A stretch of DNA of 64,000 nucleotides, taken from contig OZ024749.1 in assembly GCA_964016885.1 (NCBI GenBank), forward strand, positions 24,118,001 through 24,182,000, given 5' to 3'. This document shows, piece by piece, positions 1-64,000 of the stretch. The stretch comes from Eledone cirrhosa (Eukaryota). The translations under genes and the position numbers were made by a program. The notes under the pieces were generated by a model. It saw only the letters and a list, made by a program, of their open reading frames with translations, had not been told where the DNA came from and did no database searches. The stretch's first letter is position 1, and every line of letters begins with the position of its first letter.

Positions 1-3000
1 GTTTTTTTTATTTGGGTGCCCCGTTTTTTTATTTCCGGGCCCCTTTTTTTATTTGGGCGCCACATTATTTATTTGGAGGCAACGTTTTTTATTTGGGTGC
101 CCCGTTTTTTTATTTGCGTGCCCCATTTTTGATTATGGTGCCCCGTATTTTATTTGGGTGCCCGTTTTTTATGAGGGCGTCCGTTTATTATTTGGGTGCC
201 CGTTTTTTATTTTCGTGCCCCGTGTTTTATTTGGGTGTACGTTTATGGGGGTCAGTTTATATTTGGGTGCCACGACCTTTATTTGAGTGCCCCGGTGTTT
301 TACTTGGGTGCTCCGTTTTTTATTTGGGTGTCCCGTTTTTCTCGGGGGGGGGGGGCTACGTTTTTTATTTGTGTGCCTCTTTTTTTATTTTGTTGTACCG
401 TTTTTTTTATTTTGGTGCTCCGTTTCTTTTTTTGGTGCCCCGTTTTATTTATTTTGGTGACCGGTTTTTTAATGGGGGGTCCCTTATTTGGGTGCCCTGT
501 TTTTTATTAGGGTGCCTCGTTTTTTTATCTGGGTGCCCCGTTTTTTTATTTGCGTGCCCCGTTTTTGATTAGGGTGCCCCGTATTTTATTTGGGTGCCCC
601 GTTTTTTTGTTAGGCTGCCGCGTGGTTTTATTTTGGTGCCCCGTTATTTTATTTGAATGCGGTTTTTTTTTTATTTGGGTGCCCCGTTTTTTTATTTGCC
701 TGCCCCGTTTTTGATTAGGGTGCCCCGTATTTTATTTGGGTGCCCGTTTTCAATTTGGGTGCTCCGTTTTTTTATTTGAATGCCGGTTTTTTTATTTGGG
801 TGCCCGTTTTTTTTATTGGAATGCCCGTTCTTTGTTTGGGTGTCCCGTTTTTTTATTTGGGTGCCCCGTTTTTTTATTTGGGTACCGGTTTTTTTATTTG
901 GGTGCCCGGTTTTTTTTATTTGTTTGCCCCATTTTTTATTTGGGTGACCCGTTTTTTTATTTGGGTGCCTCGTGTTTTATTTGCCTGCCCCGTTTTTTAT
1001 TTGGGTGCCCCGTTTTTTAATTTGGGTACCCGTTTTCAATTTGAGTGCTCCGTTTTTTTATTTGAATGCCGGTTTTTTTTATTTGGGTGCCCTGTTTTTT
1101 TTATTTGAATGCCCGTTCTTTGTTTGGGTCCCCCGTTTTTTTATTTGGGCGCCCCATTTTTTTATTTCGGTGCCCCATTTTTTATTTGGGTGACCCGTTT
1201 TTTTATTTGGGTGCCTCGTGTTTTATTTGGGTGCCCCATTTTTTGATTTGGGTGCCGCGTTTTTTTATTTGGGTGACCGTTTTTTTATGGGGGCGTCCGT
1301 TTTTATATGTGCTCGGTTTTTTTATATGGTTGCCCAGTTTTTTTATGGGGAGGTCCGTTTTTATTTGGGTGCCAGATTTTTAATTTGGGTGCCCCGTTTT
1401 TTGTTTGGGTGGCCCGTTTTTTCATGGGTGGGGGTTCGTTTTTTATTTGGGTGTCCTGTTATTTAATTTAGGTGCCCCGTTTTCTATTTGGGCGCCCCGT
1501 TTTTTATTTGGGTGCCTCCTTTTATTATTTGGGTGCCCCGTATTTGCGTGCCCCTTTTTTTAGGGTGGGTTCCGTTTTTTATTTTGGTGCCTGTTTTTTA
1601 TTTGTGTGCCCCGTTGTTTATTTTCGTGCCCCTTTTTTATTTGGGTGTCCCGTTTTTTATTTGGCTGTCCCATTTTTAATATTTGGGTGCCCCGGTTTTT
1701 TATTTGGGTGCCGCCTTATTTTATTTGGGTGCGCCCTTTTTTTATTTGGGTGCGCAGTTTATTATGGGGGTCCGTTTTTATTTGGGTGCCCGTTTTTTAA
1801 TTTGGGTGCCCCGTTTTTTATTTGGGTGCCCCGTTTTTTAATTTGGATGCCCCGGTTTCTATTTGGGTGCCCCGTTTTTTATTTGGGTGCCGCCTTTTAT
1901 TATTTGGGTGCCCCGTATTTTTATTTGGGCGCCACATTATTTATTTGGAGGCTCCGTTTTTTATTTGGGTGCCCCGTTTTTTTATTTGCGTGCCCCATTT
2001 TTGATTAGGGTGCCCCGTATTTTATTTGGGTGCCCGTTTTTTATGAGGGCGTCCGTTTTTTATTTGGGTTCCCCGTTTTTTATTTGCGTGCCCCGTGTTT
2101 TATTTGGGTGTACGTTTATGGGGGTCAGTTTATATTTGGGTGCCATGACCTTTATTTGGGTGCCCCGGTTTTTTATCTGGGTGCTCCGTTTTTTATTTGG
2201 GTGTCCCGTTTTTCTCGGGGGGGGGGGGGCTACGTTTTTTATTTGTGTGCCTCGTTTTTTATTTTGTTGTACCGTTTTTTTATTTTGGTGCTCCGTTTCT
2301 TTTTTTGGTGCCCCGTTTTATTTATTTTGGTGACCGGTTTTTTAAATGGGGGGGGGGTCCCTTATTTGGGTGCCCCGTTTTTTATTAGGGTGCCTCGTAT
2401 TTTTATCTGGGTGCCCCGTTTTTTTATTTGCGTGCCCCGTTTTTGATTAGGGTGCCCCGTATTTTATTTCGGTGCCCCGTTTTTTTGTTAGGTTGCCGCG
2501 TGGTTTTATTTTGGTGCCCCGTTATTTTATTTGAATGCGGGTTTTTTTTATTTGGGTGCCCCGTTTATTTATTTGTGTGCCCCGTTTTTTTATCTGGGTG
2601 CCCATTTTTTTATTTGGGTGCCCCATTTTTGATTGGGGTGCCCCATTTTTTATTTGGGTGCCCCGTTCATTGTTTGGGTGCCCCGCTTTTTTAGGGGGGT
2701 TCGTTTTTTATTTGGGTGCCCTTTTTCTTTATTTGAGTCCTATGTTTTTTTATTTGAATGCCGGATTTTTTATTTGGGTGACCGGTTTTTTTATTTGGGT
2801 GCCCCGTTTTTTATTTGGGTACCGTGCTTTTTTATTTGGTGCCCGGTTTTTGATTAGAGTGTCCTATTTTTTATTTGGGTGCCCTTTTTTATGGGGGTGG
2901 GGTCCGTTTATGATTTGGGGGCCCGTTTTTTATGGGGTTGGGGTCCGTTTTTTATTTGGGTGCCCGTTTTTTTCATTTGAATCCCGGTTTTTTATTTGGT

Positions 3001-6000
3001 TGATCCGTGTTTTATTTGGGTGCCCCGTTTTTTATTTATGTGTCCGGTTTTTTTATTTGAATGCCGGTTTTTTTATTTGGGTGCCCCGTTTTTTATTTGG
3101 GTGCCCCGTTTTTTTATTGGGGTGCCCCGTTTTTTGTTTGGGTGTCCCGTTTTTTCATGGGTGTTGGTCCGTTTTTTATTTGGGTGTCCTGTTTTTTAAT
3201 TTGGGTGCCCCGTTTTCTATTTGGGCGCCCGTTTTTTATTTGGGTGCCTTCTTTTATTATTTGGGTGCCCCGTATTTGCGTGCCCCTTTTTTTAGGGTGG
3301 GTTCCGTTTTTTATTTTGGTGCCTGTTTTTTATTTGTGTGCCCCGTTTTTAATTTGCGTGCCCCTTTTTTATTTGGCTGCCCCATTTTTAATATTTGGGT
3401 GCCCCGGTTTTTTATTTGGGTCCGCCTTTTTTATTTGGGTGCGCCGTTTTTTTATTTGGGTGCCCAGTTTATTATGGGGGGTCCGTTTTTATTTGGGTAC
3501 CCGTTTTTTAGTTTGGGTGCCCCGGTTTTTATTTGGGTGCCCCGTTTTTTAATTTGGATGCCCCGTTTTCTATTTGGGTGCCCCGTTTTTTTATTTGGGT
3601 GCCGCCTTTAATTATTTGGGTGCCCCGTATTTTTATTTGGGTGCCCCGTTTTTTAGGGGGTGTCCGTTTTCTATTTGGGTGCCGTTTTTTTTTATTTGGG
3701 TGCCCCGTTTTTTTATTTCCGTGCCCCTTTTTTTATTTGATCACCACATTATTTATTTGGAGGCTCCGTTTTTTATTTGGGTGCCCCATTTTTGATTAGG
3801 GTGCGCCGTATTTTATTTGGGTGCCCGTTTTTTTATGAGGGCGTCCGTTTTTTATTTGGGTGCCCCGTTTTTTATTTGCATGCCCCGTATTTTATTTGGG
3901 TGTACGTTTATGGGGGTCAGTTTATATTTGGGTGCCACGGCCTTTATTTGGGTGCCCCGGTTTTTTATTTGGGTGCTCCGTTTTTTATTTGGGTGTCCCG
4001 TTTTTCTCGGGGAGGGGTCCGTTTTTTTATTTGTGTGCCTCGTTTTTTATTTGGTTGTACCGTTGTTTTATTTGGGTGCTTCGTTTCTTTTTTTGGTGCC
4101 CCGTTTTATTTATGTTGGTGACCGTTTTTTTAATGGGGGGATCCCCTTTTTTGGGTGCCCCGTTTTTTATTTGGGTGCCTCGTTCTTTTATCTGGGTGCC
4201 CCGTTTTTTTATTTGCGTGCCCCGTTTTTGATTAGAGTGCCCCGTATTTTATTTGGGTGCCCCGTTTTTTTGTTAGGTTGCCGCGTGGTTTTATTTTGTT
4301 GCCCCGTTATTTTATTTGAATGCGGTTTTTTTTTATTTGGGTGCCCCATTTATTTATTTGCGTGCCCCGTTTTTTTATCTGGGTGCCCATTTTTTTATTT
4401 GGGTGCCCCATTTTTGATTGGGGTGCCCCATTTTTTATTTGGGTGCCCCGTTCATTGTTTGGGTGCCCCGCTTTTTTAGGGGGGTTCGTTTTTTATTTGG
4501 GTGCCCTTTTTCTTTATTTGAGTCCTATGTTTTTTTATTTGAATGCCGGATTTTTTATTTGGGTGACCGGTTTTTTTATTTGGGTGCCCCGTTTTTTATT
4601 TGGGTACCGTGCTTTTTTATTTGGTGCCCGGTTTTTGATTAGAGTGTCCTATTTTTTATTTGGGTGCCCTTTTTTATGGGGGTGGGGTCCGTTTATGATT
4701 TGGGGGCCCGTTTTTTATGGGGTTGGGGTCCGTTTTTTATTTGGGTGCCCGTTTTTTTCATTTGAATCCCGGTTTTTTATTTGGTTGATCCGTGTTTTAT
4801 TTGGGTGCCCCGTTTTTTATTTATGTGTCCGGTTTTTTTATTTGAATGCCGGTTTTTTTATTTGGGTGCCCCGTTTTTTATTTGGGTGCCCCGTTTTTTT
4901 ATTGGGGTGCCCCGTTTTTTGTTTGGGTGTCCCGTTTTTTCATGGGAGTTGGTCCGTTTTTTATTTGGGTGTCCTGTTTTTTAATTTGGGTGCCCCGTTT
5001 TCTATTTGGGCGCCCGTTTTTTATTTGGGTGCCTTCTTTTATTATTTGGGTGCCCCGGTTTTTTATTTGGGTCCGCCTTTTTTATTTGGGTGCGCCGTTT
5101 TTTTATTTGGGTGCCCAGTTTATTATGGGGGGTCCGTTTTTATTTGGGTACCCGTTTTTTAGTTTGGGTGCCCCGGTTTTTATTTGGGTGCCCCGTTTTT
5201 TAATTTGGATGCCCCGTTTTCTATTTGGGTGCCCCGTTTTTTTATTTGGGTGCCGCCTTTAATTATTTGGGTGCCCCGTATTTTTATTTGGGTGCCCCGT
5301 TTTTTAGGGGGTGTCCGTTTTCTATTTGGGTGCCGTTTTTTTTTATTTGAGTGCCCCGTTTTTTTATTTGGATGCCCCGTTTTTTTATTTCGGTGCCGCG
5401 TTTTTTTATTTGGGTGCCCCGTTTTTTTATTTCCGTGCCCCTTTTTTTATTTGATCACCACATTATTTATTTGGAGGCTCCGTTTTTTATTTGGGTGCCC
5501 CATTTTTGATTAGGGTGCGCCGTATTTTATTTGGGTGCCCGTTTTTTTATGAGGGCGTCCGTTTTTTATTTGGGTGCCCCGTTTTTTATTTGCATGCCCC
5601 GTATTTTATTTGGGTGTACGTTTATGGGGGTCAGTTTATATTTGGGTGCCACGACCTTTATTTGGGTGCCCCGGTTTTTTATTTGGGTGCTCCGTTTTTT
5701 ATTTGGGTGTCCCGTTTTTCTCGGGGAGGGGTCCGTTTTTTTATTTGTGTGCCTCCTTTTTTTATTTGGTTGTACCGTTGTTTTATTTGGGTGCTTCGTT
5801 TCTTTTTTTGGTGCCCCGTTTTATTTATGTTGGTGACCGTTTTTTTAATGGGGGGATCCCCTTTTTTGGGTGCCCCGTTTTTTATTTGGGTGCCTCGTTC
5901 TTTTATCTGGGTGCCCCGTTTTTTTATTTGCGTGCCCCGTTTTTGATTAGAGTGCCCCGTATTTTATTTGGGTGCCCCGTTTTTTTGTTAGGTTGCCGCG

Positions 6001-8625
6001 TGGTTTTATTTTGTTGCCCCGTTATTTTATTTGAATGCGGTTTTTTTTTATTTGGGTGCCCCATTTATTTATTTGCGTGCCCCGTTTTTTTATCTGGGTG
6101 CCCATTTTTTTATTTGGGTGCCCCATTTTTGATTAGGGTGCCACATTTTTTATTTGGGTGCCCTTTTTCTTTATTTGAGTGCTATGTTTTTTATTTGAAT
6201 GCCGGATTTTTTATTTGGGTGACCCGTTTTTTTATTTGGGTGCCCCGTTTTTCATTTGGTTACCGCGTTTTTTTATTTGGTGCCCGGTTTTTGATTAGAG
6301 TGTCCCATTTTTTATTTGGGTGCCCTTTTTTATGGGGGTGGGGTCCGTTTTTGATTTGGGGGCCCGTTTTTTATGGGGGTGGGGTCCGTTTTTGATTTGG
6401 GTGCCCGTTTTTTTCATTTGAATCCCGGTTTTTTATTTGGTTGTTCCGTTTTTTATTTGAGTGCCCCTTTTTTTATTTGGGTGCCCGTTTCTTTATGGGC
6501 GTGTCCGTTTGCTATTTCGGTGCCCCGTTTTTTATTTATGTGGCCCGTTTTTTTATTTGAATGCCGGTTTTTTTATTTGGCTGCCCCGTTTTTTTATTTG
6601 GGTGCCCCGTTTTTTATTTGGGTGCCCCATTTTTTATTTGGGTGCCCCGTTTTTGATTAGGGTGCCCCATTTTTTATTTGGGTGCCCCGTTGTTTTATTT
6701 GGGTGCCCCGTTCTTTGTTTGGGTGTCCCGCTTTTTTAGGGGGGGGGGCGTTTTTTATTTGGGTGCCCGTTTTTTATTTGTGTGCCTCGTTTTTTATTTG
6801 GGTGCCCGTTTTCTATTTGGGGGCCCGGTTTTTTTATTTGGGAGCTCCGTTCTTTTTATTTGGGAGCCTCGTTTTTTATTTGGGTGCTGCGTTTTTTTAT
6901 TTGGGTGCCTCGTTTTTTTAGGGGGGGGGGGGTTCAATTTTAATTTGGGTGCTTTTTTTCTTTATTTGGGTGCTATATTTTTTATTTGAGAGTCGGATTT
7001 TTTATTTGGTGACGTGTTTTTTTATTTGGGTGCCCCGTTTTTTATTCGGGTACCCCGTTTTTTTATTTGGTGCCCGGTTTTTGATTAGAGTGTCCCGTTT
7101 TTTATTTGGGTGCCCGTTTTTTATGGGGGTGGGGTCCGTTTTTGATTTGGGTGCCCCGATTTTTATTTGGATGCCCCGTTTTTTTATTTGAATCCGGGTT
7201 TTTTATTTGGTTGATCCATTTTTTATTTGGGTGGCCCGTTTTTTATTTGCGTGCCCGATTTTTATTTGTGTGCCCCGGTTTTTATTTGAATGCCGGTTTT
7301 ATTTATTAGGGTGCCCCGTTTTTTATTTGGGTACCACATTTTTTTATTTGGGAGCCCCGTTTTTTTATTTGGGAGCCTCGTTTTTTATTTGGATGCCGCG
7401 TATTTTTATTTGTGTGCCCCGTTTTTTTATTCGAATCCACGTTTTTTATTTAGGTGTTCCGTTTTTTTTATTTGAATGACAGTTTTTTTATTTGGGTGTC
7501 CCGTTTATTATTTCGGTGCCCCGTTTTTTTATCAGGGTGCCGCGTTTTTTTATTTGGGTGCCCCTTTATTATATTTGAAAACGTCTTTTTTTTATTTGGG
7601 TGCCCCGTTTATTTATTTGGGTGCCCCGTTCTTTTATTTGGGTGCCCCGTTTTTTTATTTGGGAGCCTCGTTTTTTATTTGGATGCCGCGTATTTTTATT
7701 TGTGTGCCCCGTTTTTTTATTTGAATCCTTGTCTTTTATTTGGGTGACCCGTTTTTTTGTTTGGGTGCCCCGTTTTTTATTTGGGTGCTCCGTTTTTTTA
7801 TTTGAGGCCCCGTTTTTTATTTGAATCCCGGTTTTTTAATTGGGTGACCCATTTTTTATTTGTGTACCACGTTTTTTATTTAGGTGCCCCGTTTTTTATT
7901 TGGGTGCCCCGTTTTTTATGGGAGGGGTCCTTTTTTTATTTGGGTGCCCCGTTTTTTATTTGTGTGCCCCGTTTTTTATTTGAATGCCGGTATTTTTATT
8001 TGAGTGCCCCGTTTTTATATATGTTGCCCCGTTTTTTATTTGGGTGCCTCATTTTTTTATTTGGGTGCCCCGTTTTTAATTAGGGTGCCCCATTTTTTAT
8101 TTGGGTGCCCCGTTCTTTTATTTGGGTGCCTCGTTTTTTATTTGGATGCCGCGTATTTTTATTTGTGTGCCCCGTTTTTTTATTTGAATCCTTGTCTTTT
8201 ATTTGGGTGACCCGTTTTTTTGTTTGGGTGCCCCGTTTTTTATTTGGGTGCTCCGTTTTTTTATTTGAGGCCCCGTTTTTTATTTGAATCCCGGTTTTTT
8301 AATTGGGTGACCCATTTTTTATTTGTGTACCACGTTTTTTATTTAGGTGCCCCGTTTTTTATTTGGGTGCCCCGTTTTTTATGGGTGGGGTCCTTTTTTT
8401 TATTTGGGTGCCCCGTTTTTGATTAGGGTGCCCCATTTTTTATTTGGGTGCCCCGTTCTTTTATTTGGGTGCCCTGTTCTTTGTTTGGCTGCCCCGTTTT
8501 TTTAGGGGGGGTCCGTTTTTTTTGGGGGGGGGGGGGGGGTGCCCGTTTCTTATTTGGGTGCTATGTTTTTTTATTTGAATGACGGATTTTTTTTTGGGTA
8601 CTCCGTTTTTTCATTTGGGGCCCGG
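1..8625. repeat. Tandem satellite, ~20-22 bp monomer T(5-8)ATTTGGGTGCCCCG, with higher-order duplications
   Basis: Hundreds of diverged copies of tttttatttgggtgccccg. Blocks recur at offsets of 1785 bp (2535 vs 4320, 2996 vs 4781), 1714 bp (3777 vs 5491) and 463 bp (7757 vs 8220). The array runs off the left edge of the window. Confidence 0.97.
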
Positions 8626-8969
8626 TTTGTGTGTGTGTGTGTGGGGGGGGGGTGTGAGAGAGTAAGCGTATGTGCGTTTCTCGCTCTCGATATATATGTA
8701 TAAATATAAATCTCAGATTTTTCATTAATATAATTTGATAACCCCAATAAGACACCGTCACCGTCACTATATACTACTATATATACAGCAGCGAAATTAA
8801 TGATATATACACCAACGGCAAATACACGGCCCCATCACCAGCACCACCAGCAACACAACAAACATAACAACCATCACCATCATAATCGCCATTAAAATCA
8901 TCTCCACCATTAACGGAACAAAGAAGAAAACATAATGATTAGAGCTCTAACATCTCTGTTTCTACATTC

Positions 8970-9610
8970 CAAAAGGTACCAGTAATGCCCTGGAAATTGC
9001 CGGCCTTGAGCCAAAAGTAGAGACCGGCGTCCGACGCTATGCCTATACTTTCAGTCCACCACATTATATAATAATAACGATTATTATTAATTTACTATCA
9101 TTAGGCGGAGAGATTGGTAATATCGGGAGAGCGTCGAACAGCAGACTACAGCATAGAGTTATGACCCTTTATGTGTTAAGTTCAATCCTGCCGAGGGTAA
9201 CATGGCCTTTCATTGTTACGCGGTCGTTAAAATAATTTGCAAGTGATAAACAAGCCTCGATCTAATCGAATCCCACTCCCGCCAAATTACTGACCTTGTG
9301 CATTAATGAGAAATCATTATTAGTAACCATGTCTTGGTTAAATTTGCCTTTCATCCTTACGAGGTTGATAAAATAAAGTACCAGTAATGCACTGAGTATT
9401 TGCTGGCCTTGTGCCAAAAAGTAGAAATAATTATTAGTAACCATGCTTTGAAGCATAGAGTTACATCCCTTAATGATCTGAGTTCAAATGCCGCCGATGC
9501 TAACTTTGCCTTTCAACCTTAAGGGGTCGATAAAATAAAGTACCAGTAGTGCACCGGTTAATTTCTGGCCTTGTGCCAAACATAGAAACAAATATTAGTA
9601 TTATTATTAG
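8970..9610 (+). mobile_element. Cluster of partial/tandem tRNA-derived SINE copies
   Basis: B-box-like GAGTTCAAATGCC followed by ctttgcctttca..gggtcgataaaataaagtaccagt..gctggccttgtgccaaa..agaaac(aat)n. The same consensus recurs more than 10 times in the window. Confidence 0.8.
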
Positions 9611-9719
9611 TGTTATTCTTGTTGATTCTCGATTCCAGCATTTCTCTCATATGCATCCACAGCAATTGATTTACAGAACCATAGTCAGCTCAAGCATGCA
9701 TCTGTATATATATATATTG

Positions 9720-9777
<58 letters not shown>

Positions 9778-10225
9778 TACGTATAACGTATGTTTGAACA
9801 TAATTAAGTAGGCTTAAATGAAGTCGTACATAATTATATTATCGATAGTAAACGATTCCACCTGCGTATAGATATGTTTTGCATATATATATATATATAT
9901 GAATACGTATATATACATACACACTCATGCACGCATATTTATATATATATATACATAAAATATGTACCTCTTATGTATATACATATCTAAATTCACTCAT
10001 CCATACATCAATACATACATACATACATACATACATACATACATACATACATACATACATACATACATACATACATACATACACCTTGACATCCATTTTT
10101 CTTTTTAACATTCCGCCATATCATGAAAACTGCATTACTCTGTTTCGGATGAACAATATTTACGTCACCCGCTATAAATATCAAAGGGAATATTCATCTC
10201 AGAAATATATGTATGCTATTGTCAG

Positions 10226-10278
<53 letters not shown>

Positions 10279-10279
10279 G

Positions 10280-10315
<36 letters not shown>

Positions 10316-10317
10316 GG

Positions 10318-10450
10318 AATTAGCCGTCGAAACGGCTTGAGCTCAGCCGTCGGGGTCTTACTTGTTCCTATTACCCACTCTACTACCCTAAGTATTGAGT
10401 ACGTTGGGGCGTTATGGTCCACCTGGTTCCTTACCACATTTCCTTCGTTA
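10318..10450 (+). mobile_element. PLE terminal-repeat (pLTR) fragment with the 3' half of a hammerhead
   Basis: GAAA-cggc-ttgagctca-gccg-TC-ggggtc gives stem III plus a GUC triplet, but the CUGANGA half is missing. Same family as 22925-23120 and 41203-41341; flanked by (TA)n. Confidence 0.6.
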
Positions 10451-10515
10451 TATATATATATATATATATTGTGACGAAACATAAGTCAATTGCATGAACT
10501 CATTATCCTTTATTT

Positions 10516-10571
10516 ACTGCTATATATATTTCGATTAGAGCCATTGAATGGCTATGACCTCATCAGGCAGT
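10516..10571 (-). ncRNA. Type I hammerhead ribozyme
   Basis: Minus strand reads actgc-CTGATGA-ggtcat(agccat-tca-atggct)ctaatc-GAAA-tatata-TA-gcagt. Stem I is actgc/gcagt; stem III is the palindrome atatatat. Confidence 0.8.
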
Positions 10572-11469
10572 TAGTCAGTCCTTAGATATGCCAGCTCTGT
10601 GTGTATAGTGTTGATGATATCAGAGCCTTGGGACATATGAGCTATTTTGATGTCAGCAGGAACAGTCTTGATTCTCATTGGTCAGTTTGTAGATGGTAGT
10701 AGGTTGGTAATTGACCTCAAAGAGGCAGGTGGTTCTGTAAGGTTCAAACCATCAGGCAAGATAACAATAGTTCCACATGACTGATTTTCACAAAAGGCAT
10801 TCTTGGTCAGATATATTTTCAAATAGGGTTAATAGTATGAAATAGATACTACAGGTCATTCTTAAATTGAGGAATTTATGTGGAGTGGTGTTACTGAAAA
10901 TTATGGTTGGAGTAGAAAGTTTACAAATAAAAAGGCTTATGTAGGTTGGCTTGCACTACACTCACATCCACCCCACAGACACACACACACATCAACACAT
11001 ACAAAAAGTGGGGTGGAAATACTTAATATAATGGTTAGAGTCCAATACTTGGATAGTTTAGAAAATTCAGAAATAAAAGGCTTATGCTGGTTCACTTGTA
11101 CATACACTCACACCTACCCCCTCAAACACTCACACATCTACACACACAAATCCATACAGGTGTGTATATATATATATATGCATGCATGCATGTACGCACA
11201 AGTATACACATATATATATATATAAAATATATATATACACAGAACATACATATATATAAAATATATACATACAAAAATATAAAAAAATATATATATACAT
11301 AGAATACACACACACACAAAATATATACACACGTAAAACATACATATATATATATATAAAAGACACACACACATACACACATACATATATAAAATATATA
11401 CATACAGATACGCACACATATATAAAATACACATATATATACACATGATATATATATACATATATATAT

Positions 11470-12707
11470 AAAATCAGGTTCAATAAAACATTGTTTAGAT
11501 GACTCCTAACCAGTAAAGGATCCGGTAGACCATCCACCATAGGGACTGCAAACCATGGGTGGTTGTTGTTGTCCATTGGTCATTGGTACGGGGTGTAGCA
11601 GACCTACGGAGGGGGGGGGGGGGCTTGTGGGAGGCCGTAACCGGGGTTTATCCATATAGCTTCAGGAAAGTTCCCGTCCTTAGGTGTCCCCAGGCACCGA
11701 ATAAGTCGGCCTTTCTGTTAATAGCTTGATTCCGCCATGAAGAGACAGAGGTTGCAAATAACAGACCCGCCTCTGTCTGGGGGAACCTTTCTAACCACGG
11801 ACCAGACCAGAGAGTGCGGGGTCTTTTCAAGCTTGAGCTTCCAGATCAATTCAGAAAGGGCCGTACATTTCCTCTTATCTAGTCTGTTAAAGGAATTGCG
11901 ATGGTTAAACCACCGAGCTTTGAAGCTCGTCGCCGTGGATCCTATGTATTGGTGCTCCGAGTTAGGGGTTGTGACCTTGCACCTGTAGACTACGTTTTTG
12001 GTCATGCATTCATTACTAAGGGGGCATAGCGACGGGTCTCTGCAATTACATGACTTCTTAAGCCCACCACATGTACCGCGTGGTTAGCATCACTCGGGGT
12101 TGACTGGGTAGCCTCCGCAATCAGCACAGGGTCGTTGAGTTCCGGTGTGCTAGTTGGGCCTGTCCGGGTTCCGATGCGTCCCGCGTGCTGGTTCTGTTGG
12201 GTGGCTCCGGGGTTTACGGTGGTATTAGAGGGAGTGAGCCTATTCCTATTTATGCCAGCTATGTGCTGGGCTACAGAGTAGGAAAGTCTCACCGTGTGCC
12301 TGTTGAATATTTTATGGTACTTATGGGCCCTAGGGAAATATATATCCAGTACTCTAAAGAATGTTCTAGCCAGGCTGGTACGTAGACCCACCAAGTACGG
12401 AGGGTTATACCATGTGACATTGCTGGTCCTATTCTTGCGGGGTTGTTGGGTGTTCACCGTGGGCCATCGCGTGGTTGTGCACAGCTCAGGTCGAGCTCGG
12501 TTGGTGTCACTTGGGTGTGCGGAGCTGTCACTATCATGAGGGTTATATAGGCCCACCGTGGGGCTATAAACCTGCGAGGTGCGGCCTCCCTGCTCAATTA
12601 GGATTCGACGAGTGTTGGGGCCGGTGCAGGGGTGCCTATACTCCGCAACACAGTGGTGTTCAGCGTTGTAGGTATTAGAGCGGTGGCGTATGCGGGATCT
12701 TCTACGG
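11470..12707 (-). mobile_element. Penelope-like retroelement 3' fragment (RT C-terminal region + GIY-YIG endonuclease), frameshifted
   Basis: ORF 12002..13036 contains [33 protein letters not shown] 11718..12005 contains VVYRCKV..QYIGSTATSFKARWFNH..TALSELIWKLK..CNLCL. Bounded by (TA/CA)n. Confidence 0.85.
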
Positions 12708-12739
<32 letters not shown>

Positions 12740-12760
12740 TATATATATATACACACACAC

Positions 12761-12801
<41 letters not shown>

Positions 12802-12850
12802 TACACACACATATATATATATATTTATATGTATATATATATATATACAC

Positions 12851-12971
<121 letters not shown>

Positions 12972-13299
12972 CATACACACACATATATATATTTATATAT
13001 ATACACACACACATATTTATATATACATACACACACATATATATATTTATATATATATACTCGGATTTATTTCCTAGAGTGCTTAAATTATTTGTGACTA
13101 ATCCCGGTATTTAAAAAAAAAAGACCGCGATGATATTGCTTTTTGCTGAACTCCTTTTGTAGAGTTTTCTTTCGGAATGTTTTTGACTGTTGATTCATGT
13201 AAACAAACATTTGTCTCATTCTGACGTCACCAGCCCTTTTTTTCCACATGTGCGTTTATTTTAATAACCACGCATGATATTAAACTAGCCTGCTTCTAA

Positions 13300-13670
13300 A
13301 TTCCCTTTTTGGCATATTACCAGTGAGACCTTGGTTACCATGTTGAGCTCTGCTGATGAACAAAATCCAACCGTGACCATCCCCACTGAAAGTTTTCGTG
13401 AAATAGTCTTTTCGTGACTATACAGAGCATTTGAAGTTGTCCCAAATTGAAGGTTGGGTACTCTAGATTTTGTTTTATCATGAGTTAAGGCTCTATTGAT
13501 TTTTCCCTGGATTTCTCTAAATTCTGTATCCTGATTCCTTTTGAATTGAGACTGAATTATTTTTCCCATATCTTATGTTAACTATTTTCCCATTTTGACG
13601 CTATAGTCACATATATGTTATGGAATACTGTTAGCTTCTCGCTACAACAGTTTCTATACTTTTCATTTAT
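13300..13670 (+). mobile_element. ~370 bp non-coding HHR-bearing repeat (pLTR-like); second copy at 51093-51475
   Basis: The two copies align by eye from cctttttggcatatt to ttttcatttatata and both end in (TA)n. Confidence 0.75.
13347..13428 (+). ncRNA. Type I hammerhead ribozyme, atypical stem II
   Basis: gctctg-CTGATGA-(40 nt)-GAAA-tagtc-ttttcgt-gacta-TA-cagagc. Stem I is a perfect 6 bp and stem III is 6 bp. Confidence 0.75.
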
Positions 13671-13720
13671 ATATATATATATATATATATTTCGTTTCTG
13701 AATTTGTTTAACAAGATTCT

Positions 13721-13834
<114 letters not shown>

Positions 13835-14101
13835 GCACATATGTATATATATATACATATATACACGCATATACGATATATGTATATATATATCTATATA
13901 TACACGCATGTACGTATACATACTTATATTTAAGTATCAGCCGTACTAGGAGTGAGAAATCAAATTTCATTTTTACCATTTATCGTTTTCGGTACGCCCG
14001 GCCGACTAACTCACTCGATATGCAAATTCGGCGGCTCAGCCGTTAATATGCAGAAGGAAAGTATATACTTTCAAACGTTCAATCGACTGACAGGAAGGTA
14101 T

Positions 14102-14144
14102 ACGGTGCTGATGACAGCTAATAAGCTAGAAACTAGCTCATCGT
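14102..14144 (+). ncRNA. Degenerate type I hammerhead ribozyme
   Basis: acggtg-CTGATGA-cagct-aata-agcta-GAAA-ctag-CT-catcgt. U16.1 appears mutated to C. Flanks ctgacag/ttgtcag extend stem I. Confidence 0.55.
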
Positions 14145-14411
14145 TCTATTGTCAGTGTTGAACAAAAGGGCAACGATGGTTGTACGGCTAATAATTCGGG
14201 GTGTTTGTTTACAAACAAACCGAGTATTATAATAAATGTTTGGTAAACCCATACGTATATATATATATATATATATATATGTGCATGTATGTATATACAT
14301 ACTACTGTACGTCTGTATACATATGTATATGTACGCATACATGTATATATGTACGTATATATGTACGTATACGTCTGTATACATATATATATATATATAT
14401 ATGTACGTATA

Positions 14412-14463
<52 letters not shown>

Positions 14464-15739
14464 CTTGCGTGTCTTCGTGTATACATATATATTTATATGA
14501 GTGTGTGGGTGTTTGTGTATATATATATATGTTTCTCTAAAATACATGTATGCATTCTTAAAAACACAATCATGATAAGTAATCCTAGCTATTCCGTGTC
14601 TTTTGAAATACCATTTCCATAATTCTGTAATTGCTTATGCATTGTTTAATAACGAAGTTTCCCTTACATACTTTTGCTTTTAGCATCTAGTTATCTAGTT
14701 AAAAATCTTTTTGCCGAATTATTATAATTTCTTCTCTTCTCTCTATATTTATATATATTTTTTATAAGTTTCTTCTCTTCTCTCTAAATTTATATTTTTT
14801 TTTTCCTACATTCAAATGTTTTAAATTTCGAGTTTTCTTTGTTACCATTCCATTTTCTCGTCTCTCTTTTTTAATTTCATTATTTTCTTTTGTCGGGGTC
14901 GATAACTGCTGGCCCTGTGTCAAAAGTAGAAACAATTATTTTCTTTTGTTTAACGGATATCTTCTTATATTTCTTCCGCTGGTTTATGTTTTTTTATCTT
15001 TTTTTTTTTTCTTTTTTTTTGCTATTTTTAAAAAACTGTTTTCATTTATATGTGAGTTGATTACGTTCTATGCCGAAATGCTTTTCGTAAGCAAGAATAT
15101 GTATGATTTATTTTTGTTTCCATGTGATCATTTCAGTTATTCTATATTGCATACCCTTGCATGCATGCACTATTCATTATGTATATAAATATTTCTACTC
15201 TTAAATATAATATATTCCGTATCAGCCGCAAGAACGCATACATATAATAAAAAAACATGGCATGCTAAATGAATCCTACCACATTTGAAGATGTATATAT
15301 ATATCATTTGTTGCACGCAAGCGTTCTAGTACCGTAGATCAGCAACACGTTTGAATATGTGGACTGACACACACGCACAAACACAGGCGCACACACACGG
15401 TCACATACAGACACGGACACACACATACACAATATAAATATATATATATATACTAGAGTGTGTGTGTGTGTGTAAAGATATACTTTTATTTTATATTGAA
15501 ATCATTCTATAGAACTAGAATTGTTTGTTGCTTATTACGTATGAAATCTTGTTTAGTCCTGTAGAAGTCATTTCTACATAAAAGAAGCTCCCATATTCTC
15601 TACCAACGTATTGAGTACGTTTTCCAACTGTCATCACTTTGCCAAGCCAAATGGGAACCCACCCATAATCTCTGGATATCGATCTAAACCCTTATTCTAT
15701 ATATATATATATACATTGTTATACGTATATATGCTTTCC

Positions 15740-15877
15740 AGCATAGTTACGTCCCTTTACGGTCTGAGTTCAAATCCCGCCGTGGTTCACTCTGCCTTTC
15801 ATCCTTACGGGGTCGATAAAATAAAGTACCAGTAATGTACTGGGTATTTGCTGGCCTTGTGCCAAAAGTAGAAACAG

Positions 15878-15880
<3 letters not shown>
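15740..15880 (+). mobile_element. tRNA-derived SINE
   Basis: gagttcaaatcccgcc..tcatccttacggggtcgataaaataaagtaccagt..gccttgtgccaaaagtagaaac. Confidence 0.85.
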
Positions 15881-15912
<32 letters not shown>

Positions 15913-15931
15913 TGACTATATAAATACCCTG

Positions 15932-16020
<89 letters not shown>

Positions 16021-16689
16021 AAGATATTGCCCTCATAGAAGGATAATATACATATTTAATTAAAACAGCTAGCAATGTCATAAAATACCATTGTATTACA
16101 TTCCGTGACCATATGTCGTTCCGCGCCGAACAGAAAGCTGTCATTATGAACGTCTCTGCAGTAATTCAGTGAAATAGATATTTTCAAATTATATTGTCTT
16201 GTATTCATTGCACGCCATCTGTTGGTGAAGACACGTATGAAAATTATTGAAACAGATGGCGTTGTAATATGGGCTTTTTTCACCCTTCCCTCGTTTTCTT
16301 TTATAAATAACAATATATGTTGTATGTTAATGCTGCTAATGCTTTTCATAGGGTTGTTGTTGTTGTTGTAGTTGTTGTTGTTGCTGCTGCTGCTGTTGTT
16401 GTTGTTGTTGTTGTTGCTGTTGTTGTTGCCATAATCGATGCAATATAGCAATAAATAATACAATATATGGCATGCCAAAGACTTTATTTCCAGCCAACCT
16501 AGCTAAATGAGCCAACGAAAATAATTCGAGCCAACTAGGATATTCCGATGCAGATTTCTTCCAACATTGACCATCACGACATTTATTTTAACAATGTTAC
16601 TATTATTATATTACCAGTGTGCTTGTTGTAGCAAAAGAAAAGTAGCGAATCGAACCTATATTCTTCCAGGTTTTCCAAGAATAGCAATT

Positions 16690-16895
16690 TCTACTATAGG
16701 CACAAGGCCAGCAATTTGGGGTAAGTGGGTCTTCGATTAAATCAACTCCATTGCATTACTGGTGCTTTATTTTATCAACCCCAAATGATGTAAGGCACAG
16801 CTCTCCTCAGCTGGATTTGAAATCAGAAAGTAAAGGGTCGGAACTCTATGTCACGAAGCATGGTGTTTGGCACTCTAATGATACTATCAATCCAC
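16690..16895 (-). mobile_element. Diverged SINE copy (reverse orientation)
   Basis: ggcacaaggccagcaa and actggtgctttattttatcaacccc are reverse complements of the SINE consensus. Confidence 0.7.
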
Positions 16896-18203
16896 CGCTC
16901 AGGTCTTCCAAGAATAATGATATCAACGAAGAAGGCTATTCTTACAGGAAAAGCCTGGCCTGATAACTTGCAACAAGTGATCGCCGCTAAAGCCAACAAA
17001 GTGATGGTATTAAATCAAGTGATAGATAAAATCTCTTTCTCTCTTGAAAACGGAGACCCTTATTGTGTGATTGAGGGGAAGTTTGGCTGTTATTTCCAGT
17101 AATTGCTAGAAACTACTTTTTTGATGCAAAACATCGTCTATTACTTATATAAATGCAACGGGAGTTAACTTATAAATTTACTTCATTCGCTTCGAAGTAT
17201 ATTTCATATACATCATTAAGATTTGCCATAATACATATTGTCATGCTTAAGTATATCTCCTTGACGAACTAAATATATTAATATATGATTAAAATTTAGC
17301 TCAGGCATAGCTGTATAAATAAGATTAAGTGCATTTCGTATATCTAAAGATATACTGTATATTTAATAAATAAACAATTTGAAAGCCTAGCTATGAATAT
17401 TGAAAGGCTGTAGGTTAGCGACACATAGGGGATTCCAGCAGAAGCAGCGGGGGACGATTGTCTATGCACATTTCAAGGTGCATAGACAATCATCAGGATT
17501 GAGGTTCATATTGACAGAATCGTTAGACCATCAGATAGAATACTTTGCAAAATTCGTTCCAGTTCTCTGATCTCTCAGATCAAATCACGCCAAAGTGAAC
17601 TTTTCCCTTCGTCATTTCGATGCCAATATAAACAAATACCAGTTCCTTTCTCTCGCAATCTATTCTTCTCGAAGAAATATGCCGTCTTCAGAACATATGA
17701 TACCTATATACATACATACCTACATGATGGCTGGCCCCTCATTATCGAGTATGACCATTGCACGATATACCATTATTAATAATTATTAATTAATTCTATT
17801 GTGCAATGCCTGTGCATGAAGATATTTTTTAAAGTGAGGAAAGACTGGACTGAGCCAATCCCACTCTCTGAGCGACAGTAGCTAGAACCCGAAAAGAAGA
17901 AAGGATCAACATCAACGGTAACTACTGAGCCGCAGGTTTTATATCGGAGTTATCCCAGTTTCCTGAATGCCCTGACAAAGGCTAGGGGTCCTTCACTCCC
18001 AGTGGTTTAACCGCGCTGTACATGTGTATATACATATTTACACACTTTCGGATGGCCGTTGACTCGTGTGAGTTCTTCTGCCCTTTGTCAGGTTTGGTTT
18101 TTGTCCTGCAGGGTGTCCAAAATCTACCTCCTCACCGAGTAAACTTGGTGGGGTGGCCTGTTTAGTCGCCGACGACCCGACCATGCGACTTACATACATA
18201 CAT

Positions 18204-18283
<80 letters not shown>

Positions 18284-18292
18284 ATATATATG

Positions 18293-18326
<34 letters not shown>

Positions 18327-18459
18327 TGTATGTATGTATGTATGTATGTATGTATGTATGTATGTATGTATGTGTGTATGTATGTATGTATGTATGTATA
18401 TATTACAAGATTACAAGGTTAGTATTATTATTACTTTTTTTTTTTTTTTTTTTCCAATT

Positions 18460-21400
18460 CAATGATGTTCCAGAACAATATAAAAGAGATAATTGGCAAT
18501 TTAGGTTCTGGAACAAAAAATATAATTGGCAATAAGGGCAGGGACCCCAGGTTATCACAGCCTGGGCCCGCTCGTCATCGTGCCATTGTAATAGAGCCAA
18601 ACAAGGCATTTAGTCTTGGCTGCTGGAACGTACGGACGCTGCTTGACAGGAATTCCTTGGAGCGTCCTGAACGAAGGACCGCTCTTGTTGCAAAGGAGCT
18701 TCGACGTTACGATCTTCACATCGTGGCTTTATCTGAGACGAGGTTAGCTGGAGATGGTCATCTTACAGAATTTTGTGGAGAATATACATTCTTCTGGAAA
18801 GGAAGAGACGAAGGAACCAGAAGAGAGGCTGGGGTAGGATTTGCTGTTAAGACTGTTCTTGTGAATAAATTAGAAGAATTCCCAGTAGGGATTAGTGAGC
18901 GTCTTATGTCCATGAGAATTCCGCTGGACAAAGGAAGATATGCAACCCTGGTGAGTGTGTATGCTACAACTATGAATTCTGTCGATGAAGAAAAAGTATC
19001 CTTTTACCATGCCTTGAAAGGTGTTTTAAGAAATATCCCTCAGGCAGACAAAGTCATCGTGCTTGGTGACTTTAACGCTAGAGTGCGTAGGGATTTTAAC
19101 ACATGGAATGTAATCAGAAGGCATGTGGTGGGAAAGTATAACAACAATGGTATGCTCCTGCTGCAGATGGGTGAGGAGCTGGATCTGTATGGTACCAACA
19201 CCATGTTCCAACAAAAGAACAAATTCAAGATCACATGAATGCATCCTGCATCTAAGGAATGGCATCTTTTGGACTACGTTCTAGTCAGGTTGCGTGACAG
19301 ACAGGATGTGCAGTGTGTTCGTGCTCTTCGTGGAGCTAAGTGCTGGACGGTCCACCGCCTGGTACGCGCAAAAGTGAAACTAATCACTAAACGTAAAATC
19401 TGGGCTCCTGATGTTGCCCTGCCCAAAAGATTGAATGCTGTTCGTCTTAAGGATAAAAATGTGAAGAGGACATTGGAAGAAGAGATGCAGGCTGCAGATC
19501 TTGGTGAGGATTGGCCGACCCTTAAAAAGTCGGTTTATGATGTAGGCAGGCGTGTTCTGTGATTGATGCAGAGAAAACGTCAGGACTGGTTTAATGAGAA
19601 TGATGTACATATAGAAGACTTGTTGGCTGATAATAGGCGTGCTCTGTCACGCTACTTGACGGCAAAACCACTGGAGAGGAATACGTTGCACGAGGAACTC
19701 AAGGATGTAAAATCACGTGTTAGGCGGAGTCTTTCTCAGATGAAGGATCAGTGGTGGATTGAGAAGGCTGGTGAGATACAAACTGCGTCAGATTCCAATA
19801 ACACAAAGCTGTGGACAGTCTCTTGCGTGAGGTTTATGGACTGTCTTCTTCTCTGGTGGCACCGTTTCGCAGTAAGGATGGCAAAGAACTTCTTCGTGAC
19901 TCACAAGGAATTCTACGAAGGTGGAGAGAGCACTTTGATGATCTTTTGAATAAGCCGTCTGTCGTCAGTGAAGTTTTCCTCAATCTCATTCCAGAAAGTG
20001 CCGTGAAAGTAGCTCTCGCAGAACCTCCGACGCTTGTGGAGGTTGCAGTGGCTATCTCGAAGCTGAACAGTGGAAGGTCTCCAGGTATGGATGGCATACA
20101 TGCTGAGCTCCTACAATATAGTGGTGAGACACTCCTGCAATATCTTCACTCTTTGTTTGGCAGGATATGGGCTAATGAATCCGTACCTGAGGACTGGAGA
20201 GATGCAGTAATGGGGGTCTTGTACAAGGGAAAGGGTAACAGGAATGATTGTGGGAACTACAGAGGTATATCATTGCTTTCTGTCGTAGGGAAAATTTTAT
20301 GTAGGGTGCTTCTGGACCGTCTGCTGACACACATTGCAGATTGTGTTTTCCTGAAAGTCAATCTGGTTTTCGTGCTGGACGCGGCACTAGTGATATGATC
20401 TTCTCAGCTAGACAGCTCCAGGAGAAGTGCATGGAACAAGGTTTGGATCTGTATCAGGTTTTTGTCGATCTGACAAAAGCTTTCGATACTGTTAACAGAG
20501 ATGCATAATGGAAGGTTCTCCAGAAACTTGGTTGCCCTGATAAGTTCCTTGCTTTAGTTAGGCCTTTCCATGACGACATGAAGGCTTGGGTTAATGTCGG
20601 AGGTAACATGTCGGAGCCTATCTCAGTAAAAAATGGAGTGAAACAGGGGGATATTCCAGCACCGACCCTGTTTGCCATATATTTTGCAATGGTTTTCTGT
20701 ATTGCATTCAGGAATTGCGAGCATGGTGTTTACATCCGATATCGAACCTCAGGCAGCATATTTAACATCAGGCGCTTTGCTGCGAAGACAAAAGTATTTA
20801 TATCAATCATAAGAGACCACTTGTATGCAGATGATTGCGATCTTGTAGCGCACACAGAGAGTGATATGCAGCACATTTTGAATGCATTTTCTGACGCTTG
20901 CACTGCCCTAGGATTGACTGTCAGTCTCAAGAAAACCGTCGTCATGTACCAACCTGCCGCTGGTAAGCAGTACACTGAACCAAATATCTATGTGTATAGT
21001 AAACGACTTGGAGTGGTTGATCAGTTTGTCTACCTGGGAAGCACTGTCAATCGATACAGCAACCTTGACAGTGAAATCTCACTTAGAATTAGGAAAGCAA
21101 ATGATGCCTTCGGAAAGCTAGAAAGGCGACTCTGGGGTCGGCGAGACATATGCAGGAGGACAAAGGTAAAGGTGTACAAGGCATGTGTGCTCTCTTGTCT
21201 TCTTTATGCCTGCGAGACCTGGGTCACATATCGACACCACCTTAAGCAATTGGAGCGTTTCCATCAGATGTGTCTCAGACGGATCCATGGCGTTCACTGG
21301 AGGGACCACATCAGTGATGTCGAGATTTTGGAAAGTTCTATGTGTGACAGTATAGAAGCTCTTGTGCTTAAGCAACGACTTCGTTGGAGTGGTCACCTTG

Positions 21401-22167
21401 CCAGGATGAAGGATTCTAGAATACCAAAACAACTCTTTTATGGAGAGTTGGTTAAAGGAAAACGACCGCCACATAAACCAAAAAAGAGGTATAAGGATTC
21501 CTTGAAAGCCTCTTTGAAAAACGCTAACATCTCTGCTGATACATGGGAAAATATTGCTGCTGATCGTAATAAATGGAGAAAAACTGTATATGAGGGAAAA
21601 GTTGCCTTTGAGGCATCTCGAATCGCATACGAGAAAGTAAAGCGGGATGTAAGGAAGGGCATTGCTGTTGCACCTCCAGACGGCGAGGGACCACCTATGG
21701 TGCTGACATGCAGCGTCTGTGTGAGACTCTGCCTAAGCAAAGCTGGACTCGAAAGTCATCTTCGCAGTCATAAAGTAAGACCAGTGGTTGACTATCAGGC
21801 TGCTGTTGGAGATGCTTTTCATCATGCTTGCCAAACATGTGGTAGAGAATGTAAATCAGCAGGAGGGCTCAAGCGACATGCAAAAGTACATGAACTCCAA
21901 CCACAGCCGGCTATTCCCAGTGAATGTTTTGGTTGCCGACTCTGTGCAAGACATTTTAGATCATTGGCTGGGTTAAAAAGCCACATTCGATCACCGTGCT
22001 GTTAGTTGCGATCGTGTGTGTGTGTGTGTATATATATGTTTATGTGTGCGCGTGTGTGTATATATATATGTATATGTATATTATTATTGTTGTTATTATT
22101 ATTATTTTTATTGTTATTAATGTATATGTGTGTATGTATATATATATATGTGTGTATATATGTATAT

Positions 22168-22203
<36 letters not shown>

Positions 22204-22303
22204 TTCTTTTTGTTTATTTTATTTTATTTTTTATTTATCTATAAATTTTTTTTTTTTCTCCTCGTGCAATGGCCATACTCGATAACGAGGTGGCAGCCAT
22301 CAT
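18460..22303 (+). mobile_element. RTE-clade (BovB-like) LINE, near full length, disrupted ORF: APE endonuclease, RT and three C2H2 zinc fingers
   Basis: APE motifs GCWNVRTL..ERRTALVAKEL..ALSETR and LGDFNA. RT motifs YRGISLLS, FVDLTKAFD, GVKQG and LYADD; then LRWSGHLARM and three CxxC-x12-H fingers. In-frame stops near 19238, 19562 and 20508 plus frameshifts. The 3' terminus atggccatactcgataacgaggtggcagccatcat follows a microsatellite insert. Confidence 0.95.
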
Positions 22304-22419
22304 GTATGTATGTTCTTCTGGTTTTATAATTTCACAAATGTTTGCCAATAGAGAGAGAGTCGGTTTCTAACATAAACACAAGACTCTCTCATTGGAATTT
22401 ACACATCAACTCGGTAGAT

Positions 22420-22765
22420 ATGTAGGCATGTCTGCATGCATGTATGTGTAGATATGCTATTGTATGTGTGGATGTGTATGTTTTGAGTTGTATGTGTGCA
22501 TGTGTATATGCTTAGTATCTGTACATGTGTATATGCAGTTATTAGATGCAACATTTTTGGAATGTTTTACATATTTTTACTGTTCCATTAATGGATTGTA
22601 CTTGTAATTTCCTAACTAGATGTGTTCTTTCTGTTAAGCCTAGCTTCACAAGATTTGTATAGAGGCAGTACTAACATACCCCAGTGCCCCAATAATCACA
22701 GGCATAAATCTGAAGGTGTAATTAGGGTGGAGTATCTGTAGATTTCTCATCAGTTCTGCATAAAT
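22420..22765 (-). mobile_element. 3' remnant of a restriction-like-endonuclease (R4/Dong/NeSL-type) non-LTR element
   Basis: The minus strand encodes [30 protein letters not shown] and, further on, LQVQSINGTVKICKTF. These resemble RLE-LINE C-termini. Confidence 0.6.
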
Positions 22766-22845
22766 ATGTATACATGTATGTAGGTATGTATGTATATAGG
22801 TGTCTTGTGTTCTGAAAACAGCAGGAAAATATGTCTGTGCATATA

Positions 22846-22924
<79 letters not shown>

Positions 22925-22927
<3 letters not shown>

Positions 22928-23120
22928 AAAAAGAATGACCCCGAAGGCAGAGCACAAGCCGTTTCGACAGCTATTTCTGGAGTCCAGAAATAGCCGTCGA
23001 AACGGCTTGAGCTCTGCCGTCGGGGTCATACTTTTCCCTATTTCCCACTCTACTACTCTAAGTATTGAGTACTCTGGTGCGTTATGGTCCACCCGTTTCC
23101 TTTCCACATTTCCTTTGTTA
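22925..23120 (+). mobile_element. pLTR fragment with half-hammerhead and 5' fold-back inversion
   Basis: Imperfect inverted repeat 22925-23040 centred on atttctgga-g-tccagaaat. The right arm carries GAAA-cggc..gccg-TC-ggggtc. Confidence 0.65.
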
Positions 23121-23264
23121 TATATATATATATATACACACATACATTCATACATATATACATGTATGCATACCTTCCTACATACATACATACATAAACA
23201 CATACATACGTACCTACATATACACACACCTTAGATTCCATTCCCTTCAGCCATATTCACGGCT

Positions 23265-23470
23265 GAATGAACCCTCAGGATGATGAATGAAGACTAGGCA
23301 AGGTTAAACCTCAGCTATTGCTGGTACGCATTTCCAGCTGAGTATATTGGAACAGCGCGAAAGGAAATGTTTTGCTCAAGAACACAACACGCAACCCAGC
23401 CTATGAATCAGACACACGTCAGTATGATCGTAAATTCAGCACCCATACCACTAGCCTTCCATGTGCCTCC
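23265..23470 (-). mobile_element. Second SINE family, diverged copy
   Basis: tgctcaagaacacaacacgc..gaatc..cgatcgtaa..accactag is the reverse of a tRNA-like head followed by gtgttcttgagca; related to the copies at 45377 and 46800. Confidence 0.55.
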
Positions 23471-25153
23471 ATGCGATTGTATAGCGTTTCTACAAAATTA
23501 GACATACAAATAGATGTAATTTGAACATACATATGATGATGGTGGTATGGGCCTGTAACACTTGATACAGTCGTAGGAGCACCGTATTGACGTACGGCGT
23601 TTCTTGGGCATTTAAACCTGGTGGAGCCCATCCGTCTCCGAGTCCTGAGCACAGCAGATTTCTTGCAAAGAAGAGAGGAAACTAGAAAGAGATATAGAGG
23701 AAAATTCGACTTCATTACTAGACAGGTACTTTTTTTATCGACCTAGAAATGATGAAAGCCAGAACGAATACCATAAAGCATTCTATCCAACGTTCTAACA
23801 ACTCTGCCAATTTGCCACCTATTCACTCACACATGCATATATATTATTTACGTCTATAGAATTCCCTGTTGAGAGAGAAATGTAAATGGGAAATATAACG
23901 ATGATTAAAGTAAGCTCAATAATAGCCAAGATGGAAAGAGCGGAGTGGCGAGGTTCATTGACAATGTCTTGAAACAGCGAAAATTGAAATTATATACTAA
24001 CAAATCCTATTAAACCATCCTGCTGCGTTTAAATCGGTCATTGTAAAATAGATGCCATATTATACGACCTCAGTTCGATAATATGTAAATAGGAATTAAT
24101 ACAACATATATCACCTAAATCTCCATATGATTTAGTGAATTGTGTGTATAAATTAGCTGTGGTGGTTATTTTAATGAGCATTTAACCCGGAAATTCTGCG
24201 AAATTGGCGTACATGTTTTATGACCAATAAATATATATTTATGGTGCTATAACTATGTGCTAATACTTGATGATACATTTTCATTAGAGCATTAAAACTA
24301 TATTGTAAATAGATAATTGCAAATGGAAGTTACAAATGCATAGCTGAAGATTAGTTCCATTTTAGCGATATGGCGTGAGGCATAGCTATGTGGTTCATCA
24401 TTTAGCCATAGAAGTACGTGGGGTCTAATGTTATACCGCTTTGCAGCAACTGCTCATCATTTTAAACAAGCGACATTTACCATAAGTTCTATAACTATGT
24501 CTTGTGGCTGAATTATGTAATACGGAAACTGAAACGAAAACCACAGGACACCATATATTCTCTTTCTCGTTTGTAAAACTAATACGTCTTTCTTTTAGTG
24601 CAAGTTTGTGTATATTGGGGCACTTTTCTTGAGCCCTTACTGTTCAAAATCATTCGTATCCTGCCCCACTGTTTGTAGATAACATTCTTTCCTCACATCG
24701 TTTGTAGTTTCGAATATTATTTTTTGTGTGGTTAATAGAAAATTGGTTTGAAACAAAATACTCCTTATATTTTTCTACTAACCTTCTTAAACAAATCAGC
24801 CCCAAAAGACGAACAAATGGTTAAGCCACCACGAGTTTCATCGATTTGTTAGAAAATAGGAACCACATGTTGCGGATAACTCACCATTTCTACTTAAATT
24901 ATAACAAATCATATCCATACGATAATATTCAAAAGATAGGGTTTGCTCATTCATATTTTGGTGGTACAGTGTTAGCAGTAGTGATTTATCGAATCCAAGA
25001 TAGATTTTTAAATTACAGGTAGAATGACAATAACATTTGATAAAGTGAAAATACAATATAGATGTACGTATACACATTCTTGAATGTTCATGCATAAATG
25101 CATATATATATATATATATATATAAGGGTTAAAATACTGGAGCGTGTTGGAGT

Positions 25154-25204
<51 letters not shown>

Positions 25205-25205
25205 T

Positions 25206-25237
<32 letters not shown>

Positions 25238-25402
25238 CACACACATATATATATATATATATATACATGCATGTATTCAGATGTATGCATATTTTTATAT
25301 ATATGTACATATATGTATATAAATGTATATATATGTATACTAATATATATATATATGTGTATATATGTAAACTTATATATATATATACACACACACACAC
25401 AT

Positions 25403-25460
<58 letters not shown>

Positions 25461-25541
25461 GTTATTCCGGGTTGAATCGGAGGTAACCACAGTAAGTAAG
25501 GTACTCAATACATAGCAGAGTATAAAAGTTTTAATATAGAT

Positions 25542-25594
25542 GAGATTCTACAGGACTAGAACTGTTTCATTCATTAGAAATCATCAGGAATCTC
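25542..25594 (-). ncRNA. Type I hammerhead ribozyme (left arm of fold-back)
   Basis: gagattc-CTGATGA-tttctaatgaat-GAAA-cag-ttctagtc-ctg-TA-gaatctc, with a 7 bp stem I and a GUA triplet. Confidence 0.85.
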
Positions 25595-25643
25595 GATTGC
25601 TGATGATTTCTAATGAATGAAACAGTTCTAGTCCTGTAGAATC
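25595..25643 (+). ncRNA. Type I hammerhead ribozyme (right arm of fold-back; stem I mismatch)
   Basis: gattg-CTGATGA-tttctaatgaat-GAAA-cagttctagtcctg-TA-gaatc. Confidence 0.7.
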
Positions 25644-25646
25644 TCA

Positions 25647-25690
<44 letters not shown>

Positions 25691-25707
25691 TACACACATA
25701 CACACAT

Positions 25708-25748
<41 letters not shown>

Positions 25749-25929
25749 GCGATGTGTGTTAAAGTAAATTGAAGGAAGGCTGGTAGGCTTGCATAGTAAA
25801 GCTTTGCTATGCAAAGCAATGCGCGCGTCCAGGGGTTCCCTGTTATTTTCAACAATCAATTTATTTAATGATCCAGAAAACCTATTAACCGCACAAACAG
25901 TTCAATACATTTCTTGTTGGCGTTGTTCT

Positions 25930-26104
25930 TGATGATGATGATGATGATCATTATCATCATCATGTCGTTATTCTTGATGATGATGATGATGATGATGTGG
26001 ATGTGGATGATGTCCACAGACAACTAGAAATAAAGTAAATAACTTAACCAATGCGATAATATTATATTTGAATTGTCTTCATCATCATCATCTTCATCAT
26101 CACT

Positions 26105-26141
<37 letters not shown>

Positions 26142-26143
26142 CT

Positions 26144-26174
<31 letters not shown>

Positions 26175-26182
26175 GCATCACT

Positions 26183-26216
<34 letters not shown>

Positions 26217-27330
26217 GCATCACTATCATCATCATCATCATGATCATCATCATTGCCATCCCCTTCCGCATCACTCCCATTGGTCACCATTAGCATCATC
26301 ATCACCATCATCAACATCATGATCATCATTATCATCCTCATCATCATCATCATCATCATCATCATTGTAATCCCCTTCCCCATCACTCCCATTGGTCACC
26401 ATTGGCATCATCGTCACAATCATCATCATCATCGTCATTGTCATCCCCTTCCCCATCACTCCCATTGGTCACCATTAGCATCATCGTCATCATCATCATC
26501 ATCATCATCATCATTATCCACCCCTTCCCCATCACTCCCATTGGTCACCATTGGCATCATCGTCACAATCATCATCATCATCATCATCATCCTCATTGTC
26601 ATCCCCTTCCCCATCACTCCCATTGGTCACCATTGGCATCATCGTCACAATCATCATCATCATCATCATTATGCTCCCCTTCCACTTCATTCCCATTGGT
26701 CACCATTTGCATCATCGTCATCATCATCATCATCATCATCATTGCCATCCCCTTCTGCATCACTCCCATTGGTCACCATTGGCATCATCGTCACAATCAT
26801 CATCATCATCATCATCAACATTGTCACAATCATCATTATCATCATCATCGTTCTCATGTAGGCGTTGATGATAATGAGGTATCGTTGAAAGTACTGATGA
26901 GGTTGATTATGGGGGTGATGATGATGATGATGATGATGACATTGATGATGATGATGGTGGTGATGATGATGATGACGTTGATGATGATGATGGTGGTGAT
27001 GGTGATGATGACGTTGATGATGATAATGGTGTTGATGGTGATGATGACGTTGATGATGATAAGGGTGGTGATGGTGATGATGACTTTGATGATGATAATG
27101 GTGGTGATGTTGATGATGACGTTGATGATGATGATGGTGGTGATGGGGATGATGACATTGATGATGATAATGGTGGTGATGGTGATGATGACGTTGATGA
27201 TGATAATGGTGGTGATGGTGATGATGGCGTTGATGATGATAAGGGTGGTGATGGTGATGATGACGTTGATGATGATAAGGGTGGTGATGGTGATGATGAA
27301 CATTTAACCGCTGATTATGAAGAAGTTGAC

Positions 27331-27368
<38 letters not shown>

Positions 27369-27420
27369 CGATGATGTCAATAATTTTGATGGTGATATTT
27401 ACCGAGATGACGATGATGTT
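25930..27420. repeat. (CAT)n/(ATG)n microsatellite-derived minisatellite with polarity switch at ~26860
   Basis: (CAT)n tracts are interspersed with repeated cccttccccatcactcccattggtcaccatt units, then switch to (GAT/GGT)n ~33 bp units. Confidence 0.9.
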
Positions 27421-27779
27421 GTAATGCGTATTATCTCATCTGTCTTTCTCTTTGCGTAAACCAAACCATTTTCCCTTACAATCACTTCACTCATCTTTCT
27501 CACCTTCCCTTTATCCTTTTATCGTTTTATTCTCTTTCCCTCCCATTACCTTCTGTTCTCCTCCGCTGAGACTTTCATACGAACATTCCCCCCCCCCCTC
27601 ATCAACCACACACCCACCAGTTTTCACGTGACATGTTTGGTTGCTGTGCATTAGTTCTTAATTACCCAAATACTTATGTCCCTACTCTGATTGGTTATTT
27701 TTCCAATTTTCGAATTTCCCTACAGGGATTTCATGTTTACTTACATACATTAGGTTAAGTGGAACTTTACTGATGAGTC

Positions 27780-29330
27780 GTGTGTTGTTGTGGTGGTGTG
27801 CTGGTGTGGTGGTGTGTTGTAATGTGTTGTGTGTTGTTGTAGTGCTGTGCTGGTGTGCTGATGTGGTGTGTTGTGTGTTGTTGAAGTGGTGTGCTGGTGT
27901 GTTCTAATGTGTTGTTTGTTGGCGTGGTGGTGTGCTGGTGTACGGAGATGTGTGATGATGTGTTGTAGTATGTTATGTGTAGGTGTTGTGGTGTGCTGGT
28001 GTACTGACGAGTGTGGAGTTGTGTTATAGTGTGTTGTGTGGTGTTGTTGTGGTGTGCTGGTGTACTGACGGGTGTGGAGGTGTGTTATAGTGTGTTGTAT
28101 GGTGTTGTGGGGGTGTACTGGTGACGGGTGTTGTGATGTGGTGTACTGTGGCGGGTGTGGAGGTGTGTTATAGTGCGTTGTGTTGTGTTGTGATGGTGTG
28201 CTGGTGTACTGGTGGGTCTGGTGATGTGTTGAGTGCTTTGTGGCATGTTGTGGTGGTACGCTGGTGTCCTGGCGAGTATTGTGGTGTGTTGGTGTGGTGG
28301 TGTGTTGTAGTGTGTTGTGTGCTTGTGTAATGACGGGTGGGGTGGTGTGATAGTGTGGTGATGTGGTGAGGTGCGTTGTGGTGTGTTGTAGTGGGTGCGC
28401 TGGTGTGCTAAGGGTTGTAGTGTTGTGTTGTATCGTGTTCTGGCGTATTGTGGTGATGTACTGACGGGTGTGCTAGAATCTTGTACTGTATTTTGGCGAA
28501 TCCTGGTGGTGTGCTGGTGTACTGACGAGTGTGGTGATATGCTGAGATGGGTTGTGGTGTGCTGTGACGTTGTCCTGGCATGTTGACTGGTATTGTGGTA
28601 TCTTGTGGTGTTATGCTGCATGGTGCTGTGTTGTATTGTTATGTGGTGCGGTGTGTTATAATGTGTTGTGGTGTGTTGTGGTGGTGTGTTGGTGTACTGA
28701 GATGTGTTGCATTGTGTTGCCTTGTGTCGGCTTGTGTCTTATGGGGCTGTGTTGGGGTGTGGGGTTGTACTGTGGTATTGTGATGTCTTATAATGAGCTA
28801 TGGCATATTGTGGTATGGCAGGGTATTGTCTGCTGGTGTGTTGTGATGTGATATGGAGAATATATCACCAATAGTATTAGTGTCACTGCTACTGGTGGTG
28901 GTGGTGGTGGTCATTGTAATGTATTGGAGTGGTGATGGTGATGATGATTATTATGATGGTGGTGGTGGTGGGTTTTATGATGGTATTGGGGAGGGGTGTG
29001 ATGGTGATTTTGAAGATGGTGACGAGGACGATGTTGGTGTTGACGACGATAATGATAATGATGACGATGATGAAAATGATGACGATGATGATCATGACGA
29101 TAATGATGTGTTGATAACGACGATGCCACTGCAGCAGCTAATGGTTATGTTGATGATGATGACGATGTTGATGACGATGATGATGATGATAATGATGAGT
29201 ATTATGCTGATGATGAAGTTAATGATGATGATGATGACTACGAAGATGTTGCTAACAATGATAGCTGTGATGGTTATAGTGGTGATAACGATGACCATGA
29301 TAATGATGATGATAATGATGTTGATGACAG
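27780..29330. repeat. GT-rich low-complexity repeat followed by a degenerate (GAT)n repeat
   Basis: Recurrent gtgttgtggtgtgctggtgtactg motifs, then GAT/GGT triplets. Confidence 0.85.
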
Positions 29331-29464
29331 ATTCTGCAATTATTTAGTTTCATTACCAAAGCTGCATTTATTGTGTCCTTCGACAACTAGCATTATATGA
29401 AATCGGAAGTGTGGAGAATGACAGAGAGAGATGGAGGAGGCAGTGGTAAAGGAAGTGGTAGGGA

Positions 29465-29530
<66 letters not shown>

Positions 29531-29629
29531 GTAGGAGGTGAGTTTTATTGTAGTACAATAAAGCAATGCAGATATCGGATAAGAAGCACTCTACAGTTTA
29601 TAGGACTGGAGTATACATAATATATCAGA

Positions 29630-29805
29630 TCAAAAGATGGTTAAAAGAGTTCCATGTATTTTATTATGCGCATTTCAAAAACAAATATCATCATGCAATA
29701 ACATTTCTGTTTTCATCTGATGAAAACACAAATGTTATTGCATGATGATATTTGTTTTTGAAATGCGCATAATAAAATACATAGAACTCTTTTAACCATC
29801 TTTTG

Positions 29806-29806
<1 letters not shown>
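29630..29806. repeat. Fold-back inverted repeat of an HHR-bearing pLTR fragment
   Basis: ~88 bp arms centred on 29718. The + arm reads CTGATGA(29717)-aaacacaaat..atttgttttt-GAAA-tgcgca-TA-ataaaa. Same family as 51984. Confidence 0.85.
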
Positions 29807-29880
<74 letters not shown>

Positions 29881-29949
29881 AAAAAGAGATGAAATCGAAA
29901 ATGCAACTGGAGTCTTATTTTTTTTAAAAATATATATATTTATTTGGTT

Positions 29950-29987
29950 CCTTTACCGGTTTCGCAGTTCTTCTGCTTTTCAAAAGG
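29950..29987 (-). ncRNA. Minimal type I hammerhead, U3-A8 core variant, in the PLE 3' terminal repeat
   Basis: cctt-TTGAAAA-gcag-aagaa-ctgc-GAAA-ccgg-TA-aagg, with palindromic stem III accggt. Confidence 0.75.
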
Positions 29988-30224
29988 TGAGTTGAGATGG
30001 AGGGTCTGTCATTTGTTCTCACATCTGGTTGGTCTCTGAATGTTACTTGTTTTATATGGAAAAAGTGGCTCGAAATGCCAGGTTTTTCGAGAAGTAATTT
30101 GGTTTGTCAATAATTATAATAAATTCCGCGCCAGTTCGCGTTACAATAGTTCTTCAAATAAGAGGGGTGGGGGGTGGGGGGTTGTCACAGGTTGTTTTTT
30201 CATATATGAGTGTTAAAATTTATT

Positions 30225-30830
30225 TTTACTTGAAAAAAGGAGGCTCACGAAGGCTTTTTTTTGGTTGGTTATAAATGAAATTATGGCTGCCACGTGAACA
30301 AGTTTTCATTAAATTTTTGTGCCCTTATTTGGAAATCCATTCTGTAGCCTTTTTAGAGAATTTTTTGATAAGTGAAAGATAATGGTCAAGAGAAAGGGAT
30401 GGGAGAATTGTTCTGGTTCAGTGAATATGGTTAGTTCGCTGGGGTGTCAGAATTCAGATTTTCTATTGAATAAAGAAAGTAAAGATATGTATGTTTGTTT
30501 GTGTGATTGTGTGTGTGTGCGTGTGTGTGTGTGTTGTGTGTGTGTGTGTTTGAATTTCTTTGCTTTAAAAAAGGTGGCTCACGAAGGCTTTTTTTTTAAT
30601 AAACGTGATTTGATTGGTTATAAATGAAATTTGGCTGTCACGTGAACACGTTTTCATTACATTTTTGCGCCTTTATTTGGAAAACTATTCTGTAGCCTTT
30701 ATAGCGAATGTTATGACAATGGAAAGATAGTGGTCAAGAGAAATGGGATTGGGAGAATTGTTCTGGTTCAGTGAATATGGTTAGTTCGCTGGGATGTCAG
30801 AGTTCAGATTTTCTATTGAAGTGAAGATAT
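30225..30830. repeat. Tandem duplication (~334 bp period) in the PLE 3' region
   Basis: ggctcacgaaggc occurs at 30242 and 30576, and the downstream sequences align. Confidence 0.85.
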
Positions 30831-31347
30831 GCATGTTTATTTGTGTGCTTGTGTGTGTGTATGTGTGTGTGTGTGTGTGTATGTGTGTATTGGAAGATGG
30901 TTCTATTAGTAGAAATTGGCGAGGGAGTTGTGTGTGTATGTGTTGTTATGTGTGTGTGTGCGAGTATGTTAAGATGGAGAGAATATATATTTTGTGTGTG
31001 TATATATATGTGTGTAGGAAAGTGGTTCTATTAGTAGAAATGGGGAGGGAGTTGTGGGTGTGGGGGTTGTTATGTATGGGTGTTATGTGTGTGGGAGTAT
31101 GGTTAGCATGTTAAGATGAAGAGATTATATATATATATATATTGTGTGTATGTGTGTGTGTAGGAAAGTGATTCCTTTAGTAGGAATATTTTTGAATGAA
31201 CATATTTTCCTTACTTATTCGTATTTGCTGTTGTATTGTCAGTGCAAACGTATGTTAAGGTTTATTTAGTTCGGGTTTTTATTTTCTAAAGTAGAAGGTG
31301 TTATGTGTGTGTGTGTATGTCATATTATGGTGTTGACATAATGTATA

Positions 31348-32928
31348 TTAAACCATATTTAATGTTGGTCTATATTTTTGAATAAACATATTTTCCTTAT
31401 TTATTCGCATTTGTTCTGTTGTATTGTTAGCGCAAAGGTAAAATGGGAAGACTTGGAATTTGGGTGTCTTATTACTTGCGCAAATGTCTAGATATGCACT
31501 TAGTGGTATCTGTCTCGTGGTTGGATCTCGTAATTGTTGGCGATGAACTGTCATTCTGTTTCTGAGTGTGAGTTTAGTTTGTCCTATATAATCTTCATTG
31601 CATCCTTTACATTTAATGGCATAAAGTAGATTTTTTGATGAGCAAGTGAAATGATTTTTTACAGTAAAATTTTGTCCTGATTTAAATGTATACGTGTTGC
31701 CTTCAATGAGGTGAGTGAAGGTTCCACAATTAGAGCGACCACATTTTTTGATACTTGGTTGTGGGTTTGTGGTAGGTAATTTGGCATTGGTGAGTAATGT
31801 TTTCAGTGATTTTGGTTTTCTTTTGCTTTTGATTATTTTGTGTGTTTCAAAGGCTTTTTTCATTCTTGGGTTTTGTTTTAGTAGTGGGATGTTATTGTGA
31901 ATAGTGTTGTAAGCTTCCGCATTTCTTGGGTTGTGTATTGAGATATATGATAGAATATTGGACGTACCTTGAATTTGTTTCTGTTTCCGTAATTCATCAA
32001 TGCCTATTGCTTTAGCCCTTTCTATTCCATTATTTATTAGTGATAGTGGGTACTCTCTCTCGAGTAGAATTTCCTTTAATTCTTGAAGTCTTTTATTTCG
32101 CGTTTCATAATTGGAGACAATTGTGCAAATTCTTCTTGCTAGGTTAAAAGGAATGTTCGTCTTCGTGTGCTTTGGATGGTTGGAGGTGAATAGCAGATAT
32201 TGTTTGGAATCTGTTGGTTTGTAGTGTATGTCAGTTTCGATATTTGTGTCTTTTTTTAAGATTAAGATGTCCAGAAATGGGAGTTGATCTTGGCTGTATT
32301 CCATTGTGAATTGGATGTGGTTATTGATGCCGTTTATTAAGTTTTTGAAATCCTTCAGTTGGTCGAGTGTGTGGGACCAAAGAATTAGGCAATCATCCAA
32401 GTAGCGTTTCCAATTCTCTGATAAATATTTGTGGAAATTCAATCCGTATTTTGATTTGGACTGTTCATATATCTGGACTTCTAAGTATGCCATGACTAAG
32501 TTGGCATAAGTTGGAGCGGCTTTTGTACCCATCGCAGTCCCCGATATTTGCTTGTAAGTATTGCCATCGAAATCAAAAAAGTTGTTCTGTAGGATGAATT
32601 TTAATCCCTCGGTGATGAAGCTTTTTTCTATTCTGTCAGGTATCTCATTGGGATATTTCTCTAGCCAGAATCCTATTGCTTCTAGTCCGTATTGGTGTGG
32701 GATCGTTGTGTAGAGATTCACTACATCGAAAGACACAATAATAGTGTCGTTGTTGACATGTTTGGGGAGGTGGTTTAAGAGGTCCAAATCGTCTCTTACA
32801 AGGCTTGGTATGTGTTTCAGTATTGGTTTCAGTAGTATGTCTATAAAGTTGCTCAATCTGTGTGTTTCACATTGTGGGCCCGCTACAATTGGTCTTAATT
32901 TAAGGTCTGTGGGGTATTGTGTGTTCAC
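31348..32928 (-). pseudogene. PLE reverse transcriptase-GIY-YIG open segment (526 aa); upstream part frameshifted
   Basis: RT motifs with YLDD and the GIY-YIG motif lie in one open frame. The N-terminal part of the ORF is in other frames (33047-34170). Confidence 0.9.
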
Positions 32929-34259
32929 GCAGGCTGAGGTGGATTGTTTACAGGCATCGTTGATTATTTTACACTTGTGGATCTTCGGAAGTCCGTAAAG
33001 GTTGCTGGTTTTGTATTCAAAATTTGTTAAATAATCGCGTTCCTTTTTAGTTAGGTCTTCCTGGTATCGATAAATCAGTGTTTAATTTGGTCATTATTTT
33101 TGATTGCTGGTAGCTTTTTACTCTTTCATAGTAATTAGTATTTTGTAAGAGAGAGAACATAGAATTTTTATATTTTTCAGCCTCCATAATGACAACAGTA
33201 CTTCCCTTGTCCGCTTCCTTAATTATAATGTCCGTATTGTTTTTTAGTTCATGGATAATCTCCCATTCCCTTCGACTCGTGTTGGGTTTGGGTTTAGGTT
33301 GCGGTAGTTCATGGTATGGGAAGGTAGCTATGTGGTCAGAAAATTTGTCCAGAACTCTGTTTCTACCTTTTGTTGGGTTGTAGCTGCTTTTATTCCGTAC
33401 AATTGATTCGTCGTTATTCATCTTGTCAAAGAATTCCTCTGTGAGACGTAATTTTCTACAGAAGTGTGAGATATCGTCATTTATCTCGTTGGGGTTAGGG
33501 TATTGTGGTGTTGGTGGGAATTTCAGACCTTTGGAGAGAATTTTTACTTGTTGGGCTGAGAGGTTTGTATTTGAAATGTTAATTATTTTCGGTTTTTCAA
33601 AATCGGTTTGTGCCACCGGGTGTCGTGAGTCCTGTAGCCTTGGTCAAAAAAATGATTTTTCTGGAATGTTTTTTCAATGGTATTATTATATCTAATGGTA
33701 TTTCCCCTGTTGTTGTGTGGTCTTGTATAGAAGTTTCGGACGTATTGAGGTTCGGTTTGTTGATAGTCCTGGTTGTAGATTTTGTTCCTTTGTGTGGGTT
33801 GGGATCTACGGTTTTGGAACAGGCTCTGTGTGGGCAGGGGTCTACGGATTTGGAATAGGTTTTGTGTGGGTTGTGATCTGCGGATCAGGTCCTGCCTTGT
33901 GTTCGGAGATCTTTGGTTTTTGTTAGTAGGGTTATAGTTTTGTCTATGGTTTCTGGGATTATCGTTATAGTTTTGCTGGCGGTATGTTGGACGTTTTGTT
34001 ACTTTTTTTGTTATTTGTTGTGCATGTGGTGTGTGAGTTTTAGTTTGTTTTAAAAATGGGTTACCTGTATGTTGTTCATTTTTGAAGTCCATTTCGTAGT
34101 TGTTGAACCAGGAGGCGTTTTTTTCCCATCGCTGGAGGGATGTTAGTTCTTCATCCTCACAGTTTTCTTTATATATATATGAGGGGCGAAGGGTCCGTGC
34201 ATGCAACGCAAGCAGTGCATGCGTTATAGAATCTTGAGTTGATCAATCGCGTCGGTTGA

Positions 34260-34339
34260 AGCAAGCAGAATTTTGGCTGCTTACTAGAACGTATAGACAC
34301 AACAAAGATAACACACACACACACACACACGCACGCGCA

Positions 34340-34401
<62 letters not shown>

Positions 34402-34560
34402 TGACAGCTTTGGGGCAAGCAGAATTTTGACTGCTTACTAAATCGTAGACACATGAAAATATAATACACATACACACAAAAACACGACAGCTTTGGGGCA
34501 AGCAGAATTTTGACTGCTTACTAAATCGTAGACACATAAAAAGACAACACACACACACAC
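34260..34560. repeat. Three-copy minisatellite around a (CA)n tract
   Basis: aagcagaatttt(g/a)ctgcttacta..cgtagacaca at ~34263, ~34417 and ~34500. Confidence 0.8.
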
Positions 34561-34706
34561 TAGATAACACTACATGCGGCTTTGACCGTGAGGGTCATTT
34601 AGATGGAATTGGGGGGGGGGGTAGGTAAGGCCGCACAGCCCCACTTTCCGCCATGGCGATTGGACTGCATGCCCTGCTTTCCAGGTTACCCTTCGCGACT
34701 GATATA

Positions 34707-34738
<32 letters not shown>

Positions 34739-34879
34739 CATATATGTATATATGCATGTGTATACGTATATGTATATATGCATGTGTATAGTATATGTAT
34801 ATATGTATGTGTATACGTATATGTATATATGTATGTGTATACGTATATGACGTATATGTATGTATATATATATATATAG

Positions 34880-35678
34880 AATGGAAAACGAAAAATCAGT
34901 GATGCACCGGAACTCAATGTATTGTGTGTTACAATTGTTTCCCCGGCGAACATCTCGAGGTGCGATCCATGTGTGGATCGACCTGACTCTACACTCGCAG
35001 GTTCCTCGGAAACGTCTATTGATTTCGGAGCATGTCCTCTATATGGGGTTCCTGACCCTACAGTTCTGTATCGTCCACCTTCATCCGCTTTGTGTGTCCT
35101 TGGTCATTGGTTAGTGACGTCATCATTGTTCTGACCACTGGAAGCAGCCCGGTCACTGTCAGAGCGTGAGCTGTGACTCACCCACTTGTCCCGTCGGCAA
35201 AAATACTGCTGTTTGTCAGCTCCCACTTCCACTCGCACACACAGACACAGAGATACTGACAAATACATACAGAGTCGCTTGTGTGCCTACGTTCACACAT
35301 GCACGCCCAGAATCATACACACATATTCATGTGTACAGACACAAATATACGCATACATGCACACAGAGAGTCACACACACACACACGCGCGCGTGTATAT
35401 ATACGCACGCATATACACACACACACACACATATACACGCACCCGTATAAATACATGCACACACGGACGCATTCGTACATATACAATACACATACACGCA
35501 CATATATATATATACATACATACACATACATACACACATATATATGCCTACATACACACATACATACATATACATACACACATATATATATATATATATA
35601 CACACACCTACCCACATGCCCACACCCATGTATATACACATACGTCTACACTATCTATACATATACATACACACACAC

Positions 35679-35726
<48 letters not shown>

Positions 35727-36975
35727 ATACCTTTATATATCTTTTTCCCCTACACGTGTGCATACACACACACAGAGACTCGCACACATATTCTCACACA
35801 TATGTATATATGTATATACACACATCTACACACACATAAAAAGAAATATGCAAAATACACGTAAGAAAAGCATATAAAGATCCACATTGGGTTGTACATG
35901 TAAAAATGCACCTTGTACATGCTGACAGAGTTGATATTATGTTGCCAACGTTGATTAATCCACGTATAGACACCTCAAGCAAGGTTACATATGGGGAGTT
36001 CATGGTATTAATGTAAAGGGTATGCCCAGACTGTATATAGAAAATGCATGCAGGATATATAAAAGAAAGTGTATGCAGAATATATTAAAAAAAATATACA
36101 TACATCTGAATTATATAAGAAAAGTATAGAACAATGCACATTGGTTTGTACATGGAAAAGTACAGGGGGTGTTAGTTAATGTAGTGCGTGGAGAACATGC
36201 ACACACCGCCGAAAAGATACACATGCAGGGAGTGCGTGAATCGGCCATACCATATAAAAAAATAAATATATCTGAATTATATAAGAAAAGTATACAACGA
36301 CAGACATTGGTTTGTACATGGAAAAGTACAGGGGGTGTTAGTTAATGTAGTGCGTGGAGAACATGCACACACCGCCGAAAAGATACACATGCAGGGAGTG
36401 CGTGAACAGGCCATAATGGAGCATGTCACTGTGGGTGAGATGGGGTGCTTTATTGATGTATGGTACGGGACTGAATATCCGTGGAAATTGAGTCAACGTG
36501 TCTCAGCTCATGCGATGCTGTGCCCAGGATGACGTGCCGAGTCCGATAGGCAGCATAGGTTGCGTCCACTTACCCAACAGGGCATACATACTCAACAAGG
36601 TATGATGTCTGATCCCTTGGACCCGCGCCGCCGCTCAGAACGGCGTCCGCCTCCCTGCATGCCTTTAGCTTGAGCTGTCCGGTTGCGTCCACGCGGAGAA
36701 TGTGCACCTTCTCTGGTGTCTGCACGTCATGATAATCTCCGATTTCAGGTTGACCGCATCATCTTTCAATCTGACTATCTCCATGGCCTCGGATAGGCAT
36801 AGCCTACACTTCCTGATTCCAGCCGAATATGCATTTGCATGTTGAACGATACTCCTGTTGAGATCATACGGGGTGCCGTTGTCTTTCAAGTTCAATATTA
36901 GGTCCGCCAGCCTAGTGGAGTGTCTCTTGCTCCGGTCCTTGAAAGAGTTTGTGTGATTATACATCCTCGATTGCA
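34880..36975 (-). mobile_element. PLE 3' remnant: GIY-YIG C-terminus (36665-36975), long 3' region and degenerate HHR (~34926-35013)
   Basis: Protein RMYNHTNSF..HSTRLADLILNLK..RSIV..YSAGIRKCRLCLSE..CRH is similar to the 11.8 kb remnant. The minus strand has CCGAGGA...GAAA-caattg-TA-acac. There is an internal 166 bp tandem duplication at 36105-36415. Continuity across the microsatellites is inferred. Confidence 0.6.
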
Positions 36976-38141
36976 TATTTGGCTGGAAACAGGGGTGGGT
37001 GAGAACAAGAGAGAAAGGAAGAAGGCAGAAAATAGAGAGAAAATTAGAGAAAGATGTATTTCCCTTGGCAGTTTTCGCAAACATTTCAACCCGAAAGTAA
37101 TTGCGTTTCAGCGCGTGTTTCTATTTGTATTGCTTAATGCATGCGTGTGTGTTTATATAAATATGTGTGTGTGGCGTTGCTAGACATGTGTGTAAATGTG
37201 TGTGTATCGTGTCGTTTTACATGTGTCTGTTTACATATCTATATGTGTGTGTCTGCGTATAAATGTGTTTGCATGGTGTTGCTCTACATGTGTGGGTGTT
37301 TTTTTTTTACATAAGATTTATAATGTAGTTTGTATATAGCCATGTGTTTATTTGTATGTGTATGGATTGTCTTAAATGTGGGTGCTTATCGCATCGTGTT
37401 ACATGTGTGTGTATTATGTTGTGCTAATTGTGTATCTGCTTGTACACCAGAGTATATTTGTTGTTTCCTATGATATACTATGTATGGCTATGTGTGAATA
37501 TTAGTGTGTATATGTGTGTGTGGGTGTGGGTGTATAGGTATAAAATATATGACATGAACGCACACCTCATTTCTCATAACATGTGGAGCAATCAATAACA
37601 ACTACGCCAGGAAATACCTGTAGGATAAAACGGAAGCGAATCCACTGATTCTCCACTTCCAGTTTCAGTTCTTACCATACATTACTACTTACACTCCGTT
37701 CTACATTCCAACGAAAGATAACGATCCGAAACGTCAGTTTTGTCATTTTCCCTCAATAAATATTTTCTAGACAACTGTATTTCATTAGTTTTTCCTTTCT
37801 TTATTTCTCCTATTCGTTTTACATCTCCCTCTTCCCTTCTTTATCACTTTCTCTTTCTCTCTTTCTCAGTTTTTGTGATAAACCTTCCTATGGATTTAGC
37901 ACTAATTTACTAAGATTGACGACATCAGAATCTTTTAGTCTTTCCAGATAAATCCTCTCGAACAGGTCTTGTATTCTTAACATGGGTAATACAATTATTT
38001 TCAGATTCGATTTTATGTTACCAATTTATCACCGCTTACAACATTTAAGATAATTTACTTCTCAGATAAGTAAATAATTCTACACAGTTTAGACGTGTGC
38101 TGGATACTGTTTTTTTATAATTCCATTTCGATATAAGCTTG

Positions 38142-38495
38142 TGTTGTGCGAGAGTACGACGCCCCACTGGTGAGAATGGGCTGGACCACTACATATAAAT
38201 AGTAGCGGCCTGAATAAGTGGGGAAGTTGGTACGAGTTCCACAGTTCGTGTGTTGATAGTCGAAGATGGAGTTCGAGTTAGTGTGTCGGATTATTGGTTC
38301 TTAAAAGATTGTTGTTCCGTTATGTGTGGTTATTGTCGTTTGGTTTGATTATATTATTATTACACTGTTGCAGTGTATTCGTTTATCTATAAGGACATAA
38401 CAGCTGTGTATTTCGTTTTGTCTGAATTAACATAGTGAACATTACCTTTGGCTGAATCTTCAAGACTATGGAGAGGGTTTCTGGTTGGTATCACA
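38142..38495 (+). mobile_element. Possible solo LTR
   Basis: TGT...ACA ends, internal TATAAATA and LTR-like composition; no matching target-site duplication found. Confidence 0.3.
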
Positions 38496-38934
38496 CGTCA
38501 TGAAAGGGCGTAGAGGTAGACACTTAGGCCATTGCTGGAGAGTTAAAGACGAATTTGTTAGTGTACAGTTTCTCTTGTGGTTGCCTACACAAAGAAAAGT
38601 TATTTGACGCCAAGCCAAAACATAAATTGCAATTCCTCGGATATGTCGAATACGATGTACAATATAATTAGTTAACGACAGAGTACCAAGGGAATCTGTG
38701 TAAGTAGTTTCTTTTATGGGAGACTACACAACGAAAAGCTAGAAGAGTACATCAAGCCGCCAAAACCTATATCAAACAAATTTGTGAGGATATAAAAAGC
38801 ATCACCCTGACCTGCCTAATATGATGAACAATTGGATGGCAACGGAGAGTCAAGGGAATCTATACCAACACTGCAACATTGATTAACCATATTTTTAATA
38901 TATTTCTTTTTGTATTATTTGCACGGAAAGGAAG

Positions 38935-39122
38935 GTGGATTGACAGTATTGGTAGGGGTCGGACGCCATGCTTTGCAGCATAGAGTTGCGGCCCGTTATG
39001 ATCTGAGTTCAAATCCCACCGAGGTTAACTTTGCTTTTCATCCTTACGGGGTCGATAAAATAAAGTACCAGTGATAACTGGGATAATTGCTGGCCTTGTG
39101 CCAAAAGTAGAAACAATTATTT
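38935..39122 (+). mobile_element. Full-length tRNA-derived SINE
   Basis: gtggattgacagtattggtag (A-box-like)..gagttcaaatccc (B-box)..gtcgataaaataaagtaccagt..gtgccaaaagtagaaacaattatt. Confidence 0.85.
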
Positions 39123-39587
39123 CCACTGGAAAGCTGTTCAGCTGATCGAACAATTGCAAGACTCATCGACGAAACCGACGTAGGTCCATTACATTATCTG
39201 TGGTGTTTATTTGTTTATCCACGATGAATCGTATAAATCATATTAAGCTGGTTTACCGAAAAGAAAAGATAAAAAGCTGTTTACGCCAAACATATTTGAA
39301 ATACATTGAAGATTTAATACTTATGAGAGAGAAAGAAAGATATTGCTGAGATAAACGAAATCTTAATCTTATGTATTAATGGATTCCGATTTAAATGTTT
39401 ACTAAATATATCCAGTAAACAGGACATTAGACTTACCAGAAGACGCAAACCGATGTATAAGTAGCAATAAATCATATATATATATATGTGTGTGTGTATG
39501 TATGTATATATGTATATATGTATATATATAGATACATGTATATATACATGTATGTATATATGTATATATATATATATGTATATATAC

Positions 39588-39651
<64 letters not shown>

Positions 39652-39686
39652 ATATATATATAAATACACACACACACACTCACATA

Positions 39687-40413
39687 TCTCTATATATATA
39701 AAACTGAGAATGTCTGTCTGTGTGTGTGTGAATTTGAATCCCTAAAACTCGAGAACCACCAAACCGACTGTTTTCAAACTTTACACATGTAATACTTATG
39801 TTTCAGAGTGTGTTCTGAGCAAAAAACAGTTCAAATTTTCAATGCCCTAGGGACCGCATTAGGCGATTTAGCGGTCTCTCTCTATAATTCTTAGTCTTTC
39901 TCTTTTTAGATAGATACATACATATAACGTCGCGCCCTTATAATATCTGTCTGTATTACGTTACTTCCCTCTGGATGTATGTCTGTGTGGATGTCTGTGA
40001 GTTTGAATCCGTAAAACTCGAGAAGTACCCAACGGACTTTTTTAAAATTTGCATGTGTATTACTTATGTTTCAGGGAGTGAGCTTTTGATCTCCTAGGGC
40101 CGGCATTAGGTATAAAACTTTATTTTTTCAGCTTTTTAGGGCTTTTTGGAGGCGTAACGTCTAGCCGATTTTCCCAAAATTTCAAAGCTTATTATGCACA
40201 TAAAAAAAATTCATTTTCTTGATCCCCTACGGCTCACATTAGGTGAAAACCTGCATTTTTCCTGCTTCATCGAGGAAAATCTTAAAGATTATCCAGCCAT
40301 CAGCGTATTTTCTTTAAATATTGTCCAGGCATGCAGCTTTTCCACGATTAGATCTGTTGGTGGCCCGCGTTCCAAAATGCCTTATCTCGTGCAACGCCGG
40401 GTACCACTGCTAG
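39687..40413 (+). mobile_element. Non-autonomous Helitron
   Basis: 5' end a|TC-tctatatatataaaact..gtctgtctgt; 3' subterminal hairpin ctcgtgcaacgccggg and terminal CTAG|t; inserted at an A|T site with no TSD; internal duplication of gaatcc.taaaactcgagaa. Confidence 0.75.
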
Positions 40414-40477
<64 letters not shown>

Positions 40478-41017
40478 CACGGATCCTTCGTCGGTTTCTA
40501 CGGCAAAAATTGCCTCATTTTATTCTTCGACTGAAAATTCTGAGCCATGAATTAACATGTGAGTGAGTGAGTATTCCATAACCACGTGTATAATTAATGT
40601 AATTTTCTGCTAGAATCATGAAGATATATTAGCTGATAATATCGGTTATTTGAAGAGCAAATAAAATCCATTCAGTTCGTATAGTTTCCATCCATATGAG
40701 TTCTCTCACTTCACTTAGGTTCACTCAAAATTATGTAAAACATAAAAAAACGCTTGAACTAGATGCATTAATTTGCGCTTGAACACAGGACCTCGTGGTT
40801 GGTAACAGAAGTTCTTAAAAACGAACCTATGAACATTTGGGGTGGGTAAGAGATGACTTTTGTAAAAATGGGTATCGAATACACTATGTAAAATATTCCG
40901 ATTTTGCGTAATCTCTCCCCGAGTATTAATATGACATTTAACGAATAATATAGAAAGTAAAATGTTCGTTAAACTGGTAATCTCTCCTGTATGTTTCATA
41001 CTGACACACACAGACAA

Positions 41018-41092
<75 letters not shown>

Positions 41093-41127
41093 TATATATA
41101 CATACACACACATATATATATATATAT

Positions 41128-41202
<75 letters not shown>

Positions 41203-41205
<3 letters not shown>

Positions 41206-41341
41206 CGAAGGAAATGTGGTAAGGAACCAGGTGGACCATAACGCACCAAAGTACTCAATACGTAGGGTAGTAGAGTGGGTAATAGGAACGAGTAGGACCC
41301 CGACGGCTGAGCTCAGCCGTCGGGGTCCTACTCGTTCCTAT
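41203..41341 (-). mobile_element. pLTR fragment ending in a perfect 60 bp palindrome
   Basis: Reverse copy of the 10318-10450 family. Positions 41282-41341 are perfectly self-complementary, centred on gagctc. Confidence 0.8.
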
Positions 41342-41346
41342 ATATG

Positions 41347-41384
<38 letters not shown>

Positions 41385-41420
41385 TACATATATATATATA
41401 AACATATATATATATATATA

Positions 41421-41460
<40 letters not shown>

Positions 41461-41482
41461 CATATATATATATAAACATATA

Positions 41483-41520
<38 letters not shown>

Positions 41521-41528
41521 AACATATA

Positions 41529-41591
<63 letters not shown>

Positions 41592-41637
41592 ATATATACA
41601 TATATAGAAATATATATATATATATAAACATATATAG

Positions 41638-41673
<36 letters not shown>

Positions 41674-41903
41674 ATATATACATATATAGAAATATATATA
41701 TATATATATAAACATATATACATATATAGAAATATATATTAGAAATTGGAATAAATGCTCTGAAATAGCGATATATATGTGAATATAGACATAGAATATT
41801 CGAAAATATTCTGTATGTTTATAATAAACATTTTGAAGACCTAATCGCTATAGAATAGAATACGTCACGTATTACAATTAGATTCTCGATAAAAGCAAGG
41901 GAA

Positions 41904-41946
41904 GTAATCTACGCGTTTCATTCTCGTTAGAAATCATCAGGACTAC
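41904..41946 (-). ncRNA. Type I hammerhead ribozyme, array copy 1
   Basis: gtagtc-CTGATGA-tttct-aacg-agaat-GAAA-cgcg-TA-gattac, with palindromic stem III acgcgt. Confidence 0.85.
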
Positions 41947-42213
41947 ATATCCAGTGCTTTTATCGAGAATGACACAGCTAGAGACTTATAGAATACTTAG
42001 CTGTGTACAGGAACTGGTTTGAAAGAGCGGTTGCCGGTCCGGCAGAAATTAGAAATTGGAATAAATGCTCTGAAATAGCGATATATATGTGAATATAGAC
42101 ATAGAATATTCGAAAATATTCTGTATGTTTATAATAAACATTTTGAAGACCTAATCGCTATAGAATAGAATACGTCACGTATTACAATTAGATTCTCGAT
42201 AAAAGCAAGGGAA

Positions 42214-42256
42214 GTAATCTACGCGTTTCATTCTCGTTAGAAATCATCAGGACTAC
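42214..42256 (-). ncRNA. Type I hammerhead ribozyme, array copy 2
   Basis: Same sequence as copy 1, offset +310. Confidence 0.85.
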
Positions 42257-42523
42257 ATATCCAGTGCTTTTATCGAGAATGACACAGCTAGAGACTTATA
42301 GAATACTTAGCTGTGTACAGGAACTGGTTTGAAAGAGCGGTTGCCGGTCCGGCAGAAATTAGAAATTGGAATAAATGCTCTGAAATAGCGATATATATGT
42401 GAATATAGACATAGAATATTCGAAAATATTCTGTATGTTTATAATAAACATTTTGAAGACCTAATCGCTATAGAATAGAATACGTCACGTATTACAATTA
42501 GATTCTCGATAAAAGCAAGGGAA

Positions 42524-42566
42524 GTAATCTACGCGTTTCATTCTCGTTAGAAATCATCAGGACTAC
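42524..42566 (-). ncRNA. Type I hammerhead ribozyme, array copy 3
   Basis: Same sequence as copy 1, offset +620. Confidence 0.85.
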
Positions 42567-42833
42567 ATATCCAGTGCTTTTATCGAGAATGACACAGCTA
42601 GAGACTTATAGAATACTTAGCTGTGTACAGGAACTGGTTTGAAAGAGCGGTTGCCGGTCCGGCAGAAATTAGAAATTGGAATAAATGCTCTGAAATAGCG
42701 ATATATATGTGAATATAGACATAGAATATTCGAAAATATTCTGTATGTTTATAATAAACATTTTGAAGACCTAATCGCTATAGAATAGAATACGTCACGT
42801 ATTACAATTAGATTCTCGATAAAAGCAAGGGAA

Positions 42834-42876
42834 GTAATCTACGCGTTTCATTCTCGTTAGAAATCATCAGGACTAC
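42834..42876 (-). ncRNA. Type I hammerhead ribozyme, array copy 4
   Basis: Same sequence as copy 1, offset +930. Confidence 0.85.
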
Positions 42877-43177
42877 ATATCCAGTGCTTTTATCGAGAAT
42901 GACACAGCTAGAGACTTATAGAATACTTAGCTGTGTACAGGAACTGGTTTGAAAGAGCGGTTGCCGGTCCGGCAGAAATTAGAAATTGGAATAAATGCTC
43001 TGAAATAGCGATATATATGTGAATATAGACATAGAATATTCGAAAATATTCTGTATGTTTATAATAAACATTTTGAAGACCTAATCGCTATAGAATAGAA
43101 TACGTCACAGTTCCTGTACACAGCTAAGTATTCTATAAGTCTCTAGCTGTGTCATTCTCGATAAAAGCACTGGATAT

Positions 43178-43220
43178 GTAGTCCTGATGATTTCTAACGA
43201 GAATGAAACGCGTAGATTAC
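43178..43220 (+). ncRNA. Type I hammerhead ribozyme in the inverted copy
   Basis: gtagtcCTGATGAtttctaacgagaatGAAAcgcgTAgattac reads directly on the + strand. Confidence 0.85.
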
Positions 43221-43409
43221 TTCCCTTGCTTTTATCGAGAATCTAATTGTAATACGTGACGTATTCTATTCTATAGCGATTAGGTCTTCAAAATGTTTAT
43301 TATAAACATACAGAATATTTTCGAATATTCTATGTCTATATTCAAATATATATATATATATATATATACAATATTAAATAAATGGAAACTATATTTATAA
43401 AACCATATT

Positions 43410-43475
43410 TATTTCATTATATATATTTCGGGGATATCATATTAACAATATGCTATGCCTTCCTCAGACAAAATA
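43410..43475 (-). ncRNA. Type I hammerhead ribozyme (family shared with 53.5, 53.8 and 61 kb)
   Basis: tattttgt-CTGAGGA-aggcatagcatattgttaatatgatatcccc-GAAA-tatata-TA-atgaaata. It lies inside an inverted repeat (43369-43403 vs 43557-43591). Confidence 0.7.
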
Positions 43476-43680
43476 CAATATAAACAGTTTTATAGATAAA
43501 TAGATTCGACATACCGTAACAACACCGACTTGCATTTGAAGAGGTTGAATTGAATGGTTTTATAAATATAGTTTCCATTTATTTAATATTGTAAATATAC
43601 TCCAAATATTTGTCGAGTGCTTTTATATCAGTTATAAATATTTACTAGTTGTAACCCAACAATTTTAAATATAACTTTCC

Positions 43681-43729
<49 letters not shown>

Positions 43730-44219
43730 CATATATGTGTGTGTTTGTGTGGGGGGGGGGGGGTTTAGATCTCTTTTTGGAAGGTTTTTTTTTTCATATA
43801 CTGAGGCCTGCGTCGCCATTTTGTCGAAACCAATTTAATTTTAATTGATATCCCAAGTACACTGTATCTAATTCAAGTACCGTTCAATATATTCAATCAT
43901 AAAAGTATTTAAAGAGTGTGTTTATTTCTTTATCTTACTTTAGTAAATAGTTTGTAAATTGAGTTCGCTTTGCCGCAATTATGTTGTATTTATTGATACA
44001 CACAGTCGCTGACACATACGCACACACATACAAACATTTATCTATACGCACACAGGCACAGACACATACAGAAGCACACACATACACACACCAACGGACA
44101 TATATACATATATATATATATGCACACACACATATATGCATATATATATACACATATATACATATTTATACACACACTTATATATATGTTTATGTGTGTA
44201 TGTGTGAGAGGATGGGTGA

Positions 44220-44271
<52 letters not shown>

Positions 44272-45376
44272 TCATATAAATATATATATATATTCATATA
44301 AATGCTTATATATATATATATATAAATTCATATAAATGCATATATATATATATATAAATTCATTTTGCCTCTCAGAATAAATTGAAATTTTATCTATACA
44401 CGCCATTTTTAATGAAGAAACACTTATGAGTAGACTCTACGCTAAAATTAAACAGGATGTTTATACCACAGATTACATATATATGTGAGCATCAGAATTG
44501 GATCGATACGACTTCGCGGTCATAGTAAAATACCCATTTTCTATCCATGGAGGAGAAAATTTGATCTATCATGTGTATGTTGTATATACATCAGCATGGT
44601 GTTGATAATATATACTAAATAAGACTCATTTAACATGCTCAGTATAATTTTTAATATAGTGAATGATTACATATATATATAACGTTGAAAGAGATAGAAG
44701 GCTAAACAATGCAAAATGAACTGTAGGATGAGATAACCAAAATAATTTACCTGGTAATCTATTTTTTGTTTTTGTTGTTGTTGACCTTTTTCTGTCGAAT
44801 ATTTTTAGACCTAAAAGTCCCTTATTCAGGTTTTAAGAAACTTTCAGTGGATATATTTGTATCATAGTAAATAATGTCAGGTATCATTTGTTAATGTCGT
44901 GTTTTGAATACAATCTTTTGATAAGTATATAGTCTTAGTTTCATTCTGAAAATTAAAGTTTAGAGCTGGTATTGGTTCGATATGATATTCGAGAGAAAGG
45001 GGGTGGAATGAAGACAAATATTAGCATAAACAAAGGGAGTGTCATGAATTTGAGGAACAATAACTTCGCATATTGGACAAGGGTCCCTCAGTTTAAAGTC
45101 TAACATAATCGAAATAATTGTCGTAGCATTTGAGTACCTGTTGTGTAAAAGATGTGACACGTTGTACAGGGAATGATAAGAATGTGTTCAGTATTTGGGT
45201 TTGAGAGAGGCAGAGAGTGTTTGTGTACATGTGTATATGTGTGTCTGCGTTTGTGAGTGTATGTTTCACCTGAAGGATACGTCAACCCGTGTATGGTTAT
45301 AGCGAGTTACAGAACCCTTCGTGTGACACACTTGTTCTGATGTCTGTTAATTTGTTGTGGAACTAATTCTCTCTAA

Positions 45377-45600
45377 GGCACGTGGCTGAATGGATAGAAA
45401 ATTGGATTCGCAATTGCGAGATTGTGAGTTCGATTCCCGGACCGGGTGATGCGTTATGTCGTTGAACAAGACACGTTATTTCTCGTTGTTCCTTCTAACT
45501 GGATTTGCTGCCGGTAGATAGTATTAGCAATTGGAAACACCAATAGAAAGATTGTTTTCTCAGTCTGATTTGACGAGCTCCACCCCATTCGTTAAACGAC
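45377..45600 (+). mobile_element. tRNA-headed SINE (second family)
   Basis: ggcacgtggctgaatgg (A-box)..gtgagttcgattccc (B-box)..ttgaacaagacac. Confidence 0.75.
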
Positions 45601-46799
45601 TGAGTTCTGGGATCGTGTCGATCGACTGACAACATATATACAGTTCTAATACTACATCCACCTAGTTTGTTTGAATTCCTAAGCGGCGCCAAGGTTTGAG
45701 ATCATCCACTCACTCTGGTATCACGTCATTTTTTATATTCTTTAGTAGAGGGGGTTACAAGACGGTGAAACTTTTGACAGCCGATATTGCTTTAAATCTT
45801 GAGTCATTCATGATGTAAGTGCGAATTTTAATGAAGATCTGATTGTTAATTCTAATAACTTTTCTAAATCCCTTAAGGGGCCATCTTTAATCACATTACC
45901 AACAGGTATATATGTGTGTAGATATGAGCCTCTTTGTGGGTGTGTGTGTGAGTGTGTGTGTGGGTGTGTGTGTTTGTTCCCGTAGATGGTTCTTCTTTGT
46001 TGATACTATCGGTAGATATATATATGTATATATATATATATATATATATCATATATGAATTTGTATATATGTGTGTCTATTTTTGTGTGTGCACCTTTCT
46101 ACATGTTCGCGTCTGTATGTGTGTGTATATATGTGTATGTGTTTGTGTGTGCATCATTGTACATGTACGTGTCTGTATGTGTGTGCATATGTGTTTGTGT
46201 GTGTATATGTCTGTACATGTATATGTGTTTTGTGTGTGTGAGTGTGTGTGTGTGTGTGTGCATGTGCACCCCATTATGTGTCCGCACCAGTGTATATATA
46301 TGCATATATGATTGTGGTATGTAGTGGAGTGTAGTCACTACATTTCCTAATTATCGCTTGCTATCCGTATAAATCATTAAATACTAATTTGGTGTTAGTG
46401 GTAATTTGGAGAGATTGAACGTCGCCCATGATAATTGTATTGAATTAATGTGAAATTGTATTTACACTTAATAATTTAGAATATTCAAATGTGGCTTTAT
46501 TGAATATTCTTTCGAAATATTTAATATTCCTACTGAAATCAGAGTGTATTGGATTTTTGAATAATCATTTAAGTAATTAATTAATTTTCAAATGTCTCCA
46601 CTGCAATATTTATTGGAATAACCATATGTTGTAAAGATGTAGGTATATGTGCAGGTTACTACATCAGCCGTGTTTGTCTTCCAGGGGTTCTACATTCGTT
46701 ACTGAAGTCACTTGCATCTGATGTTCAAATCATTATTATGTACGTCATATCTGTGATATGTAAAAAAAATAAGTATTTACGATTTCGGTACACACATCA

Positions 46800-47012
46800 A
46801 CAGTCGATGGACTTTCGTCAATTCTGACCGCGGAAACAATGTTTCCGTTGGTCTTTCCAATTGCTAATAATATCTATCGGTCGTAAATCCAGGTAGAAGG
46901 AGCAAAGTGAAATGAAGAGTCTTGCTCAAAGACATAACGAATCACTCAGTCCAGGAATCGAACTCACAACCTCAGGATTGCGAATTCAATTCCCTAACCA
47001 TCAACCACGCGC
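46800..47012 (-). mobile_element. tRNA-headed SINE (second family), inverted relative to 45377
   Basis: Reverse reads gcgcgtggttgatgg..gtgagttcgattcctgg..ttgagcaagac..ttagcaattggaaa. Confidence 0.75.
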
Positions 47013-47075
47013 ATTCACATACACAGGCATAAAAGTATATGCATACACACACATATACCCGCATTAACACAGACA

Positions 47076-47171
<96 letters not shown>

Positions 47172-47237
47172 GAAGAGAGAAGAAACATTTAGATATAATT
47201 AGTAATAAAATGTATCATACCTAAACTGCTCCTAGAT

Positions 47238-47327
47238 TCCTCGACTACGTAGTTTCGTGGCACAAACAAAAACAATACATCATAAAGATATAGAGTCCTT
47301 GCGAGGTCTGCCGACTTATCAAGAGGA
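47238..47327 (-). ncRNA. Type I hammerhead, U3-A8 variant, extended stem II
   Basis: Reverse-complement copy of 47881-47970. Confidence 0.75.
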
Positions 47328-47880
47328 TACCTCATTTTACTAGTCTCAAGAAGGCGTCTACACGACGTGAGAAAGAATCCCAAAAGGCGGAGGGGGAGAT
47401 AGTCACGCGATATAACGGTCGAGAAACAGAGCTAAGCCTCTTATAACCCCGAAGAAAATACAACGGAGGCGGAGGGGGTATTTATATCGAAGCCAGTCCC
47501 AGTCATTCATTGAGCAACATCGGTGAAGTTGGCACCCTTAACTCACGGTTGGGTGCAATGATGCATTCATGTATATGTGTGTGTCCGCATGTATCTGTGT
47601 GTTTCTAAATATATTGTTAATAACTCCCTCTGGTCGAGCAATCTTTGAGGTGTGGGGACTGCTGAAAAGCTTCCATTACTCATACTTCTCGCCTCCTTCA
47701 CCACCTCTTCTACGGCTTCGATATAAATACCCCCTCCGCCTCCGTGGTATTTTCTTCGGGGTTATAAGAGGCTTAGCTCTGTTTCTCGACCGTTATATCG
47801 CGTGACTATCTCCCCCTCCGCCTTTTGGGATTCTTTCTCACGTCGTGTAGACGCGTTCTTGAGACTAGTAAAATGAGGTA

Positions 47881-47970
47881 TCCTCTTGATAAGTCGGCAG
47901 ACCTCGCAAGGACTCTATATCTTTATGATGTATTGTTTTTGTTTATGCCACGAAACTACGTAGTCGAGGA
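47881..47970 (+). ncRNA. Type I hammerhead, U3-A8 variant, extended stem II
   Basis: tcctc-TTGATAA-gtcggca...tgccac-GAAA-ctacgtag-TC-gagga, with palindromic stem III actacgtagt and a GUC triplet. Confidence 0.78.
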
Positions 47971-48378
47971 ATCTAGGAGCAGTTTAGGTATGATACATTT
48001 TATTACTAATTATATCTAAATGTTTCTTCTCTCTTCATAATGTATTTTTAACTCTGATACTGGTTCAGTCTAGTTCAACCGGATTGGTCTGTCCCAGTCA
48101 TTCATTGAGCAACATCGGTGAAGTTGGCTCCCTTAACTCACGGTTGGGTGCGGATGCATTCATGTATATGTGTGTGTCCGCATGTATCTGTGTGTTTCTA
48201 AATATATTATATATATATATATATATTGTTATGCTTTGGGAGGGTCATGTTGCCAATAAGAGACACACGCACCAGTTGCTTTCACTTCAATTTATTATAA
48301 ATAAAATTTATAAATTTAAGAATTTATAAATTTCCGGTTGGTTGGTTGGTTCCACAACCAGACGATTGTTCATATATT

Positions 48379-48421
48379 GTCAAAGTTCTTTCGTCACACA
48401 TTATGTGACCTCTTCAGTGAC
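48379..48421 (-). ncRNA. Minimal type I hammerhead
   Basis: gtca-CTGAAGA-g-gtcaca-taatg-tgtgac-GAAA-gaac-TT-tgac. It lies in a pLTR-like unit ending in (TA)n at ~48225. Confidence 0.65.
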
Positions 48422-48567
48422 TGTGGTTTCTTTTCTTTGTTTTTGGGCCTCTCCTTTGTTCTGTCCTACGCCATCTTGTTTTTGTGTGTGTTGTGTGCTT
48501 AGTTTGCGCATGTGTTACATCCGGGTGCCTGTATGTGTTTATGTTTGTTTATTTATTTGTTTATTTA

Positions 48568-48896
48568 CATGTTACTGGTTGGCTGTTTGTTCTATGTGTG
48601 TGTGTGTTTTGATTTTGTCCTTAATTGTAAGTCGTGATGTTACTATTCCATTCATGTTTTGTATTTAATTTTGGTTGGAAATTCATAAATTCTTAAAATT
48701 ATAAATTTAAATTATAATAAATTGAAGTGAAATCAACTGGTGCGTGTGTTTCTTATTGGCAACACGACGCTCCCAAAGCATAACAATATCGGTTTCAGCA
48801 CACGTTTTCAGATAAAGAATATTGCTAAGCAAATTCAGAAAGGAAATATATATATATATATATATATATATATCCAAGGAGGTGTGGTAAGGAAGC

Positions 48897-48978
<82 letters not shown>

Positions 48979-49510
48979 AAATAAATAATCGAGAATCGGA
49001 ATCTCGCCCAACGAAATAACGAAACACAATCTTCGAAATGCATGGCAAAGGGGTCAATAGTTTGGAAAAACCAGAGCTATAACTATCCTTTAAATACCAA
49101 CACAGAGACAATGCTTAAAATCATTCGCACAGCCGAAAAAACGACCGGGAAAATTCGGGTCATACAAATAATAAATTAATAAATTAATAAATTAAATGAA
49201 TGAAAAATCTTACCTGGACCCGCTAGAAGGATGTTAAATTCTAACTTTTTGGATTTCTGCGGTTCCTTAATCAATTACCGTCAGCCTACATAAAAAATAT
49301 ATCCGACTTCTGGCAAAGAGATGAACGAGGAAACCACTTTCTCAGCAGGCATTTCGTTTAAAAATACAGGGGCGCCCGTTACTAAACGTACATGGGGTCC
49401 AACAAGGGAGGGAACCCCTATATTAGGCGAATGAATTCAGTAGTGTATACTTTGTAAAAATACAAAATATCACATATCGAATTAGAGTTCTCAACAGACG
49501 GGTGAAAATT

Positions 49511-49554
<44 letters not shown>

Positions 49555-49984
49555 GGCGTGTGGCGGAGTGGTTAGAGAATTGTTCCCCCGATTTGTTCCC
49601 CCGATTTGACGAAAGTCGATCGTTCCTTAAAATATATATATATATATATATATCTGGTTCCTTACCACACCTCCTTCGATTTATATGTATATATATATAT
49701 ATATATTTCGTTTCTGAATTTGCTTAGCAAGATTCTTTATCTGAAAACGTGTGTTGAAACCAATATTGTTATGCTTTGGGAGGGTCATGTTGCCAATAAG
49801 AAACATACTCACCAGTTGCTTTCACTTCAATTTATCATAATTTAAATTTATAAATTTAAGAATTTATGAATTTCCAACCAAAATTAAATAGAAAAAATGA
49901 ATGGAATAGTAACATGACGACTTACAAATAAGGACAAAATGAAAACACACACACACATAGAACGAACAACCAACCAGTAACATG
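48568..49984. repeat. Diverged inverted repeat (~335 bp arms 48568-48902 and 49650-49984) of composite pLTR ends
   Basis: The arms align in reverse complement across an internal (TA)n tract. Confidence 0.85.
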
Positions 49985-49989
49985 TATAT

Positions 49990-50825
49990 ATGTCTGTAAA
50001 CTACGTAAGCCAGGCTTACGTAGTTTACAGACTAGAGTGTGACAAATGCAACAACTTCTACGCAGGTAGCACCACCAGACCACTCCACATAAGAATAAAA
50101 GAACACCTCAATACTAACGCTTCCTCATTTAAGAAACACCTAGTTAAATGCAAAAACACTGATAAAAACATAACAGTTAGGATAGAAACTAAAGAAAGAA
50201 ACCTCGGTAATCTTAGAATCAAGGAAGCACTCATTATAGATAGAACACATCCACCAATCAATAATAGACTAGAGCTCAACACCCAATTTATAACCTGATA
50301 GGGCCTCTAGCCCCACTTTACACACCCCACACACACGCACGCACACACCTCCACTTATTCTCTCTCACACATACACACACAAAACCAGTTCTAACACCAG
50401 ATAACACCTACCCCCCACTTTTACGATTAGACCTATCTTCCCACACTCACACACACACATACCTACACCTTCATGCTTTCTCCCACACACATATACAGGC
50501 ACGCATATAAAATTTAAAAAACACAACAAAAACATAAACAAACCCCTCTTAAAGGGAGACTACTCTTTACCCAACTAATTTTAATTCTTTGATATTAAAG
50601 TTAGAACTCTATACTATTTCCGGTCAGCATGGCTTCATTGGAAATTTAAGACGCTGGTCTGAGACTTTTACTTCCCTCCGAAGAAGAGATATTATCTCGA
50701 AAATTAAGGACATTTAAATAAATTCAAGGTGAAAGACGAACGCTCATCAATATCTCTCACTATTGCATTCTTTTTCTATGTCCATATCTGCATTGTCTTG
50801 GCCTTATTACACATTTTCTAACGTT
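49990..50825 (+). mobile_element. PLE 3' remnant: GIY-YIG domain (49990..50298) plus 3' terminal repeat with a variant HHR at ~50674-50710
   Basis: Protein VVYRLECDKCNNFYAGSTTRPLHIRIKEHL..LRIKEALII..P.IN. HHR-like cct-CCGAAGA-a-gagat-att-atctc-GAAA-at-TA-agg. Ends in (TA)n. Confidence 0.8.
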
Positions 50826-50862
50826 TATATATATATATATATATATATGTTTACATATCTCT

Positions 50863-50978
<116 letters not shown>

Positions 50979-51008
50979 ATAAATATATATATGGTTTTTT
51001 ATATCTAT

Positions 51009-51041
<33 letters not shown>

Positions 51042-51141
51042 GATATATATGTTTATATATAATATATATATATATATATGTATTTATATATAATTTCCTT
51101 TTTGGCATATTAATCTGTGAAAATTGTGGTTATCGAGTTGA

Positions 51142-51221
51142 GCTCTGCTGAGGATCGAATCCCAACCGTGACCATCTCCACTGAAAGTTTTGGTGAAATA
51201 GTCTTTAAGACTATACAGAGC
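51142..51221 (+). ncRNA. Type I hammerhead (same family as 13347)
   Basis: gctctg-CTGAGGA-(40 nt)-GAAA-tagtc-tttaa-gacta-TA-cagagc. The stems are conserved while N7 and loop III differ from the 13.3 kb copy. Confidence 0.78.
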
Positions 51222-51499
51222 ATTTAAAGTTTATCAAAATTGAAGGATGAGTATTTAAACTTTATTTTATCATGTGTTAAGGCTCTATTGATTTTTCCCT
51301 GGATTTCACTAAATTCTGTGGATGGATCTATATCCTGATTCGCTTTGAGAAGAGTTTGAATTATTTTCCCTACATCTTACGTTAACTATTTTTCCTATTT
51401 TGACGCTATAGTCACTTATATATTATGGAATACTGTTGGCTTTTTGCTACAATGTTTTCTATACCTTTCATTTATATATATTTATATATATATATATAT

Positions 51500-51589
<90 letters not shown>

Positions 51590-51983
51590 AGCTATATATA
51601 TATAACCAGCTAAAAACTTTTTGAAATTAAAAGTTGAAATATAATTTTAATTTTAAAATTTTTTAAATTATGTATTATCTTACAACGGTTCTTTTAATTC
51701 CTCTCTGTGAGACAGTGTTTCTCAGTATCAAAGGTTATTTATCTCTGTCTCTCACTCATTTCTCCTCCTCTCTCATCCTTCCTTCTTATACTCCTCCTCC
51801 GCCATCCTTTCCTTATTATTATATATTTTTTCCTTATTATTTTCTTTCTTCCTCTTCCTTACCTTATCTTTCCCCCTTCCTTCTTTTTTCCCCAATCTCA
51901 TATATCCATCTTATTTTATTTTTCATACGTTGATTAACACTTCACTGCTCGCAAGTGTTTTTAAGCTTTATATAATGTCTCCC

Positions 51984-52051
51984 TATTTTATCTGATGAGA
52001 ACGCAAATATCCCATGATGATATTTGTTTTTGAAATGCGCATAATAAAATA
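51984..52051 (+). ncRNA. Type I hammerhead ribozyme
   Basis: tattttat-CTGATGA-gaac-gcaaatatc-ccatgat-gatatttgt-tttt-GAAA-tgcgca-TA-ataaaata, with an 8 bp stem I and palindromic atgcgcat. Confidence 0.82.
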
Positions 52052-52139
52052 TATAGAACTTTTTTAACCATCTTTTGATCTTATATATACACATATATAT
52101 ATATATTATATACATATATATACATATACATATATATAT

Positions 52140-52196
<57 letters not shown>

Positions 52197-52197
52197 C

Positions 52198-52229
<32 letters not shown>

Positions 52230-52230
52230 G

Positions 52231-52379
<149 letters not shown>

Positions 52380-52384
52380 GTATG

Positions 52385-52434
<50 letters not shown>

Positions 52435-52645
52435 CATATATATATATACTTATATATATATACATATATATATATACTTATATATATATACATATGTACA
52501 TATATATATATACATATATATATACTTATATATATATACGTATGTACATATATATATATACTTATATATATATACATATGTACATATATATATATACATA
52601 TATATATACTTATATATATATACATATGTACATATATACAAATAC

Positions 52646-52679
<34 letters not shown>

Positions 52680-52911
52680 ATATTTATATATATGTGTTAT
52701 ATTTGGGGAGGGTCATATTTGCGTAATATTGCCAGAATTAATAACAGAACACACTCACTGTTTGGTTGGTTTTCGCTTCTCGCTGTCTTTTATATATATA
52801 TATCTGCGATCTAACTTACTCGGTCCTCAATGTTGCCATTGACTGACCGGCGGTCAAAAATAATACAGATACAATATAGACAAACACATATATATATAGT
52901 TTACATAATTT

Positions 52912-52951
52912 ACATAAATCTTTCGTTGCACATCTGCAACATCGTCAGTGG
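52912..52951 (-). ncRNA. Degenerate hammerhead (related to the 48379 family)
   Basis: ca-CTGACGA-t-gttgca-gatg-tgcaac-GAAA-gatt-TA-tg; stem I is weak. Confidence 0.5.
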
Positions 52952-53219
52952 TGTTATATTCATTGTTCCTCCTGTTGTGTTGTATGTCTACGCCATTTTT
53001 TTTTGTTCAGTCTGTCTATATATTTATTTATTTATTTGCTTGTTTGTTTATCTTATTTTATTTTGTCTTCTTTGCGCATGCGTTTGCGTGTGTGTATAGT
53101 GTTATGTGTGATGTATGACTAGTGTGTATAGTTTTGTGTCTGCTGGGTGACTAGTGTGTGTTTATGTGCTGGGTGACTAGTGTGTGTTATGTATATATAT
53201 ATACACACATATATATATA

Positions 53220-53393
<174 letters not shown>

Positions 53394-53479
53394 AAAGTTT
53401 TATTTAAAAAGTGTTGGGTTACAACGAGTAAATATTTTATAACTGATATAAAAGCACTCAACAGGTTTTGGAGTAGGTT

Positions 53480-53867
53480 TACGATATTAAACAAATGGAA
53501 ACTATATTTATAAAACCATATGTATTTCATTATATATGTTTCTGGGATATCATATTAAAAATATGGTATGCCTTCCTCAGACAAAATACAATATATAAGC
53601 CGTTTTATAAATAAATTTGACATACCTTAAAATAATACAACTCCCATTTAAAAAGTTGATTTGGTAGTGTAGTAGTAATACTACCAAATCAACTTTTTAA
53701 ATGGAAGTTGCATTATTTTAAGTATGTCAAATTTATTTATAAAACGGCTTATATATTGTATTTTGTCTGAGGAAGGCATACCATATTTTTAATATGATAT
53801 CCCAGAAATATATATAATGAAATAAATATGGTTTTATAAATATAGTTTCCATTTGTTTAATATCGTA
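53480..53867. repeat. Fold-back inverted repeat (~190 bp arms) with hammerheads at 53523-53588 (-) and 53759-53824 (+)
   Basis: Near-perfect arms centred at ~53673. The + arm reads tattttgt-CTGAGGA-...-GAAA-tatata-TA-atgaaata. Confidence 0.88.
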
Positions 53868-54189
53868 TATATATACATATATATTTATATATATATATAT
53901 GATTGGATCCAAAATAGACGGAAAACATCTTCAGATGATCAGATTATTGAGTAGAGAAGTTTTAACATTAGATAATTCCATTTTGTAAACTACTGATGAG
54001 ATTATAGAGGGAAGAATCTATATAATAAGCATAAAGATAACTGTGAAATCATACTAAGGATTATGATTGTGATAGTAGAGTTGTTTGTGGTGGTGAGGCT
54101 GAAACTAAGGATATAAAGATGGCGATGATCATACAGATTATGGTGATTATTAAGCTATTGATGATTATCTTGTTTATAATGGTTGTAGA

Positions 54190-55460
54190 TTTAGGCACAA
54201 GGACGACAGTTGTTTTTCTTTCTGAGGACGATAAAAAAGACCTCCGTGCATTACTTGTACTTTATTTTATCGACCCCGTAAGGATGAAAGGTATAGGTAA
54301 ACTGTTGGGATTTGAACACAGAACGCAAGGGGACGTAACTGAGCATATTGCCAAACGGTCTACCGATACTGTCAATCTGCCGCCATTACATTGGTTATAG
54401 CAATTATTATTATGATAGAGTCCAGGTAGTGCCGCTACTTTTCCGAATCGAAAGCTTACAGTTCCGATACTATGAACATGTGGTTAGAATGTCCCAGGAA
54501 AGAATCGCTGAACAAATTTCACTGGCAAAACCAACCGGCAACAGGCCCAGGGAAAGATGGTTGGATACTACACATGAGCTTGGCTGGTCACACTTGGAGA
54601 CGGCTGCTTTTGGAAGGTCTCATTTTGGGACTCCGCAGCCAAGATCCTCTCAAGAATAGCTGGTAAAAAGAATAATTAGGATGCTACAGTTAGATTGGCG
54701 GACACGTTATTCGTTTAGGTTTGTTTAATCTGCGTTCAAATCCCTTCCAGTTCAGCTTTATCTATCACACTTCTGGGTCGATAAAATAAAGTACTACACA
54801 AATACTTAAGTTGGTATAATCGTCTTTCCTTCCCAACAAAATTATTGGCCTTCTGCCTGAGTGAGAAGTTTGTAACATTGGCAGTATATCTAGAGCATCA
54901 GACAAAGTAGTTTTCGGCATAGAGTTAGGTCATTTAGATTATGCGTTCAAATTTAGTCGAAGTTAGCTTTGCCTTTCATCCTTACTTCATCGAAAATGTG
55001 AAATACCAGTAATGCACTGGGATTGATTTAATCGTCTTCCTCTCCTTCAAATTTGCTGGCCGCGTGGATTGGCAGTATCGGTAGAGGGTGGGACGCCATT
55101 TTTTGACGCAAAGAGTTACGTCCCTTTACGATCTGAGTTCAAATTCCGCCGAGGTTAACTTTGCCGTTCATCCTTACGGGGTCGATAAAATCAAGTACCA
55201 GTAATGCACTGGATAATAGATGGCCTTCAGCCTAAAGTAGAAACAATTATTATAATTAGTAGTAGTAGTAGTGGGTGTAGTAGTAATAGCAGCAGCAGCA
55301 GCAGGAGTAGAAGTAGTAGTATTAGTAATAGTAATAGTAGCAGCAGTAGCAGTTTCACTAATAGTAGTAGAGCTGCAGCAGAAGTATTATTATTATTATT
55401 GGTCCAGTAATACACTGGGTAATTGCTGGCCTTGTGCCTAACGTAGAAACAATTATTATT
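54190..55460. mobile_element. SINE cluster (one reverse copy at 54190-54390, several forward copies at 54690-55460) with (AGT)n
   Basis: Repeated gttcaaat..cctttcatcc..gtcgataaaa..gtaccagt consensus. Confidence 0.8.
54410..54660 (+). mobile_element. Old RTE-like LINE 3' fragment
   Basis: LQFRYYEHVVRMSQERIAEQISLAKPTGNRPRERWLD resembles the RTE C-terminal RW.GHV.RM..R..G.RP..RW motif. Confidence 0.55.
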
Positions 55461-55464
55461 ATTT

Positions 55465-58400
55465 TGGTCTAATCAGACGTATTTTGCTCGCTCCCAGTAA
55501 ATCGCTGTATTTGCCTGTTAAAATTATTTGTTGTTAAATATTTCTTGTTGTGTAAGGGATATAAGCCCTTAGACATTGCCCTGTGAAGGGGAATGTATAA
55601 TATTTGGGCCTTTTGGCCCAAATATCTGAACATTTTACGTTTAAAATATTATTTTAAAAAAAAAACATGGCTGAGCCACGCCACCTAGCAATATGTCTGC
55701 TGTGGTGTGACAACAGTGTAAAAGGTGAGAGGAGGATTAGTGAAATTCATACAACAGACACCACCACAAACCACGCGAACAACACTGGGAACACTAATTT
55801 TGAAAACATTACCACACCAACTTCAACAATAACAGCGACAACAAAAATACAGACAACAGAAAAAATGACAACAAATGCAACAACGATATTAACACCACTA
55901 ACAAGAAAATAAACGACAACAGCAACAATACAAAATGCACCGAAAACAGCAAAAACTGTGGCACCAAAAACACAACCAATTACAACAGTGATAAAAGCAA
56001 CAACACCAACAACACCGTTTGTAGCAACAGCAACAGCACCAACAACAAGACCAGTAGCAGCAGTAGCGGCATCAAAAATGGTGCCACTGAAAAAGGGGCC
56101 ACTTCTTTCGCAGGTGTGGCCCGAAATATAGAGACAGGGCTAGTCACGCAGGAGATGGCAGTCGCAAACACAACAAAACACACACACCCAACAGCAACAA
56201 CAAGAAAACAGCAACAAAATCGCCCCTCCCCCCAAAAAGTACACAGCCATAAACATGGCAAATAAAAAACTCTTACAACATATAAAGCAGCACACAGACA
56301 TCCCAGAATAAACTACTACACCCATCAACACCAAGAACTCTCCCGACAAACATAAGCATCATTGAAGTCTCAATAGAACATTACAAACTTTTAAAACAAA
56401 TTCCCCAACGCAGTTCGAGACTTCAGAGGGTCGGTTACCAAGAGGATAGACAACGACATCCTCTTGGAAACACCCATGACCAGCCAAAGGGACGGTTCTA
56501 CTGTCCCGTCACCACACGATCAAGGTAAGTGATCCCTTCTCACTTACCCCGTTTCTCATCCAAAATGGCTGTACTTAGAATAGGCAGTATAAATGTACGT
56601 GGCCTGGGGTCATCTTGGAAACAGGGACACCTGCTCGACGACCTCAGGTCACTAAACATAGATGTGGTGGCCATCAGCGAGACCAGAATCTCCGAAGCAC
56701 GAGCCTTCGCACCAATCTTCGGCGGCTACGATATATACGCATTTCTCAGCCGTCCAGGATCGGGGGAGGAGTCGCCGTGCTTTTTCGGAGAGGCTTGGAT
56801 CTCGCCATACGGGCCATCTTCCTGGACCCAGAAGGTAGGTCGATCGTGCTGAACGTGACCGGCAGAGAAGGCAATGCTTTCAGCTTAGGAGCCGTTTTCT
56901 TCAGACGTCTAGAGACCTTTCTTGGAACGTCACGCTCATAAGTGTTAGTGGGCGACTGGAACGGTATCTTAGATGCACGCTGGGATTATGTGGGGCTAGT
57001 AGACAGGGCTGGAGGGTGTAAAAGCCTCAACAGCCTGCTCAGAGGCTTTGAACTGTCTGACAGGTATAGACAGGATTATCCGAATGTGCCAATGTGGACA
57101 TGGGCAAACCGCATCGGGTCATCCAGATCGTATTTATATAGGGTATTCTGTAGGGAAACAGATAAGGCTAGTATAGGTTGTCCACAATTTAAAGTAGTCG
57201 ACTACACGAACGACACATTTGCGATCTGTGAAGTTCACTTAGATAGACTCCATAGGCAAGGTCCCGGCTAGTGGAAGCTGAACGCATCGGTCCAGGCGCG
57301 CAAAGCTTACAGAGACCGGATTAGCGAATTAGTTAAGCGTGCGTTGACGGGTACGACCGTCAACAACAGATGGTGGTTTACCCTGAAATGGGATATTAGA
57401 GTAGAATCGATAAGTTTAGCAAAGGAGTAGTGATAGAGGAAAATAGAGAAGAGGGAGAGTCAGTTAGAAAGCTAGAAGAGGCGTTTAGAACAGGCATCGC
57501 AACCGACGTGCTTGCGGCAAGATTGGCACTCGACCAATTCTTCAACGCAAAGCATTAAGGCTGCGTTGTCAGAGCTAGAGCGCGTGCTCTAAGACACGAG
57601 GGGACGAATGCCGTTCAATGGACCCGGTTGATGGAGGCGCGACATGGCAACAAGTCCACAATTCGGTCTTTGCCTGATCAAAACGGCTGCATGTTGCTCG
57701 AACCCGAGCAGATGTGTGCGGCTTTTCAACAGCACTTTGCTCAATTGTTCGGGAGCGGCGGTGGGCCGGATCAGAGTATGGATTTCGGTGCATACCTCGA
57801 CGGTCTGCCGCGGCTATCGACGACCGCAGCGCCAGCGCTGCGAAAAGCCGATAGCAGCAGGTGAAATACGGGAAGCGATGACTGACTGCACGAGGGTTAA
57901 ATCGCCAGGTTTGGATGGTCTGCCATATGAGCTTTATGCGTATATGCCAGACTTGTTCGTATGTCTACTGAAACTGGTAGCAGAACGGGAGCATTCCCAG
58001 TTTTATGAGCCGAGGAGCAATGGCGCTGCTGCCAAAAGACCCAAACAAGGGGGAAGTTATAGACAACTTCAGACCCATAACTCTGCTAAGCGCAGAGTTT
58101 AAGATTTTGGCCTAGGTGTTAGCAAAGAGATTGGCGCTTGTCGTCGGTGAAATGGTGGGAGAGGCGGAGACAACCTCCATCTCAGGCGATGCATCATAGA
58201 GAGGGTGGTTAAGGAACCTGAAACGCTGGGGATTTGATCAAGTTGGATCAATCTAAAGCATATGATAGGGTCGACCATCGCTAGCTGGCTGCCGTCCTCA
58301 AGGCGGCCGGCTTCGGGCCCATTTTTAGGGGCTGGCTCGCTGCGATGCACAGCAACATCGGCTCGATTGTGAGGAGGGTGAATGGTCACCTGTCGCAGCC

Positions 58401-60136
58401 TTTCAGTATCATTCGGTCGGTCCGCCGGGGTTGCCCCTCTCGTCCCTCTTGTACGTACTGGCCCTAGAGCCGTTACTGCACAAATTGGAGACGATGAGGT
58501 GGGTCCCACGCGAACTGGGATGCGGGAGATCAGTGTCAGCTTACGCCGACGACGTCACCGTGGTAGTGTCGAGCACCAAACACCTCCAGATGCTCGGCAC
58601 AACTCTCAAGGAATACGAAGCGGTGACAGAAGCAAAGATAAACCAGGGAAAGTCAGTGGGCTTGCAACTCGGCATCTGGAGAGGCAAGTCCATGCCGTCC
58701 GACAGCGTCGTGGGGCGCTGGACGGAAGGACCGGTTAAATTGCTCTGGGTCCGGTGCGGTCCGGACCTCCAGATGGAGAAAAACTGGAGCGACGTGACGA
58801 GCAGGGTGGCCTCACTAACGCAGAAATGGGCCGCGAGGAGGCTGTCTCTGAAAGGTCGGGCGGAGGTGGCGAATGCATACATAGCGTCCGTCATCTGCTA
58901 CAACCTGACCGTCGTACCTTGCTCTCGCCCAACTCTGACCAAAATGGAGCCCCTTCTCTTCCGCTCTTTGTGGAAGAGACGTGCTCCCATGGTCAGCCGA
59001 TCCATTTGCTGTCAACACCTGTTGCGTGGAGGACTAGGCATGCCGTGGCTGATGATGCGCAAAGATGCGCTGAGGCTGCGACATCTCTGGTGCTTCCTTG
59101 ACGGTGAACAGGTGTGGTCGCCGTTTGCCAGACGCGATTTTCCCCTGCTCATCTCCTTGACCGAGCTGCAGTCATGGATCAGGAAAAGCCCGAGAGATAG
59201 CGCTTGGAAGCTGGAATGTTTTCAAGGGCTTATCGCCCTCTACCAGCTGGACACCAGTATCGGTGGAACATCCACCTCGGCGATCTATAGAGGGCTAGTG
59301 GAGGGTAAGAGCGACGATGTTCTCCGGGAGACTCTGGGCATCGAAGGCAATCATCTGTTCGCTCTCTTCAAGATAACTTTCAGACCGGGGCCTATGGACA
59401 ACTTCCAGAAATCCCAGGCCTGGCAGTGCTACCGGAGAGCGTTGCCGGTTGGGATAAGCTCTACAGGCACGGAGGTGCTGTCAGCCGAGCCTGTCCGAGA
59501 TGCGCGCAAGGTGTCCTGCATGCATCCGTGCAGTGCCCGAGGATTGCTGATTTGTGGAGCTATGTCGAACAGCTGCTGTCGCGTGTAGGACAGATCCGGT
59601 TATCGACTGAGTCCATTGTGCAGATAGCCCCGCCATCCTCCTTTAAAGAGGAGGAAGGGCAGGCAGTTTTCATCTGAGATTGTGTGGTGGTCAAGGTTAA
59701 AAGGGTTGAAGACGGACACTTTCCTCTCCGGCCAATCCCTAATTAACTTTTTCAAGTTTCACTTGAAGAGGAAAATCAGGGTGGAGAGGCAAGTGCCGTC
59801 TTCTAGTAAGTTTGTTGAAAGGTGGGTGAAAGTGGCGAGTTTGGTCCGAGTGAACGGGCCCGCACTGAGTATTGTAGACTGATGAGTGGGAAAACTGAGA
59901 GAGGGCGCTTGCCCTGATGGTCAGGTTGACCGTGGCCTTTTTGTGGGGTTTTCGACACGAGTGACCCTCGGAGGTTTCCCCCTATTTTGGGAATTTTTGT
60001 TGTTTGAATTTATTTGATTCCTAGCCCAAGTTTGTTATAACTTGTTTACACGAACAAAACCCACTTTGTATCGTCCTGAACTGTTCTGTGGCGTCTCTAA
60101 TGTTTTTCTTCGTGTTAGCCCTTGTAGCCAATAAAG
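55465..60136 (+). mobile_element. L1/Tx1-clade LINE, degenerate: low-complexity ORF1 remnant and ORF2 (APE-RT-zinc knuckle) 56565-59882
   Basis: Motifs MAVLRIGSINVRGL..VAISET, LVGDWN, WKLN, KSPGLDGL, FRPITLL, PLSSLLYVLALEPLL, AYADD, LSLKGR, GGLG and CPRC..H...C. AATAAA at ~60130. Many stops and frameshifts. The 5' boundary is approximate. Confidence 0.92.
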
Positions 60137-60645
60137 GGTGGATTGGCAGTATCGGTAGAGGCTCGGACGCCATGCTTTGGCGCATAGAGTTACGGCCCTT
60201 TCCATTCTGAGTTCAAATCCCGCCGAGGTTAACTTTGCCTTTCATCCTTACGGGGGTCGATAAAATAAAGTACCTGTACTGGGTAATTGCTGGCATTGTG
60301 CCAAAAGTAGAAACAATTATTATTATTATAAGAGTTACAGCCCTTTATGGTCTGAGTTCAAATCCCGCCAAGGTTAACTTTGCCTTTCATCCTTACGGGG
60401 TCGATAAAATAAAGTACCAGTAATACACTGGAATAATTGCTGGCATTGTGCCTAAAGTAGAAACAATTATTATTATTAGTAGTATTAGTAGTAATAATAG
60501 TAGCTGCATTAGTAGTAGTAGTGGGTGTTGCACTAATTGTAGTAGAGCTGCAGCAGATTAGTAGTAGTAGTGATAATAGTAATAGCTGCAGTAGTATTAG
60601 TAGAAGTAGTAGTAGTGATAGTAGTTGTAGCAGTAGTAGTATTTA

Positions 60646-60681
<36 letters not shown>

Positions 60682-60998
60682 CCAGTAGTAGTAGTATTAA
60701 TATTAGCAGCAGTGGCAGCAGTAGTAGTGTCAACAATATAGAATCGGTGGCGCCTGGTGAGGTTCCGTGATATAAGTGATACATATCTCAACTAATAAAA
60801 AGAAAATATGTCTTCGGTACGGCAGTATCGGTAGAGGGTCGGATGCCATGCTTTCTAGCATAGTTACGTCCCTTTACAGCCTGAGTTCAAATCCCGCCGA
60901 GGTTAACTTTGCCTTTCATCCTTACGGGGTCGATAAAATAAAGTACCAGTAATGTACTGGGTAATTGCTGGCCTTGTGCCTAAAGTAGAAACAATTAT
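60137..60998 (+). mobile_element. Tandem SINE copies separated by an (AGT)n tract
   Basis: Consensus copies at 60137-60325, 60330-60478 and 60820-60998. Confidence 0.88.
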
Positions 60999-61129
60999 TT
61001 CGTCATCGATACTATTTTCCCTCTCATTTAGCGTATACTATATTATATTGCTTTCGAGCTTCATACACGGCGTTTATTTATATATGTATGTATATAATAT
61101 ATATAAATATACAATATAATAATAAATGT

Positions 61130-61462
61130 AAACTATATTTATAAAACCATATTTATTTCATTATACATATTTCAAGGTCACCAAAGCAAATTATGGTGCG
61201 CTTTCATCAGATAAATTATAATATAGATCAGTTTTATAAACAAATATTGACATACCCTTAAAATAATGCGACCATGTCTGTTGGAAGCTCCCGGATAGTG
61301 GGGTTACTAATTTTATTATTGGTCTATTATGTAAATAATAATTAAGGGTATGTCAATATTTGTTTATGAAACTGATCTATTTTATATTTTATCTGATGAA
61401 AGCGCACCATAATTTGCTTTGGTGTCCTTGAAATATGTATAATGAAATAAATATAGTTTCCA
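61130..61462. repeat. Inverted repeat with hammerheads at 61154-61218 (-) and 61385-61449 (+)
   Basis: The + arm reads tattttat-CTGATGA-aag-cgcacca..tggtgt-cctt-GAAA-tatgta-TA-atgaaata. Arms are ~110-130 bp with a ~75 bp spacer. Confidence 0.85.
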
Positions 61463-62726
61463 TTTATAAATATATTGTAATTTTACTCCAAAAATGTGTT
61501 GAGGGCATTATATCAGTTATAAAAATATTTGCTTGTTGTATCCCAACAAATGAAATATAACTTCTACATATATATATATATATATATATACATACACCCA
61601 CATATACACATATACAAATATATATATATGTGTGTGTGTGTATGCATATATATATGCACATATATATACATAAATACATATATATATATGCATATATATA
61701 TATATGCAATCAGAGTATAGCTTAAAGCTTTCTCTGTTAATGTATTGAATATTATACTCTTGATTTGGCCTGAGATGAATATTTCCAGATACCTTTTCAG
61801 CGTAACTTTATTATTACTATGAAATATTGATCGTTATTCTGGTATCATATCTCTGTTTTTAGCCTAAGAAAATACCTATATGCGTGTATAAATAATACAT
61901 GCATACATTTATTTTTTTAAAATCTAATTGACTTCTTCATACGCAGGGTTAAAATGGTTGAAAAAATTAATTGACCCGCGTGTAAATTATTTTACTTTCT
62001 TGTGTTTCGCGATGACCTCCCCTTTCCGCTTCATGACGCTGTGAGATTCCTCATTCTGAGACTGCTGGAATTTCAAAGCTGGCGGTCATTCTGACGCGGA
62101 GAGAGACCGTCGCTGACATGGGATTAAGCATCGGTAAGAGAGATTTTTTATATCGATGTTTGACGCGCATCCACTGATGATTTATAAGTACCCACCTGCA
62201 TATATTCCTACGTAATGAGTGCAGGCTTCTACATAACCCGGACACATTCTCCCAACTTGTAGAAAACTTATACTGAAACAATTGTTTGGAAAGGGAGATA
62301 TATTTTAATTATGTCTCATATAAAATAATACAACTGGCTTTCCGCAAAATACATATAGTTAGCACCCGAAACGTAAAATTGGGATTATACTAAGGTATAT
62401 TATATCCTAATGTTTGTTGAGTGAGTTGGTAGCCAGTCAGAGTATAGCTTAAAGCTTTCTCTGTTAATGTATTGTATATGCATATATATATATATATATG
62501 CATATATATATATATGCATATATATATATGCATATATGTATTTGCATATATATATATGCATATTTATATGCATATATATATTTATACATATATATGCATA
62601 TATATATATGCTTATATATATATATATGCTTATATATATATATATATGCATATATATATATATGCATATATATATATATATGCTTATATATATATATATA
62701 TATATATGCATATATATATATATATG

Positions 62727-63145
62727 CAAAATCACCGGGAGAGATGACCCCTTAGCCTTTGTCAATGCAGAATTCTAGGAGAAGGAAAACTCAGATGTAA
62801 CACCTGCAACCCTGATGGTATCCAATTATGTTGACTTGTTCTTCTTTTTGGTAAATATCATCTTGGTTAAGAGAGTGGGACTGGCTTTGTGCAGTGCCTT
62901 TGCTCACTATAAAAGCTTCACGGCACAGACATTGCTTTATATCTGGAGATCTCCCTGCACTTGTCGTCACATGGTACCATGGGCCCAGCACTATGTGTCA
63001 ATAGTTGTCACAAGTGTAGTGTTTGTACCAGAGTTTTCAAGTCGCTGGCTGGACTAAAAAGTCACACTCGTTCAGCGCATCGGTAGGGGTTCTCCTACAT
63101 GGATATAAAGTAGTGGCCGTACTCGAAAACGAGTTGGCAGCCACC

Positions 63146-63147
<2 letters not shown>
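62727..63147 (+). mobile_element. 3' end of a related RTE subfamily
   Basis: 63009-63086 encodes [25 protein letters not shown], compared with [20 protein letters not shown] in the 18-22 kb RTE. The terminus ggccgtactcgaaaacgagttggcagccaccat matches that RTE's 3' end. Confidence 0.8.
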
Positions 63148-63185
<38 letters not shown>

Positions 63186-63290
63186 ATATATATGTATGTA
63201 TATATATATGTATGTATATATATATGTATGTATATATATATGTATATATATATGTATGTATATATATATGTATGTATATATATATGTATG

Positions 63291-63325
<35 letters not shown>

Positions 63326-63382
63326 GTATATATATATGTATGTACATATATATGTATATATATATGTATGTATATATATATG

Positions 63383-63413
<31 letters not shown>

Positions 63414-63439
63414 GCATGTATATATATATATGTATGTAT

Positions 63440-63885
63440 AGAGGCTGGGGTAGGATTTGCTGTTAAGACTGTACTTGTGAATAAATAAGAAGAATTCCCA
63501 GTAGGGATTAGTGAGCGTCTTATGTCCATGAGAATTCCGCTGGACAAAGGAAGATATGCGACCCTGGTGAGTGTGTATGCTCCAACTATGAATTCTGTCG
63601 ATGAAGAAAAAGTGTCCTTTTACCATGCCTTGAAAGGTGTTTTAAGAAATATTCCTCAGGCTGACAAATTCATCGTGCTTGGTGACTTTAATGCTAGAGT
63701 GGGTAGGGATTTTTAACACATGGAATGTAATCGGAAGGCATGGGGTGGGAAAGTGTAACAACAATGGTGTGCTCCTGCTGCACATGTGTGAGGAGCTGGA
63801 TCTGTGTGTTACCAACACCATGTTCCAACCAAAAAACAAATTCAAGACCACATGGATGCATCCTGCATCTAAGGAATGTCATCTC
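63440..63885 (+). mobile_element. Internal APE-domain fragment of the same RTE family as 18460-22303
   Basis: High identity to ~18823-19267 (gaggctggggtaggatttgctgttaagactg...atgcatcctgcatctaaggaat). Confidence 0.93.
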
Positions 63886-64000
63886 AATAGTGCTAAGTTT
63901 AATATTCTGATCGCAGATTTGGTAGGAGTGATGAAGAATGTGTCCCGCATGTGCGACCCAACAGAAATGGAAAGACACATCCAACACTTCATCAACATGA

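Follow-up and report, generated by a model that had tools for sequence, protein, structure and literature searches.

The window, by which we mean the whole analysed stretch of 64,000 nucleotides from contig OZ024749.1 of Eledone cirrhosa, contains an insertion built from a 310-bp unit (GC 34.5%) and consisting of two head-to-head arms of unequal length, both of which adjoin (TA)n directly, without an LTR structure (Table 1). Comparison of the longer arm B with itself at an offset of +310 was free of mismatches across 41738–42798, in agreement with the preliminary description of this DNA, which had reported about 4.4 identical units without an ORF; the longest stop-free frame in a concatemer of the unit comprised 59 codons. 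The extent of the tandem run had to be revised: what had been described as one run over 41739..43344 turns, at 43108, into an exact inverted partial copy of 237 bp (arm A), which carries a fifth hammerhead on the plus strand, overlooked when four were taken as the full set. In a monomer numbering with M1 as the first base 3' of the predicted hammerhead cut, arm B starts (5') at M42 (43108) and runs 3' as far as site B, no further than M172 (41738), while arm A ends at M130 or, through TA ambiguity, as far as M139 (43353); the arms share one base at the centre. No tRNA gene or tRNA-like promoter was found in the window at 41200–44000.

Table 1. Features of the two-armed insertion and of a related insertion in the window. 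For minus-strand hammerheads the first number of each predicted cut is the last base 5' of it.
Feature	Position	Strand	Basis
(TA)n-rich microsatellite, left target part	41339..41737	.	TRF period 2 at 41339–41739; sequence
Arm B, 4.42 identical units, ribozyme sense on minus strand	41738..43108	-	TRF (period 310, 4.4 copies, 100% matches), inverted match, end mapping
Type I hammerhead 1, predicted cut 41910/41909	41904..41946	-	Descriptor match; no Rfam match
Type I hammerhead 2, predicted cut 42220/42219	42214..42256	-	Descriptor match
Type I hammerhead 3, predicted cut 42530/42529	42524..42566	-	Descriptor match
Type I hammerhead 4, predicted cut 42840/42839	42834..42876	-	Descriptor match
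Cut-to-cut monomer, 310 nt, predicted circle	41910..42219	-	MFE z -3.9; circular fold
Two further cut-to-cut monomers	42220–42529, 42530–42839	-	Predicted cut positions
Predicted RT-initiation element, M149–197, once per unit	42023..42071	-	Fold common to monomer and 3,127-nt PLE unit
AU-alternating tract M132–139 at site A	42081..42088	-	A-arm ends map to M128–139
Arm A, inverted 0.76 unit, M204 to site A	43108..43344	+	Exact 237-bp inverted match
Type I hammerhead 5, inverted arm, predicted cut 43214/43215	43178..43220	+	Descriptor match
(TA)n, right target part	43345..43369	.	Sequence
Separate insertion, 5'-truncated copy of candidate partner PLE family	50010..50829	+	98.4% identical; own site A in (TA)n

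Several other repeats lie in the window. Four short PLE-type insertions with inverted halves are found in (TA)n at 25460–25648, 41205–41340, 43370–43680 and 53531–53816; three of the four have hammerhead-like cores, in three of them tails of ~80–100 nt were read by eye, and the hammerhead at 25.5 kb shares its core and the start of stem II with the 310-nt unit. Single hammerhead-like cores were located at 13353, 14108, 51148, 51992 and 61393. Broken LINE-type RT elements are present at 18423–22005 (plus strand, ending in C2H2 zinc fingers) and 57632–59588, and an 8.5-kb satellite of 20/41-bp units with a strong T skew spans 4–8502.

Hammerhead and predicted fold of the monomer

The descriptor stem I/CUGAUGA/stem II/GAAA/CGCG/UA/stem I matched the minus strand in four consecutive units, placing a type I hammerhead in each complete unit with predicted cuts at 41910 and every 310 nt thereafter, as had been proposed earlier; the three releasable monomers foreseen then correspond to three whole predicted cut-to-cut units. 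Rfam hammerhead models, recommended in the preliminary description as a check, gave no match to the window hammerheads, even at E up to 10. The window hammerhead begins stem II with a U.U mismatch, a trait of the axolotl HHR_Amex2, and has a stem III reduced to one pair with a palindromic loop, as in HHR_Amex1 with its one-pair stem III and palindromic tetraloop (both described in PMC7229834).

The monomer was predicted to be highly paired, with an MFE of -72.5 kcal/mol (z -3.9; 1/100 shuffles equally stable). Its MFE structure contained the helices listed previously, except that the loop of the GCCGG/CCGGC hairpin has to be 3 nt long rather than 1 nt. When two hammerhead cores were folded together, a double hammerhead was the predicted cofold MFE structure (-17.7 vs -5.8 kcal/mol for one strand), which fits the dimer-type hammerhead suggested before. 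Among the variants that are fixed across whole arrays of this family, T287A restores the first pair of stem II and T284A falls on the free N7 position of the hammerhead; none affects an invariant core base, which alone is weak evidence, the variants being so few.

Copy number and authenticity

Pattern searches of the 3.0-Gb assembly gave 4,033 matches to the exact 43-nt hammerhead and 16,459 to a better conserved 29-nt motif, with zero matches for the controls. Two types of TA-junction pattern had 826 and 952 matches on the forward strand, which was used because the reverse-strand counts were inflated by overlapping matches. By arithmetic, this corresponds to ~1,650–1,900 insertions of ~9 units each, near 0.17% of the genome; put in round numbers, some 16,500 units are spread over ~1,700 insertions. 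Two other sequencing runs each yielded a closed 340-nt (310+30) unitig without differences from the unit, at depths of 365 and 6.7. The earlier concern that the array might be an assembly artefact can thus be rejected on the genome matches, the zero controls and the closed unitigs.

At least 65% of the words of the unit were also present in 20 sequencing runs carrying 18 organism labels and belonging to 17 studies. Four runs were examined; besides the two with the closed unitig, one yielded the unit as a 313-nt piece with 3 differences at a depth of 3.3. Low-depth presence under other labels fits trace DNA from a 16,000-copy repeat equally as well as real presence; horizontal transfer may also be a source.

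Two-armed architecture of the insertions

The ends of the arrays were mapped at 65 loci, namely the window array and 64 others, all of which lie in the initial 110 Mb of contig C1. Of these, 51 were plainly two-armed with both ends visible, three were complex or cut off at the edge of the fetched sequence and two-armed too, and 11 were single-armed, one of them being cut by an assembly gap. The outer ends fell either at M128–139 (site A) or at M163–172 (site B), some 35 nt apart, and every two-armed insertion combined one A with one B end (51/51; 27 AB, 24 BA, no AA or BB), giving a one-sided tail. The rule held in all 29 loci of a blind subset (~2e-9 if the arms chose independently), whose members were picked without sight of the second end, 19 of them via one TA-joined end. 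The outer ends adjoined TA-rich repeats in the flank listings of the mapped loci, as do both arms of the window array, confirming the (TA)n target named in the preliminary description. Target duplications of 26–60 bp were informative at 5/51 loci, compared to 0.3% of mismatched flank pairs, the remaining loci being unreadable in pure TA.

Both arms exceeded one unit in 41/51 insertions, with medians of 1,050 and 1,444 nt, a maximum of 8.5 kb and up to 27 units in the longest arms. The central 5' ends were scattered around the unit and were depleted at the ribozyme cut, only 1/102 lying within 10 nt of it (6.6 expected, p 0.009), and the first 51 loci showed no unit-specific indel where units meet at the cut, the 39 two-armed arrays alone offering ~360 such crossings. 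At the centre the arms overlapped in 31/51 insertions (by 1–5 nt in 29), met bluntly in 7 and were separated by inserts in 13. Three side observations concern these centres: 9/102 of the 5' ends cluster at M200–212, bordering the predicted initiation element on its 3' side (p 0.03, post hoc); L048 and L073 have an identical centre junction (M167/M256) and differing haplotypes; and in L056:1899–2170 the arms are separated by 272 nt of unrelated sequence, a likely template jump. A PLE ORF was joined to the array at none of the 65 loci, the nearest being at least 369 bp away, which for these loci speaks against the alternative raised earlier that the unit occurs elsewhere only as the pLTR of an autonomous PLE.

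Haplotypes, local duplication and base changes

Haplotypes were compared in those arrays, 56 in all, in which every position was present at least twice. They comprised 24 haplotypes, 17 of which were seen once, and the variants were fixed across all units of an array, while intermediate-frequency sites numbered 16 and were confined to 8/56 arrays. The two arms shared a haplotype in 41/42 arrays (7.1 expected; maximum 17 in 20,000 permutations), and many arrays of 8–18 units had no single-unit variant at all. Whole-array variants together with matching arms require a bottleneck of one unit followed by its re-amplification into both arms, and a monomer circle gives this directly. At L068, a switch between A276 and G276 occurs inside one arm, hence not every insertion had one unchanged template. 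In the long arms of L055 (with a 7-unit period), L052, L056 and probably L165 single-unit variants recur, which indicates later local duplication.

Array-wide changes were biased to A>G, found at 6 sites vs one T>C, with A276G and A20G each on at least three backgrounds. The trend was opposite among 56 single-unit changes (A>G 2, T>C 9), the difference giving a Fisher p of 0.002 on a hand count of 10 vs 1 events, and all five paired A>G changes keep the pair as G.U. A-to-I editing may be the source of the array-wide A>G changes; structural selection or recombination would explain them equally.

Sister family

An older sister family with units of ~315–322 nt (1,713 pattern matches) was located at L081–L110 of contig C1, L033:5485–5720 and L045:850–1290. 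It shares with the 310-nt unit a module at M59–235 at about 80%, while its hammerhead differs: in most cases the core is U3/A8 and stem III a palindrome of 12 nt. Head-to-head ends of both A and B type were visible in four insertions. In 25 copies, 14/27 pairs change on both sides, including all four pairs of stem II, a level reached by 0/500 shuffles in a test that is inflated by kinship among the copies; pairing amounted to 95% as against 38–46% in slid controls. The 3/8 core pair was C/G in 5, U/A in 19 and C/A in one of the 25 copies, and stem III was palindromic or nearly so throughout. These paired changes show covarying constraint on the ribozyme of the sister family.

At the chimeric locus L105:20–1812 (contig C1, ~56.08 Mb), a PLE arm is joined head-to-head with four 163-nt units that belong to the sister module and lack the hammerhead; each of the two outer ends is of B type. 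It was this chimera that led to the candidate partner family described below.

Candidate partner PLE

The young PLE family (L142–L156) has a 3,127-bp unit with an intact frame of ~900 codons encoding RVT_1 and GIY-YIG domains, a minimal hammerhead-like motif whose 4-nt stem III is palindromic, and at least 150 genome matches; some of its head-to-head copies possess two whole ORFs. Of fifteen regions fetched by ORF position or length, 13 are complete to both ends; each of these copies pairs an A end with a B end and has a tail of 40–44 nt (about 35 nt in the retrozyme) and (TA)n flanks. Most copies are about 98–100% identical to the reference copy and one is about 96% identical. Five arms exceed one 3,127-nt unit, and the arm lengths of 0.76–4.3 kb, from a sample biased to long arms, overlap those of the 310-nt arrays.

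Apart from TA runs, blastn gave no similarity between the 310-nt unit and this PLE among the matches listed. What they share is a predicted initiation fold of a short helix, a 21–22-nt loop and a GC hairpin. In the monomer, a 5-bp helix closes a pyrimidine-rich loop of 22 nt that holds site B and is followed by the GC hairpin. The fold occurs once among the 310 windows of the monomer and once among the 3,127 windows of the PLE, and site B is base 12 of the loop in both; the descriptor was written after the examples had been seen, while the register match at site B was not built into it. The predicted cut and site B are 163 nt apart in the PLE, as against 165 nt in the retrozyme. On the shared footprint, age and fold, we slightly favour this family, or a close relative, as the partner of the retrozyme. 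The other PLE of the window, at 31348–34242 on the minus strand, belongs to a separate family with RVT_1 and GIY-YIG domains and was rejected as partner: it carries a frameshift, matches the young family at 25% identity in a portion of the RT, and no shared ends were seen.

Discussion

By every sequence feature examined, including unit size, GC content, consecutive hammerheads, the non-coding nature of the unit and dispersed copies with target duplications, the element is a non-LTR retrozyme, as originally proposed. Metazoan retrozymes of this kind, known from coral, mussel (thus already from a mollusc) and axolotl, are described as non-coding tandem units of 150–450 bp with a GC content below 50% (PMC7229834), and the present family resembles them in unit size, in the single type I hammerhead per unit and in the highly paired monomer. 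Expression and cleavage have been shown for metazoan retrozymes (PMC7229834; bioRxiv 10.64898/2026.07.22.740005), whereas the ribozyme described here is predicted from sequence; in Xenopus, eight of nine retrozyme dimers did not cleave (bioRxiv 10.64898/2026.07.22.740005).

Mobilisation of metazoan retrozymes by PLEs via circles was proposed in PMC7229834. In Xenopus the tie to PLEs is similarity to the pLTR, found in 24/57 retrozyme families and not universal, and local amplification is favoured (Li et al., bioRxiv 10.64898/2026.07.22.740005), whereas here the link consists of footprint and fold. The words 'inverted' and 'head-to-head' are absent from the main text of PMC7229834, and the available text of the Xenopus preprint contains no description of two-armed arrays or fixed start sites. 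Literature searches and word look-ups of PMC7229834 and PMC7761336 likewise turned up no account of retrozyme arrays with two arms, of strict A/B pairing or of haplotypes shared by a whole array, although the supplements of PMC7229834 and of the preprint may bear on this.

The insertions of the 310-nt family have much in common with those of PLEs. Endonuclease-bearing PLEs leave head-to-head copies with a one-sided tail of 30–40 bp in microsatellite targets (PMC8557442; PMC3846280), and the protein of the anole element PAc cuts and extends both strands of AT-rich DNA in vitro, with two internal start sites downstream of the hammerhead that define the tail (PMC11167929). The retrozyme likewise has head-to-head, 5'-truncated arms, a tail at one end, a (TA)n target and two internal RT start sites downstream of the hammerhead, and on our reading both target strands would again be cut and extended. 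Its unit differs from an autonomous PLE in having no ORF and in forming arms of up to 27 units. The strict pairing of one A with one B end and the single haplotype per insertion are unstated for PLEs in the available text of PMC8557442, PMC3846280 and PMC11167929. For the anole element, uncut RNA served in vitro and was the favoured template, the hammerhead was dispensable and the start sites did not differ between strands (PMC11167929). Self-priming on an antisense template, by which head-to-head junctions are explained in PMC3846280, would not lead one to expect the fixed pair of outer ends and the variable centres seen in the retrozyme. Dimer-only cleavage, resistant monomer circles and more-than-unit reverse transcription were proposed by Cervera and de la Pena in 2014 (PMC4209133); that circle model is a hypothesis for head-to-tail tandems, and the present family supplies a genomic footprint by which it can be tested.

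The A/B rule, the tail, the head-to-head arms and the matching footprint of the candidate partner make PLE-type two-site mobilisation a well-supported conclusion; insertion by PLE machinery as such had been suspected in the preliminary description. The single rolling-circle cDNA suggested there has to be replaced by two head-to-head arms that start from two fixed internal sites, neither of which is the ribozyme cut.

In LINE-1 twin priming, both target strands prime on one linear RNA, one from its poly(A) end and the other from a variable second site, and the inverted 5' part is joined by microhomology. In the retrozyme, by comparison, the two sites are invariant and lie inside the unit, and each arm runs to more than one length of the template.

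We therefore read the window insertion as a young non-coding 310-nt non-LTR retrozyme whose two head-to-head arms in (TA)n arose by PLE two-site, two-strand priming on one circular RNA, with a probability of roughly 0.6 for the reading as a whole. Read-through multimers would fold into double hammerheads via the palindromic stem III and so release 310-nt monomers; cutting by a single monomer is predicted to be poor, hence a ligated circle would persist. The RNA would offer a predicted helix–loop–hairpin that mimics the PLE's own initiation element. By analogy with the anole protein (PMC11167929), the PLE RT/GIY-YIG protein would then cut both target strands and both (TA)n 3' ends would prime, always one at M128–139, where the AU-alternating tract should be able to pair with the (TA)n primer, and one at M163–172. 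Each RT would circle the template for a median of 1.0–1.4 kb, passing the cut without stopping. The two cDNAs would finally be joined; head-to-head joining at variable points, mostly with 1–5 nt of microhomology, is directly visible at the centres. Local duplication, evident in a few long arms, would later add units. Against this reading stand the 11/65 single-armed loci, the L068 switch, the hammerhead-less arm of L105 that ends at site B, the missing Rfam match, the use of uncut RNA by the anole PLE in vitro and the non-cleaving Xenopus dimers; as regards the partner, the blastn result, its longer tail, the two B ends of L105 and the post hoc fold descriptor also count against it.

The main rival retains two-site PLE priming and takes as template an uncut linear multimer of the parent array, the hammerhead being weak or incidental to mobility. 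It also accounts for read-through at the cut and for matching arms; use of unprocessed RNA by the anole PLE in vitro (PMC11167929), the U.U mismatch and one-pair stem III of the window hammerhead and the four-unit 163-nt arm of L105 are all in its favour. We nevertheless consider it unlikely, since the all-or-none variants need a one-unit bottleneck with re-amplification, many arrays of 8–18 units are free of single-unit variants, truncated copying of linear parents would shorten the arrays in each generation, and the sister-family ribozyme shows covarying constraint.

Another arrangement would use two RNA molecules from the same source locus, hence the matching arms, one for each RT subunit of a PLE dimer, such as is predicted for the anole protein (PMC11167929). 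The two template states within L068 and the union of a PLE arm with a retrozyme-module arm in L105 agree with it; alone, it leaves the strict one-A-one-B rule unexplained. Moreover, 5/51 A arms, more than expected, and 0/51 B arms stop just past site B (M160–170; p 0.03, post hoc), as though the RT had run into the second primer on a shared RNA, and we regard two separate RNAs as distinctly improbable.

Later amplification in place, by unequal crossing-over, of a short PLE-type insertion whose arms spanned about one unit, as in the satellite model of Li et al. (2026), gains from the recurring single-unit variants in L055, L052, L056 and probably L165 and from one arm of more than 25 units. It has very little probability in our view: both arms are multi-unit in 41/51 insertions and identical across the inversion, even arrays that show no divergence are long, the arms of the autonomous PLE (a sample biased to long arms) fall in an overlapping range of lengths in bases, and arms shorter than one unit could not seed the amplification. 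Successive copying of ribozyme-cut linear monomers by template jumping, to which the centre inserts of up to 272 nt (L056) might point, is largely refuted by the depletion of 5' ends at the cut and the lack of unit-specific junction indels in the loci surveyed.

A more general proposal, which we advance tentatively and at somewhat less than even odds, is that a 310-nt circle mimics the fold of a PLE initiation element, not its sequence, and that a PLE dimer copies it simultaneously from the two fixed sites as a double rolling circle. The head-to-head and tail signature of PLEs, for long without an explanation, would then be the mark of obligatory A/B priming of both target strands on one, often circular, RNA, and changes in that RNA, possibly A-to-I, would be written into every unit.

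The movement of retrozymes has so far been a model without a footprint, and this family offers one; the tandem and inverted structures of PLEs, for their part, have been ascribed to 'still undefined features' of their cycle (PMC8557442). With ~1,700 young insertions, haplotype marks, two start sites and an intact, co-active candidate enzyme, both questions become testable with a short RNA and one protein. The reading proposed here would also imply an RT system by which a small RNA circle is turned into multi-copy arrays within TA repeats.
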